This document shows positions 1-64,000 of a stretch of DNA of 64,000 bases, one piece after another. The translations under genes and the position numbers were made by a program. The notes beneath the pieces were generated by a model. The model worked only from the letters and a program-made list of their open reading frames with translations. It was not told where the DNA came from and searched no databases. The stretch spans positions 224,001-288,000 of the forward strand of contig CAWCDG010000007.1 of NCBI GenBank assembly GCA_963794325.1, in the 5' to 3' direction. The DNA is from an uncultured delta proteobacterium (GTDB lineage Bacteria > Desulfobacterota > Binatia > Binatales > Binataceae). Position 1 is the first letter of the stretch. Each line of letters begins with the position of its first letter.

Positions 1-2
1 AA

Positions 3-752
3 TTCGCCTTCGTGCTCTATCGCCCTCAATCCGCCGGCAATATCGGCGCGGTGGCGCGGGCGCTCAAGAATATGGGGTTCGACGATCTTCGCCTGGTCGG
101 ACGCGGTCCATTGAACGATCGCGACGCGGTCAAGATGGCGGTGCATGCCGACGACATCCTCGCCAGCGCGACGGTCTATCCTAATCTCGCCGATGCGCTT
201 GCGGATTGCTCTCTTGCGGTCGGCACCACCAGCCGCCGCGGCGGTTATCGCAGCCGCGCGACTCCGCTCCGCGCTGCGGCAGCGGAATTCGACCGGCTGG
301 CAAGCGCGAACAAAATCGCGATCGTCTTTGGCCGCGAAGATCGCGGGCTGACTAATCGCGAACTCAAACTGTGCCATCGCCTGGTCACGATTCCCACCGC
401 GCCCGAGTATCCATCGCTCAACCTCGCGCAGGCGGTGATGGTCGTCGCATACGAGCTCATGATGGCCGCAAATCCGGCAGGTGAATCCGCCCGCCCGCCC
501 GAGTTCGTTGCCGCGTTAGTGAGCGATCCGATGCTCGAGCGGCTGGGCGAGGCGTTGGTCTCGATCGGTTTTATTCCCAACGACAACCCGGACCATATCA
601 TGCTCGCGATCCGCGAGATCTTCGGACGCAGCGGCTTGACCTCGCGCGAGGTCGAGATTCTCAACGGGATGGCGCGGCAGATGCGATGGGTTGCCGAAGG
701 GGGGCATCGCACAATTGCGGAGAAGCGCCGCGCGGGCAGGAAACTGCGATAA
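3..752 (+). CDS. trmJ: TrmJ/LasT-family SPOUT RNA methyltransferase (5' end probably outside window)
   Basis: PQSAGNIGAVARALKNMG, VGTTSR, FGREDRGL and YPSLNLAQAV motifs; frame is open to the window edge. Confidence 0.85.
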   Translation, partial: FAFVLYRPQSAGNIGAVARALKNMGFDDLRLVGRGPLNDRDAVKMAVHADDILASATVYPNLADALADCSLAVGTTSRRGGYRSRATPLRAAAAEFDRLASANKIAIVFGREDRGLTNRELKLCHRLVTIPTAPEYPSLNLAQAVMVVAYELMMAANPAGESARPPEFVAALVSDPMLERLGEALVSIGFIPNDNPDHIMLAIREIFGRSGLTSREVEILNGMARQMRWVAEGGHRTIAEKRRAGRKLR

Positions 753-807
753 CGGTTTCCACACGCGATGCCGATACGCGATAATCGCGTGAAGACGTGA
801 ACAGAGA

Positions 808-1074
808 ATGGCCGAGATAATCGATTTTGCGGAGATCCAGAAGGCGCGGCGAAAAGCTCGCGCGCGCATCCCCGAGCGCGAAAACCTCGAGCGCGCGGTG
901 CAATTGATGCGTGAGAATCTCGCGGCAGTTGCCGCGGAGCTTGCCGACGCGCCGCGCGAACAGCAGGCCGAATTGTTGACGCGAGTCGAACGGCTGGCCG
1001 CGATGATTCGCTACGGAATGCGAATGCTCGGCGATTTGGTTCCCTCGCCCCACGAGGGGAGAGGGTTAGGGTGA
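808..1074 (+). CDS. hypothetical 88-aa helical protein
   Basis: MAEIIDF start, typical codon usage; last codons and stop lie inside a REP-like hairpin. Confidence 0.6.
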   Translation: MAEIIDFAEIQKARRKARARIPERENLERAVQLMRENLAAVAAELADAPREQQAELLTRVERLAAMIRYGMRMLGDLVPSPHEGRGLG

Positions 1075-1203
1075 GGGACGATTGTGCGGAGCCGTTGTCT
1101 GTTGCGCCGCACATTAGGAATCTCGGAAAATTTGGTCCCCCACCCAACGTTCAGAAGTGGCAAGAAACCTAACCCCTAACCCCTTCCCTCGAGGGAAGGG
1201 GAA
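1041..1203. repeat. inverted pair of REP-like hairpin elements (REPIN-like)
   Basis: tccctcgccccacgaggggagagggttagggtgaggg (1041-1077) and the opposite-orientation aacctaacccctaaccccttccc-tcga-gggaagggg (1166-1201). Confidence 0.75.
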
Positions 1204-1258
1204 TAATCGCGTTTAGAGTTCAACCGCGGTTGGCGTTCGCTAGAGCTCGAATTCAACG

Positions 1259-1909
1259 ATGGACGAGGGAGTAACTCTCAGAATTACCGGCGTTGAGCCG
1301 GGGGACGAGATCGCGGGGGCGCGCAAGGTCACTATCAACACGACGCGCGGCGCGATTCCGCTCGTGCTGCATTCCGCGGCGGAGAAGGGGCGCGCCGTTT
1401 TGTGCGTCAGCGGCGCGATCGGCGGATTCGACGGTCCCTCGATGCTCTATCCGCGGCTGGGGCTGGAGATGCCCAAGCGCGGACTCACGATCGCACGGCT
1501 CGATTATCGCGCGCCCAACGAGTTCGGCGAATGCCTGGTTGATGCGATGGCGGCGTTGACGTTCCTCGGCGGCATCGGGAATCAGCGAGTCGCGTTGATT
1601 GGGCATTCGTTCGGCGGCGCGGTCGCTATCAATGCGGGCACGCTGAGTCCGATTGTCACGACCGTGATTGCGCTGTCAAGCCAGCTCGCTGGCGCGCATG
1701 TCGCAGGCGAGCTGGCGCCCAAGCCATTGCTGCTGATTCACGGCAGCGCGGACACGATTCTCTCCCATGAAAGTTCGCAGGCGCTTTACGATCGCGCGGG
1801 CGAGCCGAAGACGATCAAGATTTTGCCAGGTGTGGGGCACGGATTAGCGGAGTCGCGAGACGAAGTATTCGCGCTAGTCAGCGACTGGCTGTTGCAGCAA
1901 CTACACTGA
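1259..1909 (+). CDS. alpha/beta hydrolase
   Basis: GHSFGG nucleophile elbow, LLIHGSADTI Asp, GVGHGL His. Confidence 0.85.
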   Translation: MDEGVTLRITGVEPGDEIAGARKVTINTTRGAIPLVLHSAAEKGRAVLCVSGAIGGFDGPSMLYPRLGLEMPKRGLTIARLDYRAPNEFGECLVDAMAALTFLGGIGNQRVALIGHSFGGAVAINAGTLSPIVTTVIALSSQLAGAHVAGELAPKPLLLIHGSADTILSHESSQALYDRAGEPKTIKILPGVGHGLAESRDEVFALVSDWLLQQLH

Positions 1910-1917
1910 TTTCTGAT

Positions 1918-2080
1918 TCCCTCCCCCATTGTGGGGGGAGGGTTAGGGTGGGGGACAATATGGCGCGCGATTGTCTGTTGCGCGCCATGCTCCTTTCGCA
2001 ATGAGGAAATTCAGAAGCTAAGGTCCCCCACCCGCCGCTCGCGGACGAGCGTCGGCCTCCACCCACGAACGGGGGAGGCG
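1918..2080. repeat. REP-like hairpin pair
   Basis: ttccctcccccattgtgggggagggttagggtgggg at about 1918-1954 and an inverted degenerate partner at about 2024-2080. Confidence 0.6.
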
Positions 2081-2095
2081 AGGAGTAGGAAATGC

Positions 2096-2125
2096 TTCAC
2101 TCCAGTAGGTGCGTCGCGATACAAT
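2096..2125 (+). promoter_or_regulatory. candidate sigma70 promoter giving a leaderless asd mRNA
   Basis: TTCACT-N18-TACAAT ending 6 nt before ATG 2132; no SD visible. Confidence 0.5.
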
Positions 2126-2131
2126 CGCCCG

Positions 2132-3136
2132 ATGGCTAATGGACAACGAATTGCGTTGATTGGTGCGACGGGAGCCGTCGGCCAGACCACGCTGAAAATC
2201 CTCGAGCAGCGGAACTTTCCGGTTCGCGAGCTGCGCGCCTACGCGTCGGCGCGGTCGGCGGGCAAGACCGTCACGTTCGCCGGCGAGTCGATACCGGTTG
2301 AGAAACTGGACGCCAACTCGTTCAAGGGAATCGATATCGTCCTGTTCTCGGCGGGATCCGAGCAATCGCGCGAGTTCGCGCCGATCGCGGTCAAGGCCGG
2401 CGCTGTCGTAATCGACAAGTCGAATGCGTTTCGAATGGACCCCGACGTGCCGCTGGTGGTGCCCGAGATCAACTCCGCCGCCGCTAGAAATCATAAGGGT
2501 ATTCTCGCATGCCCGAACTGCACGACAATCATCACCGTGATGCCGCTGAAACCGCTGCATGACCTTGGGCGGCTGAAGCGAGTCGTCGCGACCAGCTTCC
2601 AGGCCGTGTCGGGTGCGGGCGTGAACGGCGTTGCTGAGCTGACCGAGCAGACGATGGCGTGGTCGAAGGACGAGCCAATCAAGGCGAAGTATTTTCAGCA
2701 TCAGATTGCCTTCAACCTCATTCCGCATATCGACAAATTCGTCGAGGGCGGGTACACCGGCGAGGAAATCAAGCTGGTCAACGAAATTCGCAAGATCCTC
2801 GACCAGCCCGACTTGCTTATTTCGCCGACCACGGTGAGGGTGCCGGTCTTCACCGCGCATTCGATTTCCATCAACGCCGAAACCGAGACGAAGATCGCGG
2901 CGGCCGACGCGCGCGAGGCGTTCGCGAATTTCCCGGGAATCCGGCTCTACGACGATCCCGCGCAGAATCGCTATCCGATGCCGATCATCGTCGAGGGCCA
3001 GGACGATTGCTTCGTCGGCCGAATCCGCGAGGACCTGAGCTGTCCCAACGCGCTGAACTTCTGGGTGGTGGGCGACCAGTTGCGCAAGGGCGCCGCGCTC
3101 AACGGCGTCCAGATTGCGGAACTGCTGATCGGCTAG
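2132..3136 (+). CDS. asd: aspartate-semialdehyde dehydrogenase
   Basis: GATGAVG, VPLVVPEIN, PNCTT catalytic Cys, QAVSGAG, DQLRKGAALN; start moved to ATG 2132. Confidence 0.95.
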   Translation: MANGQRIALIGATGAVGQTTLKILEQRNFPVRELRAYASARSAGKTVTFAGESIPVEKLDANSFKGIDIVLFSAGSEQSREFAPIAVKAGAVVIDKSNAFRMDPDVPLVVPEINSAAARNHKGILACPNCTTIITVMPLKPLHDLGRLKRVVATSFQAVSGAGVNGVAELTEQTMAWSKDEPIKAKYFQHQIAFNLIPHIDKFVEGGYTGEEIKLVNEIRKILDQPDLLISPTTVRVPVFTAHSISINAETETKIAAADAREAFANFPGIRLYDDPAQNRYPMPIIVEGQDDCFVGRIREDLSCPNALNFWVVGDQLRKGAALNGVQIAELLIG

Positions 3137-3162
3137 CGCGCGATCTCAAAGATCGCCGCCCG

Positions 3163-4536
3163 TCACGGCATCGGGATGGCCGTGCTGACCGGATTCCACT
3201 GCGTGGCGCCGGTCGGACTTCCACCCAGTACGGGCGCTGACAGATCGACGCGAACCAGGAACAGCGGCGGCTGCGGATCATGATCGTTGGCCCACGAATG
3301 ATAGTACGGATCCGTGTCCGCCAGCATGTAGGCCAGATTATTATTCACATCGACTGACAACGTGTTCGGATCGCCGACAATACCCAGTTGGGTCGGCGTG
3401 CCGCTGACGTCTCCCATTGGAATCAGCCCGGCGCAAATCGTAAAGACCGACGCTGCGTCCGGTTGGGTGCCGCTTCCCGGCTGTCCATTGTTGTCGAGCG
3501 CACCTGGCACGCTCGTGGCCGGCAGATGAATCATTTTCAGATTCTGGCCGAATTCGTCGCTGATAACCCCCTGATGGGTGGCTGCGTTGACGACCGTCTG
3601 TCCGCCCGGCCCTTCGCCAGTCGGTGGGAGAACTCCAAGTCCGTTGAATCCGATGCTCAGTGCAGTCGCCGGCGTCACGGCGGTATCCAGCGTTCCGAAG
3701 TTGAACGCGTTGCCGTGGTCCTCGCCGACCTCATCGGATTGCAACAGGATGTTGGTCGTGGGATCGAATCCGACTCCGTCCGCTATAGACTCGGTGCCTT
3801 CGAAGGATTGCACGACCAGCGGAAGCGTCCCGATATTCGTTATCTCGTTCGTTCCGTCAGTCGAGATGAACAAAATGCCGGTCGTTGGGTTCAGCGAGAT
3901 CGAATCGGTACCGGCCACCGAGACCACCGATGCGGCGTTGAAGACCGGCGGTTCCACCGACGTATCCATCAGACCGATCGTTGAGGTTCCGGCCACCACC
4001 AGCAGGTTACGCACGGGATCGGCAATCACTCCGCCGAAGCGGTTCGAGTTGGTGATCCCAGGGCAGGGAATTGTGTTGATGATCGCCTGGGTCGTCGTGT
4101 TGATCTCAAAGATGCTGACTGAGCCGTCAGCGAGGGTTCCTTCCGCATACACGCGGCCGTTCTTCTGATTGAAGGCTCCTCCGGTCGGCACCACCACGTT
4201 CGACAGTTCGAGAAGCTTGATGACCGGATTGGCCGCACCGATCGCCAGGTTGACAACCGCCAACTGCGAACTACCGGGAACCGCGGCAGGATTGATCCGC
4301 GCTCCTCCTCCGCCGCTGAGCGTATAGATCGGCACGTAACCGACATTGTTCGCCGTGTCGATCGCGATAAGACCCTGACCCGTGGCGCTGCTCGGCGGCG
4401 GTGTCGGGGTAGCAGTAGGTCGGTGCTTGGTAGTAGTCGAACAAGACGCGCAGGGATCGCATCCCGCTGTGTAGAGTGACATCCCCGCAATCCCGATTAA
4501 CAAACAGACAACCAGCCCCGCCCATCGAGAGGTCAT
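3163..4536 (-). CDS. secreted/lipoprotein, beta-propeller-like (YncE-like repeats)
   Basis: MTSRWAGLVV...TAGC lipobox-like signal, Pro/Thr linker, repeated GxAxDPxxN blades; SD AGGAG before ATG 4536. Confidence 0.6.
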   Translation of the reverse strand: MTSRWAGLVVCLLIGIAGMSLYTAGCDPCASCSTTTKHRPTATPTPPPSSATGQGLIAIDTANNVGYVPIYTLSGGGGARINPAAVPGSSQLAVVNLAIGAANPVIKLLELSNVVVPTGGAFNQKNGRVYAEGTLADGSVSIFEINTTTQAIINTIPCPGITNSNRFGGVIADPVRNLLVVAGTSTIGLMDTSVEPPVFNAASVVSVAGTDSISLNPTTGILFISTDGTNEITNIGTLPLVVQSFEGTESIADGVGFDPTTNILLQSDEVGEDHGNAFNFGTLDTAVTPATALSIGFNGLGVLPPTGEGPGGQTVVNAATHQGVISDEFGQNLKMIHLPATSVPGALDNNGQPGSGTQPDAASVFTICAGLIPMGDVSGTPTQLGIVGDPNTLSVDVNNNLAYMLADTDPYYHSWANDHDPQPPLFLVRVDLSAPVLGGSPTGATQWNPVSTAIPMP

Positions 4537-4691
4537 AGTCGATCTCCTACTGCTTTGTCGCAAAATCCGCAGTACGGCTCTGCGAGATTCGATTTCCCAC
4601 CCGGAACTCCCCCAAAACTGGGGCGACCATAGACAAATGCACGCGCAGTAGCAAGCGAATTCTACATTCGCCTGACCGATTGGTTTGTCGA

Positions 4692-4721
4692 TTGACAACG
4701 CACGCGCTCGCATATTACGCT
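4692..4721 (+). promoter_or_regulatory. sigma70-type promoter of the riboswitch operon
   Basis: TTGACA-N18-TACGCT about 20 nt upstream of the SAM-I aptamer. Confidence 0.6.
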
Positions 4722-4743
4722 TAGCCAACTGCAAACGATTGCA

Positions 4744-4863
4744 GCCTTATCGAGAGCGGCGGAGGGACATGGCCCGCTGATGCCGCAGCAACCGGCCCGC
4801 GATGGGTGCTGGTGCTAACTCCTGCAGGGAACCTCCGCGTGAGAGTCCCCTGGAAGATAAGGC
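4744..4863 (+). ncRNA. SAM-I (S-box) riboswitch
   Basis: P1 gccttatc/gataaggc; conserved GAGAG..GGCGGAGGGA..GGCCC..TGA..CC..GCAACC, GGTGCTAACTCCTGCAG..CTGGAAGATAAG; upstream of sulfur amino-acid genes. Confidence 0.95.
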
Positions 4864-4965
4864 GAGAGTATTAAGCCCTCGTCTCACCGTCCTCGCAGGA
4901 TTTGTCACCGACCACATCGGCCCTGACCGCGTTGCACTCTCGACCGGCGGGAGAATCGCGAGGAA

Positions 4966-5700
4966 GTGGGAAACGATCGAATACTGATTGTTGGCGTCGG
5001 AGGACTTGGCGTCCCCGCATTATGGTCGCTGGCGCGGGCCGGCGCGCAACGCCTGACGCTCGTCGATCCCGACCCGGTCGAAGTTTCGAATCTCGCGCGC
5101 CAGGTGATCTATCACGGTCGCGATATCGGCGCGCCGAAGGTTGAAGCTGCGGCTCGATGGCTCGGCGAGCGGTTCCCAGCCGTTCACGTCGAGACGCGTC
5201 CGGTTGCGCTCGACGAATCCAACGCGGCGTGTCTGGTCGCGGAACACGATTTTGTAATCGACGCGACGGACAGTCCAGTCGCGAAATTTCTCATCAACGA
5301 CACGTGTATCGCGGCGCGGACGTCGTTCGTTTATGGCGGCGTAGTCGGGATGACCGGGCAGGCGATGACGGTGATTCCCACCGCGACGGCTTGCATCCGA
5401 TGCGTGTTCGAGGCTCCGCCTGATGAAAGCGAAATCCAGAGTTGCCGCGAGGCGGGAATCGTCGGTCCGGTCGCGGGCGCGATTGGCGAGATGCAGGCGG
5501 GCGAGGCGATGTGCGCCTTGCGCGCGCAAAGACCGTTACTCTCAGGAAAAATTCTCACATACGACGCGTCCCGGGTAAGCCGGGTGCGTATTACGTCGGT
5601 TAGCCCGCGCCAGGGATGCGACTGCGGCGCGTGGAAACAGAAACGCGAGCATCACGAAATCGCGAGCGGCGGGCAAGTAACAGAATCGAGGACACGATGA
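4966..5700 (+). CDS. ThiF/MoeB-family E1-like adenylyltransferase lacking the N-terminal RYxRQ arm
   Basis: GVGGLG, VDPD, SNLARQ, GAPKV, IDATD, CIRC, SCREAG, GCDC; in-frame TGA at 4924-4926 excludes an upstream arm. Confidence 0.9.
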   Translation: MGNDRILIVGVGGLGVPALWSLARAGAQRLTLVDPDPVEVSNLARQVIYHGRDIGAPKVEAAARWLGERFPAVHVETRPVALDESNAACLVAEHDFVIDATDSPVAKFLINDTCIAARTSFVYGGVVGMTGQAMTVIPTATACIRCVFEAPPDESEIQSCREAGIVGPVAGAIGEMQAGEAMCALRAQRPLLSGKILTYDASRVSRVRITSVSPRQGCDCGAWKQKREHHEIASGGQVTESRTR

Positions 5701-6965
5701 GCTACATCACAAATCTGAAATGTCGCGAGTGCGGCCAGGAGTATCCGATAAGTCCGCTCCACGTCTGCGAGACCTGCTTCGGTCCGCTCGAAGTGACCTA
5801 CGACTACGCGCGCATTCGCGCGGCGATCTCGCGCTCGATAATCGAGAAACGTCCGCACAATCTGTGGCGCTATCGCGAATTGCTGCCGGTCGATTTCAAC
5901 GAGAACGATGTCGTCGGCCCGAACTCCGGCTTCACTCCGCTTCTGCATTGCAAACGCCTTGGCGCGGAACTCGGCCTCAAGCATCTCTATATAAAAGACG
6001 ACACCGTCAACCATCCGACCCTGTCGTACAAGGACCGCGTCGTGTCGGTGTCGATTACCAAGGCGCGCGAGTTCGGCTTCACCACCGTGTCGTGCGCAAG
6101 CACCGGCAACCTGGCGACGGCGGTCGCGGCACACGCGGCGCGCGCGGGCCTGCAATGCTACATCTTCATGCCCACTGGCGTGGAGGCGGGAAAAGTCGTC
6201 GGCTCGACGATTTACGGCGCCAAGGTGATAACGATTCGCGGCAACTACGACGACGTCAACCGGCTCTGCAGCGAAATCGCGGACAAGTACGGGTGGGCCT
6301 TCGTCAATATCAACCTGCGGCCGTTCTATACCGAAGGCGCGAAGACTTTCGGCTTCGAAGTCGCGGAGCAGCTCGGCTGGCGCCTGCCGGATCATATCGT
6401 TGTACCGACTGCGGGCGGGACGATTCTGCCGAAGATCGCGAAAGCATTTAAGGAGATGAAAGAAGTCGGGTTGATCAAGACCGGCGAGTTCAAAATTCAT
6501 TCCGCGCAGGCCGCCGGCTCCGCGCCCGTAATTCACGCGCTGCACAAGCATACCGACCTGATAACGCCGGTGAAGCCCGACACCATCGCGAAGTCGATCG
6601 CGATCGGAAATCCCGCCGACGGCTTCTACGTGCTCAAGGCGGTGCGTGATTCCGGCGGATGGGGCGACGTCGCCACCGACCCGGAAATCATCGATGCGAT
6701 CAAGCTGCTCGCGCGCACCGAGGGAATCTTCGCCGAGCCCGCCGGCGGCACCACGCTCGCGGTTGCGCTCAAGCTCGTCAAGCAGGGGCGCATCAAGCCC
6801 GACGAAACCGTGGTCGTGTCGATCACCGGCAACGGCTACAAAACACTCGAAGCGGTAGCGAGCGCGATCGAGCAGCCGTCAATAATCGACGCGCGCCTGA
6901 AAGATTTCGACGCGTTGTTCGATCGGCTAACCAATGGAAAACGCACCGCCGACAGCGCCGCATAG
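5697..6965 (+). CDS. threonine-synthase-family PLP enzyme (possible MetM-type homocysteine synthase)
   Basis: N-terminal CxxC..CxxC, PTLSYKDR, CASTGN, FAEPAGG, ITGNGYK; ATGA overlap with upstream gene. Confidence 0.85.
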   Translation: MSYITNLKCRECGQEYPISPLHVCETCFGPLEVTYDYARIRAAISRSIIEKRPHNLWRYRELLPVDFNENDVVGPNSGFTPLLHCKRLGAELGLKHLYIKDDTVNHPTLSYKDRVVSVSITKAREFGFTTVSCASTGNLATAVAAHAARAGLQCYIFMPTGVEAGKVVGSTIYGAKVITIRGNYDDVNRLCSEIADKYGWAFVNINLRPFYTEGAKTFGFEVAEQLGWRLPDHIVVPTAGGTILPKIAKAFKEMKEVGLIKTGEFKIHSAQAAGSAPVIHALHKHTDLITPVKPDTIAKSIAIGNPADGFYVLKAVRDSGGWGDVATDPEIIDAIKLLARTEGIFAEPAGGTTLAVALKLVKQGRIKPDETVVVSITGNGYKTLEAVASAIEQPSIIDARLKDFDALFDRLTNGKRTADSAA

Positions 6966-7035
6966 GCTCTGCGGTTGTCTCGGCTACGAGGCGAGCATAG
7001 TTCTAAAAGTTCAAACAGGAGGTTAGTCCCCCATC

Positions 7036-7314
7036 ATGGCAGTACGCGTCAGAGTTCCAACCCCACTTCGCAGGTTTACTGCCGGCGTCGATGAAGTCCC
7101 GGCCGACGGTGCGTCGATCAAGGCGGTGATCGAAGATCTCGAACGGCGTCATCCCGGGATGCGCGAGCGGCTGCTCGATGAAAAAGGCGACATCCGCCGC
7201 TTCGTAAATATTTATCTCAACGGCGACGACGTCCGCTTTCTCGATGCGATCAACTCCAAGGTAAAGGATGGCGACGACATCTCAATCGTTCCCGCGATTG
7301 CCGGCGGACGCTGA
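7036..7314 (+). CDS. MoaD/ThiS/CysO-family sulfur carrier protein ending in GG-R
   Basis: VRVPTPLR, RRFVNIYLNGDDVRF, SIVPAIAGGR; SD AGGAGG. Confidence 0.92.
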   Translation: MAVRVRVPTPLRRFTAGVDEVPADGASIKAVIEDLERRHPGMRERLLDEKGDIRRFVNIYLNGDDVRFLDAINSKVKDGDDISIVPAIAGGR

Positions 7315-7333
7315 CCTCGGCGCGCCGGTCGAC

Positions 7334-8341
7334 GTGCATGAGCGCGTCGTGCCGCTTCGTGAGGTCGTTCCGGTCGGGCGCGCGAATAACGTGCTCGATC
7401 TCGTCGGCAACACCCCGCTGCTCGAAATAAAGCGGCTCACCGCGGGACTGATTCCCGCGGGCGTGCGGATTTTCGCCAAGCTCGAGGGCTTCAACCCCGG
7501 CGGCTCGGTGAAGGATCGGCCGGCGAAGAAAATGCTCGAGGTCGGAATCGCGCAAGGCAAGCTGAAACCCGGCAAAGTGATCCTCGATTCGACGTCGGGC
7601 AACACCGGAATCGCGCTGGCGATGCTCGGCGCGACGCTCGGCTATCCGGTCGAGCTGGTGATGCCGTCGAACGTGAGCCGCGAGCGCAAGAAAATCGTCG
7701 AAGCTTACGGCGCGAAGATTCATTTCTCCGATCCGATGGAAGGATCCGACGGCGCGATCGTCATGTGCCGCAAACTGCTTGGGCAGAATCCCGATCGCTA
7801 CTTCAAGCCCGACCAGTACAACAACGAGGCCAACTCGATTGCGCATTTCGAGACCACCGGCCCGGAAATCTGGCGTCAGACGCGCGGCGAGGTGACGCAT
7901 TTCGTAGCCGCGATCGGCACCGGCGGCACCATCATGGGCACCGGCAGATTCCTGAAGTCGAAGAGTCGCGCAATCAAGGTGATCGCGGTCGAGCCTGACG
8001 ACGCGATGCACGGACTCGAGGGCCTCAAGCACATGGCGAGCTCGATCGTCCCGGGCATCTATCACGAAAAAGATCTCGACGACAAAATTCAGGTCGGCAC
8101 CGAGGAGGCGTACGAAATGGTGTACGCGCTCGGGCAGACCGAAGGTATCCTGGTCGGCCAATCGTCGGGGGCTGCGATAATCGCGGCTCTCAAGCTGGCG
8201 CGCTCGATTCGCGACGGCACCATCGTCACGATATTCGCCGACTTCGGCGACAAGTATCTCTCGACGAATTTGTGGATCGGATGGCAGGAATGGCGTCCCG
8301 AGCGCCTGCAACAAGTTATCGCCAAGTGGCAGAAGAAGTAA
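7334..8341 (+). CDS. cysM: cysteine synthase family (CysM-like) PLP enzyme
   Basis: VGNTPL, KLEGFNPGGSVKDR, STSGNTG, GTGGT, GQSSGA; start uncertain (GTG 7334 or 7349). Confidence 0.85.
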   Translation: MHERVVPLREVVPVGRANNVLDLVGNTPLLEIKRLTAGLIPAGVRIFAKLEGFNPGGSVKDRPAKKMLEVGIAQGKLKPGKVILDSTSGNTGIALAMLGATLGYPVELVMPSNVSRERKKIVEAYGAKIHFSDPMEGSDGAIVMCRKLLGQNPDRYFKPDQYNNEANSIAHFETTGPEIWRQTRGEVTHFVAAIGTGGTIMGTGRFLKSKSRAIKVIAVEPDDAMHGLEGLKHMASSIVPGIYHEKDLDDKIQVGTEEAYEMVYALGQTEGILVGQSSGAAIIAALKLARSIRDGTIVTIFADFGDKYLSTNLWIGWQEWRPERLQQVIAKWQKK

Positions 8342-8349
8342 TCGACAAA

Positions 8350-8595
8350 ATGGAACGTATCCACGAACGCTACTACCTGAGCTATCCGCGCACGCTGATC
8401 AAGGAGCCGATCCTTTATCAGTTGGTGAAGAAGTTCGATCTGGTTTTCAATATTCGCGGCGCCAGCGTGTCCGAGGAGATGGGCCTGGTCGCGGTCGAAT
8501 TCGAAGGCAGCAGTGATCAGATCGAGCGCGCGCTGACCTGGCTGCGCAGCACCGGCGTGACGGTCGAGCCAATCGAAAAGAACGTGATCGAATAG
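8350..8595 (+). CDS. stand-alone NIL-domain protein
   Basis: EPILYQLVKKFDLVFNIRGA..G..VEFEG...AL.WL...GV.VE matches the NIL (MetN C-terminal) pattern. Confidence 0.85.
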   Translation: MERIHERYYLSYPRTLIKEPILYQLVKKFDLVFNIRGASVSEEMGLVAVEFEGSSDQIERALTWLRSTGVTVEPIEKNVIE

Positions 8596-8611
8596 GTCGC
8601 GCGAGCGCGCG

Positions 8612-9190
8612 ATGACTCTCACGGACGCGCAAATCGATCGATACAGCCGGCAAATAATCGTGCCGCGAGTCGGCGGCCGCGGTCAGGAACGCTTGCTCGC
8701 CGCACGAATACTGCTCGCCGGCGATGCGCGCGACATCGAGGCGCCGCTCGCATACCTGGTCGGCGCGGGCGTCGGATCGATTCTGCTGAGGCCATCTGTT
8801 TATCAAGGAGTATGCGCTGAAAAACGCGAACTCAATCCGGACGTAACCGTGACAGATGAACGAAAGGCGCCAATCGATCTGGCACTGATGATCATCGGAA
8901 GTGAGTCGGCACGCAAAGTTGCAGATGAGATCGCGAACGATCGCGATGTGCAATCATTGGTGATCGCGCGCCTCGACGCGCCAGGAAAAATCGTCGTCAT
9001 CCCCGACGCGCACGGATCGCCAATTCTCGGCGCAGGATTCGGCTCGCGCTCCGAAGCTGCGGATTTTATCGCGATGCTTGCGACGGCGGAGGCATTCAAG
9101 CTGATCGCCGGCTACCAGGAGAATCCGTCGAGCGCGACGATCGAAATCGACTTCGACGGTTACCAGACCACAGTTCGCGTCAATCCGTGA
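8612..9190 (+). CDS. degenerate ThiF/MoeB-like protein (RYSRQ arm kept, ATP-binding motifs lost)
   Basis: LTDAQIDRYSRQII...GQERL, LVGAGVG, ELNPDVTV, ATAEAFKLIAG retained; no GxGxxG, SNLxRQ or CxxC. Confidence 0.75.
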   Translation: MTLTDAQIDRYSRQIIVPRVGGRGQERLLAARILLAGDARDIEAPLAYLVGAGVGSILLRPSVYQGVCAEKRELNPDVTVTDERKAPIDLALMIIGSESARKVADEIANDRDVQSLVIARLDAPGKIVVIPDAHGSPILGAGFGSRSEAADFIAMLATAEAFKLIAGYQENPSSATIEIDFDGYQTTVRVNP

Positions 9191-9858
9191 TGTACAAACT
9201 CTGGATGTTCGATTTCGACAACACGCTCGCGCGGCTCGAGCCCGAGGTCGATTGGGCCGGCGGCCGGCTCATCCTCGAACCGTACATGCGATCAGCCGGC
9301 GCGCCCGAGGAACTGTTCACCCGAATCCCGCGCGGCAACCTCCCGCTCTACGACGCGTACCGCTCACTTACTGTGCACGACCCCGATCAGCCGAAAATAA
9401 TCGGAACGCTCCAACACGCTTCTGACATAATCGAGAAACTCGAGTTGGCAGGAGTCGATCGCGCACAACCGCTCGAAGGTGCGATCGAAATACTCGCGAC
9501 ACTGAAGAAGAGCGGCGCTTCGATCGCGATCGTGACGTCCAATTCTTCGAAGACCGTCAAACGCTGGTTCGACAGACGTGCAACCGCGTCGGTCGATGCG
9601 ATCGTCGGGCGTGACACACTGCTCGCACTCAAGCCGGCCCCCGATATGATTCTTCGCGCACTCGAATTATTTTCCGTCGATCGATCCGAGGCCGCCTTCG
9701 TCGGCGACAGCGATGCCGACCTCCGCGCCGCGCAAAATTGTAACGTGCGATTCTACGGAATCGCACCCACCGACATTGCCCGCGATCGATTGCTCAATGC
9801 TGGAGCTAAAGAAATTTTCAGCTCGCCCGCCGCGTTGGCCGTTGCTTTGTCATCCTGA
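9187..9858 (+). CDS. HAD-family hydrolase/phosphatase
   Basis: FDFDNTL, IVTSN, KPAP, FVGDSDAD motifs. Confidence 0.88.
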   Translation: MMYKLWMFDFDNTLARLEPEVDWAGGRLILEPYMRSAGAPEELFTRIPRGNLPLYDAYRSLTVHDPDQPKIIGTLQHASDIIEKLELAGVDRAQPLEGAIEILATLKKSGASIAIVTSNSSKTVKRWFDRRATASVDAIVGRDTLLALKPAPDMILRALELFSVDRSEAAFVGDSDADLRAAQNCNVRFYGIAPTDIARDRLLNAGAKEIFSSPAALAVALSS

Positions 9859-10027
9859 CGAAGCGAGCAACGCGAGCGCCTCGTGTCATCCTGACGACGG
9901 GAGCACTAGCGACGGGAGGAATGGATCTCGGACAGCTTCGCGCACGCGAAGCCGGTTCCGGTTTCCCAAAATCGCGAAGCGCTCCACATTTGCGCCGGTT
10001 CCGGTCTCTGAAATCGCGAAGCGCTCC
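9848..10027. repeat. REP-like GTCATCCTGA elements plus a 34-35 bp direct repeat
   Basis: tgtcatcctgacga at 9848 and 9884; gccggttccggt...aaatcgcgaagcgctcc at 9951-9985 and 9994-10027. Confidence 0.7.
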
Positions 10028-10115
10028 TTTTCAAGCCTTGTTTCCTCCGACAATATTAAGTAACTTCTGAGGTTCAGTAAGTAATCTATTCCTAAGGGAG
10101 CGTCAGTTTTAGCAG

Positions 10116-10658
10116 ATGGATCAAGGGTTTACCTTGTGGTTTACAGGCCTGTCCGGGGCGGGAAAATCAACGCTTGCGAATCTGGTCGCCGACGAACTGC
10201 GCAAGCGCGGGCATCGCGTCGAAATCCTCGACGGTGACGAAGTACGCACCAATCTCTCCAAGGGCCTCGGCTTTTCCAAGGAGGATCGCGACATCAACAT
10301 CCGGCGGATCGGCTACGTATGCCATCTGCTGGCGCGCAACGGCGTCATCTCGATCTCGGCGGCGATTTCGCCCTACCGCGAGGTGCGCGACGAGGTGCGG
10401 CGCAATCACGACCGCTTCTTCGAGGTGTACGTGCGATGCACGATCGACAAGCTGGTCGAGCGCGACGTCAAGGGCCTCTACAAGAAGGCGCTGGCCGGCG
10501 AGATCAAATCGTTCACCGGCGTGTCGGACCCTTACGAGGAACCGCTGACGCCGGAACTCGTCGTCGATAGCAGCACCGAGACCGTCGAGCAGAGCCTGGG
10601 CAAGCTGCTCGGACGCCTCGAAGAGCTGAATTACATCAACAAGGGAGCACGGAGATGA
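10116..10658 (+). CDS. cysC: adenylyl-sulfate kinase
   Basis: [45 protein letters not shown]. Confidence 0.96.
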
Positions 10659-11831
10659 GCGTGCGCGATGACGCAATTTCGGCACACGGCGGCGGCGAGC
10701 TAGTCGATCTGAAAGCGCCGGCCAGTGAGCGCGCTGCACTCGCGGCGCATGCGGCGAAGCTCGCGAGCGTCACGCTCAATGCGCGCGACATCGCCGACCT
10801 CGAGATGCTTGCGACGGGCGCCTTCTCTCCGCTGACCGGCTTCATGGGCGAGGCGGACTACACTCGCGCGCGCGACGAGATGCGCCTCGCGTCGGGCGTG
10901 CCGTGGTCGATTCCAATCACGCTCGGCGTCGATGAGGCCACAGCTAAATCGCTGAAGACCGGAAGCGAGATCGCGCTCGCGACCGACGACGGCAAGCGGC
11001 TGGCGATTCTCAAGCTTGCGGAAATTTACAAGGTCGATCGCAAGAACGAAGCGCAGAACGTGTTCGGCACCTCGGAAGACGCGCATCCGGGCGCGAAGAA
11101 CGTCACCTCGATGCCGCCATACTGCCTCGCCGGAAACGTCACGCTCATTGAAGAGATACCGGGGCGCACCTTCCTGGAATTTCCGCGCGAGCCGCGGCAG
11201 ACGCGCGCGGCGTTTCGCGAGCGTGGATGGAAAAAGATCGTCGCGTTCCAGACGCGCAACCCGACCCATCGCGCGCACGAGTACATCCAGAAAGCGGCGC
11301 TCGAAATCTGCGACGGCCTGATGATTCATCCGCTGGTCGGCGAGACCAAGGGTGACGACGTGCCCGCCGCGGTCCGCATGGAGACTTACAAAGTATTGCT
11401 CGACGCGTACTACCCCAAGGACCGCGCGATGATCGGCGTGTTCCCGGCGCACATGCGCTACGGCGGCCCGCGCGAGGCGATTCTGCACGCGATCGCGCGG
11501 CGCAATTACGGATGCACGCATTTCATCGTCGGGCCGCGATCACGCCGGCGTCGGCAATTACTACGGCAGTTACGATGCGCAGAAAATCTTCGAGCGCTTC
11601 GCGCCGGCCGAACTTGGAATTACGCCGCTGATGTTCGAGAACACTTTCTACTGCAGGCGATGCAACTCGATGGCGTCGTTCAAGACCTGCCCGCATTCAG
11701 ACGCGGACCGGGTGATACTTTCGGGCACGAAAGTTCGCGAGATGCTGCGCGCGGGTGAAGCGCCGCCGCCGGAATTCACCCGCCCCGAGCTGGCAGCGAT
11801 CCTGGTGAAAGCAATGCACGACGCGAAGTAG
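10655..11831 (+). CDS. sat: sulfate adenylyltransferase (apparent +1 frameshift at about 11531-11533)
   Basis: [26 protein letters not shown]; removing one G restores VGRDHAGVG and joins the ILSGTKVR C-terminus ending 11831. Confidence 0.92.
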
Positions 11832-11886
11832 GCTCGCGATCGTAAAGCGGGCCGGGCCTACTTAAAGAAATCGCGGGAGAAAAATT

Positions 11887-12867
11887 GTGAGCAAGTGGCA
11901 ATTCACCAAAGGTCTGCACGACCTCGGACGCGGCGCTTACGCATACCTGCAGCCCTCGGGCACCTGGGGTTACAGCAACGCCGGATTGATTACCGACGGC
12001 GATCAATCGCTGCTGGTCGATACGCTTTTCGACGAACGGCTGACCGCCGAGATGCTTGGCGTGATGCGCGACGCGACCGGCTTTGGCGCCGATCGCATCG
12101 GCGTGGTGGTGAACACGCACTCGAACGGCGATCACACCTTTGGCAATCGGCTTGCGAAAAATGCGGTGATCATTGCGTCGGAAGCGGCGGCGCACGAGAT
12201 GCGCGAAGAAGGCAATCCGCAGATGCTCGCGTCGTTGATGAAAAATGCTGACTCAATGGGAGAGGTCGGCGCTTTTTTCAAGAAAATTTTCGGTGCGTTC
12301 GATTTCGCCGGAGTCACATTCCGGCTGCCCGACCGCACCTTCGTCGGAGAGGAAACGCTCAAGGTCGGCGATAAGCAGGTAAGCCTGATCCAGGTCGGCC
12401 CCGCGCACACCGCGGGCGACGTGATTGCCTTTGTCCCCGCCAATCGAGTCGTTTACACCGGCGATATTCTGTTCATCGAAGGGACTCCGATCGCGTGGGC
12501 AGGTCCGGTGAGCAACTGGATCAAAGCATGCGACCGGATTTTGGACTTGGATGCCGACGTCATCGTCCCCGGCCACGGTCCGATCACCGACAAGGCCGGC
12601 GTCAAGCGGATGCAGGACTACCTGGTGTACGTCGACCAGGAAGCGCGCAAGTGTCACGCGGCGGGAATGAATTCATGGGAGGCCGCGCAGAATATCGCGT
12701 TGGGCTCTTTCGGCGCCTGGGAAGATCCCGAGCGGCTGGCGGTCACGGTGGACACGATTTTTCGCGAGATAAATGACGATCACTCGTCGCGCAACATCGG
12801 AGAACTTTTCGGCCGAATGGCGCAGTTGCAGAGCCGCTTTGCCGCTCCTTCAGCGACTCCCCGCTAA
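11887..12867 (+). CDS. metallo-beta-lactamase-fold hydrolase (cyclase-like)
   Basis: SNAGLI, NTHSNGDH, AHTAGD, GDILF, VPGHG. Confidence 0.85.
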   Translation: MSKWQFTKGLHDLGRGAYAYLQPSGTWGYSNAGLITDGDQSLLVDTLFDERLTAEMLGVMRDATGFGADRIGVVVNTHSNGDHTFGNRLAKNAVIIASEAAAHEMREEGNPQMLASLMKNADSMGEVGAFFKKIFGAFDFAGVTFRLPDRTFVGEETLKVGDKQVSLIQVGPAHTAGDVIAFVPANRVVYTGDILFIEGTPIAWAGPVSNWIKACDRILDLDADVIVPGHGPITDKAGVKRMQDYLVYVDQEARKCHAAGMNSWEAAQNIALGSFGAWEDPERLAVTVDTIFREINDDHSSRNIGELFGRMAQLQSRFAAPSATPR

Positions 12868-15141
12868 GTTCAGCGATGGCCCCGGGATTTGCGGGAGCCA
12901 TCGGTTCAATTGAGAGAGTAAATATTCGAGGCGGCGCATCGAGTGCAGTTCAGCGAGAATCGCGCGTCGCTGATCGAGCGTCCATGGTGTGATTCGCGCG
13001 AATTCCCGCTCCTCTATCCGTGAACCGAACAGCTCGAGACGCGTTTCCAACTCACTCGTCGAATGCGATCGCGCAATCGCCTGCGCGGCCCGCGGGTCGA
13101 GACTTTCAGCACTGCTGAAGAAATCCAGCCACGACTCGAGTTGCCGGCGGACTGCGTCGATCACCTCGACGCGCGCCGATTCGGTTGAGGCGTCCAGTTG
13201 CGGCGTCGGAGTGACGATCCGCCCGCTCGCAATCGAGGCCATCCGGTTCGCGATACGCCGCAGCGTGCCGGCCGCCTCCACAATAGCGTTATGGTTGACC
13301 GTGCTGGTGCGGCCCTCCATTTGCGCATCATCCGAGACCTCCAGAATTTCCGCCAGCGTCCGCATGCTCTGCGAGTTAGCCTGCTGAATCTCATCCTCAG
13401 TGTTCGAGGCGGAACCACCCGGCGCCAGTGCAAGTGCGTCGCGAATAACTTCACGCAGCCTCGGCAACAACGAATCGCCGGCGTACGCCGGCCACAATAT
13501 TAAAAAGACGGCTGCCGCGACCAACGTCCCGAGCAAAACTCCCCAGATACGCCACAGCGGCGCGTAAACGTCGAGCGCGGGACTCAAGCCGGCAAACGCC
13601 AACGCGAATGTCGTACCGATCTGCTTTCCCGCGTATGAAACACGTCCGCTGCTTAGCGAGGAGTACGACGAGATATAGAAGACTACGAAGAGGGCGATCA
13701 TATAAGCCGGAAGAGTCTCGAAGTTCGGAGTGACGACAATGATTGTCAGCAGAGTTATCGCCCCGCCGATTATCACTCCGACGATCCGCAGAATCATCTT
13801 GCGCAGGGTTGCGCCGTAAGTTGGAAGCGCGGTTATCAGCACCGTCGTCAGGATTGTTGAGAGGTCGGCGCGCTGGGTGACGACTCCGATCACATAGCCG
13901 ATCACCACGCATAAACCGACCTTCATGGAAAAGCGGACCACCGCATGATCCGGCGCGTCGGTCGCTCCTGGAGCCACCGTGGCAGACGGCGTCGCCGCGG
14001 CAGGCTGCGGAGGCTCATCGAGCAGCTGCTCGATATGCGCGGTCAGCGCCGCCAGCGAATCGGTGAAGGATGCGAAATTCTCGATCTCCGCCGAACTCGC
14101 AGTGCCGATATACTTCGGCCTGATCTGTATAACGCGTGCGGCGAGCGCATCGTATGCCGATCGTGCCCGGGTCCGCGAGGCAGGTGGCGGCTTGTCAGCG
14201 CCAACCGGAATGTAGGTCGGAAATTCGCGGGCGATTTCGTCCAACACCGTCGCGATTGCATTCACCGACGCTTGCAGTTCCGGGCGCGCCATTGCGGAAA
14301 TATCTCCGGGTACGTCCTGGCGCGCCGCGAACGTCAGGCGATCGGTTTCGAGACCGATGCGCGCCACGCGCGTGATAGCCGCAAGCAGGATCGCGCGACG
14401 ATGCTGGGAGACTCCTTCGGCTACACTGCGATTCAGAAGCTCCATGTGCGAGGGAAGATCCGAAGTCGGCGGTGGCAGCGGCGGCCGCGGCGCATCATGG
14501 CGATCGAGATAATAATTCGCAGCTTCAAGCAGCCGCGAACGATCGCGAGCGACGGTCGCTCCCAGCGATTCCAGCAGGATTTCTTCACCGCGATCCGGCC
14601 AAATCCAGTTGTCGAACAGGACGATCGTGCCGAATGCGATCAGGCTTCCGCCGAATTCGGCGGCCGCGTTCCAACCGATTTCCCCCGGCGCATACACCAC
14701 GCCGTAAAAGATAAAGAGGCAGGTCACCTGGATGAGCAGAAGTGCCGCGCCAAGGTTGCGAATCGTTCCGAAGTAGCTCGAAATCGAAATCAACCCGAAC
14801 AGAAATGGGAGCATCAGCCACGGCGTCTCGGACAATATACCGGCCAGCACCACTGATGCGGCCAGCGCCACTGCTTCCGCGATCAGAAACCCAACCGCCT
14901 TGCGCGCCGACATCATCGGCCCCGCACCCACCAGCAGCCACACGATGTAAGTGCCTAGCTCGTTGTAGACGTGACAGCTCGCGACCAGGCCGGCGCCGAT
15001 CGTGCCGATCGTGGCGAGGCGAAGGGCAGTTCGGAGTTTTCGGGAATTCGGCGCAAGCTCTCGGGAGAGCAACGCCGTGAGCTGATCGAACCAACCCGGC
15101 GGCTGCGCGAGGCGGATCTCCGGTTTGGCGTAGCCGGCCAT
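12850..15141 (-). CDS. FUSC-family (fusaric acid resistance-like) membrane transporter
   Basis: two multi-helix hydrophobic blocks separated by soluble helical domains; KMILRIVG..IGG pattern. Confidence 0.75.
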   Translation of the reverse strand: MAGYAKPEIRLAQPPGWFDQLTALLSRELAPNSRKLRTALRLATIGTIGAGLVASCHVYNELGTYIVWLLVGAGPMMSARKAVGFLIAEAVALAASVVLAGILSETPWLMLPFLFGLISISSYFGTIRNLGAALLLIQVTCLFIFYGVVYAPGEIGWNAAAEFGGSLIAFGTIVLFDNWIWPDRGEEILLESLGATVARDRSRLLEAANYYLDRHDAPRPPLPPPTSDLPSHMELLNRSVAEGVSQHRRAILLAAITRVARIGLETDRLTFAARQDVPGDISAMARPELQASVNAIATVLDEIAREFPTYIPVGADKPPPASRTRARSAYDALAARVIQIRPKYIGTASSAEIENFASFTDSLAALTAHIEQLLDEPPQPAAATPSATVAPGATDAPDHAVVRFSMKVGLCVVIGYVIGVVTQRADLSTILTTVLITALPTYGATLRKMILRIVGVIIGGAITLLTIIVVTPNFETLPAYMIALFVVFYISSYSSLSSGRVSYAGKQIGTTFALAFAGLSPALDVYAPLWRIWGVLLGTLVAAAVFLILWPAYAGDSLLPRLREVIRDALALAPGGSASNTEDEIQQANSQSMRTLAEILEVSDDAQMEGRTSTVNHNAIVEAAGTLRRIANRMASIASGRIVTPTPQLDASTESARVEVIDAVRRQLESWLDFFSSAESLDPRAAQAIARSHSTSELETRLELFGSRIEEREFARITPWTLDQRRAILAELHSMRRLEYLLSQLNRWLPQIPGPSLNLAGSR

Positions 15142-15201
15142 AGCCAGTTTTTTAAGGGTCCCCTTCGATCGTTACAGGTCAGCCCAAAGCGATGATACGG
15201 G

Positions 15202-15282
15202 TACTCGAGGCTCGCATCCAGAGAGATATTGGCCTCGAGCAGCTTCGACACCGGGCAACCTGCCTTGGCCCTGGCGGCGAGC
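15202..15282 (-). pseudogene. C-terminal remnant of an osmC-like gene
   Basis: LAARAKAGCPVSKLLEANISLDASLE resembles the OsmC C-terminus (AKAGCPVS); no N-terminal part visible. Confidence 0.65.
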
Positions 15283-15291
15283 CGGCGATTC

Positions 15292-15468
15292 TCACGCTGG
15301 TTGTTCCGCGGAGGGCACGGTGGCCAGCTCGCGGACAACCTCGATTCGATCAGCCTCGATAAAAGCCGCAAAATTCGCCGCCCCTTCGAAATTATCAATA
15401 TCTTCGAAGCAATGCGGAATTCCCAAGCGCTTGCCATACCAAACCCGCCAGACTGCTTTATCTACCAT
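15292..15468 (-). CDS. small hypothetical protein (58 aa)
   Basis: GGAGG SD upstream of ATG 15468 (MVDKAVWRVWYG...). Confidence 0.5.
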   Translation of the reverse strand: MVDKAVWRVWYGKRLGIPHCFEDIDNFEGAANFAAFIEADRIEVVRELATVPSAEQPA

Positions 15469-15585
15469 CGCAATATCCTCCATTGCTTCTAATGGAGGGG
15501 CGTGAAAAATCGCCGCACGATGATGCGACGCCCAATCTCGCGCCGTATCCGATGAGTCATTGATTGTCGGATCGGGAGAAAGACC

Positions 15586-15777
15586 ATGAATACAGCGACT
15601 CTTCTAACATCGGTGCGAGACCCACGAAGCGGCGAAGTTCACCGTCCGAGCGAAGAGGTGACGATCATGGGCGTCATACGGAACATGGATCGCACCCTGA
15701 TGAAGGTCCGATGGCAGACTGGCGGCGATTGCGTGCTGTTTCCTGAAGAGCTCGAGGAAGTACGCCCGGGTCTGTGA
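15586..15777 (+). CDS. small hypothetical protein (63 aa), beta-rich
   Basis: GGGAG SD, ATG start, MKVRW..G..VLFPEELE pattern reminiscent of SH3-like barrels. Confidence 0.6.
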   Translation: MNTATLLTSVRDPRSGEVHRPSEEVTIMGVIRNMDRTLMKVRWQTGGDCVLFPEELEEVRPGL

Positions 15778-15958
15778 CGGTAGCGCTCTTCTATCTTCGG
15801 GAGGGTGTCGCTGCGGTCGCCGTGCGCCAGCGAGCGCCCAGCGCTGATGCGGGGATATCGGGTACTCGCGTGAATCGGGCCTACTGTGTTAGTGCCAATC
15901 GCGAAGGCAAACCTTTTCCGGTGATCGGTGCCCCTGGCCTCGAAAGGACAGTACAACT

Positions 15959-18262
15959 ATGAGCCGTAAACCGCGCATCGAACCGTATCGCGAGCCCGGT
16001 GGAGGATGGGGCGCGACCATCGCGACCGGCAAGGTGCTCCTTGAGCAAAAGGTTTTGTTCAAAGGCGCCCGCGCCCTTTATCACATGAACAAGCCCGGCG
16101 GCTTCAAGTGCTCGAGTTGCGCGTGGCCCGATCCGTCGCCCGATAAGGCCGACCCTTTTGTGATTTGCGAGAACGGAGCCAAGGCCGTGGCATGGGAGAT
16201 CTCGGCAAAACGCGCGACTCCGGAATTCTTTGCCCAGCATTCAGTAACCGAACTAAGCCGCCAGTCTGACTACTGGCTCGAGCAGCAAGGCCGCATCACG
16301 CATCCTTTGGTGTACGACCCCGACACGGATCACTATGTACCTATCGAGTGGGATAAGGCCTTCGCCTTGATCGGAAAGGAACTCCGCAATTTGTCCGATC
16401 CCAAGCAGGCGGAGTTCTATACCTCCGGCCGGTCCAGCAACGAAGCTGCGTTCCTATACCAATTGTTCGCTCGAGAGTTCGGAACCAACAACTTTCCCGA
16501 CTGCTCCAACTTTTGCCACGAACCTAGCAGTCAGGGCCTGCCTCAATCGATCGGAGTTGGTAAAGGCACCTGCACTCTAGAGGACTTCAATCACGCCGAT
16601 CTTATTTTTGTTATCGGGCAGAACCCGGGAACCAACAGCCCGCGCATGATGACCGAGCTGCACAATGCGGCGCGCCGTGGCGCACAAATCGTCGTCCTCA
16701 ATCCGCTCCGCGAGCGGGCGCTCGAGCGTTTTCAGCAGCCGCAGAGCGTGCTCGAGATGGCGACGATGCGCTCGACACCTATCGCCACGCACTACTACCA
16801 GGTGAAGATCGGCGGTGATACTGCCGCGCTCAAAGGGATCATGAAGGCCGCCGTCGAGGCCGACGATCGCGCGATGCGCGAGGATCGACCTCGCGTCCTG
16901 GATGTCGAGTTCATCGAAGGTCACACCTACGATTTCGAAGCCTTTGCCGCCGATTTGAGGACCACACCGTGGGCCGCAATCGAGAAGCAGTCGGGACTCA
17001 CTCGCGACCAACTCACTGAGGCGGCCCAGGTGTATCTCAAGGCCAACAATGTAATGGCCTGCTTCGGCATGGGTATCACCCAACACTTTCGCGGAACTCA
17101 GAACGTGCAGCAGGTAGTCAACCTGCTGCTGCTGCGCGGGAACATCGGTAAACCCGGCGCCGGCGTCGTCCCGGTGCGCGGACACTCGAACGTGCAGGGC
17201 GATCGCACGGTAGGCATCACCGAGCGGCCCACCAGGGAATTCCTCGATCAGTTGCAGAAAGTCTTCGGTTTCAATCCGCCGCGTGATCACGGCCACGATG
17301 TAGTGCACGCGCTCGGCGCGATTATGCGTGGCGAGGCTAAGGCCTTCGTCAGCCTCGGCGGCAATTTCGTAGCTGCATCGCCGGATACTCCTTTGACAAT
17401 TGACGCGTTTCGCAAACTCGACCTGACAGTAAGTGTAGCAACGAAGCTGAATAGAACTCACCTTATACACGGTCGGGTCGCTTTGATATTGCCGTGCCTG
17501 GCCCGTTCCGAACTGGATCGTGCACCAGACGGCACGGTGCGCGCGGTCACAATCGAAGATTCGATGTCGGTAGTACAAGCGTCGCGTGGAATGATCGCAC
17601 CCGCTAGCCCTCATCTACGTTCGGAACCCTGGATTGTCGCGAGCATGGCGCGCGCAACGCTCGCCGATAAGTCAGTCGTTCCATGGGAGTGGATGGTCGA
17701 AGATTACTCTCGCATTCGAGACAAGATAGAAGCGGTCTTTCCGATCTTTCAGGCATTCAACGCGCGTATCAAAATACCCGGCGGCTTTCGACTGGCGAAT
17801 CCCGCGAGCGAGAGAATCTGGATGACCCCGACCGGTAAGGCGAACTTCATCGTATTCCCGGGACTCGATGAGGACCTGCATCAAAACAACCCGGACGTCC
17901 TTTGGCTCAGCACTATTCGCAGCCACGATCAGTACAACTCGACCATCTACAGCAATAACGACCGTTATCGCGGCATATACAACCAGCGCGACGTGCTGTT
18001 CCTTAACGACAACGAGATAAAAAGGCGCGGCCTGTCGGCAGAGGCTCGCGTCGATATACACACGATGTCCTCGGACGGAATCGATCGCGTCGTCCACGGT
18101 CTCAAAATAGTTCCCTATAACATCCCCGACGGTAGTTGCGCGGCCTACTACCCCGAGACCAACCCACTGCTCCCGTTGAGTCTCCACGACCCCATCTCCG
18201 GCACCCCAAGCGCAAAAGGAATCCCAGTCGTGCTCAAGCCGGTCTCGGCAACAAAGTCTTAA
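15959..18262 (+). CDS. FdhF/YdeP-family molybdopterin oxidoreductase
   Basis: GGGWG, NKPGGFKCSSCAWPD, CENGAKA, FYTSGRSSNEAA, NFPDCSNFCH, RGHSNVQG, RSHDQYNST. Confidence 0.93.
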   Translation: MSRKPRIEPYREPGGGWGATIATGKVLLEQKVLFKGARALYHMNKPGGFKCSSCAWPDPSPDKADPFVICENGAKAVAWEISAKRATPEFFAQHSVTELSRQSDYWLEQQGRITHPLVYDPDTDHYVPIEWDKAFALIGKELRNLSDPKQAEFYTSGRSSNEAAFLYQLFAREFGTNNFPDCSNFCHEPSSQGLPQSIGVGKGTCTLEDFNHADLIFVIGQNPGTNSPRMMTELHNAARRGAQIVVLNPLRERALERFQQPQSVLEMATMRSTPIATHYYQVKIGGDTAALKGIMKAAVEADDRAMREDRPRVLDVEFIEGHTYDFEAFAADLRTTPWAAIEKQSGLTRDQLTEAAQVYLKANNVMACFGMGITQHFRGTQNVQQVVNLLLLRGNIGKPGAGVVPVRGHSNVQGDRTVGITERPTREFLDQLQKVFGFNPPRDHGHDVVHALGAIMRGEAKAFVSLGGNFVAASPDTPLTIDAFRKLDLTVSVATKLNRTHLIHGRVALILPCLARSELDRAPDGTVRAVTIEDSMSVVQASRGMIAPASPHLRSEPWIVASMARATLADKSVVPWEWMVEDYSRIRDKIEAVFPIFQAFNARIKIPGGFRLANPASERIWMTPTGKANFIVFPGLDEDLHQNNPDVLWLSTIRSHDQYNSTIYSNNDRYRGIYNQRDVLFLNDNEIKRRGLSAEARVDIHTMSSDGIDRVVHGLKIVPYNIPDGSCAAYYPETNPLLPLSLHDPISGTPSAKGIPVVLKPVSATKS

Positions 18263-18276
18263 GCGTAGGCTGGCTG

Positions 18277-18364
18277 CTCTTCCCCTCTCCCATCGGGAGA
18301 GGATTTAAGGAGAGGGACCTTGTCCAGCGCGCTATTTTGCGCGCGATTCAAGATTCTGCTCCCG
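18277..18364. repeat. copy of the composite REP-like element also at 33151 and (inverted) 36038
   Basis: ctcttcccctctccc..gggagagga..aaggagaggg...cagcgcgctattttgcgcgcgattcaagattctgctcc. Confidence 0.7.
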
Positions 18365-18522
18365 TCCTGATTCCGACCGCCGTGCGGCTTCCGCGGGCGC
18401 AATTTTCTGGTAGTGTTCAGTTCGCAGTAACACTCAACAAGGCTGGTCGAGCGAGCCCTTCGGTCCAATCGACAGTGACCAAGGGCCGCCGACCTACGAT
18501 GGAGCCTACCAAGGAGGCCACC

Positions 18523-19761
18523 ATGCAAATGAACGTGAAACCAATCCCTACGCTTGACGCCCGGATCAACGATATCCGTGCGCTCACCGCGCAAATCGTC
18601 AACCACGATATTCTGCCCAACGAGCGCAAGCTCTGGGCGGGATGGCGCGAGACGTCGACCAAGGAAGAGCGGGGCGCCTCGCGCGATCTGCGCGACTCGA
18701 TCAAGGCGAAGGTCAAGAAGGCCGGCCTCTGGGCGCCGCATCTTCCGCCCGCCTACGGCGGCAGTGGCCTCGGCTTCCTCGAGCATGCGTACATGAACGA
18801 GGTGCTCGCCTACAGCATGGGAGCGGCGGCGCTGTTCGGCGTGGTCGCGCCCAACTCGGGCAATCAGTCGATCCTCCTCAAGTACGGCACCGAGGAACAG
18901 AAAAAGAAGTGGCTGGTGCCGCTCACCGAGGGCAAGATGGAATCCGGCTTCTCGATGACGGAGCCCGACTCGGCCGGCTCTGATCCGCGCTCGATCAAAA
19001 CCACCGCGGTCCGCGATGGCGACCAGTGGGTGATCAATGGGCACAAATGGTTCACCTCGAACGGTTTTCGCGCCGACTTTTTCATCGTCATGTGCCGCAC
19101 CGGCGGGAGCGGCACCGACAACGGCCGCATGACGCAAATAATCGTGCCCAAGGAGACGCCGGGCCTGCGCATCGTGCGCGGCGTCGAGGTCTGGGGACGG
19201 CCGAGCGATCACTGCGAGATCGTGTACGACGACGTGCGCGTACCGCTCAGTAACCAGCTCGGACAGGCGGGCACCGGCCATCAAGCGGCGCAGGATCGCC
19301 TCGGCGCGGGCCGCGTCTATCACTGCATGAACTCGGTCGGCCAGATGTGGCGGGCCTTCGACCTGATGGTCGAGCGCGCCACGATGCGCGAGGTGCACGG
19401 CGGCAAACTCGAGACCAAGCAGTTCATCCAGGGCTTTATCGCCGACTCTTACATCGACCTCCAGGCCGCGCGCTTGATGACGATCCACTGCGCCGAAAAG
19501 ATGGATGGCGGCGGCGATCCGCGCACGGACATCTCGGCGATCAAGATTTTCGTCCCGGCGGCCTACACCCGAGTCGTGGATCGCGCGATACAAGTGTGGG
19601 GCGCGGCCGGCGTCTCAGGCGACCTGCCGCTGGCCGGCATGTACCAGGGCGCCCGCACGCTGCGCCTCGCCGACGGCCCCGACGAGGTCCACAAAATCCT
19701 GATCGCGAAAAACATCCTGGCCCGCTACCACAACGGCGAAAGCTGGGACTTCGGCAACTGA
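18523..19761 (+). CDS. acyl-CoA dehydrogenase
   Basis: FSMTEPDSAGSD, INGHKWF, AQDRLGAGR, DRAIQVWG, RLADGPDEVH; SD AAGGAGG before ATG 18523. Confidence 0.93.
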   Translation: MQMNVKPIPTLDARINDIRALTAQIVNHDILPNERKLWAGWRETSTKEERGASRDLRDSIKAKVKKAGLWAPHLPPAYGGSGLGFLEHAYMNEVLAYSMGAAALFGVVAPNSGNQSILLKYGTEEQKKKWLVPLTEGKMESGFSMTEPDSAGSDPRSIKTTAVRDGDQWVINGHKWFTSNGFRADFFIVMCRTGGSGTDNGRMTQIIVPKETPGLRIVRGVEVWGRPSDHCEIVYDDVRVPLSNQLGQAGTGHQAAQDRLGAGRVYHCMNSVGQMWRAFDLMVERATMREVHGGKLETKQFIQGFIADSYIDLQAARLMTIHCAEKMDGGGDPRTDISAIKIFVPAAYTRVVDRAIQVWGAAGVSGDLPLAGMYQGARTLRLADGPDEVHKILIAKNILARYHNGESWDFGN

Positions 19762-19776
19762 CCGCGGGCGACGACA

Positions 19777-20238
19777 TTGAAGATCAAAACAAGCGTCGGG
19801 GCAGTCGTAGCATCGGCGGCGCTCTTGTTCATCGTGATGCGCGCGGCAGGAGCCACCAGCGTCCCGGTTCCGGGATGGGATCCAAACGCGTTCAACGATC
19901 AGAGCACGCTACAGATCATGACGACCGCACCCGACGAGGGCGATCATTGGTCAAAGCTCTGGCTGGTCGTAATCGACGGGCAGTTGTACGTGCGGCTGGG
20001 CGACCGATCGTTCGGAAGGATTCAGAAAAATACCTCGAGTCCCTACGTCAAGGTGAAGGTTGCGGACAAGGAGTTCGACAAGGTCCGCTTGGAGCCGGCG
20101 CTTGATATGAAGGACAAGGTCGCGGCCGCGATGGCCGACAAATACTTCATGGACATTCTGATTCGCCACGAGTCGCATCCGATGACGGCGCGCCTCGTCG
20201 CAGAGCCAACCCCAGCGCCAAGCGCAACGAGCAAGTAG
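19777..20238 (+). CDS. exported DUF2255/deazaflavin-oxidoreductase-like split-barrel protein
   Basis: signal peptide; LWLVVIDGQLYVR and VAAAMADKY patterns. Confidence 0.55.
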   Translation: MKIKTSVGAVVASAALLFIVMRAAGATSVPVPGWDPNAFNDQSTLQIMTTAPDEGDHWSKLWLVVIDGQLYVRLGDRSFGRIQKNTSSPYVKVKVADKEFDKVRLEPALDMKDKVAAAMADKYFMDILIRHESHPMTARLVAEPTPAPSATSK

Positions 20239-20285
20239 GTTTGTTGCCACACTCATCTGCGCGACTAGTTCCTCTCCGCCACCGG

Positions 20286-20323
20286 TTCCCCTTCCCGCGC
20301 GGGAAGGGGTTAGGGGTTAGGTT
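20286..20323. repeat. REP-like hairpin element
   Basis: ttccccttccc-gcgc-gggaaggggttaggggttaggtt; reverse complement of 1166-1203 except for the 4-nt loop. Confidence 0.8.
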
Positions 20324-20368
20324 CTTCAATGCCTCACAGTTACTTATTCAGGTTTGTAAACCGAACCA

Positions 20369-21578
20369 GTGCCGGGTGGCCGACTAGTGCACGCTGAAGG
20401 CAAGGTGGAGCCCGGTTTCGAAGCAGTCCGCGACGCATTCGCCGAGGCACAAGCTCAGGACGAAGGCGGCGCGCAGTTGTGCGTCTATCAGCATGGCAAG
20501 CGAGTGATCGATCTGTGGGCGGGAACCGACAAGCTCAATCGCCGTCCCTATACCGCCGATACGATCACGATTTTGATGTCGTGTACCAAGGCGGTCACCG
20601 CCGTTTGCGTGCACATGCTCGCCGAGCGCGGACTGATCGACTATGACGCGCCGGTCGCGCGCTATTGGCCGGAGTTCGCGGCGCAAAGACAAAGGCGCAA
20701 TCACGGTTCGCGATATCCTCGCGCATCGAGCAGGCCTGATGGGCTTCAACGAAGAAGACGAAATATTCGGGCCCAATCTGTTCGACTGGAACCGATGCAC
20801 CGCGGCGCTCGCGAACATGGAGCCGTGGTGGAAGCCTGGTTCGGCCTACTTCTATCACGCGTTGACCTTTGGCTATCTGGCCGGCGAGATCGTGCGCCGC
20901 GTCTCCGGAAAAACCGTCGGCGCATTTGTCGAAGCGGAAATCGCCGGGCCGCTCAAGCTTGACCTGTGGATCGGCCTTCCCGCCGACCGGGAGCATCGCG
21001 TCGCACCGCACATCGTTCCCGCCAAGCAGCTGAGCGACGAGCAACTGCGCGCGGTCTTCTCCGGCTTGGGCTTGGACATGAACTCACGCCCGGCGCGCGC
21101 AGCCTTTGCCATGGCGACAACCACAGCCGAGGGTCTGAATCTAATAAACACGCGCGAGGCTCACGCCGCACAGTTGCCTTTCGGCAACGGCATCGCGAAT
21201 GCGCGCGCTCTCGCGAAGATGTATGCCGCGCTTATCGGTGAGATCGACGGCGTCCGCCTGCTGACCCGCGAGACTATTGAGCGTGTGCGCGAGTCGCAGA
21301 ACGAAAACATCGGAGCGCCCGCCTCGCTGAAGCCGCTGGCGGGTTCGGGGCCGCAGAGATTTGGCCTGGGTTTCGAGTTGCCGCGTGCGATCGAACCGAT
21401 GCTCGGTGCTGGCTGCTTCGGTCACGGAGGTGCGGGCGGCCGGATGGCGTTCGCGCATCCTGAATCCGGCATCGCGGTGGCCTACGTCTGCAACAGCATG
21501 TTGTGGGACGGCTTCAGCGGTCCCGACCAACGATGGCTCGGATGGACCAAGGCATTGCGCGACGTGCTCGGTATCTGA
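20369..21578 (+). CDS. serine hydrolase, beta-lactamase/EstA family (apparent +1 frameshift at about 20684-20687)
   Basis: SCTK motif and VARYWPEF in the first frame; KGAITVRDILAHRAGL, YHALTFG, FGHGGAGG in the second; start 20369 or 20387. Confidence 0.85.
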
Positions 21579-21597
21579 GAAAGCTATCTTCCATTCG

Positions 21598-22708
21598 ATG
21601 TCAAAACTCTCACGAAGACTGATTGTGGCAGCGGCCGCTGTTGCGGCGCTTGTCGCGATTGCGTGGTGGATGATTCATGTGCCGGCGGTGCAGGACGCGA
21701 TTTTCCGCCGCGTGATTGCCCGCACTCTCGCGTCGACTCGCAACGACTTGCTCGAGCCCGACGCGCTCCGAGTCCTGTTGTGCGGCACCGGGAATCCGCT
21801 GGCCGATCGCGAGCGCGCCGCTGCGTGCACCGCAATCTTCGCCGGCGGCAATATCTACCTGGTCGATATCGGCCCGGGCGCGTGGAAGAACCTGGCGCTG
21901 TGGCACATTCCCGCCCCGAAAGTCGCCGCGGTTATGCTCACTCACTTTCATTCCGATCACATCGGCGACCTCGGCGAGCTCAATATCGAGACGTGGGCCA
22001 ATGGACGCGACCATCCACTGCGTGTCTACGGACCGGTCGGCGTCGACCAGGTGGTGAACGGATTCGCGCAGGCCTACTCGCTCGATGAAGGCTATCGCAT
22101 CGCGCATCACGGCACTGCCTTGATGTCCCCCGAGCACTGGCAGATGCAGCCGCTCGCCGTGAAAATCGACACTCCGGCCGGCGCGTCGCCATGCGCAGGC
22201 GGTTCCGCGACTGTGCTCGAAGAGAACGGACTCAAGGTCACCGCATTCACCGTCGATCACGCGCCGGTCGCGCCCGCTTACGGCTATCGATTTGATTACA
22301 AGGGCCGCTCGGTCGTCGTCAGCGGCGACACCAAACCGTGCGCCAATCTGGTCGCGGTCTCCAAGGGCGCTGACGTACTGGTCCACGAAGCGCAGGCCGC
22401 GCATCTGGTCAAGCTGATCCAGGATGAGGCCGAGCGCATCGGCAATGCGCGCGTCGCGAAAATCATGTCCGACATTCGCCGCTACCACACGACGCCGGTC
22501 GAGGCTGCGACTGAGGCGAACGAGGCTGGAGTACAGTTGCTGGTGCTAAGCCACATCGGTCCGCCGACGCCCAACGCGCTCGCGCGAATCGCATTCATGC
22601 GCAGCTGTCGCGGACGTCCGGCCGCGCGGCGTAATCCTCGGCTACGACGGATTGCTGCTAACGATGCCGGCCGGCTCGAAAGAAATCGAAACCTCGACGG
22701 TCCGCTGA
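21598..22708 (+). CDS. RNase Z/AtsA-like MBL-fold hydrolase, membrane-anchored (apparent +1 frameshift at about 22603-22606)
   Basis: LCGTGNP, THFHSDH, VDHAPV, VSGDT, LVHEA; shifted frame gives VADVRPRGVILGYDG...TGA at 22706-22708 and removes the overlap with the P450. Confidence 0.8.
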
Positions 22709-22718
22709 CAGTTTCAAC

Positions 22719-23996
22719 TCACGCGGGCTTGAGCTTGTACTTTATCGGCATGTGCTTGACGCCGCCGACAAAGCTCGATCGCAGGCGCTCGACCGGTCCC
22801 GCCAATTCCGCGTGCTCGAGTCGTTTCGCCAGCTCTCTGAAGATTACCGCCAGTTCCAGCCGCGCCAGATTCGATCCGAGACAGAAATGCTCCCCGATGC
22901 CGAATGACAGATGAGGATTCGGATTGCGCCCGATGTCGAACTTGAACGGCTCGTCGAATACGTCCTCGTCGCGGCTGGCCGACGGGTAGAACAAACACAC
23001 CGACTCGCCCGCGCGAATCTTCTGTCCGCGCACGACGGTGTCGCTCGTTGCGGTGCGTGCAAACTGTATCACCGGCGAAGTCCAACGCACGATTTCCTCG
23101 ACCGCGGATCTGATCAACGTCGGATCGGACTTGAGCCGCCGGAATTGTTCGGGGTGTTCGATGAACGCGAGCAGACCGCCGCTGGTTGCGTTGCGCGTGG
23201 TCTCGTTGCCCGCCACCACCAGCAGCAACAGGTACGAAAGGAGTTCCAGCGCAGGCAGCGGCTCGCCGTTCACCTTCGCATTCGAGATGATACTGGTGAC
23301 GTCGCCGCGCGGATGCTTGCGGCTCTCCTCGACCAGGTCGGTGAAGTACTGGAACATTTCCAGGCGCGCTTGCGCGAAGGTCTCATTCGCATCCTTGCCG
23401 CGCTGAAATTCAGGATCGCCGCCGCCGATGATTTCATTGGTCCAGCGAAACATGGTCGGCCAGTCCTTGCGCGGCACGCCAAGCATCTCGGCGATGACCG
23501 CGATCGGCACCTTGCACGAAATCTCGGTGACGAAGTCGCATTCTCCGCGATCCATCACGTCGTCGAGCAACTGATTGGTGATATTCGCGATCTCCGGCTC
23601 GAGCGCGCGAATCGATCGCGGCGTGAAGTACTGGCTCAGGATCGATCGGAACTCGCCATGCTCCGGCGGATCCATATTAAGCAGATGCTTGAGCGGCAGC
23701 TCGGGCGGAGGTCCCTCCGCGCCCTCATCGAGCGGGAACACCGCGAGCCGCGGGCCGTTGAGCCACAACCGCGGCTGACAACTGATCTCTCTGAGGTCGG
23801 AGGCCTTGGTAATAGCCCAAAACGGATCGACTCGCGGCCGCTCGACGTAAAACACCGGATGGTGCTTGCGCAGGAACGTCCACTCCGCGTGCGGATACCC
23901 GTTTTTCTGGTAATGGTCGGGACTGATGATATCAATCGTGTCGAGCGGGAATTCGGGCGCGCTCTCGACGCGATCGTTTGCGGCTTGGGGTTCCAT
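22719..23996 (-). CDS. cytochrome P450 (CYP125/142-like)
   Basis: MDPPEH, AGNETTR, EEIVRW, FGIGEHFCLG heme motif. Confidence 0.95.
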   Translation of the reverse strand: MEPQAANDRVESAPEFPLDTIDIISPDHYQKNGYPHAEWTFLRKHHPVFYVERPRVDPFWAITKASDLREISCQPRLWLNGPRLAVFPLDEGAEGPPPELPLKHLLNMDPPEHGEFRSILSQYFTPRSIRALEPEIANITNQLLDDVMDRGECDFVTEISCKVPIAVIAEMLGVPRKDWPTMFRWTNEIIGGGDPEFQRGKDANETFAQARLEMFQYFTDLVEESRKHPRGDVTSIISNAKVNGEPLPALELLSYLLLLVVAGNETTRNATSGGLLAFIEHPEQFRRLKSDPTLIRSAVEEIVRWTSPVIQFARTATSDTVVRGQKIRAGESVCLFYPSASRDEDVFDEPFKFDIGRNPNPHLSFGIGEHFCLGSNLARLELAVIFRELAKRLEHAELAGPVERLRSSFVGGVKHMPIKYKLKPA

Positions 23997-24018
23997 CGAT
24001 CTCTCCTATGTTCGAGAA

Positions 24019-24537
24019 CTAGGCGAACAGCATCTTTCTCAGCGCCGGCAACAGGCGCATTTCCTCACTGTCGATCAAATCGTCCAGCTTGACCGCGAGC
24101 GCACACAGAGCCTTGCCGGCCGCAGAGACAACTTTGTCTGGATCCTCTTCGAACGATACGCCGATCAGCTTGCCAATCAAGGAGCGCATCTCGCGATGGC
24201 TCTTCTTGATTCGGTTCACGACCTCGGGCGACAGGCCGCCCGCCCCCTTCGCCGCCCATGGCAACACGGTCTCATCTTCGCTGAGCAGATGCTGATTGAG
24301 TTGCGGCTTGAGCGTTTCCCAGCAGCGCTGCGCCTGCGCGCGCATCTCGCGATCCGCCGGCTTGAATCCAAGGATAACCCCGGCCACCGCCGCGTCGAGC
24401 AGCGGTATCCCGAGACTGAATTCCTCGCGGCTCAGTTCTTCCGTGATATTCCGGATCTTGCGGTTGTCGGTGCGCTTTGCCGCGCGGATCGACGACGACT
24501 TTTTGACGGCGCTCATATTGGTCTTCATAGTACTCAC
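24019..24537 (-). CDS. hemerythrin/HHE-like protein, partly degenerate
   Basis: HLLSEDETVLP, SHREM, SEEMRLLP repeats. Confidence 0.6.
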   Translation of the reverse strand: MSTMKTNMSAVKKSSSIRAAKRTDNRKIRNITEELSREEFSLGIPLLDAAVAGVILGFKPADREMRAQAQRCWETLKPQLNQHLLSEDETVLPWAAKGAGGLSPEVVNRIKKSHREMRSLIGKLIGVSFEEDPDKVVSAAGKALCALAVKLDDLIDSEEMRLLPALRKMLFA

Positions 24538-24965
24538 CAGTAGTTCGCTTCAATCTTCGATGCGGGGAACGCTGCTTCAACGACGACTCCGCCATTCCAA
24601 TTCATTGTTCGTGCCTGAACCTCGCGAGCGATTTCGCCGCCGAGATCATGTGGAATTAGAGCGGACAATCCAGGATTTGCATCCTTTGGACACAGTTATC
24701 TGATGCCCTTGGCAACACAAGGTCGCAGTTCGAAGCGCCGTACGCGTTACCCGATCTCTGGACCGCAAACCTCCATTTCCGTTCTGCAAGGAACATTTCT
24801 GCTAAATCGTCCTGGATTCAGTCGCGATGGAACTTCCGATGACTTGCCTGTTCTGCGAGAAGTTTCTCGGCAGGCGCCATCGATGGTCGGGGACAGTTTG
24901 TTTCACCAGCAGCGGTAGCGAACGCGAGTCTCGGGCATTGGCAGGCACCAGGGAGTTGGTCCCTA

Positions 24966-24981
24966 GGGCACAAATGTTGCT
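24966..24981 (+). promoter_or_regulatory. sigma54 -24/-12 promoter of the porin-cytochrome-Rieske/cytb operon
   Basis: GGGCACAAATGTTGCT: GG-N10-GC, 45 nt before ATG 25027. Confidence 0.7.
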
Positions 24982-25026
24982 CTCAGACTAATGCGCCGGA
25001 CGCTTCGGCGCTGATCGGGGGAAGCT

Positions 25027-26586
25027 ATGCGGACAAGACGAATTATCGCGGGGCTGTTCTGTACTCTCGGTATGACATTGACGCTCGCGGGCTTGGCGCG
25101 CGCCGCTGACAGCGACGCCACCGACGCCGCTGCGCTCAAGGAAATCCGGGCCGAGATGCGCCAACTGCGCGAGGAGCGCAAACATGACCGCGCGGAGATT
25201 CGCTCGCTCGAGGGCAAGGTTCAACAACTCGAGTCGAAGGATTCGAAAGTCGAAGCCACCACTCAGCAGCTGCAGAGCACCGACCAGAAGCTCAAAGAGA
25301 CCACGCTCGAGCTTCAGCAGACCAATCAGCAAGTGAAGACCTTGCAGACCAAGGTCGACGCGCCAATCCCGCCGGCGCAGTTCACTAACGTTGTCGATCG
25401 CTACCTCGGATCGCACACCTTCACCGTAACCGGCGCGGCGGGCGGTCAATTCATCTTCGACCAGCAGAGCGGCGCGCTCGACAATCTCCATCACGCGTCG
25501 CAGAACTCGTTCTTCTTCGATTGGGAACCGATGATCCTCTACCGCCCGGCGGACTGGATCCTGTTCCAGGGAGTATTCAGCGCCGGATTTGGAGCGACCG
25601 GGACGGGAACCGATCTGTCAACGGCTGATTTCCAGATTTTTCTCAACGACTACATGACGGTCGAAGCCGGCCTTTTCGATCAGCCCTTCGGCGACTGGTA
25701 CGAGACCCAGAGCCCGATGTGGGTGAATCGGTTTGTCACTGCGCCACTGCCGTTTGGAGTAGAACCGGTTGTCCCACCGGGAGAGCTTGGAATCCAGCTT
25801 CGCGGCGGTATGCAATTCGGAGCGCTCGGCCAGGATTTCGATTGGACGGTCTGGGGCGGCAACGGACCGAATTTCAGCTCGAACGTCCTCGGCGCAGCGA
25901 TGTCGAGTCCGACCGCCGTCGCGTTCAGCCAGACCAACGGCAAGTCGATCGGCGCGCGCTTTCGAGTCTACCCGCTACCGGTTGATACGAAGTGGGGACG
26001 GCTCGAGCTCGGCGCGTCCACCTACAACGGCAAGTGGAACAACGGAGATTGGTTCAACTCGTGGGGCGTGGATTTCAATTACTTCGTCGGCAACCTGCAG
26101 ACCCGCGGCGAGTGGCTGTCATCGTATCGCCAGATGCCGATGGGGCAGGCGTCCGACAATCGACAGGGATGGTACGTGCAGGCCGGTTACTTCCTGAGCG
26201 GGGTTAAAGTCCCCGGCCTTCCCGACGTGATCAACAATTACCTCCGTCGATTCGAGCCGCTGGTGCGTTACTCGGGAGTAAACCAGCGCGGCGTTTCGAC
26301 CGACGACATCCAGGGCGCAACCGGCGTTGGGCTGGGCGGCACCCAGGTGGGACTGGTCCCCGATTTCGGCATCAACGGGTCGCCGGCCACCTACGCGCCG
26401 CACTCGCGCGAGGTGGCATTGGCCCTCGACTACTGGATCGCGCCGTCGATCGTCTGGCAGAACGAATTCGACATCGAGCTGCCACGCGCAGGAGGAGTAT
26501 TCGTCTCCCCAACCGGAGCCCAGACGGCGGTCGGCTCGGTCCCCAACGATCACGCGTTCCTCAGCCAATTCACGATCGGATTCTGA
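25027..26586 (+). CDS. outer-membrane beta-barrel (porin-like) with N-terminal coiled coil
   Basis: signal peptide, long Q/K/E heptad region, aromatic alternating strands, C-terminal QFTIGF. Confidence 0.8.
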   Translation: MRTRRIIAGLFCTLGMTLTLAGLARAADSDATDAAALKEIRAEMRQLREERKHDRAEIRSLEGKVQQLESKDSKVEATTQQLQSTDQKLKETTLELQQTNQQVKTLQTKVDAPIPPAQFTNVVDRYLGSHTFTVTGAAGGQFIFDQQSGALDNLHHASQNSFFFDWEPMILYRPADWILFQGVFSAGFGATGTGTDLSTADFQIFLNDYMTVEAGLFDQPFGDWYETQSPMWVNRFVTAPLPFGVEPVVPPGELGIQLRGGMQFGALGQDFDWTVWGGNGPNFSSNVLGAAMSSPTAVAFSQTNGKSIGARFRVYPLPVDTKWGRLELGASTYNGKWNNGDWFNSWGVDFNYFVGNLQTRGEWLSSYRQMPMGQASDNRQGWYVQAGYFLSGVKVPGLPDVINNYLRRFEPLVRYSGVNQRGVSTDDIQGATGVGLGGTQVGLVPDFGINGSPATYAPHSREVALALDYWIAPSIVWQNEFDIELPRAGGVFVSPTGAQTAVGSVPNDHAFLSQFTIGF

Positions 26587-26597
26587 GGGGGATGATC

Positions 26598-26882
26598 ATG
26601 AGAAAAATACTTGCAACAATATTGCTGGCAACAATTGCGATCGGATGGAGTGGGACTTCAGCTCGGGCGCAGCAGGATGAGATGACGCCGGCTGAGCACA
26701 AGCGCCTGTTCCGTGAAGGTGCCAAGCTGTGGCCGGTTTACTGCAACACCTGTCATAACGCGCGGCCGGGCTCCGAGAAGGCGCCTTATGAGTGGGATCA
26801 GATCATGATGCACATGCGGACGCTCGGGAACTTCCCGCCCGAGGACGCCAAAGCGATTTTGGAATACCTCAAGGCCCGCTGA
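26598..26882 (+). CDS. periplasmic monoheme cytochrome c
   Basis: signal peptide, CNTCH, distal Met candidates in IMMHMR. Confidence 0.85.
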   Translation: MRKILATILLATIAIGWSGTSARAQQDEMTPAEHKRLFREGAKLWPVYCNTCHNARPGSEKAPYEWDQIMMHMRTLGNFPPEDAKAILEYLKAR

Positions 26883-26920
26883 TCAGGCTTGGGTTGCGCA
26901 ACAATGAAACGGAGGACGAT

Positions 26921-27277
26921 GTGAATCGAATCATCTCAATTCTTGGCGCATGCGCGATTGTCGCGTGCGCGTTTGCGCCGGCGAGCGCGGGCGACATGGC
27001 GGCGGCCAAGCAGAACTACGATACGTTTTGCGTGAAATGCCACGGCCCCGGCGGCAAGGGCGACGGTCCCGCCGCGGCGACACTTTCGACCAGCCCGCGC
27101 AATTTCACTGACTGCGCCGCGATGGGCAAGATTTCCGACGAGACGATGTTCAACGTGATCAAAAACGGCGGTGCCGCCGCGGGTCTCAGCAAAGACATGC
27201 AGGCGTGGAGCTCCGGCTTCGAGGACGGCGAAATTCACGACCTCGTCGCTTACGTCAGAACCTTCTGCAAGAAGTAG
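26921..27277 (+). CDS. periplasmic monoheme cytochrome c
   Basis: GGAGG SD and GTG 26921, signal peptide, CVKCHG..GKGDG, DMQAW. Confidence 0.88.
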   Translation: MNRIISILGACAIVACAFAPASAGDMAAAKQNYDTFCVKCHGPGGKGDGPAAATLSTSPRNFTDCAAMGKISDETMFNVIKNGGAAAGLSKDMQAWSSGFEDGEIHDLVAYVRTFCKK

Positions 27278-27290
27278 CAGCGCGACCGCG

Positions 27291-29210
27291 ATGAGCGATC
27301 AAAGATCGATCGACGCGACCCCGCGCGATTTGTGGTGGTTTCGCAAGAACGTGCCGTGCCTCGATGCGTGCCCGGTCAAGACCGACGCGGGCCGCTACGT
27401 CCAGCTGATCGCCGAAGGACGGCTGGCGGAAGCTTACCGCGTCGCTCGCTCGCCCAACCCGATCGCCTCGATATGCGGACGCGCATGCGGCGCGCCGTGC
27501 GAGGATGCGTGCCGCCGCGGCAAGATCGATGCGCCCGTGACGATTCGCGCACTCAAGCGCTTTCTCACCGAGCAGTTCGGCCCCGAAGCACTCTTATCGA
27601 AGGGAGTGCGCGAGATGATCGCGGGACCGTCCGGCGGCGGCAGTACCACTCCCGGCCACATCGACATTCCCGGCGCGCGACCGGATGCGGCCGGGTCGAA
27701 GCGCAAGGTTGCCGTCGTCGGCGCGGGGCCCGCCGGTCTCGCATGCGCTAACGATCTCGCGCTGATGGGCTACAGCGTGACGGTGTTCGAGGCGATGGAG
27801 CACGCGGGCGGCATGCTTCGATATGGAATTCCGGCTTACCGCCTGCCACGCGACGTCATCGACTGCCAGGTGAGCGAGATCGAAGACCTCGGCGTCGAGT
27901 TTCGCTACTCCACACCGCTCAAAGCCGGCTTCGGAGTTCGCGAGCTGAAGGCGCAGGGCTACGAAGCAATCTTTCTCGCCGTCGGCGCGTCGCGCGGGCG
28001 CGCGGTGCCGATCGAGGGCAGCGATGCCGACGGCGTGATCAAGGCGATCGACTATCTGCTCAATATCAATCGCGGCTACCGCGTTCCTCTCGGCGGCAAG
28101 GTCGTCGTCATCGGTGGCGGTCTCGTCGCAATCGATGCGGCGCGAACCGCTGTACGCGCGCTCGTACCCGGACTCGTCATGTCCGACGAGGAAGAGCAGA
28201 GCGTCGAGGCAGGTGCGATGCGCGTTGCGCTGGACGCGGCCCGCGAAGCAGCCCGGCGCGGCGCGCTCGAAGTTACCGTCGCGAGCCTCGAGTCCGATGC
28301 CGAGATGCCGGCGATGAAATCGGCGCAGGGCCGCGAGGAACTGGACATCGCGCGCGAAGAGGGCGTCACCTTCATGCCCGGATGGGGGCCGAAACGAGTC
28401 GTCATCCGCGACGGCCACGCCGTCGGAATCGAGCTGGTGAAATGCGTCAAGGTATTCGACGAGGCCGGCCGCTTCCGCCCGCAGTTCGACGAGACCAATA
28501 AGCGCGTGATTGACGCCGACGCTGTGATCCTCGCGATCGGCCAGGCGCCGGACCTGTCATTCGTCACGCCCGAAGACGGCGTCTCGGTCACGCCGGCGGG
28601 CACGCTGAAGATCGATCCCGTCACGCTCGAAACCGGCATCGCAGGAGTATTCGCAGGTGGCGATGCGGCCTTTCCCCCGAGTCTTCTGATCACATGCGCG
28701 CAGCATGGCAAGGTCGCCGCGCGCGGAATCGACGCATACCTGCGCGGCAAGCCGCTCGGCCAGCCGCGGATGCACGTCACGATCGAGGAACTCCCGACCG
28801 ACACCTACAAGATGGTCGATCAATACGAAAAGAAGCATCGCGATATCCCGCTGGTGCCGCTCTCGCGCCGCACCGGAATCACCGAAGTCGAGAGTACCTT
28901 CACTGCCGACGACGCGCGCGAGCAGGCCGACCGATGCCTCTACTGCCATATCCATCCGATCTACGACGGCGCGAAATGCATCCTGTGCAATCGATGCGTC
29001 GACATCTGTCCCGAGCACTGCCTGCACTTCACCCTCGCCGAAGAAATCGCCGACCAGGAACGCGTCGCCGGCGTGATCCCCGAAGCGCAGATGCGCAGCG
29101 CGTTTCTCTACGACGAAGCCAAATGCATCCGATGCGGCCTGTGTGCGACCCGATGCCCCACCTCGGCAATCACGATGGAGCGCTTCCAGTTCGAAGAGAC
29201 GGCCGGCTGA
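27291..29210 (+). CDS. GltD/DsrL-like NAD(P)H:Fe-S flavoprotein with C-terminal 2x[4Fe-4S]
   Basis: PCLDACP, ICGRACGAPCEDAC, VGAGPAG, GMLRYGIP, IGGGLVA, FAGGD, ADRCLYC, CILCNRCVDICP, CIRCGLCATRCP. Confidence 0.88.
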   Translation: MSDQRSIDATPRDLWWFRKNVPCLDACPVKTDAGRYVQLIAEGRLAEAYRVARSPNPIASICGRACGAPCEDACRRGKIDAPVTIRALKRFLTEQFGPEALLSKGVREMIAGPSGGGSTTPGHIDIPGARPDAAGSKRKVAVVGAGPAGLACANDLALMGYSVTVFEAMEHAGGMLRYGIPAYRLPRDVIDCQVSEIEDLGVEFRYSTPLKAGFGVRELKAQGYEAIFLAVGASRGRAVPIEGSDADGVIKAIDYLLNINRGYRVPLGGKVVVIGGGLVAIDAARTAVRALVPGLVMSDEEEQSVEAGAMRVALDAAREAARRGALEVTVASLESDAEMPAMKSAQGREELDIAREEGVTFMPGWGPKRVVIRDGHAVGIELVKCVKVFDEAGRFRPQFDETNKRVIDADAVILAIGQAPDLSFVTPEDGVSVTPAGTLKIDPVTLETGIAGVFAGGDAAFPPSLLITCAQHGKVAARGIDAYLRGKPLGQPRMHVTIEELPTDTYKMVDQYEKKHRDIPLVPLSRRTGITEVESTFTADDAREQADRCLYCHIHPIYDGAKCILCNRCVDICPEHCLHFTLAEEIADQERVAGVIPEAQMRSAFLYDEAKCIRCGLCATRCPTSAITMERFQFEETAG

Positions 29211-29671
29211 TGGACGGCGATCGGCGAAAAATCCTGCGCTTCATCGGCAAGGGCTCGGTGTTGGCGGCGTTCCTCGCGCAGATCGGCGCGGCCGGCCGCG
29301 CGTTTTTCCCCAACGTGCTCTACGAGCCGCCGAACCGCTTCAAACTCAAGAAGCCCGACGATTACCCCGACGGCTACACGCTCGATGCGACGCATCGCCT
29401 TTACGTGATCCGCCAGAAAGATGCGTTCCACGTTATCTCCGCGATATGCACGCATCTCGGATGCAACGTGCAGTGGATGGACACCGAGTTCGACTGCCCG
29501 TGCCACGGCAGCCGCTTCCGTCCCGACGGCACGGTTATCGCGGGACCCGCGCCGCGTCCTCTCGATTGGTTTGCGACTACGGTTTCGCCCGACGGGTATC
29601 TCGAAGTCGATAGCTCAAAAGACGTTGCGCGCGACTTCCAGTTGATAATCGGCGGAAAGGCCAAGGCCTAG
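29210..29671 (+). CDS. Rieske [2Fe-2S] subunit
   Basis: Tat-like DRRKIL, CTHLGC and CPCHGS boxes, GPAPRPL; TGATG coupling to upstream gene. Confidence 0.93.
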   Translation: MDGDRRKILRFIGKGSVLAAFLAQIGAAGRAFFPNVLYEPPNRFKLKKPDDYPDGYTLDATHRLYVIRQKDAFHVISAICTHLGCNVQWMDTEFDCPCHGSRFRPDGTVIAGPAPRPLDWFATTVSPDGYLEVDSSKDVARDFQLIIGGKAKA

Positions 29672-29673
29672 CG

Positions 29674-30975
29674 GTGGGCGACAAAATCAAGGCGCTCTGG
29701 CGCAAGACTTCGTGGGCATGGTCGCCCGAAAGCGATCGCGAATCCTCCGAGGCCATCGTCAAAAATTTCTGGCTGCACTGGTTCCCGGCCAAAGTCGCGC
29801 GCGCCAGCATGGACTGGAACTACTCGTTCTGGCTCGGCACCGCGTCCGCGTCGCTGCTGCTAATCCTCACCGTCACCGGCGTGATGCTGATGTTCTTTTA
29901 CGTGCCCTCTACCGAGCGCGCCTACGGCAGCATCAAGGATTTGCAGTACGCCGTCAGCTTCGGCCGCCTGCTCAGAAACCAGCACCGATGGGCCGCCGAG
30001 GGCATGGTCGCCGTCGTGTACATCCACATGGCGCGAGTATTCTTCACCGGCGCCTACCGTGGCCCCCGCGCAATCAACTGGGTAGCCGGCGTCGTCCTCT
30101 TCCTCGCGACGCTGTTCTTATCGTTCACCGGCTACTTGCTGCCATGGGACCAGCTCGCATTCTGGGCAATCACAGTCGGCACCAGCATCGCAAAGCAGGC
30201 GCCATTCGTCGGACCAACAATTCAGTTCATTCTTCTGGGCGGCCATGAAATCGGACAGCAGACGCTGCTCCGATTTTACGTGCTGCACGTTTTTTTCCTG
30301 CCGGTCTTCGTCTGGATCCTGTTCGCCTATCACATGTGGCGCGTCCGCAAGGACGGCGGCCTCGCGGCGGTCGAGCGCATCCGCAATGACCGCGTGATGG
30401 TGCCGAAGGCGACGCCGAAGACCAAGAGCTACTCGCTGTTTGGAATTACGCCGGGCACGTCGGTGGCTGTGATGAGCTCGACGGGCCTCGAAGAATCCGA
30501 CCAGGTTTTCTCGTCGCCGAACATGTCGCGGCGAATCGCGCTGGTCTTCCTGATCGTGTTCAACCTCACCCTGCTCGCCGCGATCCTGTTCAACGCACCG
30601 CTCGAAGGTCTCGCCAATCCTGCTGTCACACCGAATCCGGCGAAGGCGCCCTGGTACTTCGTCTGGCTGCAGGAGCTGGTCGCGTCGACCACGATTCGCC
30701 TTGGCGATTTCACCGTCAGCGGTGCGCTGCTCGGTGGAATACTGCTGCCGGGATTTCTACTCGCGGTGCTGACGGCGTGGCCGTGGCTCGATCGTTCGCC
30801 ACGTCGCGCGGAAGGGCGATGGCTCGCGCCCGAGCGCAAGCGCCAGAATGCGACCTTCGCCATCGCGACCCTCGCGATCATCATCCTGATCATGGTCGGG
30901 GTTTATCTGCGCGGTCCCTACTGGCGAATCTACTGGCCCGGCCAACCGCGCCCCGAGACGCCGCGGCTCTACTGA
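29674..30975 (+). CDS. cytochrome b/b6 fused to subunit IV
   Basis: HRW..H and LH..H His pairs, FTGYLLPWDQLAFWA, PNPAKAPWYF (Qo-motif variant). Confidence 0.93.
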   Translation: MGDKIKALWRKTSWAWSPESDRESSEAIVKNFWLHWFPAKVARASMDWNYSFWLGTASASLLLILTVTGVMLMFFYVPSTERAYGSIKDLQYAVSFGRLLRNQHRWAAEGMVAVVYIHMARVFFTGAYRGPRAINWVAGVVLFLATLFLSFTGYLLPWDQLAFWAITVGTSIAKQAPFVGPTIQFILLGGHEIGQQTLLRFYVLHVFFLPVFVWILFAYHMWRVRKDGGLAAVERIRNDRVMVPKATPKTKSYSLFGITPGTSVAVMSSTGLEESDQVFSSPNMSRRIALVFLIVFNLTLLAAILFNAPLEGLANPAVTPNPAKAPWYFVWLQELVASTTIRLGDFTVSGALLGGILLPGFLLAVLTAWPWLDRSPRRAEGRWLAPERKRQNATFAIATLAIIILIMVGVYLRGPYWRIYWPGQPRPETPRLY

Positions 30976-30976
30976 C

Positions 30977-31903
30977 ATGGCCGACAAGCGCGAATCATTC
31001 GAATCGAAGGACTTCGGCTGGATGGTCGCGATGTCGATCCTGTTCCTCGCGCTGGTCGTGGTCTGCTTCTGGATAGAGTTCAGCACCGAGTGGGGAGGCT
31101 ATCAACGAGAGTTTCCGCAGTTGCTCGGTCACTACGGCAAGGTGGAGGACGCGCGCGACTTCCGCCCGGGGATTCAGCAAATCTGGATTCCCAAGATTGG
31201 TGTCACCGATCGATGCATCACGTGTCACCTGGGTTATGAATGGTCGTCGGTGTTGCCGGCTACGATCGCCGAGCCGCTGAAGCCGCATCCGATGAACGAC
31301 TGGATTGCGAAGCATGAGTTCGCGAAGTTCGGATGCACGCCGTGTCACGGCGGTGACGGAGCAGCGACCACTGTCATGGGGGCGCATCAGGGCGGTCGGG
31401 GATGGGAAGATCCGATGCTCTCGCGCGCGCTCGCGGACCAAAATGGGCTCACGATGAACGAGATGATGCAGATGCGATGCAACTTTTGTCATCGCCACGA
31501 TGCCGCTACTCCGGGGATGGACGAGATCAATCTCGCCAAGGTGCTATTCAAGAAGAAAAAATGCCTGCTCTGCCACGTCGTCGAAGGCCGCGGCGGCGCC
31601 ACCGGCCCCGAGCTGACCTACGAAGGCGACCGGAATCCGGAACTGCTGAACTTCGCACACGTAACCGGTGATCACACGATGTTCAACTGGAACGTCCAGC
31701 ATCTGACCAAGGCCAGCGCGGTCTCGCCGAAAACCGCGATGCCTGATTTCAACTTCAAGCCCGACGAGTCGCGAGCGCTAACCCTCCTGCTGCTAAGTTG
31801 GCGCCGCCTCACCTACCCCCCGGAATACATCCCCGACCCCGAAGTAGCCGCATCCGCAACGCAACCATCGCCAACCCCAACCGCAACTCCTGTCGCGCGT
31901 TGA
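30977..31903 (+). CDS. membrane-anchored tetraheme cytochrome c
   Basis: N-terminal TM helix; CITCH, CTPCH, CNFCH, CLLCH; AMPDF. Confidence 0.9.
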   Translation: MADKRESFESKDFGWMVAMSILFLALVVVCFWIEFSTEWGGYQREFPQLLGHYGKVEDARDFRPGIQQIWIPKIGVTDRCITCHLGYEWSSVLPATIAEPLKPHPMNDWIAKHEFAKFGCTPCHGGDGAATTVMGAHQGGRGWEDPMLSRALADQNGLTMNEMMQMRCNFCHRHDAATPGMDEINLAKVLFKKKKCLLCHVVEGRGGATGPELTYEGDRNPELLNFAHVTGDHTMFNWNVQHLTKASAVSPKTAMPDFNFKPDESRALTLLLLSWRRLTYPPEYIPDPEVAASATQPSPTPTATPVAR

Positions 31904-31919
31904 CCCTGCGAATCCGGGG

Positions 31920-32614
<695 letters not shown>

Positions 32615-32720
32615 CTTAGCGAAGATTTGCAATCTGGCCTGCAAAGTTGGGCGCAGCCTTCAAATGCTCAGTCGAATGATGCCCTCGCGCTCGCCGTTGC
32701 AATGCAGGAGAGGGTCGAAC

Positions 32721-33186
32721 AGCCTGCCCTGAGCCTTGCCGAAAGTTGAGGGTCCTTCTGAAGTGGCACAGGCTTTAGCCTGTGATTCTTCTTCCGCGCG
32801 CGATTCAAGATTCCGCTCCGCATTCTTGTCCTTGTGTCATTCCAGAGCGCGTCCGGATGAGCCGCTTCCACCAGCCGAAGCCCTGAGCGCACCCGAAGGG
32901 GAAGAATCCCGCCTCCGATCTTCGCCTCGCCCCGTCAGGGCGAGGATCGAAGAGCCTGCCCTAAGCCTCGCCGAAGGGTGAGGGCCCTTCTGAAGTGGCA
33001 CAGGCTTTAGCCTGTGATTCTTCTTCCGCGCGCGATTCAAGATTCCGCCCCGCATTTCTTGTCCCTGTGTCATTCGGAGCGCATCCCGATGATTCCGCAT
33101 CCACCAGCGGAAGCCCTGAGCGCAGCCGAAGGGGAAGAATCCCGGCTCTTCTCTTCCCCTCGCCCCGTCAGGGCGAGGATCGAAGG
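32721..33186. repeat. tandem duplication of an about 232-bp composite REP/MITE-like unit
   Basis: units start at 32721 and 32953 and share ccttctgaagtggcacaggctttagcctgtgattcttcttccgcgcgcgattcaagattccgc and gccccgtcagggcgaggatcgaag. Confidence 0.9.
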
Positions 33187-33545
33187 TGAGGGTCCGCTTA
33201 CGGCGCGCGATTCTCGCGCGCGAGTTTGGATTCTTTTCTCGCTCAGACTGTTGCCAGCGATCTGGGAATTGGCCCACCAATCGAACCGGAAGTTCTCAAG
33301 TGGCCCGCAAGTTGAGTCGCCCTTGGTGCGGTCTTGAGAAAGTGCGGTTCATGACAACCGCTGTCCGTACTAATCAAAAATGTGCACGAAGCTCACGCCT
33401 CAGTATTTGGAAACCGCTATTCGCGTGCTACGATCCACTCGGTTTCGTTAGGGGGCATCGAGTTCGTTGGTTAAACGTCAGCCATACGTGCAAGGCAATG
33501 CGGGCCACTGCGGTCGGAACGCAATCTAGCGTCCGAGCGCCGAGA

Positions 33546-34353
33546 ATGCTCAAACTTCCGTTCGGTCCGGAAGCTCTCCGCATCCGTCCGCCGCTCAAAT
33601 GGGCCGGCGGAAAGCGATGGCAAGTGCGGCATCTGCACGACAATCTGGAGACCACACAATCATCGAAGACTGGTCGAACCGTTCTGCGGCGGTCTCGCTA
33701 TTACACTAGGACTGGCACCTTCTTGCGCACTACTTAATGATGTGAACCCTCACCTCATTAATCTATATCGCTGGTTAAAAAGAGGACTGAAGCCAACGAT
33801 CTCGATGAAACACAATTCCAAGGCATATTACGCGCAGCGCGTTCGCTTCAACGAATTGCTGTCAGCCGGCAAGGCTGATACTGCCGAAGCTGCGACATTG
33901 TTCTACTACCTGAATCGAACCGGCTATAACGGACTTTGTCGTTTCAATAACAAGGGCCACTTCAACGTTCCGTTCGGTCGCTATAAGAAGATCGACTATC
34001 GTAGCGATTTCACTGAATATAAGAAGGCCTTTGCCCAGTATGAGTTCACGAATACCGATTTCGAGAAGCTGGAGCTTCATCCCGAGGATTTCGTGTACGC
34101 TGATCCGCCTTACGATGTAGAGTTCACTCAGTACTCGACGGGCGGCTTTGGCTGGGAAGAGCAGGAACGCGCAGCAGAATGGCTGGCAAAACATCGCGGT
34201 CCGGTAGTGCTGTCGAATCAGCGGACAGAGAGAATAGAAAAGCTATATGCGAAGCTCGGATTCTCCGTCACATTACTATCTGCGCCACGGCTAATCAGTT
34301 GTAACGGCGACAGAACCCCGGCGCGGGAAGTATTGGCGACGCTCAACCTGTAG
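33546..34353 (+). CDS. Dam/D12-class N6-adenine DNA methyltransferase (apparent +1 frameshift at about 33636-33641)
   Basis: LKWAGGK in the first frame; VEPFCGG, LNDVN, YLNRTGYNGL.RFN..G.FNVPFG, YADPPY in the second. Confidence 0.9.
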
Positions 34354-34357
34354 TGCC

Positions 34358-34771
34358 ATGCCCGGAAACACTCGAACCGGCAGTGTTCTGGAATTAACAA
34401 TCCTGCCTGCCTTAGATCGTGGCGGCTACCACCATCGCGCGCAAATTGAGATTGGCCAACGCCTCGGCTGCGGTAAACACATAGTTGATATAGTCGCAGA
34501 GAAAGATGGCCGCGAGTTCCTAATTTCGTTAAAGTGGCAGCAAGTCGCTGGCACAGCGGAACAGAAGGTCCCGTTTGAAGTGATATGTCTCTTAGACGCA
34601 ATCGAACGGGGAAGGTACTCCAAGGCGTACTTAGTACTCGGAGGAGAGGGATGGAAGTTACGACAGTTTTATATAAATGGCGGCTTGAACCGCTTTCTTT
34701 CTGTGGAAGATAGGGTCGAGATCGTCACATTAGAAGGATTTATCGCTAAAGCAAACTCGGCGCGGCTATGA
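34358..34771 (+). CDS. PD-(D/E)xK nuclease, putative restriction endonuclease
   Basis: LE..I..AL helix, VDIV, ISLKWQQVAGTAEQK; directly downstream of the methylase. Confidence 0.75.
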   Translation: MPGNTRTGSVLELTILPALDRGGYHHRAQIEIGQRLGCGKHIVDIVAEKDGREFLISLKWQQVAGTAEQKVPFEVICLLDAIERGRYSKAYLVLGGEGWKLRQFYINGGLNRFLSVEDRVEIVTLEGFIAKANSARL

Positions 34772-34777
34772 GTAAAA

Positions 34778-35617
34778 ATGGCTGACGACAATCTCAAAGA
34801 TCAGCGCGCGGCGTTCGAGTTCCTACGCGAAAAGTTCCGCTCCCAGGATGCGTTCACAAAGCACGATCTTGAGCAGAAAACCGGCTGGGTTTGGAAATCG
34901 GTAACTACATATTGGTCCAAACAGTTCGAGCCCTTCGTCAAGCCAGTCTCCCCGATCCTAAAGGGGGCTGCGCAGAAAGACCAAAAGTTCAGAGTAACTA
35001 GAGCGTTCTTGCCTTTTGGCACGTGGACGAAGTTCCGTCGGCACGTCAGCCAGAAGCGGCGTCTAACCTTTCACTACGATCACACAAGCTACGACACAGT
35101 TCTGTTGTTCGATTTTTTTCTCCCGCTTACGAATGAAACAGTGCTTCGGATGTCTCTCGATTCCCTGTTCTACAAGGACACAATCCAGAAGCAGCTACTC
35201 GCCATTGGCATTCAGACACTACGCACGCACTTCAAAGGTGCCGAAGGCGCAAGCGACGACGCTTTCCTACAAGAACTTACCGGGTGGATTGGCGATCACT
35301 TCGGAGGCTATTCGATCAGCCACGTCAATGGCCGATTTAAGGCGCGACCCGATAAAGGCGAACCAGCGATGCTCACTATGCAAGAGGCAACGGCACTTCA
35401 AGAACGCGCCGGGCGGTATCTCATTGACGAAACCACCGCGATCACTCGCTTCATCTTTCCGTGTCACGATAGGGAAGAGGCTGAAACGGTTCGATGGTTC
35501 TTCTTCGAATTATTCGTCGAAAGCGTAACCGAAGTAAGTGGCGAAGCTGAAGTTTGGATGATCGAGAGCGGTCTGCAAACTCGTTTGCATATCTGGAATG
35601 TCAAACAAGAATCGTAA
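34778..35617 (+). CDS. hypothetical 279-aa protein in methylase operon
   Basis: 6 nt after nuclease stop; atypical codon usage; no family recognised. Confidence 0.7.
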   Translation: MADDNLKDQRAAFEFLREKFRSQDAFTKHDLEQKTGWVWKSVTTYWSKQFEPFVKPVSPILKGAAQKDQKFRVTRAFLPFGTWTKFRRHVSQKRRLTFHYDHTSYDTVLLFDFFLPLTNETVLRMSLDSLFYKDTIQKQLLAIGIQTLRTHFKGAEGASDDAFLQELTGWIGDHFGGYSISHVNGRFKARPDKGEPAMLTMQEATALQERAGRYLIDETTAITRFIFPCHDREEAETVRWFFFELFVESVTEVSGEAEVWMIESGLQTRLHIWNVKQES

Positions 35618-35966
35618 GATCAGTCAGGTTAGAGTTCGTCCGGCTATTGGCGACACCGACGTGCGGGTTTGGCTGCGCGCGAATGGCTACGACGACGTGG
35701 CCGATCAAATTGATCAAATGATGGTTCGCTGGAAAGCGCAGGGCAAGGCAACCCGGCGCAACTGGTGGGAAATTCTCGCCGGAGACAAGAGTGGCAATCC
35801 TCGCATTGCTGGAGGCAAGAAGTTTCCGATATTGCGCGCTGCGCGTATTCGGCAAGGTCTCGGAACAGATGTCCCAAACTTGCTGTGCAGAAACGTAAAC
35901 GAACAGGCACCCCCTGTCCGCAACCCTCCACGATGGTCCGGAGAACGAGGGCAACGTTCCAACTGA
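35598..35966 (+). CDS. hypothetical 122-aa basic protein in methylase operon
   Basis: overlaps the previous stop; WL..NGY.DVA..I, TRRNWWE.LAG look like conserved-type motifs. Confidence 0.6.
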   Translation: MSNKNRKISQVRVRPAIGDTDVRVWLRANGYDDVADQIDQMMVRWKAQGKATRRNWWEILAGDKSGNPRIAGGKKFPILRAARIRQGLGTDVPNLLCRNVNEQAPPVRNPPRWSGERGQRSN

Positions 35967-36037
35967 AAGTTCTCCCATGGTCGCGCTCTATGACCGCGCC
36001 GGCGCGACCATTCCCAATCACCGGCCAACCCAGGAGC

Positions 36038-36123
36038 AGAATCTTGAGTCGCGCGCAAAAAAATCGCGCGCTGTATGCGGACCCTCACCTTCGATCCTCT
36101 CCCTGACAGGGCGAGGGGAAGAG
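36038..36123. repeat. inverted copy of the element at 33151-33234
   Basis: agaatc..tcgcgcgc..aatcgcgcg..gcggaccctcaccttcgatcctc.ccctgac.gggcgaggggaagag. Confidence 0.85.
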
Positions 36124-36338
36124 GGGGCGAGCAATTGTGCAATTCTGACAGGCGGGACGGGAGGTCTGCGCAGCGCGTTTGTCCTCCACCCTGACCCTCC
36201 TCCGACGTTGGAGGAGGGAATTCGGACGGGGCGCTCTGGAATGACAGGAGTCGGAGGGCGGGCACGGCGTGCTATCTCCGGGGCTGCCGCGCGCTACCCA
36301 ATTTCGTGTTTCGTTCTCCTGAACTAAACTGCCAAAAA

Positions 36339-36354
36339 CGTTTCACGTGAAACA
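36339..36354. promoter_or_regulatory. parS-like centromere site
   Basis: intergenic CGTTTCACGTGAAACA, 15/16 match to the consensus TGTTTCACGTGAAACA. Confidence 0.85.
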
Positions 36355-36494
36355 TTTTCGCCTAAAAAACTCAGCAAATCAGCCCTGTCTTGTCGAAAAA
36401 AAGCGAAACTCCGCGCACTGGATCAATCCAATGAAATTTTCCACGTTGACCCACAGGTGACCGAGTGTTAGCCGGAATGGGGGAGGGCTTTTTC

Positions 36495-37802
36495 ATGAAA
36501 CGCATGCTCTCAATCGCAATCGCTGCAATCGGGCTGCTCTGTTCCGTCACGATCGCGAGTGCCGCCTCGGTCAAGCCCGGCGACGTTATCGGCAAGGAGA
36601 ATGCGGGCCTGGTTGCCGACCTCCTCAGTCCCGGCAACTACGCGCTCGCGCGCCAGGGGATGGAGATGAAAATCGTCCCGACCCGGGACTACGATTGGCC
36701 GCCGCCGTTCAAAAGCTCGACCGAGCAATACTCATCGCAGGTTCGGCTCGGTCCGAACGGCGAGTTGCAGCATTACAAAGCCGGGTTGCCGTTTCTCGCG
36801 ATCGATCCCAACGACCCGACCGTCGCGCAGAAAATTATGTGGAACTTCCAGTTCGGGCCGTCCTTAACCGACGACCTCGACTCGAAGGACGATGCGATCG
36901 CTTCCTACGCGCCCGGAAACTCAACGCCGTGGTCCTTCTATCCGGTCGGGCAACTCGCCGTGTATCGCAATATCGGGCGCGCCGAAGTCGCTCCAATCAC
37001 GGAGGACAACGACTGGTATTCAGGAATCATGCAGCGGCTGGCGCTCGGGCCAATTATCGTTCCGATCGAACCGCCGTTCTGGCAAACGCCGTGGGACTAT
37101 ATGGTCCGCTACCGCTACGCGGATCCGAAGCGCGGCGATCTGGTGTGGTCGGGGCAGTCGACCTGGGGTTTCTCGGATTACGAACATCCGGGGATGGGGC
37201 CGACGGACTACCTGGTAGGAACCTCGTTCTTCGGCAACCTCGACATGGACTCGCTGTTCGGTTTCTCGGGACGATTCGCCGACTATGACTTCAAGTATCT
37301 CGGCGAGAAGCAGATGCTTGCAGTCGTCCACGCGTCGAGCCTCCCCGCGCGGTCATGTGCAACCGACAATGGCCGCACGATTTGCCCCGAGAACTGGGAG
37401 CTGCGCCACGTCTATGTTATCGAGGCGGACGCGCGCAGACAGGGCATGCTCGGTGACGTTCCTCCGATCGCAAAACGGATTCTGTACATCGATTCTCAAG
37501 GATGGTTCATCACTGCCTCTGATCAGTTTGATCACGCAGGGAACCTGTGGAAGACGCTGGCGATTTTCAACACGGTGCGCGATCGCGAATATCCGAATTC
37601 GAAAGCCGCCGTCTACAACTTCCCCCGCCTGTTCCAGACCGCGATGGTCGATGAAGACGTGCAGAGCGGCTATTCGACGATTTTCTTCACGCCCACACCC
37701 GACCGCGAGCCGCACGATACGTGGTTCATCAACCAGGGCGTGGTCTCGTCCCGCTGGATAGTGCCGAACCGCTACACCACCTATCGGCAATACTTTTATT
37801 AA
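36495..37802 (+). CDS. DUF1329-family exported protein
   Basis: signal peptide, PGDVI..EN, GLPF..IDP.DP, KIMWN, WELR.VYVIEA, KRILYID, D..G.LWK. Confidence 0.8.
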   Translation: MKRMLSIAIAAIGLLCSVTIASAASVKPGDVIGKENAGLVADLLSPGNYALARQGMEMKIVPTRDYDWPPPFKSSTEQYSSQVRLGPNGELQHYKAGLPFLAIDPNDPTVAQKIMWNFQFGPSLTDDLDSKDDAIASYAPGNSTPWSFYPVGQLAVYRNIGRAEVAPITEDNDWYSGIMQRLALGPIIVPIEPPFWQTPWDYMVRYRYADPKRGDLVWSGQSTWGFSDYEHPGMGPTDYLVGTSFFGNLDMDSLFGFSGRFADYDFKYLGEKQMLAVVHASSLPARSCATDNGRTICPENWELRHVYVIEADARRQGMLGDVPPIAKRILYIDSQGWFITASDQFDHAGNLWKTLAIFNTVRDREYPNSKAAVYNFPRLFQTAMVDEDVQSGYSTIFFTPTPDREPHDTWFINQGVVSSRWIVPNRYTTYRQYFY

Positions 37803-37868
37803 GAGCGTGAGATTTGTGGGGCGCGATGGCTATCGCCCGCGAACCGTTTAGACTTAAATAGACGGGCA

Positions 37869-38294
37869 ATGAAGCCAAAAATAATTGGATCAATTCTCGC
37901 GATAGGCGTCGCGCTTGCCGTCGTGCAGCCGGCCCTAGCGGCGGACAATGACGTGGCTGACGGCCACAAGTATTTCGTCCGCTACTGTGCATCGTGTCAT
38001 GGGACGGACGGGCTTGGAGATGGGCCAGTGGCGAAGAGCCTCGTCACGCCGCCGGCGAATCTGCGCAAGCTCGGCGACAAATACGGCATGCCGCTGCCCG
38101 CGCATAAGATTGCCGAGTTCATCGACGGTCGCGATACAGCCAGGGCGCACGGGAGTCACGAGATGCCCGTGTGGGGCGAGAAGCTTTACGAGATGGGTGC
38201 GGGTGAGCGCGGCGAGTACGGAATCGGCGAGGTGATCGGCAAAATAATCGCGTACCTCAATACGATTCAGGATCGACGGACCGCGATGAGATAG
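37869..38294 (+). CDS. periplasmic monoheme cytochrome c
   Basis: signal peptide, CASCHG..G.GDGP, HG..EMPVWG. Confidence 0.9.
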   Translation: MKPKIIGSILAIGVALAVVQPALAADNDVADGHKYFVRYCASCHGTDGLGDGPVAKSLVTPPANLRKLGDKYGMPLPAHKIAEFIDGRDTARAHGSHEMPVWGEKLYEMGAGERGEYGIGEVIGKIIAYLNTIQDRRTAMR

Positions 38295-38299
38295 GCCAG

Positions 38300-38932
38300 T
38301 TACGTTCCGCGACGCATCCAGACGACTCGGCCTTCAGTTGCGATATCGATGTCGACCTGCTTCGCGACTTTGAGGAAGAACAAGCTCGGATCCTTCATTC
38401 CCCAATCGACGTACGGCACTGAAAAGTGACACGCGGCGGTCAGCGTGTTTCCGACCAGCTGACCATGAACATCAGTGACGATTTCGTGCCTCGCACCGTG
38501 AATTGTCAGGACTCCGTCGAGCTTTGCTTGAAACTGGCCTCCCGTCCTCAGTTCTAGAGTAAAGTGCTGAGGGTCGAAAGTTATCTCTGGATACCTTTGA
38601 GCCTCGAGAACATTCTCTCGCATGTCTCTGTCACGCTTGCCGATGCCCGTGACGCCGCTCCTGGCGTCGACGACGATGGAACCGCCAGCTTTGCCAGTAG
38701 CGGGGTCCGCGATGATGGTTCCTCGTTCAAGTTTGAAAGTTCCATGTGTCGTATGTAGCGAACCTGGCAAGCGGAACTCGACGAGCGTTTTCGATGGATC
38801 AAGTTCCAAAGATCCTGAGCGTAAATCCAGCGCCGCCCCGTTTTGGGCGGAGGCGGCCAGGGCGCTTACGAACGCCACGACAAGAACGCTAAATCTTCTC
38901 AATGCGCAGCCATCGCGGGCTGCGAGGCCCAC
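38300..38932 (-). CDS. YceI-family lipid/polyisoprenoid-binding protein
   Basis: HTTHGTF, TG..KRD..M...LEA..YPEITF, G.LTIHG. Confidence 0.85.
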   Translation of the reverse strand: MGLAARDGCALRRFSVLVVAFVSALAASAQNGAALDLRSGSLELDPSKTLVEFRLPGSLHTTHGTFKLERGTIIADPATGKAGGSIVVDARSGVTGIGKRDRDMRENVLEAQRYPEITFDPQHFTLELRTGGQFQAKLDGVLTIHGARHEIVTDVHGQLVGNTLTAACHFSVPYVDWGMKDPSLFFLKVAKQVDIDIATEGRVVWMRRGT

Positions 38933-39345
38933 TTGATGAGCAACATTTTTTCATCGTCGGTGAGGCGCGCGGAGTGATCGAGCGCCGTGTAGTCTCCGGG
39001 CGGCATAGAACCACCGCTAACGGAGGCTCCTATGCTCTTCAATGCTCCTGATTTCTTTTGCGCGTCGTAGGTTTGCCAATCGGAAAAATTCAGCACTCCG
39101 CGCGCTGAGTTAGCTGCAAGGTATGTCGGAGAAACGGCCGCGTACCAGGGTGCCTTACCTCCGGTCGAATGGCACTGGTAACACGACTTCTCAAGGATCG
39201 TGTTCACCTGCGAGTCGGTACTAACTGTATTGGTAGAACTCGGAACGGTCGCTTCAGGCGTAGCCGCCTGCTGAGAGCTGGAACAACCCACAATCAGAAC
39301 AGCTAGAGATAAAAGCAATGCTATCGGTAGGGGAAGCTTAAGCAT
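38899..39345 (-). CDS. heme-binding (Haem_bd) cytochrome c lipoprotein
   Basis: LIVGC lipobox, ILEKSCYQCHS, PWY, LNFS.W, MPP..Y; SD AAGGAG before ATG 39345. Confidence 0.82.
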   Translation of the reverse strand: MLKLPLPIALLLSLAVLIVGCSSSQQAATPEATVPSSTNTVSTDSQVNTILEKSCYQCHSTGGKAPWYAAVSPTYLAANSARGVLNFSDWQTYDAQKKSGALKSIGASVSGGSMPPGDYTALDHSARLTDDEKMLLIKWASQPAMAAH

Positions 39346-39356
39346 CGTCACTCCTT

Positions 39357-40523
39357 CTAGTCGTCGAGGCTTACGAAGCGGATAAGTCCTGCGCATAGGA
39401 AGATCATTCCTATACCTAAGGTTGCCGCCAAGGGCAGCAACGCAGCGGACGGCGGTTGGTTGCGAATCATCAAATCGTTGAACGCCTGCATGGTCCAGGT
39501 CGTCGGTAGCCATCGAGCGAGTTCGCGCATCCATCCGGGCTCGAAGTCCAGCGGCCACCAGCATCCGCCGATCGCCGCCATCGAAATGCTGATGGTCACG
39601 CCCAATGACGGCACCGAGTCGTGCGCGGTTGCAACAGAGGCGACCACCAGTGCTAGCGCTGCAGCCGCGAAAGAGATCCCGACCGTCGGTATGATCAAGG
39701 CTAGAGGATTGCGCCCAAGCGAGATTCCGAACAGCGCCCATCCGACCGCGAATAGCACGATCATTTGCGCGATCCCGACGATGAACCGCGCGAATAATTT
39801 CCCCAGTAGCAGACCTGTAAGCGGCGCACCACTGACCTGGAGGCGCTTCAGGGTCCCCCAATCGCGCTCATCGAAGAGCGTCAGCGCGATTCCCAGCATC
39901 ATACCTATAAGGAGAAACGTGATGCCGAATCCGGGGACGTACTGATCGAAGGCGTTCACAGTCACGGCTTCGCCCTCGATCGCAGGTTTCTCGACGAATC
40001 CGATATCTCCCGGGAGCACGATCGCCTGAGCCTCTCCGAAGGACTCGATTTGCGATTGGGCCGCCGTCCTCGCTTGTTCGGTGATCCTTCGGCATAACTC
40101 GTCGATACGAAGCTCGAGAGCGTTGATCTCGACTCGCCTGACGGGATCGACGAATAGAATCAGCCGAGGCTGGCCGCCTGCGGCGACCTGGCTGCTGGTT
40201 CCCGCAGGAATTAACATCGCTATAGGAGTCCGATCGCGTCGGCTTACAACGCGTCGCGCTTCGTCGGGGTCGTCGAGCACCTCCAAAGCGACGCCGTGCT
40301 CCCTGCGCAAAGCCTCAATTATTCCCTGGGCTACTTTTCCGTGATCGAGGTCGACCAGGGGTAGCCGAAAAGAATTCGCCGAGCCACCGTACAGACCGCC
40401 GAGCGAGTATCCCGCGACGGTGATAATTACGATCGGCGCGAACAACAGCATGAACACGACGATCGGATCCTTGACCAGGAGCCGCGCCTCGTTTTGCGTG
40501 GTTAGCCAGATTGCTCGAAGCAT
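39357..40523 (-). CDS. ABC-2 type permease
   Basis: N-terminal TM, periplasmic domain, DERDWGTLKRL, GGCWWP, LPTTW. Confidence 0.88.
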   Translation of the reverse strand: MLRAIWLTTQNEARLLVKDPIVVFMLLFAPIVIITVAGYSLGGLYGGSANSFRLPLVDLDHGKVAQGIIEALRREHGVALEVLDDPDEARRVVSRRDRTPIAMLIPAGTSSQVAAGGQPRLILFVDPVRRVEINALELRIDELCRRITEQARTAAQSQIESFGEAQAIVLPGDIGFVEKPAIEGEAVTVNAFDQYVPGFGITFLLIGMMLGIALTLFDERDWGTLKRLQVSGAPLTGLLLGKLFARFIVGIAQMIVLFAVGWALFGISLGRNPLALIIPTVGISFAAAALALVVASVATAHDSVPSLGVTISISMAAIGGCWWPLDFEPGWMRELARWLPTTWTMQAFNDLMIRNQPPSAALLPLAATLGIGMIFLCAGLIRFVSLDD

Positions 40524-40533
40524 GGCGATACGC

Positions 40534-41490
40534 TCAGAGGACCTGGTCGCGCAGCGTGCGGCCCGTCAGCGCGATGAATGCGTCCGACAGATTCGGGCTG
40601 TGCAGGTTGAAATCGACGACGTTCACATCCAGGGTCCGAAGTCCGTGCAGCACCTCCGCGATCTGCGCGAAACTGTTCATCTCGAGGATCGCCTTGCCCT
40701 CGCCGACGGTGGTTCCTATTTCACGCACCCCGGCAAGGCTGCCGAAGCGGCCGTCCGGCAATTGCCCGCGATAGGTCAGCTCGATGCGAGGCCGGCTGCC
40801 CCCGAGCGAGATCACCTTTTCGAGGTCGCCCTCGGCGATCAGTTTGCCGCGATCGATCAGCAGCACGCGATCGCAAATGCGCTCCGCCTCTTCCATGTAA
40901 TGGGTGCTGTAAATTACGCCCGCGCCCGCATCGGCATAGTGCCGAATCCGCGCCAGTAACTGTTCGCGCGACTGAAGATCGACGCCAACCGTAGGTTCGT
41001 CCAACAACAGCACGGGCGGACGATGGACAATACCACAGGCCAGGTTCAGCAGCCGTTTCATCCCACCGGAAAATGAATGCATAGGATCGCCGGCGCGATC
41101 GCCGAGACCGACCTCCTCGAGCGCGCGCTTGCAATGCTCTATTGCGTCGTTGTGAGAGAGTCCCTGCATGCGCGCGAAATGCCATACGTTCTGCGCCGCG
41201 CTAAGGGTGGGATACAGCGCGAGCGATTGCGGCACCAGCCCAAGCATCCGTCCCAGTCCGGTCGGGTCGCTCTTTCGCGGCTTACCATTGATAAGAACAT
41301 GACCGCTATCGGGTTTAAGTAGAGTAGCCAGAATCGACAGCGTCGTGGTCTTGCCCGCGCCGTTGGGTCCGAGCAAGGCGGCAATTTCACCTGGCCTTAC
41401 TGCGAGGCTGACATTGTCAAGCGCAAGCCGCGCGCCGTAACTCTTCGAAATCCCGATCGCCTCGATAAGTGGTGCCTTTTCGGGACTCAT
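40534..41490 (-). CDS. ABC transporter ATP-binding protein
   Basis: GPNGAGKTT, FSGGMKR, LLDEPTVGVD, STHYMEE. Confidence 0.93.
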   Translation of the reverse strand: MSPEKAPLIEAIGISKSYGARLALDNVSLAVRPGEIAALLGPNGAGKTTTLSILATLLKPDSGHVLINGKPRKSDPTGLGRMLGLVPQSLALYPTLSAAQNVWHFARMQGLSHNDAIEHCKRALEEVGLGDRAGDPMHSFSGGMKRLLNLACGIVHRPPVLLLDEPTVGVDLQSREQLLARIRHYADAGAGVIYSTHYMEEAERICDRVLLIDRGKLIAEGDLEKVISLGGSRPRIELTYRGQLPDGRFGSLAGVREIGTTVGEGKAILEMNSFAQIAEVLHGLRTLDVNVVDFNLHSPNLSDAFIALTGRTLRDQVL

Positions 41491-41521
41491 TGAAACAGAG
41501 TTGTTTTGGCGTCGCTCGATT

Positions 41522-42652
41522 TCAGTTGGCGAACGCCGGTGGAGCAACAGCGGCGGGCTGGCTGACACGCGTGAGCATGGCCGTTACGCGCATCGCGCCG
41601 GGCCAGACCCTGAGGCAGAACGGCAGCACAGCGCGCGCGAGTGGGTTGTTCAAGCCGTGGTCGGCGGCCCCGGCAAAACGCATCTGGAGCCGCATTGCGG
41701 AGCGCAGTTTTGGCTGAAAGACCTGCGCCGGCTCCGCTGCAAGATACGCAGCGGCGGCACGGCGGGCAGTATTCAGCGCGATGGATATGCCGTCACCGGT
41801 GAACGAGGGGATGACGGCTGCCTGATCGCCAATGCAGTAGAGCCCATCGTCCGTTGTGCGACGGATGAAACCGTAAGGGATATGAGTGACGACGATCGGT
41901 TTGTCGAGCAGCGGCTGCGCACCGTCAAGCCGCATTGCGAGGTGGGGACAATCCTGCTGCATCTTCGCAAGGAGGCCCTCCCAGCGAAGACCCGCACTCG
42001 CAAAATACCACCGTTTCACCACCAGGCAGAAATTCGCAATGCCGTCTTCCACCGGTTGAATACCACCGTAGCCTCCGGAATAGAGCATCAACTCGGAGCC
42101 GTCCGCCAGGTCAGCGGTCTGGGCGGCAGACAACCGATAATACATCTTAAAGGCGATCCATTGGTGAGGGTCCTTCGGGCGACGGTGGCCGCGCAGATCG
42201 TGCTTGCCCGTGGCGAGAAAGGCGGTTGGAGCTTCGTAGGTGGTGCCGTCGTCGAGCGTAGCCTGCCAGAGCTTGGCGGTCGCGCGGCTGAGCGACTGCA
42301 CACTGCGACCGCGCTCGACGCGGACTCCATTGGTGACAGCCTCGGCAATGAGCGCGGTATCGAGCGCCTTGCGCGTGAGCGAGGCTGCGCGAAAAGGTAG
42401 CGGAGCCTCCGCGGCGCGTCTGGCTGCGGCAAGCCGAACGTAATCGATGGGCACCGCGCCAAGAGAGGCCACGTCGATGCCGAGAGCATGCAGGTCTTCA
42501 AGGGCCTCACCGCTTAGGAATTCTCCGCAGACCTTATGGCGCGGCGCGGGTTCGCGTTCGATCAACGTGACGCTTCGTCCCTTTCGGGCGAGCGCGATGG
42601 CAGCGGCACAACCTGCCACTCCACCACCGAGGACGAGAACTTCATCTTGCAA
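41522..42652 (-). CDS. FAD-dependent monooxygenase/oxidoreductase of the type usually linked to type III PKS
   Basis: GGGVAG, HKVCGEFLS, LATGKHD, GDQAAVIPSFTGDG. Confidence 0.85.
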   Translation of the reverse strand: MQDEVLVLGGGVAGCAAAIALARKGRSVTLIEREPAPRHKVCGEFLSGEALEDLHALGIDVASLGAVPIDYVRLAAARRAAEAPLPFRAASLTRKALDTALIAEAVTNGVRVERGRSVQSLSRATAKLWQATLDDGTTYEAPTAFLATGKHDLRGHRRPKDPHQWIAFKMYYRLSAAQTADLADGSELMLYSGGYGGIQPVEDGIANFCLVVKRWYFASAGLRWEGLLAKMQQDCPHLAMRLDGAQPLLDKPIVVTHIPYGFIRRTTDDGLYCIGDQAAVIPSFTGDGISIALNTARRAAAAYLAAEPAQVFQPKLRSAMRLQMRFAGAADHGLNNPLARAVLPFCLRVWPGAMRVTAMLTRVSQPAAVAPPAFAN

Positions 42653-42677
42653 AGGATTGCTCCTGATTCACGTATTT

Positions 42678-43412
42678 CTAACTGTGGTGAAGATCGTTGG
42701 ACAGCTGGGTGGTTACGGGCCTGTAGTCAGATCGGATCTGGAGGGAGCCAGCTTCGGGAGATACGTCCGCTACCGTCAGACTGCGGCGCGTGGTGAGTTC
42801 CTTCCAGTTGAGCCCGAGGTCGACCAGAACGATAGAGGCCAGGGTGAAGGCGATGACGCCAACCGCCGACAGTACGTCGCCAAGATGGCTCCAGTAGGCG
42901 GGCACAAGGTTGAGTACACGGGTGGAGACAAAGGTAAAGGTGACCGCATAGGAGCGGGCCATCCACTGGCGGTGAACGGCGATCTGTCCGTTACGCGCGG
43001 CGATCACGGCAGCGGAAGTGCAGACGATCCATGCAGCGCCTTGCATGGCGGTCCCAGGCAGCCCGGGACGTCCGGTGGCAAGGGCGATCCCGGTAAAGGC
43101 GCCGAAGATGACGGCGATGAAGTACATGCGGCCTATGACGCGATGGAACTTCAGGTAACGCTGCCGAATGCGCGACGAGAACTGCAGTGGGCCGGCCAGC
43201 AGAGCGAAGGTTCCGCAGAGCGTGTGCGGGATGAGGAGTCCGCGGTCGGCTATGACCTGCAGGCGGTAGGCATGGTACATGGGGTAATCGGTGAAGAGAA
43301 GGACCTCTGACGTGATGAAGACAAAGAGCGCCGTGACACCAAGAGAGATCCAGAGAACGGTTTTGAATCTGGGGCGGCCGGCACTGAGTGTAGGCAGGGT
43401 GAAAGATGCCAT
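42678..43412 (-). CDS. DUF2306-family membrane protein
   Basis: H...G..AL..G.LQF, HR.IGR.Y, HRQWM.RSY. Confidence 0.8.
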   Translation of the reverse strand: MASFTLPTLSAGRPRFKTVLWISLGVTALFVFITSEVLLFTDYPMYHAYRLQVIADRGLLIPHTLCGTFALLAGPLQFSSRIRQRYLKFHRVIGRMYFIAVIFGAFTGIALATGRPGLPGTAMQGAAWIVCTSAAVIAARNGQIAVHRQWMARSYAVTFTFVSTRVLNLVPAYWSHLGDVLSAVGVIAFTLASIVLVDLGLNWKELTTRRSLTVADVSPEAGSLQIRSDYRPVTTQLSNDLHHS

Positions 43413-43518
43413 TATTCGCCGCTCAGATGGCTAGACGTGATAAGGTCCGCCACGAGGGCGGCGTGGGCGAGATGCTTCACAGCTCTTAGTCCAACGAGAC
43501 GCCTCAGAATCACCGACC

Positions 43519-44337
43519 TCACTTCCACCGCCCCACGCACAACCGTCCCGGCCGCCAACGTTCTACCGTCGCCAGCTCCCGCGGAACATCAGCCGCAGCC
43601 AACAGGCGTACCCAATCCTCTTTGCGGAAGGCTCGCCGGAACGACACCGGCCCATCATGCCTCACAATCGGGTGCCACCGCACCATCCCAAACATCCGAT
43701 AACTCCACTCCGCCCGTTCCAAATCGTTGATAAACCAACCCAGCTGCACGGTCGCTTCCATCCGGCGCAGCAGCGCGACGATCTCTTCGTCCTCCAGATG
43801 ATGTGCCAGCAGCGAACTAACAACGATATCCATCGGCTTCTCCGGCCGATACAGCCTGGCATCGCCGGTCACCCATTTAATTCCGAGATCCTTCGGCGTG
43901 GACTCCGCTGCCGCGCGCGCCGCATAAGGATTCAAGTCGATTCCGGTTAGCTGCACAGCGATGCCCCGTTTCCGTGCCCAGCCTGCAATCTGCCGCAGTA
44001 GATCTCCACCGCCGCAGCCCACGTCGACGATGTGAATCGGCTCACGCAAGCCGCGCGGTAGCCGCTCCAGCCACGTCAGCGTCGGCCGATAGCCTAGCAG
44101 CCAGCGATTGATTTTTTCCAGACTGCGCAGGCAGTCACGGAAATCTTCATAACTACAGTCACCATCCATAAGCTCCGGGAACTCACGCGGAGAAACCCGC
44201 CGACTGAGATCAATCTTGCCGCTCCGCTCATTCCAAAGCGGTGTCGAGAGAACTTCCTGCGGATAATAGTTGTTGGGAAGCGCGCGATCGATCGATCGCA
44301 ACACCGGGTGGTTGATACCCGAAGACTGATGCCTCAA
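43519..44337 (-). CDS. SAM-dependent methyltransferase with a type III PKS-like N-terminal stub
   Basis: ELMD, IN..L.GY, DVGCGGGD, GIDLNP, SL..HHL, INDL.R, HDG..S; GAGGAGG SD before TTG 44337. Confidence 0.85.
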   Translation of the reverse strand: MRHQSSGINHPVLRSIDRALPNNYYPQEVLSTPLWNERSGKIDLSRRVSPREFPELMDGDCSYEDFRDCLRSLEKINRWLLGYRPTLTWLERLPRGLREPIHIVDVGCGGGDLLRQIAGWARKRGIAVQLTGIDLNPYAARAAAESTPKDLGIKWVTGDARLYRPEKPMDIVVSSLLAHHLEDEEIVALLRRMEATVQLGWFINDLERAEWSYRMFGMVRWHPIVRHDGPVSFRRAFRKEDWVRLLAAADVPRELATVERWRPGRLCVGRWK

Positions 44338-44453
44338 CGTGTCCTCCTCATTAACTGGGGGATTCGTAATGAATCGCTTTTTTGTCAGTCCGCGCGTAGA
44401 GGCGTTGTTCTTGATGCTAACTATTGGTCGGCGACGACTGATGCGAGAATGCT

Positions 44454-44469
44454 AGCAAAGCCCCTGCCA
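44454..44469 (-). promoter_or_regulatory. sigma54 promoter of the methyltransferase-ABC-YceI operon
   Basis: minus strand TGGCAGGGGCTTTGCT (GG-N10-GC). Confidence 0.75.
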
Positions 44470-44540
44470 TCGTTTTAGGTTAGTATAGACAGGAATTTGC
44501 GAAGCTACCCATCCATCCTCTTTTGGAGACGATATTGTTT

Positions 44541-44587
44541 GTTCCAAAATTCGAACGTGACTCAAAGCAGCGTACAAACTTTTGAAC
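44541..44587. promoter_or_regulatory. tandem palindromic candidate enhancer (UAS) sites
   Basis: GTTC-caaaattc-GAAC (44541) and GTAC-aaactttt-GAAC (44572), 31 bp apart, between divergent sigma54 motifs. Confidence 0.55.
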
Positions 44588-44648
44588 TAGATGAACACCA
44601 AGTGTGACTAACTTTCCGCTTTTATTAACAAAAATTAATCTACGGTCG

Positions 44649-44664
44649 CGGCATCGCCTTTGCT
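44649..44664 (+). promoter_or_regulatory. sigma54 promoter of the two-component system
   Basis: CGGCATCGCCTTTGCT (GG-N10-GC). Confidence 0.65.
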
Positions 44665-44828
44665 GTACAGGCTTTTGAAAAAGTGATTTTCAACGCCAGT
44701 TCCCTCTCTCTTGTCTCCCCCGAATGGGGGAGAGGTTATAGGAAAGAGGACAGTTTTAACGCAGGGTGTTCGAAAATGACGATTGATCCAGATTTTTCAA
44801 CACCCTGCATGGGCATGTTTTCGTTTTG

Positions 44829-46169
44829 ATGACTGAGAATAAATCAAGCAGGAATCTCTGGGCGCTTAGCACCTTCGCAGCGACGATGGGCGATGGCGCC
44901 GCCGATTTCGCCGAGGACGATAATCATTCGTTTGGCCGGCAAGAGTTCGTCTTCGCCTCGCTCAATCTTCTGCTGATCGGCGCTCTGTTAGCGTTAGACT
45001 CGATCTCAAGATATGTCCGGGGCAAACCTGCCGCCGCGGTCATCATTGTGCTCGCCGCGGGATTTCTAATTCAAGGCGCTCATCTTATCTGGCTTCGCAA
45101 GCGAAGTGCTACGAGTTCTCGCGGCAGGCGACAGTTCCTCACCTTCTGGTCCCTCGGGTTCAACACGATACTGGCTCTCGTTCTCACCCTGCTCACTATC
45201 AAGGGAGACACGGCCTACTACGCCCTGATGTTGCTCCCCGTCCTGGAAGCGTCTTTCCGACTGGACCTTCCCGGCACTCTCACCGTTATCGCGCTGGCCG
45301 ATGTTATCGCGTTCATGGGCGCCTACGGCATGAAATTCGGCGAGTACATCGAAGCTGGTGCAATCGCCGTAATTTACAGCGTGATGGGAGTGCTGGTCTG
45401 GTTGCTGGTCAACAATCTTCGCGCGAGAGAGGCGAGCTTCGTGCGCAATCTGGAGGAGCTCGAGCGCACCCGGCAGCAACTGCTCGCCGACGAGAAGCTT
45501 GCCGCAATCGGACAACTGTCCAGGGCAATCGCGCACGAGATTCGAAATCCGGTCGCGATGATCTCCAGCTCGCTGGCGACTGCCACGCGGCCGGGCCTGG
45601 ACGATTCGGAACGGGAGGAAATGTTTGCGATCGCGGCGAAGGAAGCGCAGCGGCTCGAGCGGCTGACCACCGATTTTCTGGTTTACGCGCGGCCGCGTCC
45701 GGTGCAGGCGGCTGCGGTCAACGTCGCCGACACGCTGAACTATGTCGCCACCGTCGCCCGCGCACATGCGGCCAACGAAGGCGTCGCGATCGACGTCGAG
45801 GCCGACAGCAAGCTCGAAGGGGAATTCGATGCGAACCAGATGCATCAGGCGCTGTTGAACCTGGTGCTCAACGCGATCGACGCATGCCATCGCGGCGATC
45901 AGGTGAAACTCGATGCCAGGACCAACGGCAACGGCTCGATCAGAATCGACGTGGTCGATCCGGCGGGACCGATACCGCCGGAGATTGTGCCGAACATTTT
46001 CGAGCCGCTGTTTACCACCAAGCAGGGCGGCAACGGACTCGGTCTGTCGATCGCGCGCAACATCGCACGCGCGCACGGCAGCGATATCCTTTTAAGAATC
46101 AACGAACCTCGGCGGGTATGCTTTTCAATCGACATACCGGCGCACGGCGCGAACCAATCGCACGGTTAG
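44829..46169 (+). CDS. membrane sensor histidine kinase
   Basis: multi-TM N-terminus, AHEIRNP, NLVLNAIDA, IFEPLFTTK..G.GLGL. Confidence 0.92.
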   Translation: MTENKSSRNLWALSTFAATMGDGAADFAEDDNHSFGRQEFVFASLNLLLIGALLALDSISRYVRGKPAAAVIIVLAAGFLIQGAHLIWLRKRSATSSRGRRQFLTFWSLGFNTILALVLTLLTIKGDTAYYALMLLPVLEASFRLDLPGTLTVIALADVIAFMGAYGMKFGEYIEAGAIAVIYSVMGVLVWLLVNNLRAREASFVRNLEELERTRQQLLADEKLAAIGQLSRAIAHEIRNPVAMISSSLATATRPGLDDSEREEMFAIAAKEAQRLERLTTDFLVYARPRPVQAAAVNVADTLNYVATVARAHAANEGVAIDVEADSKLEGEFDANQMHQALLNLVLNAIDACHRGDQVKLDARTNGNGSIRIDVVDPAGPIPPEIVPNIFEPLFTTKQGGNGLGLSIARNIARAHGSDILLRINEPRRVCFSIDIPAHGANQSHG

Positions 46170-46178
46170 GGGACAAGC

Positions 46179-47588
46179 ATGGGGCAGATACTTATCGTAG
46201 ATGACGAACCGCATTTGCGGCGGATACTGATCTCTAATCTGAAGCAGGAACATCACGAGGTCGTCGAGGCGGCCGGCGTCAACGACGCGCGCGTCGCGCT
46301 TGGCGAGCATACCTTCGACGTTGTGATCACCGATCAAAAGATGGCCGACGGTGAAGGATTGGACGTCCTGGCGGCGGCGCGCGAAGCTGATCCGAGCCTG
46401 TCGGTGGTTTTTCTGACGGCGTTTGCGACGATTGAACTTGCGGTCGAGAGCATGCGCCGCGGCGCTTTTGATTTCATCACCAAGCCGTTCATCCCCGAAG
46501 TCTTGCTCGCATCAGCGACCCGCGCGATGGAACATACGCGGCTGGTGCGCGAGAACACGCGGCTTCGCGACACGGTCGTGCGCCTCGAAGGCTCGTCGGA
46601 GATCACCGGACGCAGCATCCCGATTCGCCAGCTTCGCGAGCAGATTGCGCGGGTCGCACCGACCAACGCGACCGTCCTCATCACCGGAGAAACCGGTTCC
46701 GGCAAGGAGCTCGTCGCGCGCGCGATTCACCATAGCAGTCTGCGCGCCGAGCAGCCGTGGGTCGCGATCAATTGCGCCGCGTTCACCGAAACCCTGCTCG
46801 AAAGCGAGCTGTTCGGACATGAGCGCGGAGCGTTCACCGGCGCCGATCGCGCGCGCGAGGGAGTTTTCGAGGCTGCCCACGAGGGCACGCTCTTTCTCGA
46901 CGAGGCTTCCGAGATGTCGCTCCCGGCACAAGCCAAGCTGCTGCGGGTGCTGACTGACGGGCTCATCACGCGGCTGGGATCGACCAAGCCCCGGCACACC
47001 GATGTGCGATTGCTGGTCGCAACCAACCGCGATTTGAAAAAGCGGGTGCAGGAAGGACGCTTTCGCGAGGATCTATACTACCGGCTCGCGGTAGTTCCGC
47101 TCACGGTCCCGCCTCTGCGCGACCATCGCGAAGATATCCCGGAGCTCTGCGCTCTTTTTCTGGCGCAAGCGGCGCGCGATCTGAAGACGCCGCCACGCAG
47201 AATGACCGTCGAGGCGCTGCACACGTTACTCAGCTACGAATTTCCCGGAAATATCCGGGAACTCCGCAACCTCATAGAGCGCGCGTGCATTCTCTCAGCC
47301 GGCGAGGAGATCGCCCCGGAGAATTTCCCGGTGTCGGCGCCGCGCAGCGCAAATGGCGTCGTGTCCCGCAGTTCCGCCGAACTCACTCCCGATCAACTCG
47401 CCGACATGATTCCGGAGACGCACAATCTTCGGGACTTCCTGGCCTCGCTCGAAAAAGCCGTGATTCAGCGCGCGCTGAAAATCGCCGATGGCGCGCAGGC
47501 GGAAGTGGCGCGACGCCTTGGAATGTCGCGCAGCGATCTTTCCTACAAACTCGGCAAGCATCGCATCAAGGATCAGTCCGGCCAATGA
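46179..47588 (+). CDS. NtrC-family sigma54-dependent response regulator
   Basis: ILIVDDE receiver, GETGSGKE, GAFTGA, FLDE, Fis-type HTH. Confidence 0.95.
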   Translation: MGQILIVDDEPHLRRILISNLKQEHHEVVEAAGVNDARVALGEHTFDVVITDQKMADGEGLDVLAAAREADPSLSVVFLTAFATIELAVESMRRGAFDFITKPFIPEVLLASATRAMEHTRLVRENTRLRDTVVRLEGSSEITGRSIPIRQLREQIARVAPTNATVLITGETGSGKELVARAIHHSSLRAEQPWVAINCAAFTETLLESELFGHERGAFTGADRAREGVFEAAHEGTLFLDEASEMSLPAQAKLLRVLTDGLITRLGSTKPRHTDVRLLVATNRDLKKRVQEGRFREDLYYRLAVVPLTVPPLRDHREDIPELCALFLAQAARDLKTPPRRMTVEALHTLLSYEFPGNIRELRNLIERACILSAGEEIAPENFPVSAPRSANGVVSRSSAELTPDQLADMIPETHNLRDFLASLEKAVIQRALKIADGAQAEVARRLGMSRSDLSYKLGKHRIKDQSGQ

Positions 47589-47840
47589 GCAATCGCAATC
47601 GTCGGGCGCCGCTGCGAAACCTTCCGAATCTCGCGACGTATAATCTGCAAGTCGTGGAACTCCCTCGAGAGCTGAACGCAGCCCCGGCGGCGGTCAGCTG
47701 TAGGCCGGCCGGTTTAGTCAGTTGAGTATGTTTTCGCGTAGCGATGTGTCACCCTATGAGTACCGCCTGGTACGTTGGTTCTCCCGGCTTCTCCCCCGCG
47801 TATCTCCACAATTGGTAGCTCGAAACTGAGGTATCGGACT

Positions 47841-48950
47841 GTGTTGTCGTCGATCCGCCGCATAAAGGAACAGAAGAAGGACATTATAAGCCGGCATGCG
47901 CAGGCCGATAATGGCAGGGCACTGATCCAGGTTCTTACGACGCTGGCGTCATTCACGCTTCTGTGGTGGGTCGCGCTGATGAGCGTCCATTTATCCTACT
48001 GGCTCACCGCCGTTGCGGTGTTGCTAATCAGCTTGTTCACGTTGCGCGCTTTCGTGCTGATGCATGAATGTGGTCATGGCAGCCTGTTTCGCAGCCAGTG
48101 GCTCAATCGCGCATTCGGGTTTCTTCTCGGCGTAATCTCCGGCATGCCGCAGTACGTATGGTCGCAGCATCATAATTTTCATCACGCCAACAACGGCAAC
48201 TGGGAAAAATATCGCGGACTCTATACGACGTTGTCAGTCGATGAATACGCCGCGATGACCCCAGCGCAGCAGCGCATGTACCGGCGCAAGTGCAGCATCG
48301 CGACCGCTCCGTTTGCCGGCCTCGTTTACGTGATCCTCAATCCGCGATTTACCTGGCTCAAAGGCAGTATCGGCTTGATGACTCATATTGTTAGAGGGAA
48401 AGTTGCGCGGCCGGACCTGCCGATCAAGGCGCACGTCGCCAGCTTCGAAACGCGCTATTGGAAAAACTACCGGGAGTACCGGCACATGTTCTGGAACAAT
48501 GTCGTGCTGCTCAGCGTGTGGGGATTGATGTGCTGGGAATTCGGCACTGTGCTGTTCTTTACGATCTATTTGATCAGCGCATCACTCGCCGGCGGTGTCG
48601 GGATTATTTTGTTCACGGTGCAGCATAATTTTGAACACTCCTATGCGACCGACGGCGGGCACTGGGATTATGATGCCGGCGCGATCGAAGGATCGAGTTT
48701 TCTGATTCTGCCGCGCTGGTTAAACTGGTTCACCGCAAACATTGCCTATCACCATGTTCATCACCTATCCGCCAGGATTCCTAACTATCGTTTGATCCAA
48801 TGTCACAACGAATATCGTGAGCTTTTTTCTGACGTGACCCGCGTGAAGTTATTTCAGATTCACAACGCCTTGAAATATATTCTCTGGGACAAACACGCAC
48901 AGCGAATCATCTCGGTCGCAGAGTACGAAGCGCGCGGTCACGCCGCCTAG
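47841..48950 (+). CDS. membrane fatty acid desaturase
   Basis: His boxes HECGH, HNFHH, HHVHH; start uncertain (GTG 47841 follows a GAGGT SD). Confidence 0.9.
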   Translation: MLSSIRRIKEQKKDIISRHAQADNGRALIQVLTTLASFTLLWWVALMSVHLSYWLTAVAVLLISLFTLRAFVLMHECGHGSLFRSQWLNRAFGFLLGVISGMPQYVWSQHHNFHHANNGNWEKYRGLYTTLSVDEYAAMTPAQQRMYRRKCSIATAPFAGLVYVILNPRFTWLKGSIGLMTHIVRGKVARPDLPIKAHVASFETRYWKNYREYRHMFWNNVVLLSVWGLMCWEFGTVLFFTIYLISASLAGGVGIILFTVQHNFEHSYATDGGHWDYDAGAIEGSSFLILPRWLNWFTANIAYHHVHHLSARIPNYRLIQCHNEYRELFSDVTRVKLFQIHNALKYILWDKHAQRIISVAEYEARGHAA

Positions 48951-49366
48951 TCGGTCCGAGCCACCAGGGCGACGAAATCGCCCTCAGTGATGATGCCGAC
49001 CAGGCGCCCGTTTTCCACCACCGGAAGGCAACCGATCTTGCGTTCAGTCAAAACCCGCGCCGCGTAGATCAGTGAGGCATCGGGCCTGACTGTGACGACC
49101 TCAGTGGTCATCACATCTTTGACGGCGAGAGAGTCAAGCAGCTTGCGCTGAGCGTGCTTGCCGTAGCCAAGCGCCTGCGCGAGTGCATCGCGAAAAAGAT
49201 CGCGCTGGGTCACGATACCGACCAGGCTCTTGCCGTCATCGTCGAGAACCGGCAGATGGCGTACGCGTCCCAGCCGCATGATATCGTCGGCCAAGGTCAG
49301 CTTGTCGTTGCGCTTGAGCGTGGTCGGATCGGCCGTCATCACGTCACGAACTTTCAGTTCTTTCAT
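48947..49366 (-). CDS. CBS-domain pair protein
   Basis: VRDVMT, RHLPV, LVGIVT..D, IGCLPVV, LVGIITE.D. Confidence 0.9.
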   Translation of the reverse strand: MKELKVRDVMTADPTTLKRNDKLTLADDIMRLGRVRHLPVLDDDGKSLVGIVTQRDLFRDALAQALGYGKHAQRKLLDSLAVKDVMTTEVVTVRPDASLIYAARVLTERKIGCLPVVENGRLVGIITEGDFVALVARTD

Positions 49367-49387
49367 TTTGATGTCTCCGAAATCACT

Positions 49388-50698
49388 TCACAGATAGCCC
49401 AATTGCCGCGCGCCGAAACGAAGTTCTTCGCGAAATTTCGGATGCGCTATCGCAATCAACGCCTCGGACCTTTGCGCCGTCGATTTGCCGGTAAGACAAG
49501 CGACGCCGTATTCGGTAACCACATACTGAGTATCGGTCCTTGGATCCGTAGTAGGTCCTTCTACTTTTGCCACGATGCGCGAGATAGCGCCATTGCTCGC
49601 CGTCGAGTACGCGGCGAGAATTGATTTGCCGCCCTTCGATAGCTGGCTGCCGCGCACAAAATCCAGTTGCCCACCGGGCGCGCTGTACTGCTTACCCAGG
49701 ATCGCCTCGGAGTTTACTTCGCCGTCCAGCCCGACCTCGAGGTACGCGCTTATAGAGACCACCAGGTCGTTCTGACCGATGACGCTCGGATCGTTCACGT
49801 AATCGACCGGGCGCGCCTCCATGCTCGAGTTGTCATTCAGAAATTCGTAGAACGGCTCGTCGCCGGCGGCCAGCGTGTACACGTTCTTGTAGCGATTCAG
49901 GTTCTTGTACTTGTTGGTAACGGCCCCGCACTGAATCAGCCCCACCACCGACGGCATCATCAGCTCGGTGTGGATGCCCAAGTCCTTGTGGTCGTGTAGC
50001 GCGGCGCACACAGCATTGGGCACTCCGCCGATTCCTATCTGGAGGCAAGCGCGGTCGGGAACCATCTCGACGATGTGCTTGCTGATCAAGATGTCCAATG
50101 GCGTGGGTTGCCGGCTGGGCACCGAGAACAGCGGACTTTCGTTTTCGACGATCGCCGAGACTTCCGAAATGTGAACCGATGAATCGCCGAACGCGCGCGG
50201 CATCCTGGGATTAACTTCGACGATCAGCTTCTTTGCGATTCGCGCAGTCGGGATCGTGTAATCGGCGTTTGTGCCGCAACTGAAGAATCCGCCCTTGTCC
50301 ATCGGCGCGACCATCATGACGAACGCGTCGATTCCAATTTCGCGCAACGTCCGCGGCATCGCACTGAAATTCCCCGGCATGTAAAAAACGACGCGCCGAT
50401 TGTCATGCTGGCCCAACTCGAAGAGCCGCCGTTCGACGATCGTCGGGAAGAACGGATGCGGCTTGATGACGTCCATGTATTCGTACTTGAGAATCGTGAA
50501 CGCGGCGGCGGTGATCGAGTGCGAATAGTAAACCCGCAGCTCCTCGACCTTGCCGGCTTTCACGCGATTCTCGAGCGCCGTCAACAAGGCGGGCGGCTCG
50601 CTGACCGCCATGCCCATCGAGAGCGTGCCTCGCGACGGGATAAGCTCGACCGCCTGCGCAGGCGGCATCAGCTTGGACTTGTATTCGGTATCGTACAC
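49388..50698 (-). CDS. acetyl-CoA hydrolase/transferase family (4-hydroxybutyrate CoA-transferase-like)
   Basis: EVNPRMP, LQIGIGG.PNAV, LGIHTE, GGQLDF, VVTEYG, IAHP.FR; start set at GTG 50698. Confidence 0.9.
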   Translation of the reverse strand: MYDTEYKSKLMPPAQAVELIPSRGTLSMGMAVSEPPALLTALENRVKAGKVEELRVYYSHSITAAAFTILKYEYMDVIKPHPFFPTIVERRLFELGQHDNRRVVFYMPGNFSAMPRTLREIGIDAFVMMVAPMDKGGFFSCGTNADYTIPTARIAKKLIVEVNPRMPRAFGDSSVHISEVSAIVENESPLFSVPSRQPTPLDILISKHIVEMVPDRACLQIGIGGVPNAVCAALHDHKDLGIHTELMMPSVVGLIQCGAVTNKYKNLNRYKNVYTLAAGDEPFYEFLNDNSSMEARPVDYVNDPSVIGQNDLVVSISAYLEVGLDGEVNSEAILGKQYSAPGGQLDFVRGSQLSKGGKSILAAYSTASNGAISRIVAKVEGPTTDPRTDTQYVVTEYGVACLTGKSTAQRSEALIAIAHPKFREELRFGARQLGYL

Positions 50699-50950
50699 GC
50701 AGCTCTCAACTGAAAGACGGTAGCGGGTTCCGTGCCACTGAGAGAAGCCGAACGTCGCCCCTTCATAGTGGCAGTTCGCCATATCGGAATGCTGCGTTCG
50801 GTAACGGAGCCATTCGCTCGGTGTATCCGATCGCGCCACTTTATCCGAATCAGATCAATTTATTCGGCCTGATTTGCGACTCGATTGATGGTCCGCGAAT
50901 TGCTGTGTCTTGCTGTGAACGACGATTAGCAGAACGGTTTGGGAGCTTCT

Positions 50951-51428
50951 ATGAAATCGACGATCAGTGGCAACGCCAAAACACCGCGACCTACCGCAAA
51001 CAAGGCCCGACAATATGATCCGAGCAAGGTGCTGGCGCAGGCGCACGACGAGGCGCTTGCTCGAATCCACGTGCTTCGCCACGAGGAGCAAGCGGACGCC
51101 GTAGAACTGCCCGCCGATCGGCTGGACGTGGCTCGTTCGCTCGAGGATGTCGAGACGGATGCCGCGACTAATCGAGCGATACGAATTTCAATTGAAGCAG
51201 ATAGACGCAGCGTTCAGCCGGCTTGAACGCGGTCGTTACGGAATCTGCGAAAAATGCAAGGAACAGATCGCGATCGAGCGGCTGAGAGCGATGCCGTTCG
51301 CCGCGTATTGCCTCGATTGCCAGAAGGAACGGAACGACCGAAGTCGCCCCGGCGAGGGCGAGGTCGATGAGCCGTCGCGTCATGTCTGGACGCCACCCGA
51401 AGAACTGAAGGAGTCAGTGGAAGAGTAA
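50951..51428 (+). CDS. DksA/TraR C4 zinc-finger protein (apparent +1 frameshift at about 51165-51170)
   Basis: DRLDVA coiled-coil tip in the first frame; IDAA..RL..G.YGICEKC...I..ERL.A.P...YCLDC in the second. Confidence 0.82.
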
Positions 51429-51455
51429 CCGGCCTGATCGAGCCAGGAGGCAGCG

Positions 51456-51966
51456 ATGATTCAGCTATTTCAGCAGGATCTTGTGCCCGATTGATTTTTC
51501 GGATCACTCATCGGCAGCTCTGGAGGTCGCGATCATAATGGCGCTGCAGAATGATGCGGAACTCTACCTGCTGAATGTCGCGCCGGTGCCGGCAGGCGCG
51601 GCTGGTTTCCAGCCGGTGCCGTTGGATCCGTACCCGTGCGTTGAGAACGACAGGAAGGAAAAACTCGCGGAGTTCGCGCGGGCAAAGATTCCCCCGAAGG
51701 CGCGTTACCAAACGCTCGTCATAAGCGGAGATCCTGCCGAGCAAATCCTGAACACCGCGCGCGGCTCGGATATCGACTTGATCGTAATGGGCACGCACGG
51801 GCGGACGGGACTGGGTCATCTGGTGCTGGGCAGCGTTGCCGAGCGGGTCGTGCGGGAATCACCCATACCTGTTCTGACAGCGCATGCATCCGCGCCTTCG
51901 GAAGGACGCGTGATGAAAACCTCACGGGACGTGCTTGGGATGGATCGTCATGACCGGGACCGGTGA
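51456..51966 (+). CDS. universal stress protein (apparent +1 frameshift at about 51468-51471)
   Basis: AGGAGG SD and ATG 51456; removing one base gives MIQLFSRILCPIDFS; DLIVMGTHGRTG..LGSVAE.VVR. Confidence 0.85.
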
Positions 51967-52368
51967 TTCGCGTACCACGTGCTCGGCGACGCTGCCGAGC
52001 AGGAAGTGCGAGATGCCCTTGCGGCCATGCGTGCCCATCACGATCAAGTCGATCTTTTGCTCGGCAGCCAGCTTGAGAATTTCAGGCCCCGCGTTTCCGC
52101 TCGCGACGAATACCTGACGTGCAACCCCGGCCAGTTTTTCCTCCGCGATTGCTTCCAACCGGCGGCGGGTCTCCGTTTCAAATTCAGCGTCAGGGAAGAT
52201 AGGGACGGGCGGTAGAGCGGTGGCAGCGGCGGACGGAATGCCGATTATCGTCAGCAGGTAAACCGTAGCGGAGTTCTGCTTCGCTAACCTGGATGCGAGC
52301 TCGAGCGCATCCATCGAGTCACGCTCGAAATCGATTGGGCACAGTATTCTTGAAAAAACCGCCGCCAT
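51922..52368 (-). CDS. universal stress protein
   Basis: FSRILCPIDF, DLIVMGTHGR..LGSVAEHVVRESP. Confidence 0.9.
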   Translation of the reverse strand: MAAVFSRILCPIDFERDSMDALELASRLAKQNSATVYLLTIIGIPSAAATALPPVPIFPDAEFETETRRRLEAIAEEKLAGVARQVFVASGNAGPEILKLAAEQKIDLIVMGTHGRKGISHFLLGSVAEHVVRESPVPVMTIHPKHVP

Positions 52369-52456
52369 CTCTCTTAATCTTAGTCCGGGTGAACGAATTG
52401 TCATACGTGAGAGAATCTGCCGTGCCTGACGCTCGCAAGGATCGCACACCAACAGA

Positions 52457-53443
52457 ATGACCCCGACTCGCAGATTCGCGCTCGCAATCTCGCTCGTAGC
52501 GCTGATGACCCTGATAGGCGCGGCCGGTTACATCCTGATCGAGCACATGTCGGTGCTCGACGCCTTCTATATGTCGGTCATCACGATCTCGACGGTCGGC
52601 TTCCAGGAAGTGAAGCCGCTCAGTCCGGCCGGTCGTCTTTTCACGATTGGACTGATAGTCACAGGTGTCGGCAGCGCGATTTATCTGTTCACAGTGATCG
52701 GCGAACTGGTGGTTGAAGGGCGCCTCAGAGAGTTTCTCGGGAAGAGCGCGATGAATCGCAAAATTCACAGTCTCGCGGAACACGTAATCGTCTGCGGCTA
52801 CGGTCGGTTCGGGCGCGCCGTGGTCGAAGAGCTGACTCGCAACGCGGTGCCGATGGTGGTAATCGAGTCGGACCCCGCCAGGCAGGCGGACCTGGAAACC
52901 GCCGGCATACTGCACGTGATGGGATCGGCGCTGGAAGATTCGGTGCTTGAGGACGCTGGAATCAGTTCGGCCCGCGCGATAATCGTCGCCACCGGATCGG
53001 ACGCCGACAACGTGTACATCACGCTTTCCGCGCGCGAGAAAAATCCGAAGATTCTCATCTACGCCCGCGGCGACTCGGATGCCGGCCTGCGCAGGCTCAA
53101 GCTGGCAGGGGCAGACCAGGTCGTCGCGGCCTATCAATGGGCAGGGCTGAGAATTGCCGCGAGCATCATGCGGCCGGCGGTCATAGATTTTCTGCAACTC
53201 TCCATGCCCGGCCGCGAGTCCGAGGTCGATCTCGAGGAGATCAGGATTTCCCGCCAGAGCCCGGCGGTTGGAAAGAATATCGCGGAGATGGAACGCGAGA
53301 ATCCGCGACTCCGAATCGTCGCGATGAAACGCAACGACCAGCGACTCGAGATGATTCCCGCCGCCGATACAAAGATTGAAGCGGGCGATTTGCTGGTCGT
53401 GATCGGCGAATCCGACAGTCTGAAACGCCTGGCATCCGCTTAA
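52457..53443 (+). CDS. potassium channel with TrkA-N/TrkA-C (RCK) domains
   Basis: 2 TM with TISTVGF filter, HVIVCGYGRFG, LAGAD.VV, GDLLVVIG. Confidence 0.9.
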   Translation: MTPTRRFALAISLVALMTLIGAAGYILIEHMSVLDAFYMSVITISTVGFQEVKPLSPAGRLFTIGLIVTGVGSAIYLFTVIGELVVEGRLREFLGKSAMNRKIHSLAEHVIVCGYGRFGRAVVEELTRNAVPMVVIESDPARQADLETAGILHVMGSALEDSVLEDAGISSARAIIVATGSDADNVYITLSAREKNPKILIYARGDSDAGLRRLKLAGADQVVAAYQWAGLRIAASIMRPAVIDFLQLSMPGRESEVDLEEIRISRQSPAVGKNIAEMERENPRLRIVAMKRNDQRLEMIPAADTKIEAGDLLVVIGESDSLKRLASA

Positions 53444-53463
53444 GAGAACAACAGGAGTATGCT

Positions 53464-53643
53464 GTGACTACCGATACGAACGCGGATGGAGTTAAAGAGT
53501 ACCAGGGGTATACCATCAAGCAGAACTGCGAGACCGCGCGATGGGAAGTTTTCTGGCGCGAGCGAAAGCAGAACGTCGATTTCGCGCGAGTAGCGGACGC
53601 CGAAGAATGGATCGACGATCAGATCCCGTCGCATCGATTCTAA
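53464..53643 (+). CDS. small hypothetical protein (59 aa), absent from the ORF track
   Basis: AGGAG SD 6 nt before GTG; MTTDTNADGVKEYQGYTIKQNCETARWEVFWRERKQNVDFARVADAEEWIDDQIPSHRF fills the intergenic gap. Confidence 0.7.
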   Translation: MTTDTNADGVKEYQGYTIKQNCETARWEVFWRERKQNVDFARVADAEEWIDDQIPSHRF

Positions 53644-53677
53644 AAGCGATCGAGTGCCACCCCAGGAGGATTGTCCA

Positions 53678-55219
53678 ATGGCATTAAATTCCCAGCCGGC
53701 AGCGCCACGCCGGATAGCGATCATCGGGTCCGGCTTCTCCGGCCTTTGCCTCGGCATCCAGCTTAAACGGCTGGGGATCGATTCGTTCACGATATTCGAG
53801 AAGGCGGATCGTCTCGGCGGCACCTGGCGCGACAACACCTATCCCGGCGCGGCGTGCGACGTGCCGTCATTTTCGTATTGCTTCTCGTTCGAGCAGAAGA
53901 CCGATTGGTCGCGGAAGTGGGCGCCGCAGGCGGAAATCCTCGAGTACATGGAGGATTGCGCGAAGAAGTACGACCTCCTCCGGCACATTCGGTTCGGCAC
54001 CGAGATTGCCAGTGCGAATTGGGACAACGATGCGGCCGTGTGGAAAATTCGCACCGTCAAGGGTGAAGAAGTCCTGGCCGAGGTGCTGGTCGCTGGGGTG
54101 GGGCAGTTGAACCGTCCGAACATGCCGCAGCTTCGCGGCGCTGAGAATTTCAAAGGGGTGTCGTTTCATTCGGCGCGATGGCGTCACGACATCGACTTGA
54201 CTGGCAAGAATGTCGGCGTCGTCGGCAATGCGGCCAGTGCAATCCAGTTCATCCCGCAGATCGCGCCCAAGGCCGGCAAAGTCTTTATCTTCCAGCGCAG
54301 CGCGAACTGGATGATCCAGCGAAACGATCTCGCCTACACCGACGAGCAAAAGCGCCGCTTCGCGAGCAATCCCGTGCTGACGCGGCTCTACCGATGGCTG
54401 ATCTATTTCCAGCACGAGATGAACTGGCCGGTGTTTCGTCGAGTTTCGTTTCTGTCGCGGCGGATGGCGCAAGCCGCCGAGACTTACATGCGCACGACGG
54501 TCCAGGACCCGAAGCTCCAGCAGGCGTTGATTCCCGATTATCCGATCGGCGGCAAACGCATCCTGATCTCTGACGATTATTACGCGGCGCTCAATCGCGA
54601 AAACGTCGAAGTCGTCACCAGCGCGATCGATCATCTGGAAGAGAACGCTGTCGCAACCAAAGATGGCCGAACGATCCCGGTCGATGTCCTGATCTACGCG
54701 ACCGGTTTCGAATCCACTGCCTTCCTCGCGCCGATGGCGATTCGCGGTCGCGACGGACATCTGCTGCAGACAGAATGGGCCAATGGCGCCAAGGCCTACC
54801 TCGGCATCAGCGTCGCTGGATTTCCGAATCTGTTTCTGATGTACGGTCCGAACACCAATCTTGGCCACAACTCGATCATCTTTATGATCGAATGCCAGGC
54901 GAACTATATCCTCGACTGTCTGAGAAAATTGGACGCGAGCGGCGCTTCCGCGATCGATCTGCGGCGCGAAGTGATGGACGAGTTCGATACGAAACAGCAA
55001 GCAGAGCTGCGGCAAAGAGTTTGGGCGTCCACCGGAAAGAGCTGGTACAAGAACGAAGCCGGCCGCATCACCAACAACTGGTCGGGCAGCACCCTCCGTT
55101 ATTGGTGGAACACGATCCGCGCCGATCCGAAACTATACCAGCTCGAAACGCGCCAGGTGTCTTCGACCGCCGAGCATCCCGAGACCGCCAGCTCCGACCA
55201 AACGCACCGAGCCGCGTAG
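53678..55219 (+). CDS. flavin-containing (Baeyer-Villiger-type) monooxygenase
   Basis: GSGFSG, GGTW.DN.YPG..CD, FKG.SFHSARW, GNAASAIQ, ATGF; SD AGGAGG. Confidence 0.93.
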   Translation: MALNSQPAAPRRIAIIGSGFSGLCLGIQLKRLGIDSFTIFEKADRLGGTWRDNTYPGAACDVPSFSYCFSFEQKTDWSRKWAPQAEILEYMEDCAKKYDLLRHIRFGTEIASANWDNDAAVWKIRTVKGEEVLAEVLVAGVGQLNRPNMPQLRGAENFKGVSFHSARWRHDIDLTGKNVGVVGNAASAIQFIPQIAPKAGKVFIFQRSANWMIQRNDLAYTDEQKRRFASNPVLTRLYRWLIYFQHEMNWPVFRRVSFLSRRMAQAAETYMRTTVQDPKLQQALIPDYPIGGKRILISDDYYAALNRENVEVVTSAIDHLEENAVATKDGRTIPVDVLIYATGFESTAFLAPMAIRGRDGHLLQTEWANGAKAYLGISVAGFPNLFLMYGPNTNLGHNSIIFMIECQANYILDCLRKLDASGASAIDLRREVMDEFDTKQQAELRQRVWASTGKSWYKNEAGRITNNWSGSTLRYWWNTIRADPKLYQLETRQVSSTAEHPETASSDQTHRAA

Positions 55220-55225
55220 CGACGA

Positions 55226-55474
55226 ATGGGAAGCGAGCCAGAAAAAAACGATATAACGCCCCCGCCTCCGGAAATTCTCTACGCGGACTTCTTTAGGCCG
55301 AGGCTATACCGTATCGTCCTGTACGTCGTCCTCCCTGCAATCATCTTTATGTGCGAGAAGGGCTGGATCCCGTTTCAGCCTGCCGCACTTCTCGGCGCGT
55401 GCGTATTTGTGTTTGGGAGTTATCTCGAGCACCGTGAGAAGCGCGCCATGAAAGAGCATCGACATTCAGACTGA
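55226..55474 (+). CDS. small two-helix membrane protein
   Basis: two hydrophobic segments; starts 6 nt after BVMO stop. Confidence 0.55.
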   Translation: MGSEPEKNDITPPPPEILYADFFRPRLYRIVLYVVLPAIIFMCEKGWIPFQPAALLGACVFVFGSYLEHREKRAMKEHRHSD

Positions 55475-55731
55475 GATACTACCCACACGGTATGTTTCAG
55501 CGTTCCTCCTCCTCCCTAGGCTAGGTTCCCTCACGATTGCAAATCTTCCATTTCATGCCCATAGTCGGTAAAAAGTACACGGAAAAAATTACCGACTCGC
55601 TAGGTCTCCGCTAACGTTTTGAGTAAAAATCATCGATGAATCATAGTGTTTTTGGATCGGCGACCCGTCGCATAATTGTTGCACTGCATCGGGCGGGGAA
55701 ATAACGCCTTGGTGTGCGCTGGGAGATCCGA

Positions 55732-57099
55732 ATGTCTAATGAAATTCGAGTTCTGATCGCAGAAGACGACGTCAACACCCACGAGGAGTGGCGCGAGTCG
55801 CTCACGGCTTGGGGCTTTCGGGGCGAGATCGCCGAAGACGGCGTGCGGGCCCTGGAGCTAATCCGCAGCTTCGATCCGCACATTCTGCTCTCCGATCTGA
55901 GGATGCCGCGCAAGGGCGGACTCGAGTTGCTGCATGACATCCACGAGCTCGGCATCAGTCTGCCGACCATCATGATCTCCGGGCAGGGCGAGATACCCGA
56001 TGCGGTCGAGGCGCTCAAGCAGGGCGCGATCGACTACATGCGCAAGCCGGTTGACCCGACCCATCTTCAGCGCGTGCTGAAGAACATCGCCGACAACATT
56101 AGTATCCGCGAAGAGAATTCGAACCTGCGCCGGCGGCTGGCCGAGGTTGGCGAGCTGGGCCCGCTGTTCGGGCGGTCGCTGCCGATGCGCAAGGTGATAA
56201 CGGCGATCGAGCGGCTGGCGCAGTCGTCGGCGTCGGTGGTGATAACCGGCGAGAGCGGCACCGGCAAGGAGTTGGTGGCGCGCACGATTCATGAGCTGTC
56301 GCCGCGGCGCGATGCGGCCTACGTGCCCGTCAACTGCGCGGCGATTCCCGAGACTCTGATGGAGAGCGAGCTGTTCGGCCATGAGCGCGGCTCGTTTACC
56401 GGCGCCGACCGGCGCAAGGAAGGATGCTTCGAGGTGGCCAACGGCGGCACCTTGCTGCTCGACGAATTGACCGAGATGAAGACCGAGTTGCAGCCCAAGC
56501 TGCTGCGAGTGATCGAGGAGCAGCGGCTGCGCCGGGTAGGCGGGACGACCGAGATACCGCTGGACGTTCGAGTGCTGGCGTCCTCGAATCGCGACATCGA
56601 GCAGGCGGTGCGTGAGGGCAAGCTTCGTTCGGACCTGTTCTATCGGTTAAACGTATTCACGATCATACTGCCCCCGTTGCGCGAGCGTATCGACGATCTG
56701 CCGCAGCTCGCGCAGATGTTCGTAAATCACTACGCGGCGCAGAACAAGAAGGATGTGACCGGGGTCGACGAGGAGTGTATGAAGTCGCTGCAGGCGCATC
56801 CGTGGCCCGGCAACGTGCGCCAGTTACGCAACGTGATCGAGCGGGCGCTGATCGTGTGCGAGGGCCGCACCATTCGCAAGCCCGACCTGCCCGACGATTT
56901 TCGCGCGGCGACCGGCGGCGGCGATGGCGGCTTCATAAAGATTCCGCTGGGCACTTCACTCGACGATGTCGAAAAGGAGATGATCTCGCGCACTATCGAG
57001 TTCACCGCGGGCAATAAAACCCGCGCGGCGGAAATCCTTGGGGTGAGCGCCAAAACTCTGTACAACAAACTCGAACGTTTCGGCTCCGAGCGCACCTGA
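55732..57099 (+). CDS. NtrC/AtoC-family sigma54-dependent response regulator
   Basis: VLIAEDD, LSDLRMP, GESGTGKE, GSFTGA, GNKTRAA..LG HTH. Confidence 0.95.
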   Translation: MSNEIRVLIAEDDVNTHEEWRESLTAWGFRGEIAEDGVRALELIRSFDPHILLSDLRMPRKGGLELLHDIHELGISLPTIMISGQGEIPDAVEALKQGAIDYMRKPVDPTHLQRVLKNIADNISIREENSNLRRRLAEVGELGPLFGRSLPMRKVITAIERLAQSSASVVITGESGTGKELVARTIHELSPRRDAAYVPVNCAAIPETLMESELFGHERGSFTGADRRKEGCFEVANGGTLLLDELTEMKTELQPKLLRVIEEQRLRRVGGTTEIPLDVRVLASSNRDIEQAVREGKLRSDLFYRLNVFTIILPPLRERIDDLPQLAQMFVNHYAAQNKKDVTGVDEECMKSLQAHPWPGNVRQLRNVIERALIVCEGRTIRKPDLPDDFRAATGGGDGGFIKIPLGTSLDDVEKEMISRTIEFTAGNKTRAAEILGVSAKTLYNKLERFGSERT

Positions 57100-57167
57100 C
57101 TCGAAACGAAGCGGAAGTGGAGGGCCGGCAGGAAGGCCCCGCCTAAAGAATCATCGCGCAAAGAATT

Positions 57168-58973
57168 ATGCGTCTGCGAGCAAGACTGGCCCTCATAGCT
57201 CTGGTGCTGATGCTGGTTCCCACGATCGTGCTCAGCGTCATCTCGATCGATTCCCGAATCGCCGACATGATCGACGAAATGTCGCAATCGACCGACTTCA
57301 TGATTGCGCAGATCTTCGAAGAGGTGCGGCTCGCTCTCTCACAGGGCGACGCCGACGTCTCGCCCGCGCTCCGCAACAGCGAACCGGTGCGCAAGCTCCT
57401 CGATTCGACGGTTGCCTTCGGCCCGGCGGTGGTAACCGCGTCGATCGTCGCCAATGACGGCACCGTGATCGTGGCGGCCAATGGCGACGGCGAGGGGAAA
57501 CCGGCGCTCGACCTGCCGTCGGTCAAAGCACTGGACGAACAGGCTTCGCGATGGCTGCTGTTCACCTCGCTGCCCAGCCTGCTGACCGCAAGGGTGTACG
57601 AAGCGCGGCGCCGGGTGGATATCAACGGTCATCCAGCCGCGACTATTTCAATCGGCGTGACGACGGCGCTCATTGCAGGCGAGGTTCGGCATCTGTTGGT
57701 CGTGATCGTCGCCACCGCGGGTCTCGTCATCGCGGCGGCGATGCTTGTGGTATCGCTGATCGCCAATCGAATCCTCGAACAACTTGCCAACCTTACCAGC
57801 GGATTCGAACAGCTGGTTGCCGGCAAGAGTCCTTCGGAAATGAAGCTCTCGGGCGCCGGTGAGCTGAGCACTCTTGCCGAGAAGTTCAATGAACTGTCGC
57901 GGCAAGTCAGGGCGGACCGGTCCCGGCTCGATAGCGACCAGTCTCATCTGTTCGACGTGGTCCGCTCGATTCAGGACGCCGTCGTGCTGCTCGACGCGAA
58001 CACTGTGGTGTTGTTTGCGAACAAGGAGGCGCAGGAGCGGCTGGCGCCAAAGAACGGCCCGCTCGAAGGAGCGTCACTCGCCTCGGCGCTCGAACCGTCG
58101 CATCCCCTGCTCGCATTGGTGCAATCGACGGTGGCGGGGACTGAGGCTCACGATGTTCCGTTGGCGCTTCCGCCGGGCGGGACCTACCTGGTTTCATTCT
58201 TTCGGCTGGGGCGCGAGCGGGTGCCGGCCGGTCTGCTGATTGTGCTGAGAGATTTGCAGCCTGTTATCGAACTGGAAACGGCGCTCGATTCGTCGAATCG
58301 GTTGGCGCGTCTGGGCACGCTGATCTCCGGCCTCGCTCATCAGTTGCGCAGCCCGCTCAACGGAATGAACATGAGGCTTGAGCTGTTGCGCCACGAAGCC
58401 GGCGACGCCGGCGCAAAGCACATCGACAAATTGCGGCGCGAGGTGATGCGGCTGGACGAATCGGTCGAAGCGTTACTGCGTTTCATGCGGCCCGAGCAAT
58501 TGAAGCTGAGCGATTTCGACATTAACGAGTTGCTCAAGGAGCTCGGCGGGCGCATCAATGCCGAAAAAGTCAAAGTCGAGTACCAGCTCGATCCCGCGCT
58601 GCCTCCGGTTCAATGCGATCGCGGATTGATTTATGAGGCACTCTCCAATTTGATAACCAACGCCGAGCAGGCGATGTCCGACGGAGGAGGGTTGACGCTG
58701 TCCAGCAGGCTGCAGGGGACGACGGTCGAGCTTGCTATTGCGGATCGCGGTCCCGGAATCCCGAAGGAGCAACTGGATCGAATCTTCGACTTGTATTACA
58801 CAACCAAAGCTGGCGGCAGTGGTTTGGGACTGCCATTCGCGATGCGTGCAATCGAACTGAACGGCGGTAAGATAGCGATAGATTCAAAAGTCGGCCAAGG
58901 TACGGTGTGTAAGATTACGATTCCGATTGCATCCAATGCGCCCGCCAAACCAGCAGTTCCCAGCGCGGCCTGA
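57168..58973 (+). CDS. sensor histidine kinase (periplasmic sensor, HAMP, PAS-like)
   Basis: 2 TM, EL..LA..FN HAMP, AHQLRSPL, NL..NA, D.G.G, G.GLGL. Confidence 0.92.
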   Translation: MRLRARLALIALVLMLVPTIVLSVISIDSRIADMIDEMSQSTDFMIAQIFEEVRLALSQGDADVSPALRNSEPVRKLLDSTVAFGPAVVTASIVANDGTVIVAANGDGEGKPALDLPSVKALDEQASRWLLFTSLPSLLTARVYEARRRVDINGHPAATISIGVTTALIAGEVRHLLVVIVATAGLVIAAAMLVVSLIANRILEQLANLTSGFEQLVAGKSPSEMKLSGAGELSTLAEKFNELSRQVRADRSRLDSDQSHLFDVVRSIQDAVVLLDANTVVLFANKEAQERLAPKNGPLEGASLASALEPSHPLLALVQSTVAGTEAHDVPLALPPGGTYLVSFFRLGRERVPAGLLIVLRDLQPVIELETALDSSNRLARLGTLISGLAHQLRSPLNGMNMRLELLRHEAGDAGAKHIDKLRREVMRLDESVEALLRFMRPEQLKLSDFDINELLKELGGRINAEKVKVEYQLDPALPPVQCDRGLIYEALSNLITNAEQAMSDGGGLTLSSRLQGTTVELAIADRGPGIPKEQLDRIFDLYYTTKAGGSGLGLPFAMRAIELNGGKIAIDSKVGQGTVCKITIPIASNAPAKPAVPSAA

Positions 58974-59766
58974 GCGAATCGATCGGCCAGTAATCTGGCA
59001 GCTCCTCTGCGGCTTCCTGTTATCACTGATTTTTCTCGCCGGATGCGCCGGCGGGACTTCGGGCTCGAACTGGTTTACTAATTTTTTTGGCGGTGCATCG
59101 CTGACGCCGAGTCCGACCGTTGAGCTAACTCCAACTGCGGCGCCCAGTCCGATTGCAAGTCCGGCAGCGGCCGAAACGGTACCGGCCGGCAGGAAAGCCG
59201 CGAGGCAGGCCCGCGCTGCTTCCGAGAACGCACAGGTCGCCTCGAAAGAAGCTGCGAGCGCATCTGCCGCCGCAGCGCTCGCCTCGAAGCAGGCGGCAAG
59301 TGCGGCGAATCGGATCGAAGGAACCGGCCCGACCAACCCCGACGTAAGCCTGGAGAACAGTTCAGCGACCGCGGCATCGGCGAATCCCGTTGGAGCGATC
59401 AGGAACGGAGCATCGCCGACGCCAAGTCCGTCGCTGATGACCTCCGCACGCGAACCATCGTCACGAATCGCTCCGGCTGCGAGTTCGCCCGCGCTCGAAG
59501 CAATGGGTACGTCAGGCGAGTCCGATCTTGCGAAGGCCGCAAAACTGATCAGGAACGTCGATGTGATGGATAAGAAGGTCGATCGCAAAAATCTCACGGC
59601 CGACGATTCTCAGCGCGACATTCTCGCGCAGAAACTGTTGCAAGAAGCAAAGAAGGCGCTGGTCGATCGCGACAGCATTGCCGCGATCAGTCTCGCGACC
59701 AAGGCCTCGACGCTGTTCGAGCCTTTGCCAAAACTCGCCGACTCTTCGATCGCGCCGCCACCTTAG
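58936..59766 (+). CDS. Ala/Ser/Pro-rich lipoprotein
   Basis: LIFLAGC lipobox, low-complexity linker, helical C-terminus; start uncertain. Confidence 0.65.
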   Translation: MRPPNQQFPARPERIDRPVIWQLLCGFLLSLIFLAGCAGGTSGSNWFTNFFGGASLTPSPTVELTPTAAPSPIASPAAAETVPAGRKAARQARAASENAQVASKEAASASAAAALASKQAASAANRIEGTGPTNPDVSLENSSATAASANPVGAIRNGASPTPSPSLMTSAREPSSRIAPAASSPALEAMGTSGESDLAKAAKLIRNVDVMDKKVDRKNLTADDSQRDILAQKLLQEAKKALVDRDSIAAISLATKASTLFEPLPKLADSSIAPPP

Positions 59767-59904
59767 CGGGCAGCATCGCGCACGGTCGATTTGTTCCATT
59801 AGGAACAAATGTCACGACTGTAAAATCTGCGCATCTTCGGAAGTCGTGAAGGAATTTCCCCAAAGACCTCGATAAGAGGCTCGAAGGATAATGAGTTTTT
59901 CAAA

Positions 59905-59920
59905 TGGCCCTATACTTGCT
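59905..59920 (+). promoter_or_regulatory. sigma54 promoter candidate
   Basis: TGGCCCTATACTTGCT (GG-N10-GC). Confidence 0.65.
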
Positions 59921-60092
59921 CCCATTACTTGTTAGGCACGACATCGGCGTCGTGAAGAGCAGTCAGGCATGGTGGTCAGCTTTGCGAGCAGCGACCGATT
60001 GAACTACTCCGCTTCGTTTTCGCACGCGTCCCGCCCGTAAAAGATCCGATCCATGTTTGATGGCGAATGGGTGGCCGACAAGGGAATTCCGA

Positions 60093-60674
60093 ATGACGAA
60101 GTCGCGGAAACTCAATCCGATCGTTCTCGCGGTTGAAACTGCCACCAGCGAGCTCAACGATCTTCTAAACGCGATAGGATTGCGGATCTCACTTCTGCAA
60201 CATCAGGTCGAGGCGTCTGCGTTCGAAGCAGAAATTGTTCGCCTTGCCGGGCTGCTCGAGAAGGCGACTCAGCGGGTGCGGCTGCTCGACGAATATGCGC
60301 GCGCGGAGGCTCTGGTGGCCGCGATGCGGCCCGAGCGTCCCAGGCGACATACAACAATTTCCAGCGTCGCGAATCCTGATACGGCCTTGGATCGGAAACC
60401 GCGGACGGCTCTCCTGATTACCGACGCGGCCGAAGAAAATAGCGCGATCAAAGAATGCCTCGAGCGCAACGGATGCACCGTGGTGGTGGCGGAATCAACT
60501 GCGGCCGGATTGAAGATGCTCAGGTCCAATCAAAGTTTCGATCACATCCTGTGTGACTCTGCGTTTATCGCTGAGACCGGATCGAAGTTCACCGCGGAAC
60601 TGTCGCGAGCAGCTCCCGAATCGCGGGTGTACGTTTTACAACGACACATGCAATTCGCCAATCCCGCGGGCTGA
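60093..60674 (+). CDS. degenerate HisKA-like helices plus truncated receiver domain
   Basis: SELNDLLNAI resembles an H-box without His; ALLITD..L...G..V..A.S...GL...FDHILCD receiver. Confidence 0.6.
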   Translation: MTKSRKLNPIVLAVETATSELNDLLNAIGLRISLLQHQVEASAFEAEIVRLAGLLEKATQRVRLLDEYARAEALVAAMRPERPRRHTTISSVANPDTALDRKPRTALLITDAAEENSAIKECLERNGCTVVVAESTAAGLKMLRSNQSFDHILCDSAFIAETGSKFTAELSRAAPESRVYVLQRHMQFANPAG

Positions 60675-60785
60675 GAATTTTTTGCACACAATCCCGAGCA
60701 TTTTCGCTGAGCATTTCGGTCGGAATGTGGAAAATACTACACATACTTTTTTCTGAATAATCAGCGTCCTCCCACCGTCCGGCAG

Positions 60786-60801
60786 TGGTATGGCAATTGC
60801 G
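60786..60801 (+). promoter_or_regulatory. sigma54 promoter candidate for BON genes
   Basis: TGGTATGGCAATTGCG (GG-N10-GC), 28 nt before ATG 60830. Confidence 0.65.
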
Positions 60802-60829
60802 TTATCAGCTGTAGCGCAAGGAGGAGCAA

Positions 60830-61123
60830 ATGAAACGCGAAATACATTGGTATCTGTTGACCACGGTAGTTGCGACCTTCGCAATTGTTGGCACCGCATT
60901 TTGTCTGAATCCTTCTTACAACACGAAGTATCAGCTAATTGCTGACAATTCAGTTCCGGTCAAACGAAGCATAATCAAAGTGCATACGGACCACGGCGTG
61001 ATCGCTATACCCGGTGATGCTGATTCATGGGAAGCGGCGGAGCGCGCAGTGTTTTTGGCCGACAGCATTGCCGATTTGCAAATAGCCAATAGCGAAGTTC
61101 CGTGGCAGATCGCAATGGAGTAG
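60830..61123 (+). CDS. small degenerate BON-like protein
   Basis: AAGGAGG SD, hydrophobic N-terminus, IKVHTDHGVI.I.G..DS....ERA..LA. Confidence 0.6.
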   Translation: MKREIHWYLLTTVVATFAIVGTAFCLNPSYNTKYQLIADNSVPVKRSIIKVHTDHGVIAIPGDADSWEAAERAVFLADSIADLQIANSEVPWQIAME

Positions 61124-61204
61124 CTATTCCGTATCTACTGCAAAATATACTTTTGATTACTCACTTGATTAAACAGTAGCTATAGTTAGCAGCTTGGTGT
61201 TCGC

Positions 61205-61633
61205 ATGAAATCCGTCACAGTCAAATTCATTAGCGCGGGGTTGCTTTCCAGTCTCGCGATGTTCTCGATTCCCGTTTCGACGTGTCTGGCACAGCAGCAA
61301 GTGACTGACAACAATCCTGCCGTGACTACCGAACGATCGATAACACTGGAAGATGACGACGTGCAGACTTCAGCCGAACATCGCTACAACTCTCCCGCCG
61401 AACGCGCGAAGGATGACCTGCTGATAACCGAAGTGAAGAGTTCGCTGGCCGAGCGAGGCATCTCGGATCGATACCCGGTGGAAGTCGATTGCGACCATGG
61501 AACGATCCAGCTGAGCGGTGTTGTGGCGTCAGCCGATGCTGCGCGGCAGGCAGAAGCAATCGCGCTTAACACGAAAGGCGTGGTCGGGGTCAAGGACAAG
61601 CTGACCTGGCGCCAGACTTCATCCTCGCAGTAG
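61205..61633 (+). CDS. BON-domain (OsmY-like) periplasmic protein
   Basis: signal peptide, DD.L.T.VK..L, V.C..G.I.LSG.V, GV..V.D.L. Confidence 0.85.
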   Translation: MKSVTVKFISAGLLSSLAMFSIPVSTCLAQQQVTDNNPAVTTERSITLEDDDVQTSAEHRYNSPAERAKDDLLITEVKSSLAERGISDRYPVEVDCDHGTIQLSGVVASADAARQAEAIALNTKGVVGVKDKLTWRQTSSSQ

Positions 61634-62566
61634 CGGGATAACCTCCCGCGCGAACTGCTCATGCTGCGCGTCGCGATCGCTCGGCGCTGAGATAACGTCC
61701 ACATTGACGTCACGAATTCCCGCTTTGACGAACTCGTCGATTCTCGCGGCGACATCCGCGGGCTTGCCGATCGCGGCGTAGCGTTTTGCAGGCTCGCGAA
61801 AGTCCATCGCGTAACGCTTGCTCAGGTGCGTCGCGGCGACATCGAGCGCAGCTTCATAGCTGGGCCCGAGCGTCACGAACAAATGCAACGCAGTGCCGAA
61901 GTGATCGAACTTGCGGCCTGCTTTGTCGGCCTCAGCAGCGATGAACTCGAGTCCCTCGCTGACCCGCTTGGGCGTCACCACGTATGGCATCCATCCGTCG
62001 CCCAGCCGCGCCGCGCGCTTGAGCGCAGCTTCGGCGCGTCCTCCGACCCATACCGGAGGTCCGCCGGGCGTGCGTGGCTTCGGCAGCATCGTGACTTTCC
62101 CGAAGCTGAAATACTTGCCGTGATACTCGACCGGTTCTCCGGTCCAGAGCCGCTTGATTATTTCGATCGCTTCGTTGGCGCGTCCGCCGCGTTGGTTCAG
62201 GAGGATGCCGCATGCTTCGTACTCGCGGGGAAATTCGCCGCCGACTCCGACGCCGAAAATAAAGTGTCCCGCAGCCATCAGGCGATCCACCGTCGCAACC
62301 ATCTTGGCGACCGTCGTGGGATGGCGCAGCGGTAACAAGAAAATGCTGGTGCCGAAAATCAGGTTCGGCTTAAGCGCCGACAGGTAAGTGAGTTGTGTCA
62401 AAGGATCGTCGACGGGTCCGGTGAACGCGACATGGTCTCCGGTCCAGATACTGTCGTAGCCCCACTCCGACAGGGTGTTGACGGTCTTGAGCGCATGGTC
62501 GCGATCCGCGGCGGTCGCCATCGCGCCGAATCTGACCTTCGAATTCAGCGGTAGTGCATTACTCAT
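61619..62566 (-). CDS. LLM-class flavin/F420-dependent oxidoreductase
   Basis: GYDSIWTGDH, LPLRHP..VAK, GVGVGGE, PPVWVGG..AALKRAA..GDGW. Confidence 0.9.
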   Translation of the reverse strand: MSNALPLNSKVRFGAMATAADRDHALKTVNTLSEWGYDSIWTGDHVAFTGPVDDPLTQLTYLSALKPNLIFGTSIFLLPLRHPTTVAKMVATVDRLMAAGHFIFGVGVGGEFPREYEACGILLNQRGGRANEAIEIIKRLWTGEPVEYHGKYFSFGKVTMLPKPRTPGGPPVWVGGRAEAALKRAARLGDGWMPYVVTPKRVSEGLEFIAAEADKAGRKFDHFGTALHLFVTLGPSYEAALDVAATHLSKRYAMDFREPAKRYAAIGKPADVAARIDEFVKAGIRDVNVDVISAPSDRDAQHEQFAREVIPLLRG

Positions 62567-62569
62567 AAA

Positions 62570-63355
62570 TCACACCGAGCGAAGCGCGCCGCCGTCGACG
62601 CGGATCAACGAACCCGTCACGTAGGCGGCCAGCGGACTGGCGAGGAACGCAGCGACCGCGCCGAATTCCGCGGGAGTGCCGAGCCGTCCGACCGGGATTG
62701 CCTGCGCGTTTCGTTGGATAGCTTCCTCGACCGAAATCTTCTGGCGCTCCGCAGCCGCGGTGCTTATCTGAAGAATCCGATCCGTCTTAATTGCGCCGGG
62801 CAGAAGCGTGTTGACCGTGATTCCGTCGCGCGCGACCTCGCCCGCAAGAGTCTTGGCCCATCCGACGATCGAGCTGCGCAACGTATTCGAAACTCCGATC
62901 GCGGCGATCGGCTCGACCACGCTGGTCGATGCGACGTTCAGGATTCGTCCCCATTTGCGCGCGCGCATGTCGCCCAGCAGCAAGTCGGTGATTCGAAACA
63001 ACGGCATCACCATCGCATGGAATTGGTCCTCCCATACTTTGGCGGACACTCCTGCCACGCCGGACGGCGGCGGGCCGCCGGAATTGTTGAGCAGGATGTC
63101 GATCGCTCCAAGTTGTTTTCGCGCCTCATTGGCGGCAGCTTCGAGTGTCGGCCAGTTCGCGAGGTCCGCCGCAAATCCTGCAGCCTTGGCGCCTCGCGAG
63201 GTGATTTCCGAGACGGCGCGATCAAGCGCCTCCTGTCCGCGCGCTACAATCGCGACCGCAACGCCCTCCGCCGCTAGCGCGTCGGCAACGCCGCGACCGA
63301 GTCCTTTGCTACCGCCGAGAATCAGCGCCGTTTTTCCTTTGAGTTGAAGATCCAT
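62570..63355 (-). CDS. SDR-family oxidoreductase
   Basis: GGSKGLG, NNSGGP, SxxxR variant (SNTLR), GITVN, P.GR.G.P.EF, VDGG. Confidence 0.92.
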   Translation of the reverse strand: MDLQLKGKTALILGGSKGLGRGVADALAAEGVAVAIVARGQEALDRAVSEITSRGAKAAGFAADLANWPTLEAAANEARKQLGAIDILLNNSGGPPPSGVAGVSAKVWEDQFHAMVMPLFRITDLLLGDMRARKWGRILNVASTSVVEPIAAIGVSNTLRSSIVGWAKTLAGEVARDGITVNTLLPGAIKTDRILQISTAAAERQKISVEEAIQRNAQAIPVGRLGTPAEFGAVAAFLASPLAAYVTGSLIRVDGGALRSV

Positions 63356-63378
63356 TTCATTTCACCGATCTCTGATCG

Positions 63379-63942
63379 TTACGGATTCTGCTTCGGTGCG
63401 CCCGGCAGCCAATGGTCCAGCGGCACGCCGAAACTGTTGAGCGCCCACGATACGAGGTTGTACTGCCCGATCGTGAACACCGCATCCATCATTTGCTCGA
63501 TACTGTAGCGCGCGGACAACTGCTTCCAGGTCTCCTCGGAGACGACGGAGTTCTCGTATAAATCGTCGGCAGCCTGAAGCAGTGCGGCTTCGTGTTTGTC
63601 CCATCCGGCCTTGGGACCCTTGCTGATGCGATCGATCTCGTCGTCGGTGAGTCCGGCGGCCTTGCCGATTCGCACGTGCTGTTCCCATTCGTAGGGCGCC
63701 TGGTTGAGCCAGCCGATGCGCAGAATCAAAATCTCGCGGTCGCGCACCGGCAGCGTCTGACGCGTGGACAGGATATATCCGCCGAAGCGGCCCCAGCTGC
63801 GCGTGAGCTTCGGGTGATTCATCAGCACCTTGAAAATGTTGATCACGTCGCCGTTAACGATGTTGCGGTCGGCCATCTCGCGATCTTCGGGGCTCAGAGT
63901 CGAAAGATCGCGGAAAGGGATTCGTTGTTTTCTCGCAGTCAC
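63379..63942 (-). CDS. carboxymuconolactone decarboxylase/AhpD-like protein
   Basis: NIF..L.NHP, REILILR.G.....YEWEQH; GGAGGAG SD before GTG. Confidence 0.85.
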   Translation of the reverse strand: MTARKQRIPFRDLSTLSPEDREMADRNIVNGDVINIFKVLMNHPKLTRSWGRFGGYILSTRQTLPVRDREILILRIGWLNQAPYEWEQHVRIGKAAGLTDDEIDRISKGPKAGWDKHEAALLQAADDLYENSVVSEETWKQLSARYSIEQMMDAVFTIGQYNLVSWALNSFGVPLDHWLPGAPKQNP

Positions 63943-64000
63943 GGGTGCTCCTCCGTCGATGTTTATTATGTGCGGGACAAACCGTTCGTCCGATCAGGTT

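What the first reader, a model, noticed from the sequence alone, without database searches (positions are those of the whole stretch)
4966..9190. Candidate heterodimeric bacterial E1: two complementary ThiF/MoeB proteins in one operon
Seen: 4966-5700 has all adenylation motifs (GVGGLG, SNLARQ, K, IDATD, CxxC, SC) but begins at the first beta-strand and lacks the N-terminal RYxRQ arm (in-frame stop at 4924-4926). 8612-9190 keeps exactly that arm (IDRYSRQII...GQERL) and C-terminal MoeB-like helices but has lost GxGxxG, SNLxRQ and the Zn cysteines. Known: in homodimeric E. coli MoeB, Arg14 of RYNRQ reaches into the partner subunit's ATP site; eukaryotic SAE1/SAE2 and APPBP1/UBA3 divide the job so that an inactive subunit donates this Arg to an active subunit. 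Inference: the two genes form an obligate active/inactive heterodimer that activates the co-encoded ubiquitin-fold carrier, a bacterial metabolic parallel to eukaryotic heterodimeric E1s. I do not recall this being described for sulfur-carrier pathways.
Basis: partly seen in the sequence, partly recalled or inferred. Interest (0 to 1): 0.88.

Follow-up and report, generated by a model that had tools for sequence, protein, structure and literature searches.

The report
Two-gene active/inactive sulfur-carrier E1 pair
A soil bacterium's cysteine/homocysteine operon encodes one working ThiF/MoeB-type activating enzyme that has lost its N-terminal arm and a second, catalytically dead copy that keeps little more than that arm, which looks like a bacterial, two-gene counterpart of the active/inactive pairs that make up eukaryotic ubiquitin-type E1 enzymes.

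Summary
4966-5700 (E1a) has every ThiF/MoeB adenylation motif but starts at the first beta-strand. 8612-9190 (E1b) is a compacted ThiF fold that keeps the RYSRQ arm and has lost GxGxxG, the SNLxRQ..K segment and the zinc cysteines.

E1b is a conserved family under purifying selection. I examined 69 operon loci from 19 families of the window's class:
- 57 pair an arm-less active E1a with a degenerate, arm-bearing E1b.
- 9 have a single E1 with its own arm and no E1b.
- 2 have two complete E1s.
- 1 is cut by a contig end.

No arm-less E1a stands without an E1b. The Arg matching MoeB Arg14 and the following Gln are kept in 58 of 58 E1b. A complex model scores 0.91 against 0.00 for the best control, with the arm lying on E1a's SNLARQ loop; likeness to solved homodimers may explain that pass.

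Best reading: a heterodimeric E1 that arose by duplication and complementary loss, serving a CysO/MetO-type carrier. Binding, arm dependence and substrate are not shown. The MoeB/ThiF arginine finger is reported as non-essential. This is a new variant of a known kind.

The parts
4966..5700 (+). E1a: active-type ThiF/MoeB adenylyltransferase without the N-terminal RYxRQ arm. GTG start, 9 residues before GxGxxG.
   Evidence: Pfam ThiF 208.1 bits on profile 20-236/238. MoeB 1jw9 residues 31-245. TGA at 4924-4926. In alignment A3 (55 sequences), G10, G12, G15, D34, S41, N42, L43, R45, Q46, K58, D99, D102, C143, C146, C160 and C218 are invariant.
5694..6965 (+). Threonine-synthase paralog with an N-terminal Cys4 ribbon; candidate MetM-type homocysteine synthase.
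   Evidence: NCBIfam PRK08197 327.7 bits against a cut-off of 303, plus PALP. A second, canonical thrC lies at G000:C3:450001-450963. The MetM role is inferred from a passage of the GapMind 2026 preprint.
7036..7314 (+). ThiS/MoaD-fold sulfur carrier ending ...AIAGG-R.
   Evidence: Pfam ThiS 55.2 bits; NCBIfam SAMP1 60.2 bits against a cut-off of 60. 59 of the 60 carrier tails read end in GG followed by extra residues (57 by one variable residue, 2 by two or three). One ortholog per genome was found in 140 of 151 class genomes.
7268..8341 (+). CysM-type cysteine synthase. The true start is probably some 20-40 codons into this ORF.
   Evidence: TIGR01136 cysKM 349.1 bits against 344.15. TIGR01138 cysM 370.7 bits, below its cut-off of 394.2. 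The Pfam PALP match starts at residue 43.
8272..8595 (+). Small NIL-domain protein. The probable start is the Met at about 8350.
   Evidence: Pfam NIL 55.6 bits, residues 33-99. Relatives align from residue 27-33.
8612..9190 (+). E1b: catalytically degenerate ThiF-fold protein keeping the N-terminal arm (R10, Y11, S12, R13, Q14).
   Evidence: The predicted interface with E1a uses residues 6, 9-14, 16-18, 20, 44-53, 70-75, 127-129 and 151-190.
9187..9858 (+). HAD-family hydrolase. Its start overlaps the E1b stop, and it is conserved downstream of E1b.
   Evidence: Pfam HAD_2 85.6 bits. Present after E1b in most of the 80 loci.
10116..10658 (+). APS kinase (CysC).
   Evidence: Pfam APS_kinase 205.9 bits.
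10655..11831 (+). ATP sulfurylase (Sat), read in two frames in this assembly.
   Evidence: Pfam PUA_2 and ATP-sulfurylase. The frame changes inside the GRDHAG motif near 11530; relatives L034 and L035 are uninterrupted.

Best explanation
E1a and E1b are the two subunits of a heterodimeric ThiF/MoeB-type adenylyltransferase.

The proposed mechanism has four steps:
1. [quoted passage not shown]
2. E1b cannot bind nucleotide. It takes the place of the second protomer of the usual homodimer and lays its N-terminal helix on E1a's SNLARQ phosphate loop. That helix carries the invariant Arg13-Gln14, the equivalent of MoeB Arg14. It completes the one active site, as SAE1/NAE1 or the IAD of Uba1 and BilD do.
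3. The acyl-adenylate is then converted to a thiocarboxylate.
4. The thiocarboxylate feeds CysM (cysteine) and, where present, the ThrC-like MetM-type enzyme (homocysteine).

The pair arose inside this bacterial class by duplication of the operon's E1 followed by complementary loss: the arm in one copy, the ATP motifs in the other.

Shown: the sequence anatomy, the fold, conservation, the complementary distribution and the gene tree. Modelled only: the dimer and the placement of the arm. Inferred: catalysis, dependence on E1b, the sulfur donor and the substrates.
For: 1. Anatomy. E1a lacks MoeB residues 1-30 and keeps all catalytic motifs. E1b keeps the arm, has the SNLxRQ..K segment deleted and has a degenerate GxGxxG. 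The E1b model has pLDDT 91.4; its best fold matches are ThiF, Uba4 and MoeB, with TM 0.65-0.72.

2. E1b is a real, constrained family.
- 1238 proteins reach E<=1e-3 among 1916 candidates.
- 179 of the 50%-identity representatives reach E<=1e-10.
- In A1, R10, R13, Q14, Q25 and G53 are invariant in 70 of 70 sequences.
- NG86 omega has a median of 0.32 for E1b and 0.25 for E1a, over 515 usable of 1485 pairs.

3. Complementary distribution over 69 operon loci from 19 families.
- 57 loci are split, spread over 16 families.
- 9 have a single E1 with its own arm and no E1b (f6, f106, f108).
- 2 have two complete E1s (f3).
- 1 is cut by a contig end.
- All 58 degenerate E1b keep x[YFW]xRQ. The first Arg is kept in only 48 of 58.

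4. The pair behaves as a unit.
- In 9 of 80 Binataceae loci, E1a and E1b are directly adjacent: a gap of 11 nt in seven loci, a gap of 20 nt in L095 and a 4-nt overlap in L069. The carrier block is missing from these loci.
- Within 8 of those loci (28 pairs), omega is 0.32 and 0.35.
- One MAG holds two pairs (L053 and L063).

5. Complex model. Scores were 0.91, 0.92 and 0.91, with 0.00 for the best of 3 controls. That mark was reached by 58 of 80 solved complexes and 2 of 110 mismatched pairs. The runs agree in at least 87% of contacts, and the partner's pLDDT is at least 83. E1b R10 touches E1a V40, S41 and L43, and residues 9-14 lie in the interface.

6. Predicted interface positions are more conserved than the rest. 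For E1b the values are 0.609 against 0.486 (permutation p 0.004). For E1a they are 0.795 against 0.701 (p 0.018).

7. Gene tree.
- E1b forms one clade (SH-aLRT 97).
- Its sister is the complete downstream E1 of G076 (SH-aLRT 89).
- The E1a clade (97) also holds the single full-length E1s.
Against: - A passage of PMC13139853 states that the arginine fingers of MoeB (Arg14) and ThiF (Arg11) are not essential and that TcdA lacks one. An arm-less E1a could therefore work alone.
- The complex pass may come from likeness to solved MoeB/ThiF homodimers. The ATP was not scored, so contact between R13 and ATP is not shown.
- G204, G326 and G344 (96-98% complete) keep the pair, but their only hit with the window's carrier protein as query is 33-35% identical; in G204, the one locus looked at, it sits next to a MoCo aldehyde oxidase subunit. 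The substrate there is open.
- In several families E1b is only 119-190 aa long, and only its first 55-60 residues align with the family. Whether such forms still dimerise is unknown.
- E1b evolves faster than every other operon protein, at 38-83% identity where ThrC-like keeps 82-99%.
- The conservation test does not separate buried residues from interface residues. With the arm left out, the difference is small: 0.548 against 0.471.
- The genomes are related to one another, so the 57/9/2 counts are not independent events.
- The tree was made by the quick method and has long E1b branches.
Confidence: 0.68

Rival explanations
1. E1a works on its own as an arm-less homodimer. E1b is an accessory protein with another task, such as docking the carrier, CysM, the ThrC-like enzyme or NIL, or delivering sulfur. 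It makes no contribution to the E1a active site.
For: The arginine finger is reported as non-essential in MoeB and ThiF and is absent in TcdA (passage of PMC13139853). E1a keeps every catalytic motif. The C-terminal two thirds of E1b diverge fast and shrink in several families.
Against: The part of E1b that is invariant is exactly the arm, and within it the finger Arg-Gln (58 of 58), not a new surface. E1b never accompanies an operon E1 that has its own arm (0 of 9), and it accompanies every arm-less one (57 of 57). The model places the arm on E1a's phosphate loop.
Confidence: 0.17
2. E1b is a regulatory 'poison' subunit. It competes with E1a homodimerisation and lowers or gates carrier activation, for example in response to sulfur status.
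For: A dead paralog that still dimerises could act in this way. The authors of PMC13139853 speculate about fine-tuning for the inactive Tcd1. The genes share an operon with no excess of terminators.
Against: Constitutive co-transcription in a fixed gene order, and in some genomes translational coupling (4-nt overlap in L069), fit a stoichiometric subunit better than a regulator. This reading does not explain why E1a lost its own arm in every lineage that has E1b.
Confidence: 0.1
3. E1b is a decaying duplicate with no function, kept only by linkage.
For: It has the fastest rate in the operon. It has lost its motifs, and in the window's relatives also the zinc cysteines. Its length varies.
Against: Frames are intact across 16 families. 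Omega is about 0.32-0.35. Residues in the arm are invariant. The fold is predicted with confidence. The pair is retained as a unit even where the carrier block is gone.
Confidence: 0.02

Closest known systems
Eukaryotic heterodimeric E1s (SAE1-SAE2/UBA2, NAE1/APPBP1-UBA3) and the IAD/AAD pseudo-dimer of Uba1
   Same: There is one active and one inactive adenylation domain, and the inactive one supplies a conserved N-terminal arginine to the single active site (passages of PMC10557695, and PMC12355090). The E1b family profile even gives weak hits to the N-terminus of SAE1 (E about 0.005-0.007).
   Different: The window's pair has no catalytic-cysteine domain, no UFD and no E2. It is a metabolic sulfur-carrier context. 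The origin is independent and recent, inside one bacterial class. Both subunits are small, at 244 and 192 aa.
BilD, the E1 of the bacterial BilABCD antiviral system
   Same: It is a bacterial E1 with an inactive and an active adenylation domain and a key Arg (Arg9) from the inactive one (PMC10557695, passages).
   Different: BilD is one fused polypeptide with a CYS domain and works with an E2 in protein conjugation. Here there are two genes at opposite ends of a Cys/Hcy biosynthesis operon. That preprint states that the other bacterial E1-like proteins known at the time form homodimers.
Yeast Tcd1-Tcd2 (ThiF-family tRNA ct6A dehydratase)
   Same: It is a ThiF-family heterodimer of an inactive and an active paralog, in which the inactive one gives an arginine finger (Arg59) to the active site (PMC13139853, passages).
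   Different: It is eukaryotic and its substrate is tRNA. Tcd1 keeps much of its nucleotide site. The finger was found non-essential there (26% reduction).
E. coli MoeB-MoaD and ThiF-ThiS homodimeric activating enzymes
   Same: The closest solved structures for both proteins are these. The chemistry expected is the same: adenylation of a C-terminal GG carrier. The arm motif is the same, with E1b R13 matching MoeB R14 and ThiF R11.
   Different: In those enzymes both protomers are complete and active. Here the features are split between two genes.
CysO-CysM-Mec-MoeZ (Mycobacterium) and MetO-MetM-Mec-MoeZ (Streptomyces) protein-thiocarboxylate pathways
   Same: They have a ThiS/MoaD-fold carrier, a CysM-type synthase and a ThrC-like MetM-type enzyme (GapMind 2026 preprint, passage; PMC3227635, seen only as a listing with the start of its abstract).
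   Different: The activating enzyme here has no rhodanese domain and is split into E1a and E1b. There is no JAMM (Mec) gene in the operon, although the carrier ends in GG plus one residue. NIL, HAD, CysC and Sat are attached.

Membership tests
ThiF/MoeB/E1 adenylation-domain family (PF00899): E1a | Profile match over the family cut-off | tested here: met
   208.1 bits against a cut-off of 28.1. No NCBIfam equivalog cut-off was reached; for example, adenyl_thiF scored 182.3 bits against 275.25.
ThiF/MoeB/E1 adenylation-domain family (PF00899): E1a | GxGxxG, SNLxRQ, Lys, the Asp of the DxTD motif, and two CxxC-type zinc pairs | tested here: met
   Invariant in the 55 sequences of A3 and aligned to MoeB.
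ThiF/MoeB/E1 adenylation-domain family (PF00899): E1a | N-terminal RYxRQ arm (MoeB Arg14 / ThiF Arg11) | tested here: not met
   The match starts at MoeB residue 31. There is a stop 14 codons upstream. No arm motif was found in any of the 69 related E1a frames, of which 63 could be judged, nor upstream of any of the 57 E1a genes in the split loci.
ThiF/MoeB/E1 adenylation-domain family (PF00899): E1b | Profile match or fold | tested here: met
   The single sequence scores below the Pfam cut-off (19.8 against 28.1). The family profile matches ThiF and MoeB over the full length at E 1e-21. The AF2 model matches ThiF, Uba4 and MoeB. hhalign against E1a gives 96.8%.
ThiF/MoeB/E1 adenylation-domain family (PF00899): E1b | Nucleotide-binding and catalytic motifs | tested here: not met
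   GxGxxG is degenerate (AGDARD). The SNLxRQ..K segment is deleted. The Asp motif is lost.
Heterodimeric or pseudo-dimeric E1 (inactive plus active adenylation domain) | One domain without an ATP site that keeps the N-terminal Arg, and one complete active domain | tested here: met
   (Arg-Gln in 58 of 58 E1b).
Heterodimeric or pseudo-dimeric E1 (inactive plus active adenylation domain) | Physical heterodimer with the Arg in the partner's ATP site | tested here: inconclusive
   The model scores 0.91 against 0.00 for the best control, and the arm lies on E1a residues 40-50. It may reflect likeness to solved homodimers, and the ATP was not scored. No experiment has been done.
Heterodimeric or pseudo-dimeric E1 (inactive plus active adenylation domain) | Catalytic-cysteine domain and hand-over to an E2 | tested here: not met
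   Both proteins consist of the adenylation fold only. No E2-like gene was seen among the operon ORFs scanned.
CysO/MetO protein-thiocarboxylate Cys/Hcy pathway | ThiS/MoaD-fold carrier with a C-terminal GG | tested here: met
   ThiS 55.2 bits. The GG is followed by one extra residue in 57 of the 60 carrier tails read (by two or three in 2 more), so processing would be needed.
CysO/MetO protein-thiocarboxylate Cys/Hcy pathway | CysM-type synthase and ThrC-like MetM | tested here: inconclusive
   The cysKM subfamily cut-off is met, but the cysM equivalog cut-off is not. The ThrC-like protein passes PRK08197, and a separate thrC exists. No MetM model or sequence was available to compare.
CysO/MetO protein-thiocarboxylate Cys/Hcy pathway | JAMM hydrolase (Mec) and a rhodanese-bearing MoeZ | tested here: not met
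   There is no JAB in the operon. The only Prok-JAB of the 85%-complete genome is a 345-aa protein beside an HTH gene. E1a has no rhodanese domain. A rhodanese-MoeB of 411 aa lies 18 kb upstream, next to thiC.

The most novel reading that the evidence does not exclude
The active/inactive E1 heterodimer, a hallmark of eukaryotic ubiquitin-like activation, was reinvented independently in a bacterial sulfur-metabolic pathway by duplication and complementary degeneration. All stages are still alive within one class:
- a single complete E1 (f6, f106, f108);
- two complete paralogs (G076 and G399 of f3);
- a freshly split pair (G367 of f3);
- fully split pairs;
- E1b forms reduced to little more than the arm.

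In the split lineages E1a would strictly need the E1b arm. If so, a residue that is dispensable in MoeB/ThiF homodimers has become the reason for keeping a whole gene.
Probability: 0.5. Interest if true: 0.82.

Novelty: new variant of a known kind. Interest (0 to 1): 0.72.

Why it matters
How the asymmetric eukaryotic E1 (one active and one inactive adenylation domain) arose from symmetric MoeB/ThiF-like homodimers is usually argued from end states only. This bacterial class offers a natural series. It holds unsplit, duplicated-but-complete and split forms of the same operon enzyme, all small and soluble-looking, acting on a simple carrier. The steps of duplication, degeneration and complementation could therefore be tested at the bench. 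So could the real contribution of the trans arginine arm.

There is also a practical point for annotation. E1b proteins are called 'hypothetical' or 'ThiF family adenylyltransferase' although they cannot bind ATP. The ThrC-like gene is likely to be misnamed threonine synthase.

Tried and rejected

- RNA evidence. Three soil metatranscriptome runs hold only 0.05-0.06 of the sampled words. The contigs laid are mostly 88-95% alike, so they come from relatives, and they cover E1a to CysM. Two contigs (X2 record 16, 8423-8649; X3 record 24, 8427-8664) run from NIL into the first 40-50 bases of E1b. The rest of E1b has next to no cover. That is expected for its divergence and proves nothing. I draw no conclusion on expression.

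- Apparent E1a-ThrC-like read-through frames in L073 and L120. The reference for L120 holds a stop, so I do not claim a fusion.

- L040 (G021, outside the class). The short arm-bearing frame turns into low-complexity sequence after the GxGxxG region. I read it as a broken or mis-assembled ordinary ThiF, not an E1b.

- L138 was the wrong locus (the housekeeping rhodanese-MoeB of G364). It was replaced by L189.

- The class-wide search with profile A1 does not separate E1b from ordinary ThiF (150 of 151 genomes hit). It was used only to find places, not for counts.

- The 80 loci were fetched with the peptide pattern QI[ED]RYSRQI. That all 80 have the motif is therefore circular, and I do not count it. 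The motif counts I use come from A1 (HMMER hits) and from the carrier-anchored survey.

An E1a-E1a homodimer model and a model with the carrier could not be run (one complex job). The second structure job was not used.

Supplementary Fig. S23 of PMC13139853 and the supplements of PMC10557695 may bear on the arginine-finger statements, which I took from main-text passages only.

- Papers recalled but not read: Lake et al. 2001 (MoeB-MoaD) and Hasebe et al. on MetM/MetO. I know them only through the passages seen.

Full report
WHAT IS THERE

The window is G000:C7:224001-288000. On the + strand, between about 4966 and 11831, lies a tight run of same-strand genes:
- E1a (4966-5700)
- a threonine-synthase paralog with an N-terminal Cys4 ribbon (5694-6965)
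- a ThiS/MoaD-fold carrier ending AIAGG-R (7036-7314)
- a CysM-type synthase (7268-8341)
- a small NIL-domain protein (8272/8350-8595)
- E1b (8612-9190)
- a HAD hydrolase whose start overlaps the E1b stop (9187-9858)
- CysC (10116-10658)
- Sat (10655-11831)

A consensus scan found no excess of + strand terminators inside the run: 11 terminator-like sites on both strands against 8.8 +/- 3.3 in shuffles. Close homologs are named Candidatus Binatus or Binataceae by their sources.

CHECK OF THE OBSERVATION

E1a:
- It carries GVGGLG, SNLARQ, K58, IDATD, CIRC, QSC and GCDC.
- It matches Pfam ThiF at 208.1 bits, but only from profile position 20.
- It matches the MoeB model PRK05690 from position 33 of 250 and E. 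coli MoeB 1jw9 from residue 31.
- The TGA at 4924-4926 is in frame, 14 codons before the GTG start. No upstream frame holds an RYxRQ.

E1b:
- It begins MTLTDAQIDRYSRQII. As a single sequence it matches MoeB models only over residues 2-59.
- A profile of 70 family members aligns over the whole length with E. coli ThiF (E 1.2e-21) and MoeB (E 3.2e-21). This puts E1b R13 on MoeB R14 and R10 on MoeB R11, and shows the DxDxVxxSNLxRQ..K stretch to be deleted.
- Profile-profile comparison with E1a gives 96.8% probability, with E1b 31-192 on E1a 4-229.
- The AF2 model is confident (pLDDT 91.4, pTM 0.86). Its best fold matches are ThiF, Uba4 and MoeB, at TM 0.65-0.72 normalised to the query.

One correction: most family members keep the CPxC and CxC zinc cysteines, and only the window's near relatives have lost them.

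IS E1b A LIVE GENE?

- 1238 proteins at E<=1e-3 were found among 1916 candidates in the 90%-clustered collection.
- In the 50%-clustered library, 1617 representatives reach E<=1e-3, 179 reach 1e-10 and 25 reach 1e-30. Many of the weaker ones are ordinary ThiF proteins matching the arm.
- In A1, R10, R13, Q14, Q25 and G53 are invariant.
- Pairwise NG86 omega was computed over 515 usable of 1485 pairs. The median is 0.32 for E1b (IQR 0.26-0.45) and 0.25 for E1a.
- The language-model atlas places the protein only with Candidatus Binatota clusters.
- In a sample of 301 genomes of the phylum, full-length matches to the window's E1b were seen only in the four genomes of its own family. More distant forms needed the profile.

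THE COMPARATIVE TEST

To avoid circularity I anchored on the carrier, which has one ortholog in 140 of 151 genomes sampled from the class (the tally includes the unpublished G378). I fetched the neighbourhoods of 47 genomes, about one per genus. I added 22 loci fetched earlier, which had been picked by E1b-profile hits and not by the carrier.

Every frame on the carrier's strand was scored with HMMs of E1a and E1b. I then checked each hit for the SNLxRQ motif and for an arm within 60 residues upstream, in frame.

Results for the 69 loci from 19 families:
- 57 loci (16 families) have an arm-less, motif-complete E1 upstream and a motif-less, arm-bearing E1b downstream.
- 9 loci (f6 five, f106 two, f108 two) have one E1 with its own RYSRQ arm and no E1b within the stretch fetched.
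- 2 loci (G076 and G399, both f3) have two complete E1s, each with arm, GxGxxG and SNLxRQ, at the E1a and E1b positions.
- 1 locus (L177) is cut by the contig end upstream.

No arm-less E1a lacks an E1b, and no arm-bearing operon E1 has a degenerate E1b. The third f3 genus (G367) is split, and its E1b still scores 126 bits on the E1a model, so it looks recently degenerated.

In all 58 degenerate E1b the motif x[YFW]xRQ is present. The Arg equivalent to MoeB Arg14 and the following Gln never vary. The first Arg is replaced by L, H, I or W in 10 of 58. In several families E1b is only 119-190 aa long, and only its first 55-60 residues align with the family.

These genomes are related, so the counts describe a pattern across families. 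They are not independent events.

THE PAIR AS A UNIT

Of 80 Binataceae loci fetched with the E1b profile, E1a lies in the flank in 69. The other 11 comprise loci where the flank ends at a contig end, loci with an insertion upstream of E1b, and three loci (L079, L082, L091) where a long upstream flank holds no E1a; I did not look at those three further. Of the 69 E1a frames, 63 could be judged and none holds an arm motif upstream of GxGxxG.

In 9 of the 80 loci, E1a is followed at once by E1b: a gap of 11 nt in seven, 20 nt in L095, and a 4-nt overlap in L069. The ThrC-like, carrier, CysM and NIL genes are missing from those loci. Within 8 of these loci (28 pairs), omega is 0.32 for E1a and 0.35 for E1b. 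One MAG has both a full operon and such a minimal pair (L053 and L063).

Three genomes of the window's own genus (G204, G326, G344; 96-98% complete) have the pair, but their only hit with the window's carrier protein as query is 33-35% identical. In G204, the one locus I looked at, it sits beside a MoCo-binding aldehyde oxidase subunit. This strengthens the case for a two-gene unit. It weakens the claim that the co-encoded carrier is the only substrate.

THE MODEL OF THE COMPLEX

E1a (alignment A3, 55 rows) and E1b (A2, 55 rows, same loci in the same order) were folded with ATP riding along.
- Scores were 0.91, 0.92 and 0.91, and the best of three controls scored 0.00.
- That mark was reached by 58 of 80 solved complexes and 2 of 110 mismatched pairs.
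- The runs agree in at least 87% of contacts, and the partner's pLDDT is at least 83.
- The tool's verdict is that the model supports binding but does not show it.
- Because MoeB and ThiF homodimers are solved, the pass may reflect that likeness. The calibration held no ligand and did not use my own alignments.

The interface includes E1b residues 6, 9-14, 16-18 and 20 against E1a residues 40-41, 43-45, 47-48 and 50, which is the SNLARQ phosphate loop. R10 touches V40, S41 and L43. The ATP is not scored, so I cannot say that R13 reaches it.

Positions in the predicted interface are more conserved than the rest. For E1b on A1 the values are 0.609 against 0.486 (permutation p 0.004). For E1a they are 0.795 against 0.701 (p 0.018). 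With the arm left out, the E1b difference is small, at 0.548 against 0.471.

ORIGIN

A quick IQ-TREE of 44 sequences, with arms trimmed and 234 columns, was rooted on the two housekeeping rhodanese-MoeB proteins.
- E1b forms one clade (SH-aLRT 97).
- The complete downstream E1 of G076 is its sister (89, not starred).
- An E1a clade (97) also holds the single arm-bearing E1s of f6 and f108 and the upstream complete E1 of G076.
- E1b end branches are two to five times longer than those of E1a.

This fits one duplication of the operon E1 followed by complementary loss. The method was the quick one, long branches are present, and the number of arm losses is not resolved.

HOW IT MOST LIKELY WORKS

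E1a adenylates the carrier's C-terminal glycine. E1b takes the place of the second protomer and supplies the arm with Arg13-Gln14 in trans. The thiocarboxylate then serves CysM and the MetM-like ThrC paralog.

The pathway reading rests on family scans, on the presence of a separate canonical thrC, and on a passage of the GapMind 2026 preprint describing MetO, MetM, Mec and MoeZ.

Open points:
- The carrier ends in GG plus one residue in 57 of the 60 carrier tails read, yet the operon has no JAMM hydrolase. The only Prok-JAB in this 85%-complete genome is a 345-aa protein next to an HTH gene.
- E1a has no rhodanese domain, so the sulfur donor is unknown.
- The roles of NIL and HAD are unknown.

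AGAINST THE STRONG FORM OF THE CLAIM

PMC13139853 (passages) states that the arginine fingers of MoeB (Arg14) and ThiF (Arg11) are not essential, that TcdA lacks one, and that R59A in Tcd1 lowered activity by only 26%. An arm-less E1a might therefore be active alone. The argument that it is not rests on the strict complementary distribution and on the invariance of the finger Arg, not on chemistry.

WHAT IS KNOWN

Passages of the preprint PMC10557695 say that known bacterial E1-like proteins form homodimers. They add that BilD is the exception, with fused inactive and active adenylation domains and Arg9 given by the inactive one. PMC13139853 describes the yeast Tcd1-Tcd2 ThiF-family heterodimer. 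PMC1779556 (passages) lists prokaryotic operons with E1, carrier, JAB and cysteine synthase. The passages returned for 'inactive' concern E2-like domains only, 'heterodimer' does not occur in it, and none of the passages shown describes an inactive second E1.

Four full-text searches gave no paper describing a two-gene active/inactive E1 in a sulfur-carrier pathway, and none linking Binatia with CysO-type pathways. Subscription journals are largely outside that library.

VERDICT

It is a new variant of a known kind, the asymmetric E1, with an unusually complete set of living intermediates.

Noticed in passing
window 11500-11560 (Sat, 10655-11831): The ATP sulfurylase is read in two frames. The frame changes inside the conserved GRDHAG motif, at a short G run. 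Relatives L034 and L035 have one open frame of 391-393 aa. It is either an assembly error or a real frameshift.
   Followed up: partly
window 7036-7314; L041-L120: The carrier ends in GG plus one variable residue: R in 46 of the 60 carrier tails read, otherwise N, E, H, A, D or L. It must therefore be trimmed before activation. No JAMM/Mec gene lies in the operon, and the only Prok-JAB of the genome (G000:C2:207808-208116, 345 aa) sits beside an HTH gene.
   Followed up: partly
L034/L061 (G204), G326, G344; L052, L057, L060-L063, L068, L069, L095: A minimal arrangement E1a-E1b-HAD-CysC-Sat occurs without the ThrC-like, carrier, CysM and NIL genes. Three such genomes of the window's genus show no close carrier ortholog with the window's carrier as query. 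What the pair activates there is unknown.
   Followed up: partly
L139 (G076), L161 (G399), L160 (G367), all family f3: Two genera have two complete, arm-bearing E1 paralogs flanking the operon. A third genus of the same family has the split state, with an E1b that still scores 126 bits on the E1a model. This looks like the transition caught in one family.
   Followed up: partly
L140, L141, L142, L143, L145, L037, L039, L158, L159, L185, L191, L193, L194: These are short E1b forms of 119-190 aa. Only the first 55-60 residues (the arm, helix and first strand-helix) align with the family. The rest is lineage-specific.
   Followed up: no
window 9187-9858: A HAD hydrolase follows E1b with a 4-nt overlap and is conserved there in most Binataceae loci. 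A role in making O-phosphoserine or O-phosphohomoserine (ThrH-like phosphotransfer) is a guess from the GapMind passage and was not tested.
   Followed up: no
window 8272-8595 and relatives: A stand-alone NIL-domain protein of about 80 aa sits between CysM and E1b in most families that also have the ThrC-like gene. It is often missing where ThrC-like is missing (f101, f102, f105).
   Followed up: no
window 3163-4734 (- strand): A 523-aa ORF just upstream of the operon on the other strand has no Pfam match. It has a hydrophobic N-terminal stretch followed by a Cys and a Thr/Pro-rich linker.
   Followed up: no
window about 2130-3136 (+ strand): An ORF that looks like aspartate-semialdehyde dehydrogenase lies upstream on the same strand. 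I named it by eye and used it only as a tblastn query; it was not scanned against a family library. It is conserved upstream of the operon in many Binataceae loci.
   Followed up: no
G000:C7:205111-206346 (L001 1111-2346): The genome's only other ThiF-family gene is a 411-aa rhodanese-MoeB fusion with an RYSRH arm, next to a ThiC-like ORF and a peroxiredoxin-like ORF (the two neighbours named by eye). It is probably the housekeeping activator for MoaD/ThiS.
   Followed up: partly

Follow-up and report, generated by a model that had tools for sequence, protein, structure and literature searches.

The seven-gene operon described here lies within a 64,000-nucleotide stretch of DNA (the window) from Candidatus Binatus, a common and uncultured organism from soil, and is built of two separable modules. 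One is a core of flavoprotein, Rieske protein, cytochrome b and multihaem cytochrome c, a known kind of complex that recurs in other classes; the other is a cassette of a porin and two monohaem cytochromes (cytc1 and cytc2), which is the new part of the operon. Our preferred reading, to which we give a probability of roughly 0.55, is that this sigma-54-dependent operon joins an unfused Cyc2-like outer-membrane unit to an anammox-type bc complex in a single trans-envelope path, with inward flow of electrons favoured.

All seven genes lie on the + strand and match the families named for them in the original prediction; with two gene starts corrected, the intergenic gaps are 5, 38, 13, -1, 2 and 1 nt, and the neighbours on the opposite strand are a hemerythrin gene upstream and VapC/Phd genes downstream. 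The translational coupling that had been described (TGATG) is also present, the flavoprotein stop TGA occupying 29208-29210 and the Rieske ATG 29210-29212. Ahead of the operon, the -24/-12 element GGGCACaaatgTTGCT (24966..24981, + strand; GGGCAC-N5-TTGCT) has one mismatch to the sigma-54 consensus TGGCAC-N5-TTGCW. By itself the element is not significant (the window contains 3 such sites where 1.37 are expected, and 17 of 100 shuffles contained at least three); in 31 of 40 orthologous regions, which align poorly outside it, an element with at most two mismatches is kept 21-74 nt upstream of the porin start as called, so that the proposed sigma-54 promoter can be taken as real and conserved. 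Sigma-54 activator genes are found directly upstream of related operons (loci L026, L060 and L062). Some 100 nt ahead of the -24 element, the near-palindrome CGAGAAGTTTCTCG (24856..24869, + strand) might possibly be a candidate activator-binding site; it is the sole near-palindrome of 14-18 nt with at most two mismatches within 24660-24966, and its region is conserved in part in the upstream alignment. No motif common to the operon's region and the window's two other -24/-12-like sites was seen.

The core opens with a cytoplasmic Fe-S flavoprotein of the GltD/NfnB type (27291..29210), which has an N-terminal Fer4_20 domain, an FAD/NAD(P) domain (Pyr_redox_2) and C-terminal 2x[4Fe-4S] but no signal peptide, and in which 17 Cys positions are conserved in 61/61 sequences. 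Among solved structures it is closest to 9bov/9bp5 (E 8e-80) and NfnA/NfnB, and the motif SLES instead of YRRS at the dinucleotide site presumably marks it as NADH-type. The Rieske [2Fe-2S] subunit (29210..29671; twin-arginine N-terminus, CTHLGC...CPCHGSRF) follows directly, an order kept in 52 of 53 related loci and, in other classes, in 12 of 14, with a 1-nt stop/start overlap in 31 of 46 loci. Next comes a cytochrome b in which b6 and subunit IV are fused (29674..30975; haem ligands His104/118 and His205/220, Qo motif APWY); His35 is likewise invariant, all five His being present in 60/60 sequences, and the CxGG motif for haem cN is absent from the sequence. In place of c1/f there is a membrane-anchored tetrahaem cytochrome c (30977..31903), with a hydrophobic helix at its N-terminus and CXXCH at residues 80, 120, 168 and 196, for which no PDB relative was found and whose orthologues in other lineages carry 5-7 haems.

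The top PDB matches of the Rieske subunit are 9rk4 and 9rk3, which are Kuenenia Kuste4569 and Kustd1480 (E 6e-23; next match 1e-14). Kartal 2013 and de Almeida 2016 are reportedly the sources cited for the Rieske/cytochrome b complexes of Kuenenia. As far as PMC12954380 and PMC5600118 describe them, the Kuenenia stuttgartiensis clusters Kuste4569-4574 and Kustd1480-1485 include an NAD(P) oxidoreductase subunit and resemble the window operon in combining a Rieske protein with a cytochrome b of the b6 type, subunit IV and a multihaem cytochrome c, together with an FAD/NAD(P) protein that resides in the cytoplasm and carries several Fe-S clusters; for Kuste4570 the authors on Kuenenia report 9bp5 (NfnABC), which is also among the best solved relatives of the window flavoprotein. 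The window operon differs from them in its fused cytochrome b and subunit IV, its four-haem cytochrome, the presumably NADH-type motif of its flavoprotein, the lack of a HAO-like octahaem partner and the cassette that leads it, and its cytochrome b is without the motif for haem cN, which lies on the electron path proposed for Kuenenia (PMC12954380). The assignment to a non-anammox host of a Rieske/cytochrome b complex of the anammox type, bearing a flavoprotein of the NAD(P) type, thus stands, with the Rieske protein closest to Kuenenia and no RuBisCO found in the Candidatus Binatus genome (85% complete); related genomes have been described with an aerobic respiratory chain.

The porin (25027..26586) has a signal peptide and an N-terminal coiled coil (approximately residues 31-111), contains no CXXCH, and models as an OprP-like 16-strand barrel (AlphaFold2, pLDDT 68, pTM 0.61). 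Its match to Pfam PF07396 (Porin_O_P) is weak (E 1.2e-4; score 21.9 bits, cut-off 20.9), and its top Foldseek matches are OmpC, OprP (2o4v), OmpM1, Omp32, OprO and DcaP. It thus has its fold in common with OprP/OprO and DcaP, and with DcaP also a coiled coil at the N-terminus; neither OprP/OprO nor DcaP is known to have a dedicated cytochrome partner, whereas this porin has cytc1. As in MtrCAB, MtoAB and PioAB, a barrel and a periplasmic c-type cytochrome are encoded by adjoining genes, but those systems consist of a 26-strand sheath around a membrane-spanning decahaem wire, while the cassette would have 16 strands and one haem at the periplasmic mouth. The pore of the original prediction is Cyc2-like, with a monohaem partner, and not an Mtr/Pio-type conduit with a multihaem wire.

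The partner cytc1 (26592..26882) is a secreted class I cytochrome c of 70 residues with a single haem (CNTCH; haem motif C51xxC54H55) and an invariant H74-M75, and cytc2 (26921..27277; CVKCH, PF13442 and PF00034) is a second secreted monohaem cytochrome, a probable periplasmic shuttle. The corrected start of cytc2 is the in-frame GTG at 26921 behind GGAGGA, and a start farther upstream was ruled out. Of 53 related loci, 45 have porin as well as cytc1, 7 have neither and the remaining one is cut by a contig end, while cytc2 occurs in 53/53. The two genes are 3-28 nt apart (42 loci), and in the loci without the flavoprotein module cytc1 directly follows the porin homologue in 20/20 and cytc2 follows cytc1 in 16/20. 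At loci L007 and L012 the porin (52 and 50% identity) and cytc1 (59 and 51%) have diverged together, the flavoprotein remaining 94 and 91% identical. Our complex prediction, with the porin folded as a monomer minus its coiled coil, has cytc1 docking at the porin's periplasmic mouth; three runs gave ipSAE values of 0.85, 0.86 and 0.04 (median 0.85), against 0.00 for the best of three controls. In the calibration set, 116 of 157 solved complexes attained this ipSAE mark, as did 2 of 215 mismatched pairs; the calibration is only rough for porin-cytc1, for which own alignments were used and the haem was included. Native OprP-like porins are trimers. At least 34% of contacts agree between docking runs, with partner pLDDT of at least 70, and all confident porin contacts lie either at periplasmic strand ends and turns of the 16-strand model or at residues 232-233, which are placed in the long loop that joins strands 5 and 6 and would contact the haem ligand His55 of cytc1. 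Conservation is higher at the porin interface (0.84) than in the remaining barrel (0.71; Mann-Whitney p 0.002, indicative only as the sequences are related). The porin-cytochrome pairing of the original prediction is thereby supported by co-occurrence, gene order and the controlled docking that had been suggested for it.

In six Binatia loci (L015, L016, L017, L020, L025 and L031) a Cyc2-like protein of 465-490 aa stands in place of the porin and cytc1, with a signal peptide, xPx[F/Y]ARQTGLAC..CH and a strand-rich C-terminal part, compared with the published Cyc2 signature AXPXFAR[Q/K][T/Y] ahead of CXXCH and PXL after it (PMC8406198). Among 16 genomes sampled from the class outside the family, with a flavoprotein at least 60% identical, this protein adjoins the core in 11, a porin in 3 and neither in 2; within the family, a porin adjoins in 18 of 19. 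Cyc2 homologues thus hold the cassette's operon slot in sister Binatia, and we read the cassette, by analogy, as a functional counterpart of the iron oxidase Cyc2 in which cytochrome and porin are separate proteins. No sequence homology between the porin and Cyc2-like barrels was detectable (hhalign E 0.21) and cytc1, an ordinary class I cytochrome c, lacks the motif AXPXFARQT, so the analogy rests on position and architecture; the model of the Cyc2-like protein is poor (pLDDT 36). As described in PMC8406198 and PMC13741234, Cyc2/Cyt572 has an OprO/OprP-like 16-strand barrel and a single c-type haem on the periplasmic side, where an AlphaFold3 model also puts the cytochrome domain of Cyc2PV-1 (PMC13741234), followed by a periplasmic cytochrome and an oxidase or bc complex, likewise modelled or encoded for the cassette. 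Cyc2 is one polypeptide, whereas porin and cytc1 are two, with iron oxidation assigned by analogy; in cytc1 the haem motif is followed by a conserved His-Met pair, and the porin has a coiled coil at its N-terminus. In Acidithiobacillus ferrooxidans, the rus (cyc2-cyc1-cox-rus) and petI operons combine outer-membrane and periplasmic cytochromes with an oxidase or a bc complex, the bc1 of petI running uphill (PMC13741234). That organism has rusticyanin and a bc complex relying on complex I, whereas the window operon has no rusticyanin and its bc complex comes with its own NAD(H) flavoprotein.

The indivisible seven-gene set that had been supposed is not borne out: in other classes the core is found with no porin, and in 20 of 49 family genomes the cassette is present where the core is missing. 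Elsewhere the core lies beside NosZ or NXR-like enzymes (NosZ/NosD at L060 and L062), while the cassette is found within caa3-type cytochrome c oxidase clusters (L094 and L095), a rus-like pairing set beside the bc-like pairing of the window operon, ahead of NirK-like genes (L085 and L088) and, at L099, ahead of a Rieske/cytochrome b-c pair that has no flavoprotein. Both oxidases and NirK receive their electrons from c-type cytochromes, so these partners hint that the cassette serves electron uptake more than export.

A plainer account makes the porin an ordinary diffusion channel, possibly OprP-like and anion-selective, which admits a substrate or nutrient with no redox chemistry at the outer membrane, and has cytc1 and cytc2 only link the Rieske/cytochrome b complex with terminal oxidases or reductases. 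The fold matches to general and phosphate porins, the weak Porin_O_P match, the common class I families of the cytochromes, the ordinary respiratory enzymes beside the cassette and the one complex run at 0.04, a counterpoint to our own reading as well, are all consistent with it. We nevertheless consider it unlikely, as it offers no reason for a dedicated cytochrome gene so closely behind the porin in every locus, nor for its replacement by a Cyc2-type cytochrome-porin in sister lineages, and two runs pass where the controls do not, at a conserved interface. It is very improbable that the flavoprotein belongs to another pathway, as a soluble Fe-S enzyme dependent on NAD(P)H, and merely shares the operon with a normal complex III. 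The GltD/NfnB family is indeed very large (at least 7917 proteins at E <=1e-20 among the best 8000 candidates scored) and two further cytochrome b loci in the same genome could do the standard job; the adjacency to the Rieske gene nevertheless holds down to 38-52% identity, often with overlapping codons, the C-terminal ferredoxin domain and the 17 Cys are invariant, and in Kuenenia complexes with cytochrome b and a large oxidoreductase subunit are highly expressed (Dibrova et al., PMC5600118) and the NAD(P) oxidoreductase subunit is docked in published AlphaFold3 models (PMC12954380).

Distinctly unlikely, in our estimate, is an outward chain, the reading closest to the conduit first proposed, in which quinol, or NADH via the flavoprotein, is oxidized by Rieske/cytochrome b and electrons are handed on from tetrahaem c by way of cytc2 and then cytc1 to an acceptor dissolved outside the cell, for example the Fe(III) of acidic soil, with NAD+ reduction by bifurcation possible given a high-potential acceptor. 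Rieske/cytochrome b complexes ordinarily reduce c-type cytochromes, and the homologous core beside NosZ/NosD and other terminal enzymes argues for outward flow through the core. The proposal for Kuenenia is also forward bifurcation (PMC12954380). Against this, the Cyc2 activities shown in PMC8406198 and PMC13741234 are all Fe(II) oxidation, and in oxidase clusters or before NirK-like genes the cassette can only be a donor.

In the inward path that we prefer, a small redox-active solute, most likely Fe2+, would enter the pore and exchange an electron with cytc1, positioned at the porin's periplasmic mouth with its haem side toward the pore. From there cytc2 would act as a soluble shuttle to the tetrahaem subunit, which would take or give electrons on the periplasmic side, and our best guess is that they continue through Rieske to the Qo site. 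The second electron to quinone would come from NADH by way of the flavoprotein, which by its homology to Kuenenia we infer to contact cytochrome b and which would connect the b haems to NAD(H); given a high-potential sink, flow could be reversed, with quinol reducing NAD+ by bifurcation. Such inward flow would spend NADH without obvious benefit. RuBisCO was found neither in the Candidatus Binatus genome, a further difference from Acidithiobacillus ferrooxidans, nor in five Cyc2-bearing Binatia genomes, so classical CBB iron lithoautotrophy is unsupported in these genomes. The operon would probably serve Candidatus Binatus to move electrons between an extracellular partner, most likely iron, and its quinone and NADH pools.

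The operon (24966-31903, + strand) consists of seven close-packed genes, all on the + strand, and is flanked by genes on the opposite strand: upstream lie a hemerythrin gene and a P450 gene, downstream a VapC/Phd pair. The product identity of each gene is backed by Pfam and NCBIfam, in agreement with the seven-gene content that had been predicted. The first gene encodes a secreted porin-like protein that has a coiled coil at its N-terminus, and the next two (cytc1 and cytc2) encode secreted class I cytochromes c with one haem each. Then come a GltD/NfnB-like flavoprotein of 639 residues, in which a Fer4_20 domain stands at the N-terminus and a ferredoxin domain with two clusters at the C-terminus, the Rieske protein, a cytochrome b in which b6 and subunit IV are fused, and a cytochrome c that has four CXXCH motifs and is anchored in the membrane. 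Two gene starts were corrected, that of cytc2 to a GTG at 26921 preceded by GGAGGA, and that of the Rieske gene to an ATG at 29210 (+), the A of which also belongs to the flavoprotein stop codon. Because of this shared base, the TGATG overlap through which the flavoprotein and Rieske genes were thought to be coupled is real. The downstream VapC/Phd toxin-antitoxin pair (31920-32572, -) lies directly 3' of the operon, and a stretch of lower GC content (0.52-0.56; about 32000-36000), with a D12 adenine methyltransferase and a PD-(D/E)XK nuclease, is possibly a mobile or restriction-modification island. On the other side, about 7 kb upstream, is a molybdopterin oxidoreductase gene (PF00384/PF01568; 15959-18262, +) with an acyl-CoA dehydrogenase gene after it. 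The N- and C-terminal parts of PF00144 (beta-lactamase/serine hydrolase family) are matched by separate, overlapping ORFs (20369-20962 and 20643-21578, +), which look like one gene broken by a frameshift or an assembly error.

By itself, the -24/-12 element at 24966-24981 is not significant (3 sites in the window against 1.37 expected); 31 of 40 orthologous upstream regions retain it, and little else aligns in them. The features of a sigma-54 promoter, namely GG at -24, GC at -12, a fixed spacing and conservation before the first gene, are present, and the sigma-54-type promoter originally proposed is made probable by this GG/GC pattern and its conservation. Sigma-54 activator genes adjoin related operons at three other loci (L026, L060, L062), and two also occur in the window (46179-47588 and 55714-57099, +), together with two further -24/-12-like sites (44454-44469, -; 59905-59920, +); genome-wide there are about 20 strong matches to PF00158. 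A comparison of 15-mers with up to 3 mismatches revealed no motif common to the three -24/-12-like sites of the window, and the search for an activator site gave a local near-palindrome and nothing else. The divergent hemerythrin (HHE) gene upstream of the operon (24019-24537, -) has a homologue upstream and on the opposite strand in 23 of the 53 related loci, and its product may be linked to the operon as a sensor of oxygen, iron or NO.

Within the operon, a Rieske protein, a b6-type cytochrome b with subunit IV and a multihaem cytochrome c are united with the flavoprotein. The haem ligands of the cytochrome b are spaced by 14 residues in helix B and 15 residues in helix D, which we take to be the b6 type. 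The flavoprotein, a cytoplasmic FAD/NAD(P) protein carrying several Fe-S clusters, has 17 invariant cysteines and no signal peptide. In the PDB the Rieske protein matches 9rk4 and 9rk3 best (E 6e-23; the next match has E 1e-14). These are listed in Table 1 of PMC12954380 as Kuste4569 and Kustd1480, the Rieske subunits of two Kuenenia complexes with a putative NAD(P) oxidoreductase (PMC12954380). For the Rieske subunit, the suspected kinship with the anammox Rieske/cytochrome b clusters is upheld by this match. The nearest solved relative of the flavoprotein is 9bov/9bp5, and 9bp5 is the NfnABC entry reported for Kuste4570 in the Kuenenia paper (PMC12954380); no solved relative of the tetrahaem cytochrome c was found in the PDB.

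The order flavoprotein-Rieske-cytochrome b-multihaem c is widely conserved. Of the 53 related loci, 52 contain the Rieske gene, 51 cytochrome b and 51 the multihaem cytochrome c, and the core genes that are missing belong to loci cut at a contig end. Other classes within the same GTDB phylum contributed 14 loci (38-52% flavoprotein identity), of which 12 have the Rieske gene and 11 have cytochrome b; two of the 14 are truncated, and at one the flavoprotein is accompanied by neither Rieske nor cytochrome b. Neighbours of the core in these other classes include NosZ/NosD, NXR- or NAR-like molybdoenzymes and sigma-54 activators, and oxidoreductase genes have been noted near cytochrome b genes "in many other cases" (Dibrova et al., PMC5600118). 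The four haem-ligand histidines of cytochrome b, together with His35, are invariant in 60 of 60 sequences; a histidine has been proposed as ligand of an extra haem in the Kuenenia models (PMC12954380), and a haem cN site (CxGG) has been reported in the cytochrome b of planctomycete members (PMC5600118). Unlike its Kuenenia counterparts, the window cytochrome b lacks the CxGG motif (the stretch reads SFWLGT, and there is no cysteine in the first 100 residues) and is fused to subunit IV, while the cytochrome c has four haems and no HAO-like partner. The dinucleotide-site motif of the flavoprotein, which is SLES here and YRRS in some relatives, also counts among the differences. SLES in place of YRRS presumably denotes NADH rather than NADPH, and this residue pattern suggests that the flavoprotein uses NADH. 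The core belongs to a kind of Rieske/cytochrome b complex that is known but still uncharacterised, and the novelty of the operon sits in the unfused porin-cytochrome cassette (porin-cytc1-cytc2) that precedes it.

The porin was modelled as a long N-terminal helix followed by 16 strands (pLDDT 68, pTM 0.61), and Foldseek groups it with the trimeric diffusion porins (2o4v, OprP, at rank 2; 4rjw, OprO, at rank 11). PF07396 reaches 21.9 bits over the whole protein against a cut-off of 20.9, with no single stretch passing, and a precomputed match to this family exists in few porin homologues only. When residues 116-519 of the porin and 27-96 of cytc1 were predicted together with one haem, the ipSAE was 0.85, 0.86 and 0.04 in three runs, compared to 0.00 for the best of three controls, so that the complex originally proposed between porin and cytochrome is predicted in two of three runs. 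Of 157 solved complexes, 116 attain that ipSAE mark, as do 2 of 215 mismatched pairs; this calibration is only rough here given the custom alignments and the ligand in the prediction. The docking runs share at least 34% of their contacts, with a partner pLDDT of at least 70. Both termini of such a barrel face the periplasm, and with this rule all confident porin contacts in the models map either to a periplasmic strand end or turn or to residues 232-233, which we assign to the long loop joining strands 5 and 6 and which are predicted to touch His55, the haem ligand of cytc1. Interface positions of the porin are more conserved than the remaining barrel (0.84 vs 0.71). For cytc1 itself there was no solved relative below E 0.06. 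An Mtr-like sheath was ruled out by the 16-strand barrel with one haem per partner, whereas the Mtr, Mto and Pio conduits have about 26 strands round a decahaem cytochrome.

The distribution of the genes shows that porin and cytc1 travel together. Both are present at 45 of the 53 loci and both absent from 7, and the one other locus begins inside cytc1. Among 301 sampled genomes of the class, the flavoprotein was found in 69 (19/49 in the family, 14/16 in the genus) and the porin in 50, including 39 of the 49 family genomes (37/47 without G479 and G600, two sample genomes flagged as unpublished). The original prediction had treated the seven genes as a set, and this stands in part: all 19 family genomes with the flavoprotein also have the porin, just upstream on the same contig in 18, but a further 20 family genomes have the porin without the flavoprotein. 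At the 20 porin loci away from the core, cytc1 comes next after the porin in all 20 and cytc2 follows cytc1 in 16. The partners there vary, from oxidase genes (COX1-COX3-porin-cytc1 in L094; COX1-COX3-x-porin-cytc1-haem O synthase, then a CoxII fused to cytochrome c, in L095) to a NirK-like two-domain copper protein after porin-cytc1-cytc2 (L085 and L088; TIGR02376 159 bits, under the cut-off of 296) and a Rieske gene plus a cytochrome b-c fusion, without flavoprotein, after the cassette in L099, and because of this variety we regard the cassette as portable. In some Binatus MAGs the seven-gene operon is present twice in full, each copy on its own contig (L007 and L012; L009 and L011). In L007 and L012 the porin and cytc1 form a divergent allele, having diverged together (about 50-59% identity), with the other genes about 78-95% identical to those of the window and the inner-membrane genes above 90%.

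This pair can be compared with Cyc2, a single polypeptide with a signal peptide, an N-terminal CXXCH and then a porin of at least 365 aa, whereas here the porin is without CXXCH and cytc1 has a gene and a signal peptide of its own. The two are alike in the barrel, which in Cyc2 has been modelled on OprP/OprO templates (PMC8406198), our porin model likewise being a 16-strand, OprO/OprP-like barrel. A cytc1-like part also occurs in eight longer proteins, of which the five that were examined are frame-shifted gene calls still containing the signal peptide of cytc1. The Cyc2 consensus of Keffer et al. (PMC8406198) has AXPXFAR[Q/K][T/Y] before CXXCH and PXL after it, and a looser core, [F/Y]AR[Q/K][T/Y/F]-x(1-8)-CxxCH, has no match in the six-frame translation of the source genome. 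At six loci of sister Binatia without porin and cytc1, the same slot is filled by a protein of 465-490 residues with a signal peptide, VPS[F/Y]ARQTGLAC..CH, then PEL (three proteins) or LEL (three), and a remainder that is rich in strands and has an aromatic residue at its end. All six carry the looser core, and the sequence of the slot protein matches the consensus of Keffer et al. It belongs to no Pfam or NCBIfam family, and its model is too poor for use (pLDDT 36, 6 sequences). In the class sample, 16 genomes from outside the family have the flavoprotein at 60% identity or more; next to it lies a Cyc2-like gene in 11, in one of these on the other strand; 3 have the porin there and 2 have neither gene. 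The Cyc2-like alignment had no match in any of the 49 family genomes. As the two barrels show no sequence homology (hhalign E 0.21), two unrelated outer-membrane haem-pore solutions alternate before one orthologous inner-membrane module. The Cyc2-type loci also have, between Cyc2 and cytc2, a conserved secreted protein of 155 aa (L020:7055-7522; L015, L016, L017, L025, L031) with a coiled coil and an unassigned C-terminal domain. This protein matches no family, and its coiled coil is not homologous to that of the porin (E 41).

The source assembly (4.45 Mb, 10 contigs, 85% complete) holds three cytochrome b loci, as Kuenenia likewise has three Rieske/cytochrome b systems per genome, and a single flavoprotein of this kind. 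Besides the locus in the window there is a b6 plus subunit IV with an octahaem cytochrome c of 931 aa (G000 C6:41997-46918), the likely Rieske gene of which is on contig C9, and a Rieske gene with a cytochrome b-c fusion and a dihaem cytochrome c beside oxidase genes (G000 C2:307059-309896). Autotrophy by the CBB cycle was dropped as an explanation, the RuBisCO large subunit not being found in the source genome (85% complete) and RuBisCO not being found in 5 Cyc2-bearing Binatia genomes, the completeness of which is not known. Among markers of the quinone type, the source genome gave no MqnA/D match and no ubiquinone-hydroxylase match above the cut-off. MAGs bearing related loci are labelled Candidatus Binatus, Binataceae or Binatia.

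In the path that we propose, a small redox-active solute would pass through the pore and trade an electron with cytc1, the electron would cross the periplasm on cytc2, the tetrahaem subunit would join the path to the Rieske centre, and the flavoprotein would link the b haems to NAD(H). Iron is favoured as the solute because Fe(II) oxidation is the one activity reported for Cyc2 in PMC8406198 and PMC13741234. Electron uptake is favoured as the direction because the oxidases and NirK-type enzymes that accompany the cassette elsewhere take electrons from cytochromes c, and the rus and petI operons of Acidithiobacillus, as covered in a 2026 review (PMC13741234), offer a parallel for a cassette serving uptake. 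Outward flow through the core would instead amount to forward bifurcation, as proposed for the Kuenenia complexes (PMC12954380). For inward flow, the Qo site would need a second electron of low potential, with NADH as its possible source via the flavoprotein, a thermodynamic argument on the direction of the core that we infer.

Our tentative reading, to which we give a probability of roughly 30%, is that porin and cytc1 form an unrecognised two-component outer-membrane oxidase of iron or a small reductant, independent of Cyc2 yet interchangeable with it and serving as a portable cassette for oxidases, NirK-like reductases and Rieske/cytochrome b complexes; that Binataceae would be cryptic iron oxidisers; and that in this operon the captured electrons would merge with NADH-derived ones at the Qo site of the flavoprotein-bearing complex, the reverse of the proposed anammox bifurcation. 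In literature listings and the opening parts of abstracts we found no description of an unfused porin-cytochrome cassette, the word "unfused" is absent from the 2026 review (PMC13741234) and from PMC10654088, and the literature retrieved on both Cyc2 and Binat* draws no link between the two in the parts seen. Both outer-membrane genes are small and suited to expression in E. coli, as was done before for Cyc2 (PMC8406198).

For the Binatota the operon fills a gap, as the published genomic description reports alternative complex III, and a term search of its main text finds neither "Rieske" nor "cytochrome bc" (PMC8262859). The NAD(P)-linked Rieske/cytochrome b complexes have an unproven function, and this operon connects their core with a periplasmic input that is simple and defined. 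Iron-gene surveys detect Cyc2 through the haem motif fused to it, and a porin and cytochrome encoded separately would escape them. If the pair works as read, the uptake of electrons from iron or other extracellular sources would be under-counted in acidic soils and peat, where Binataceae are abundant.
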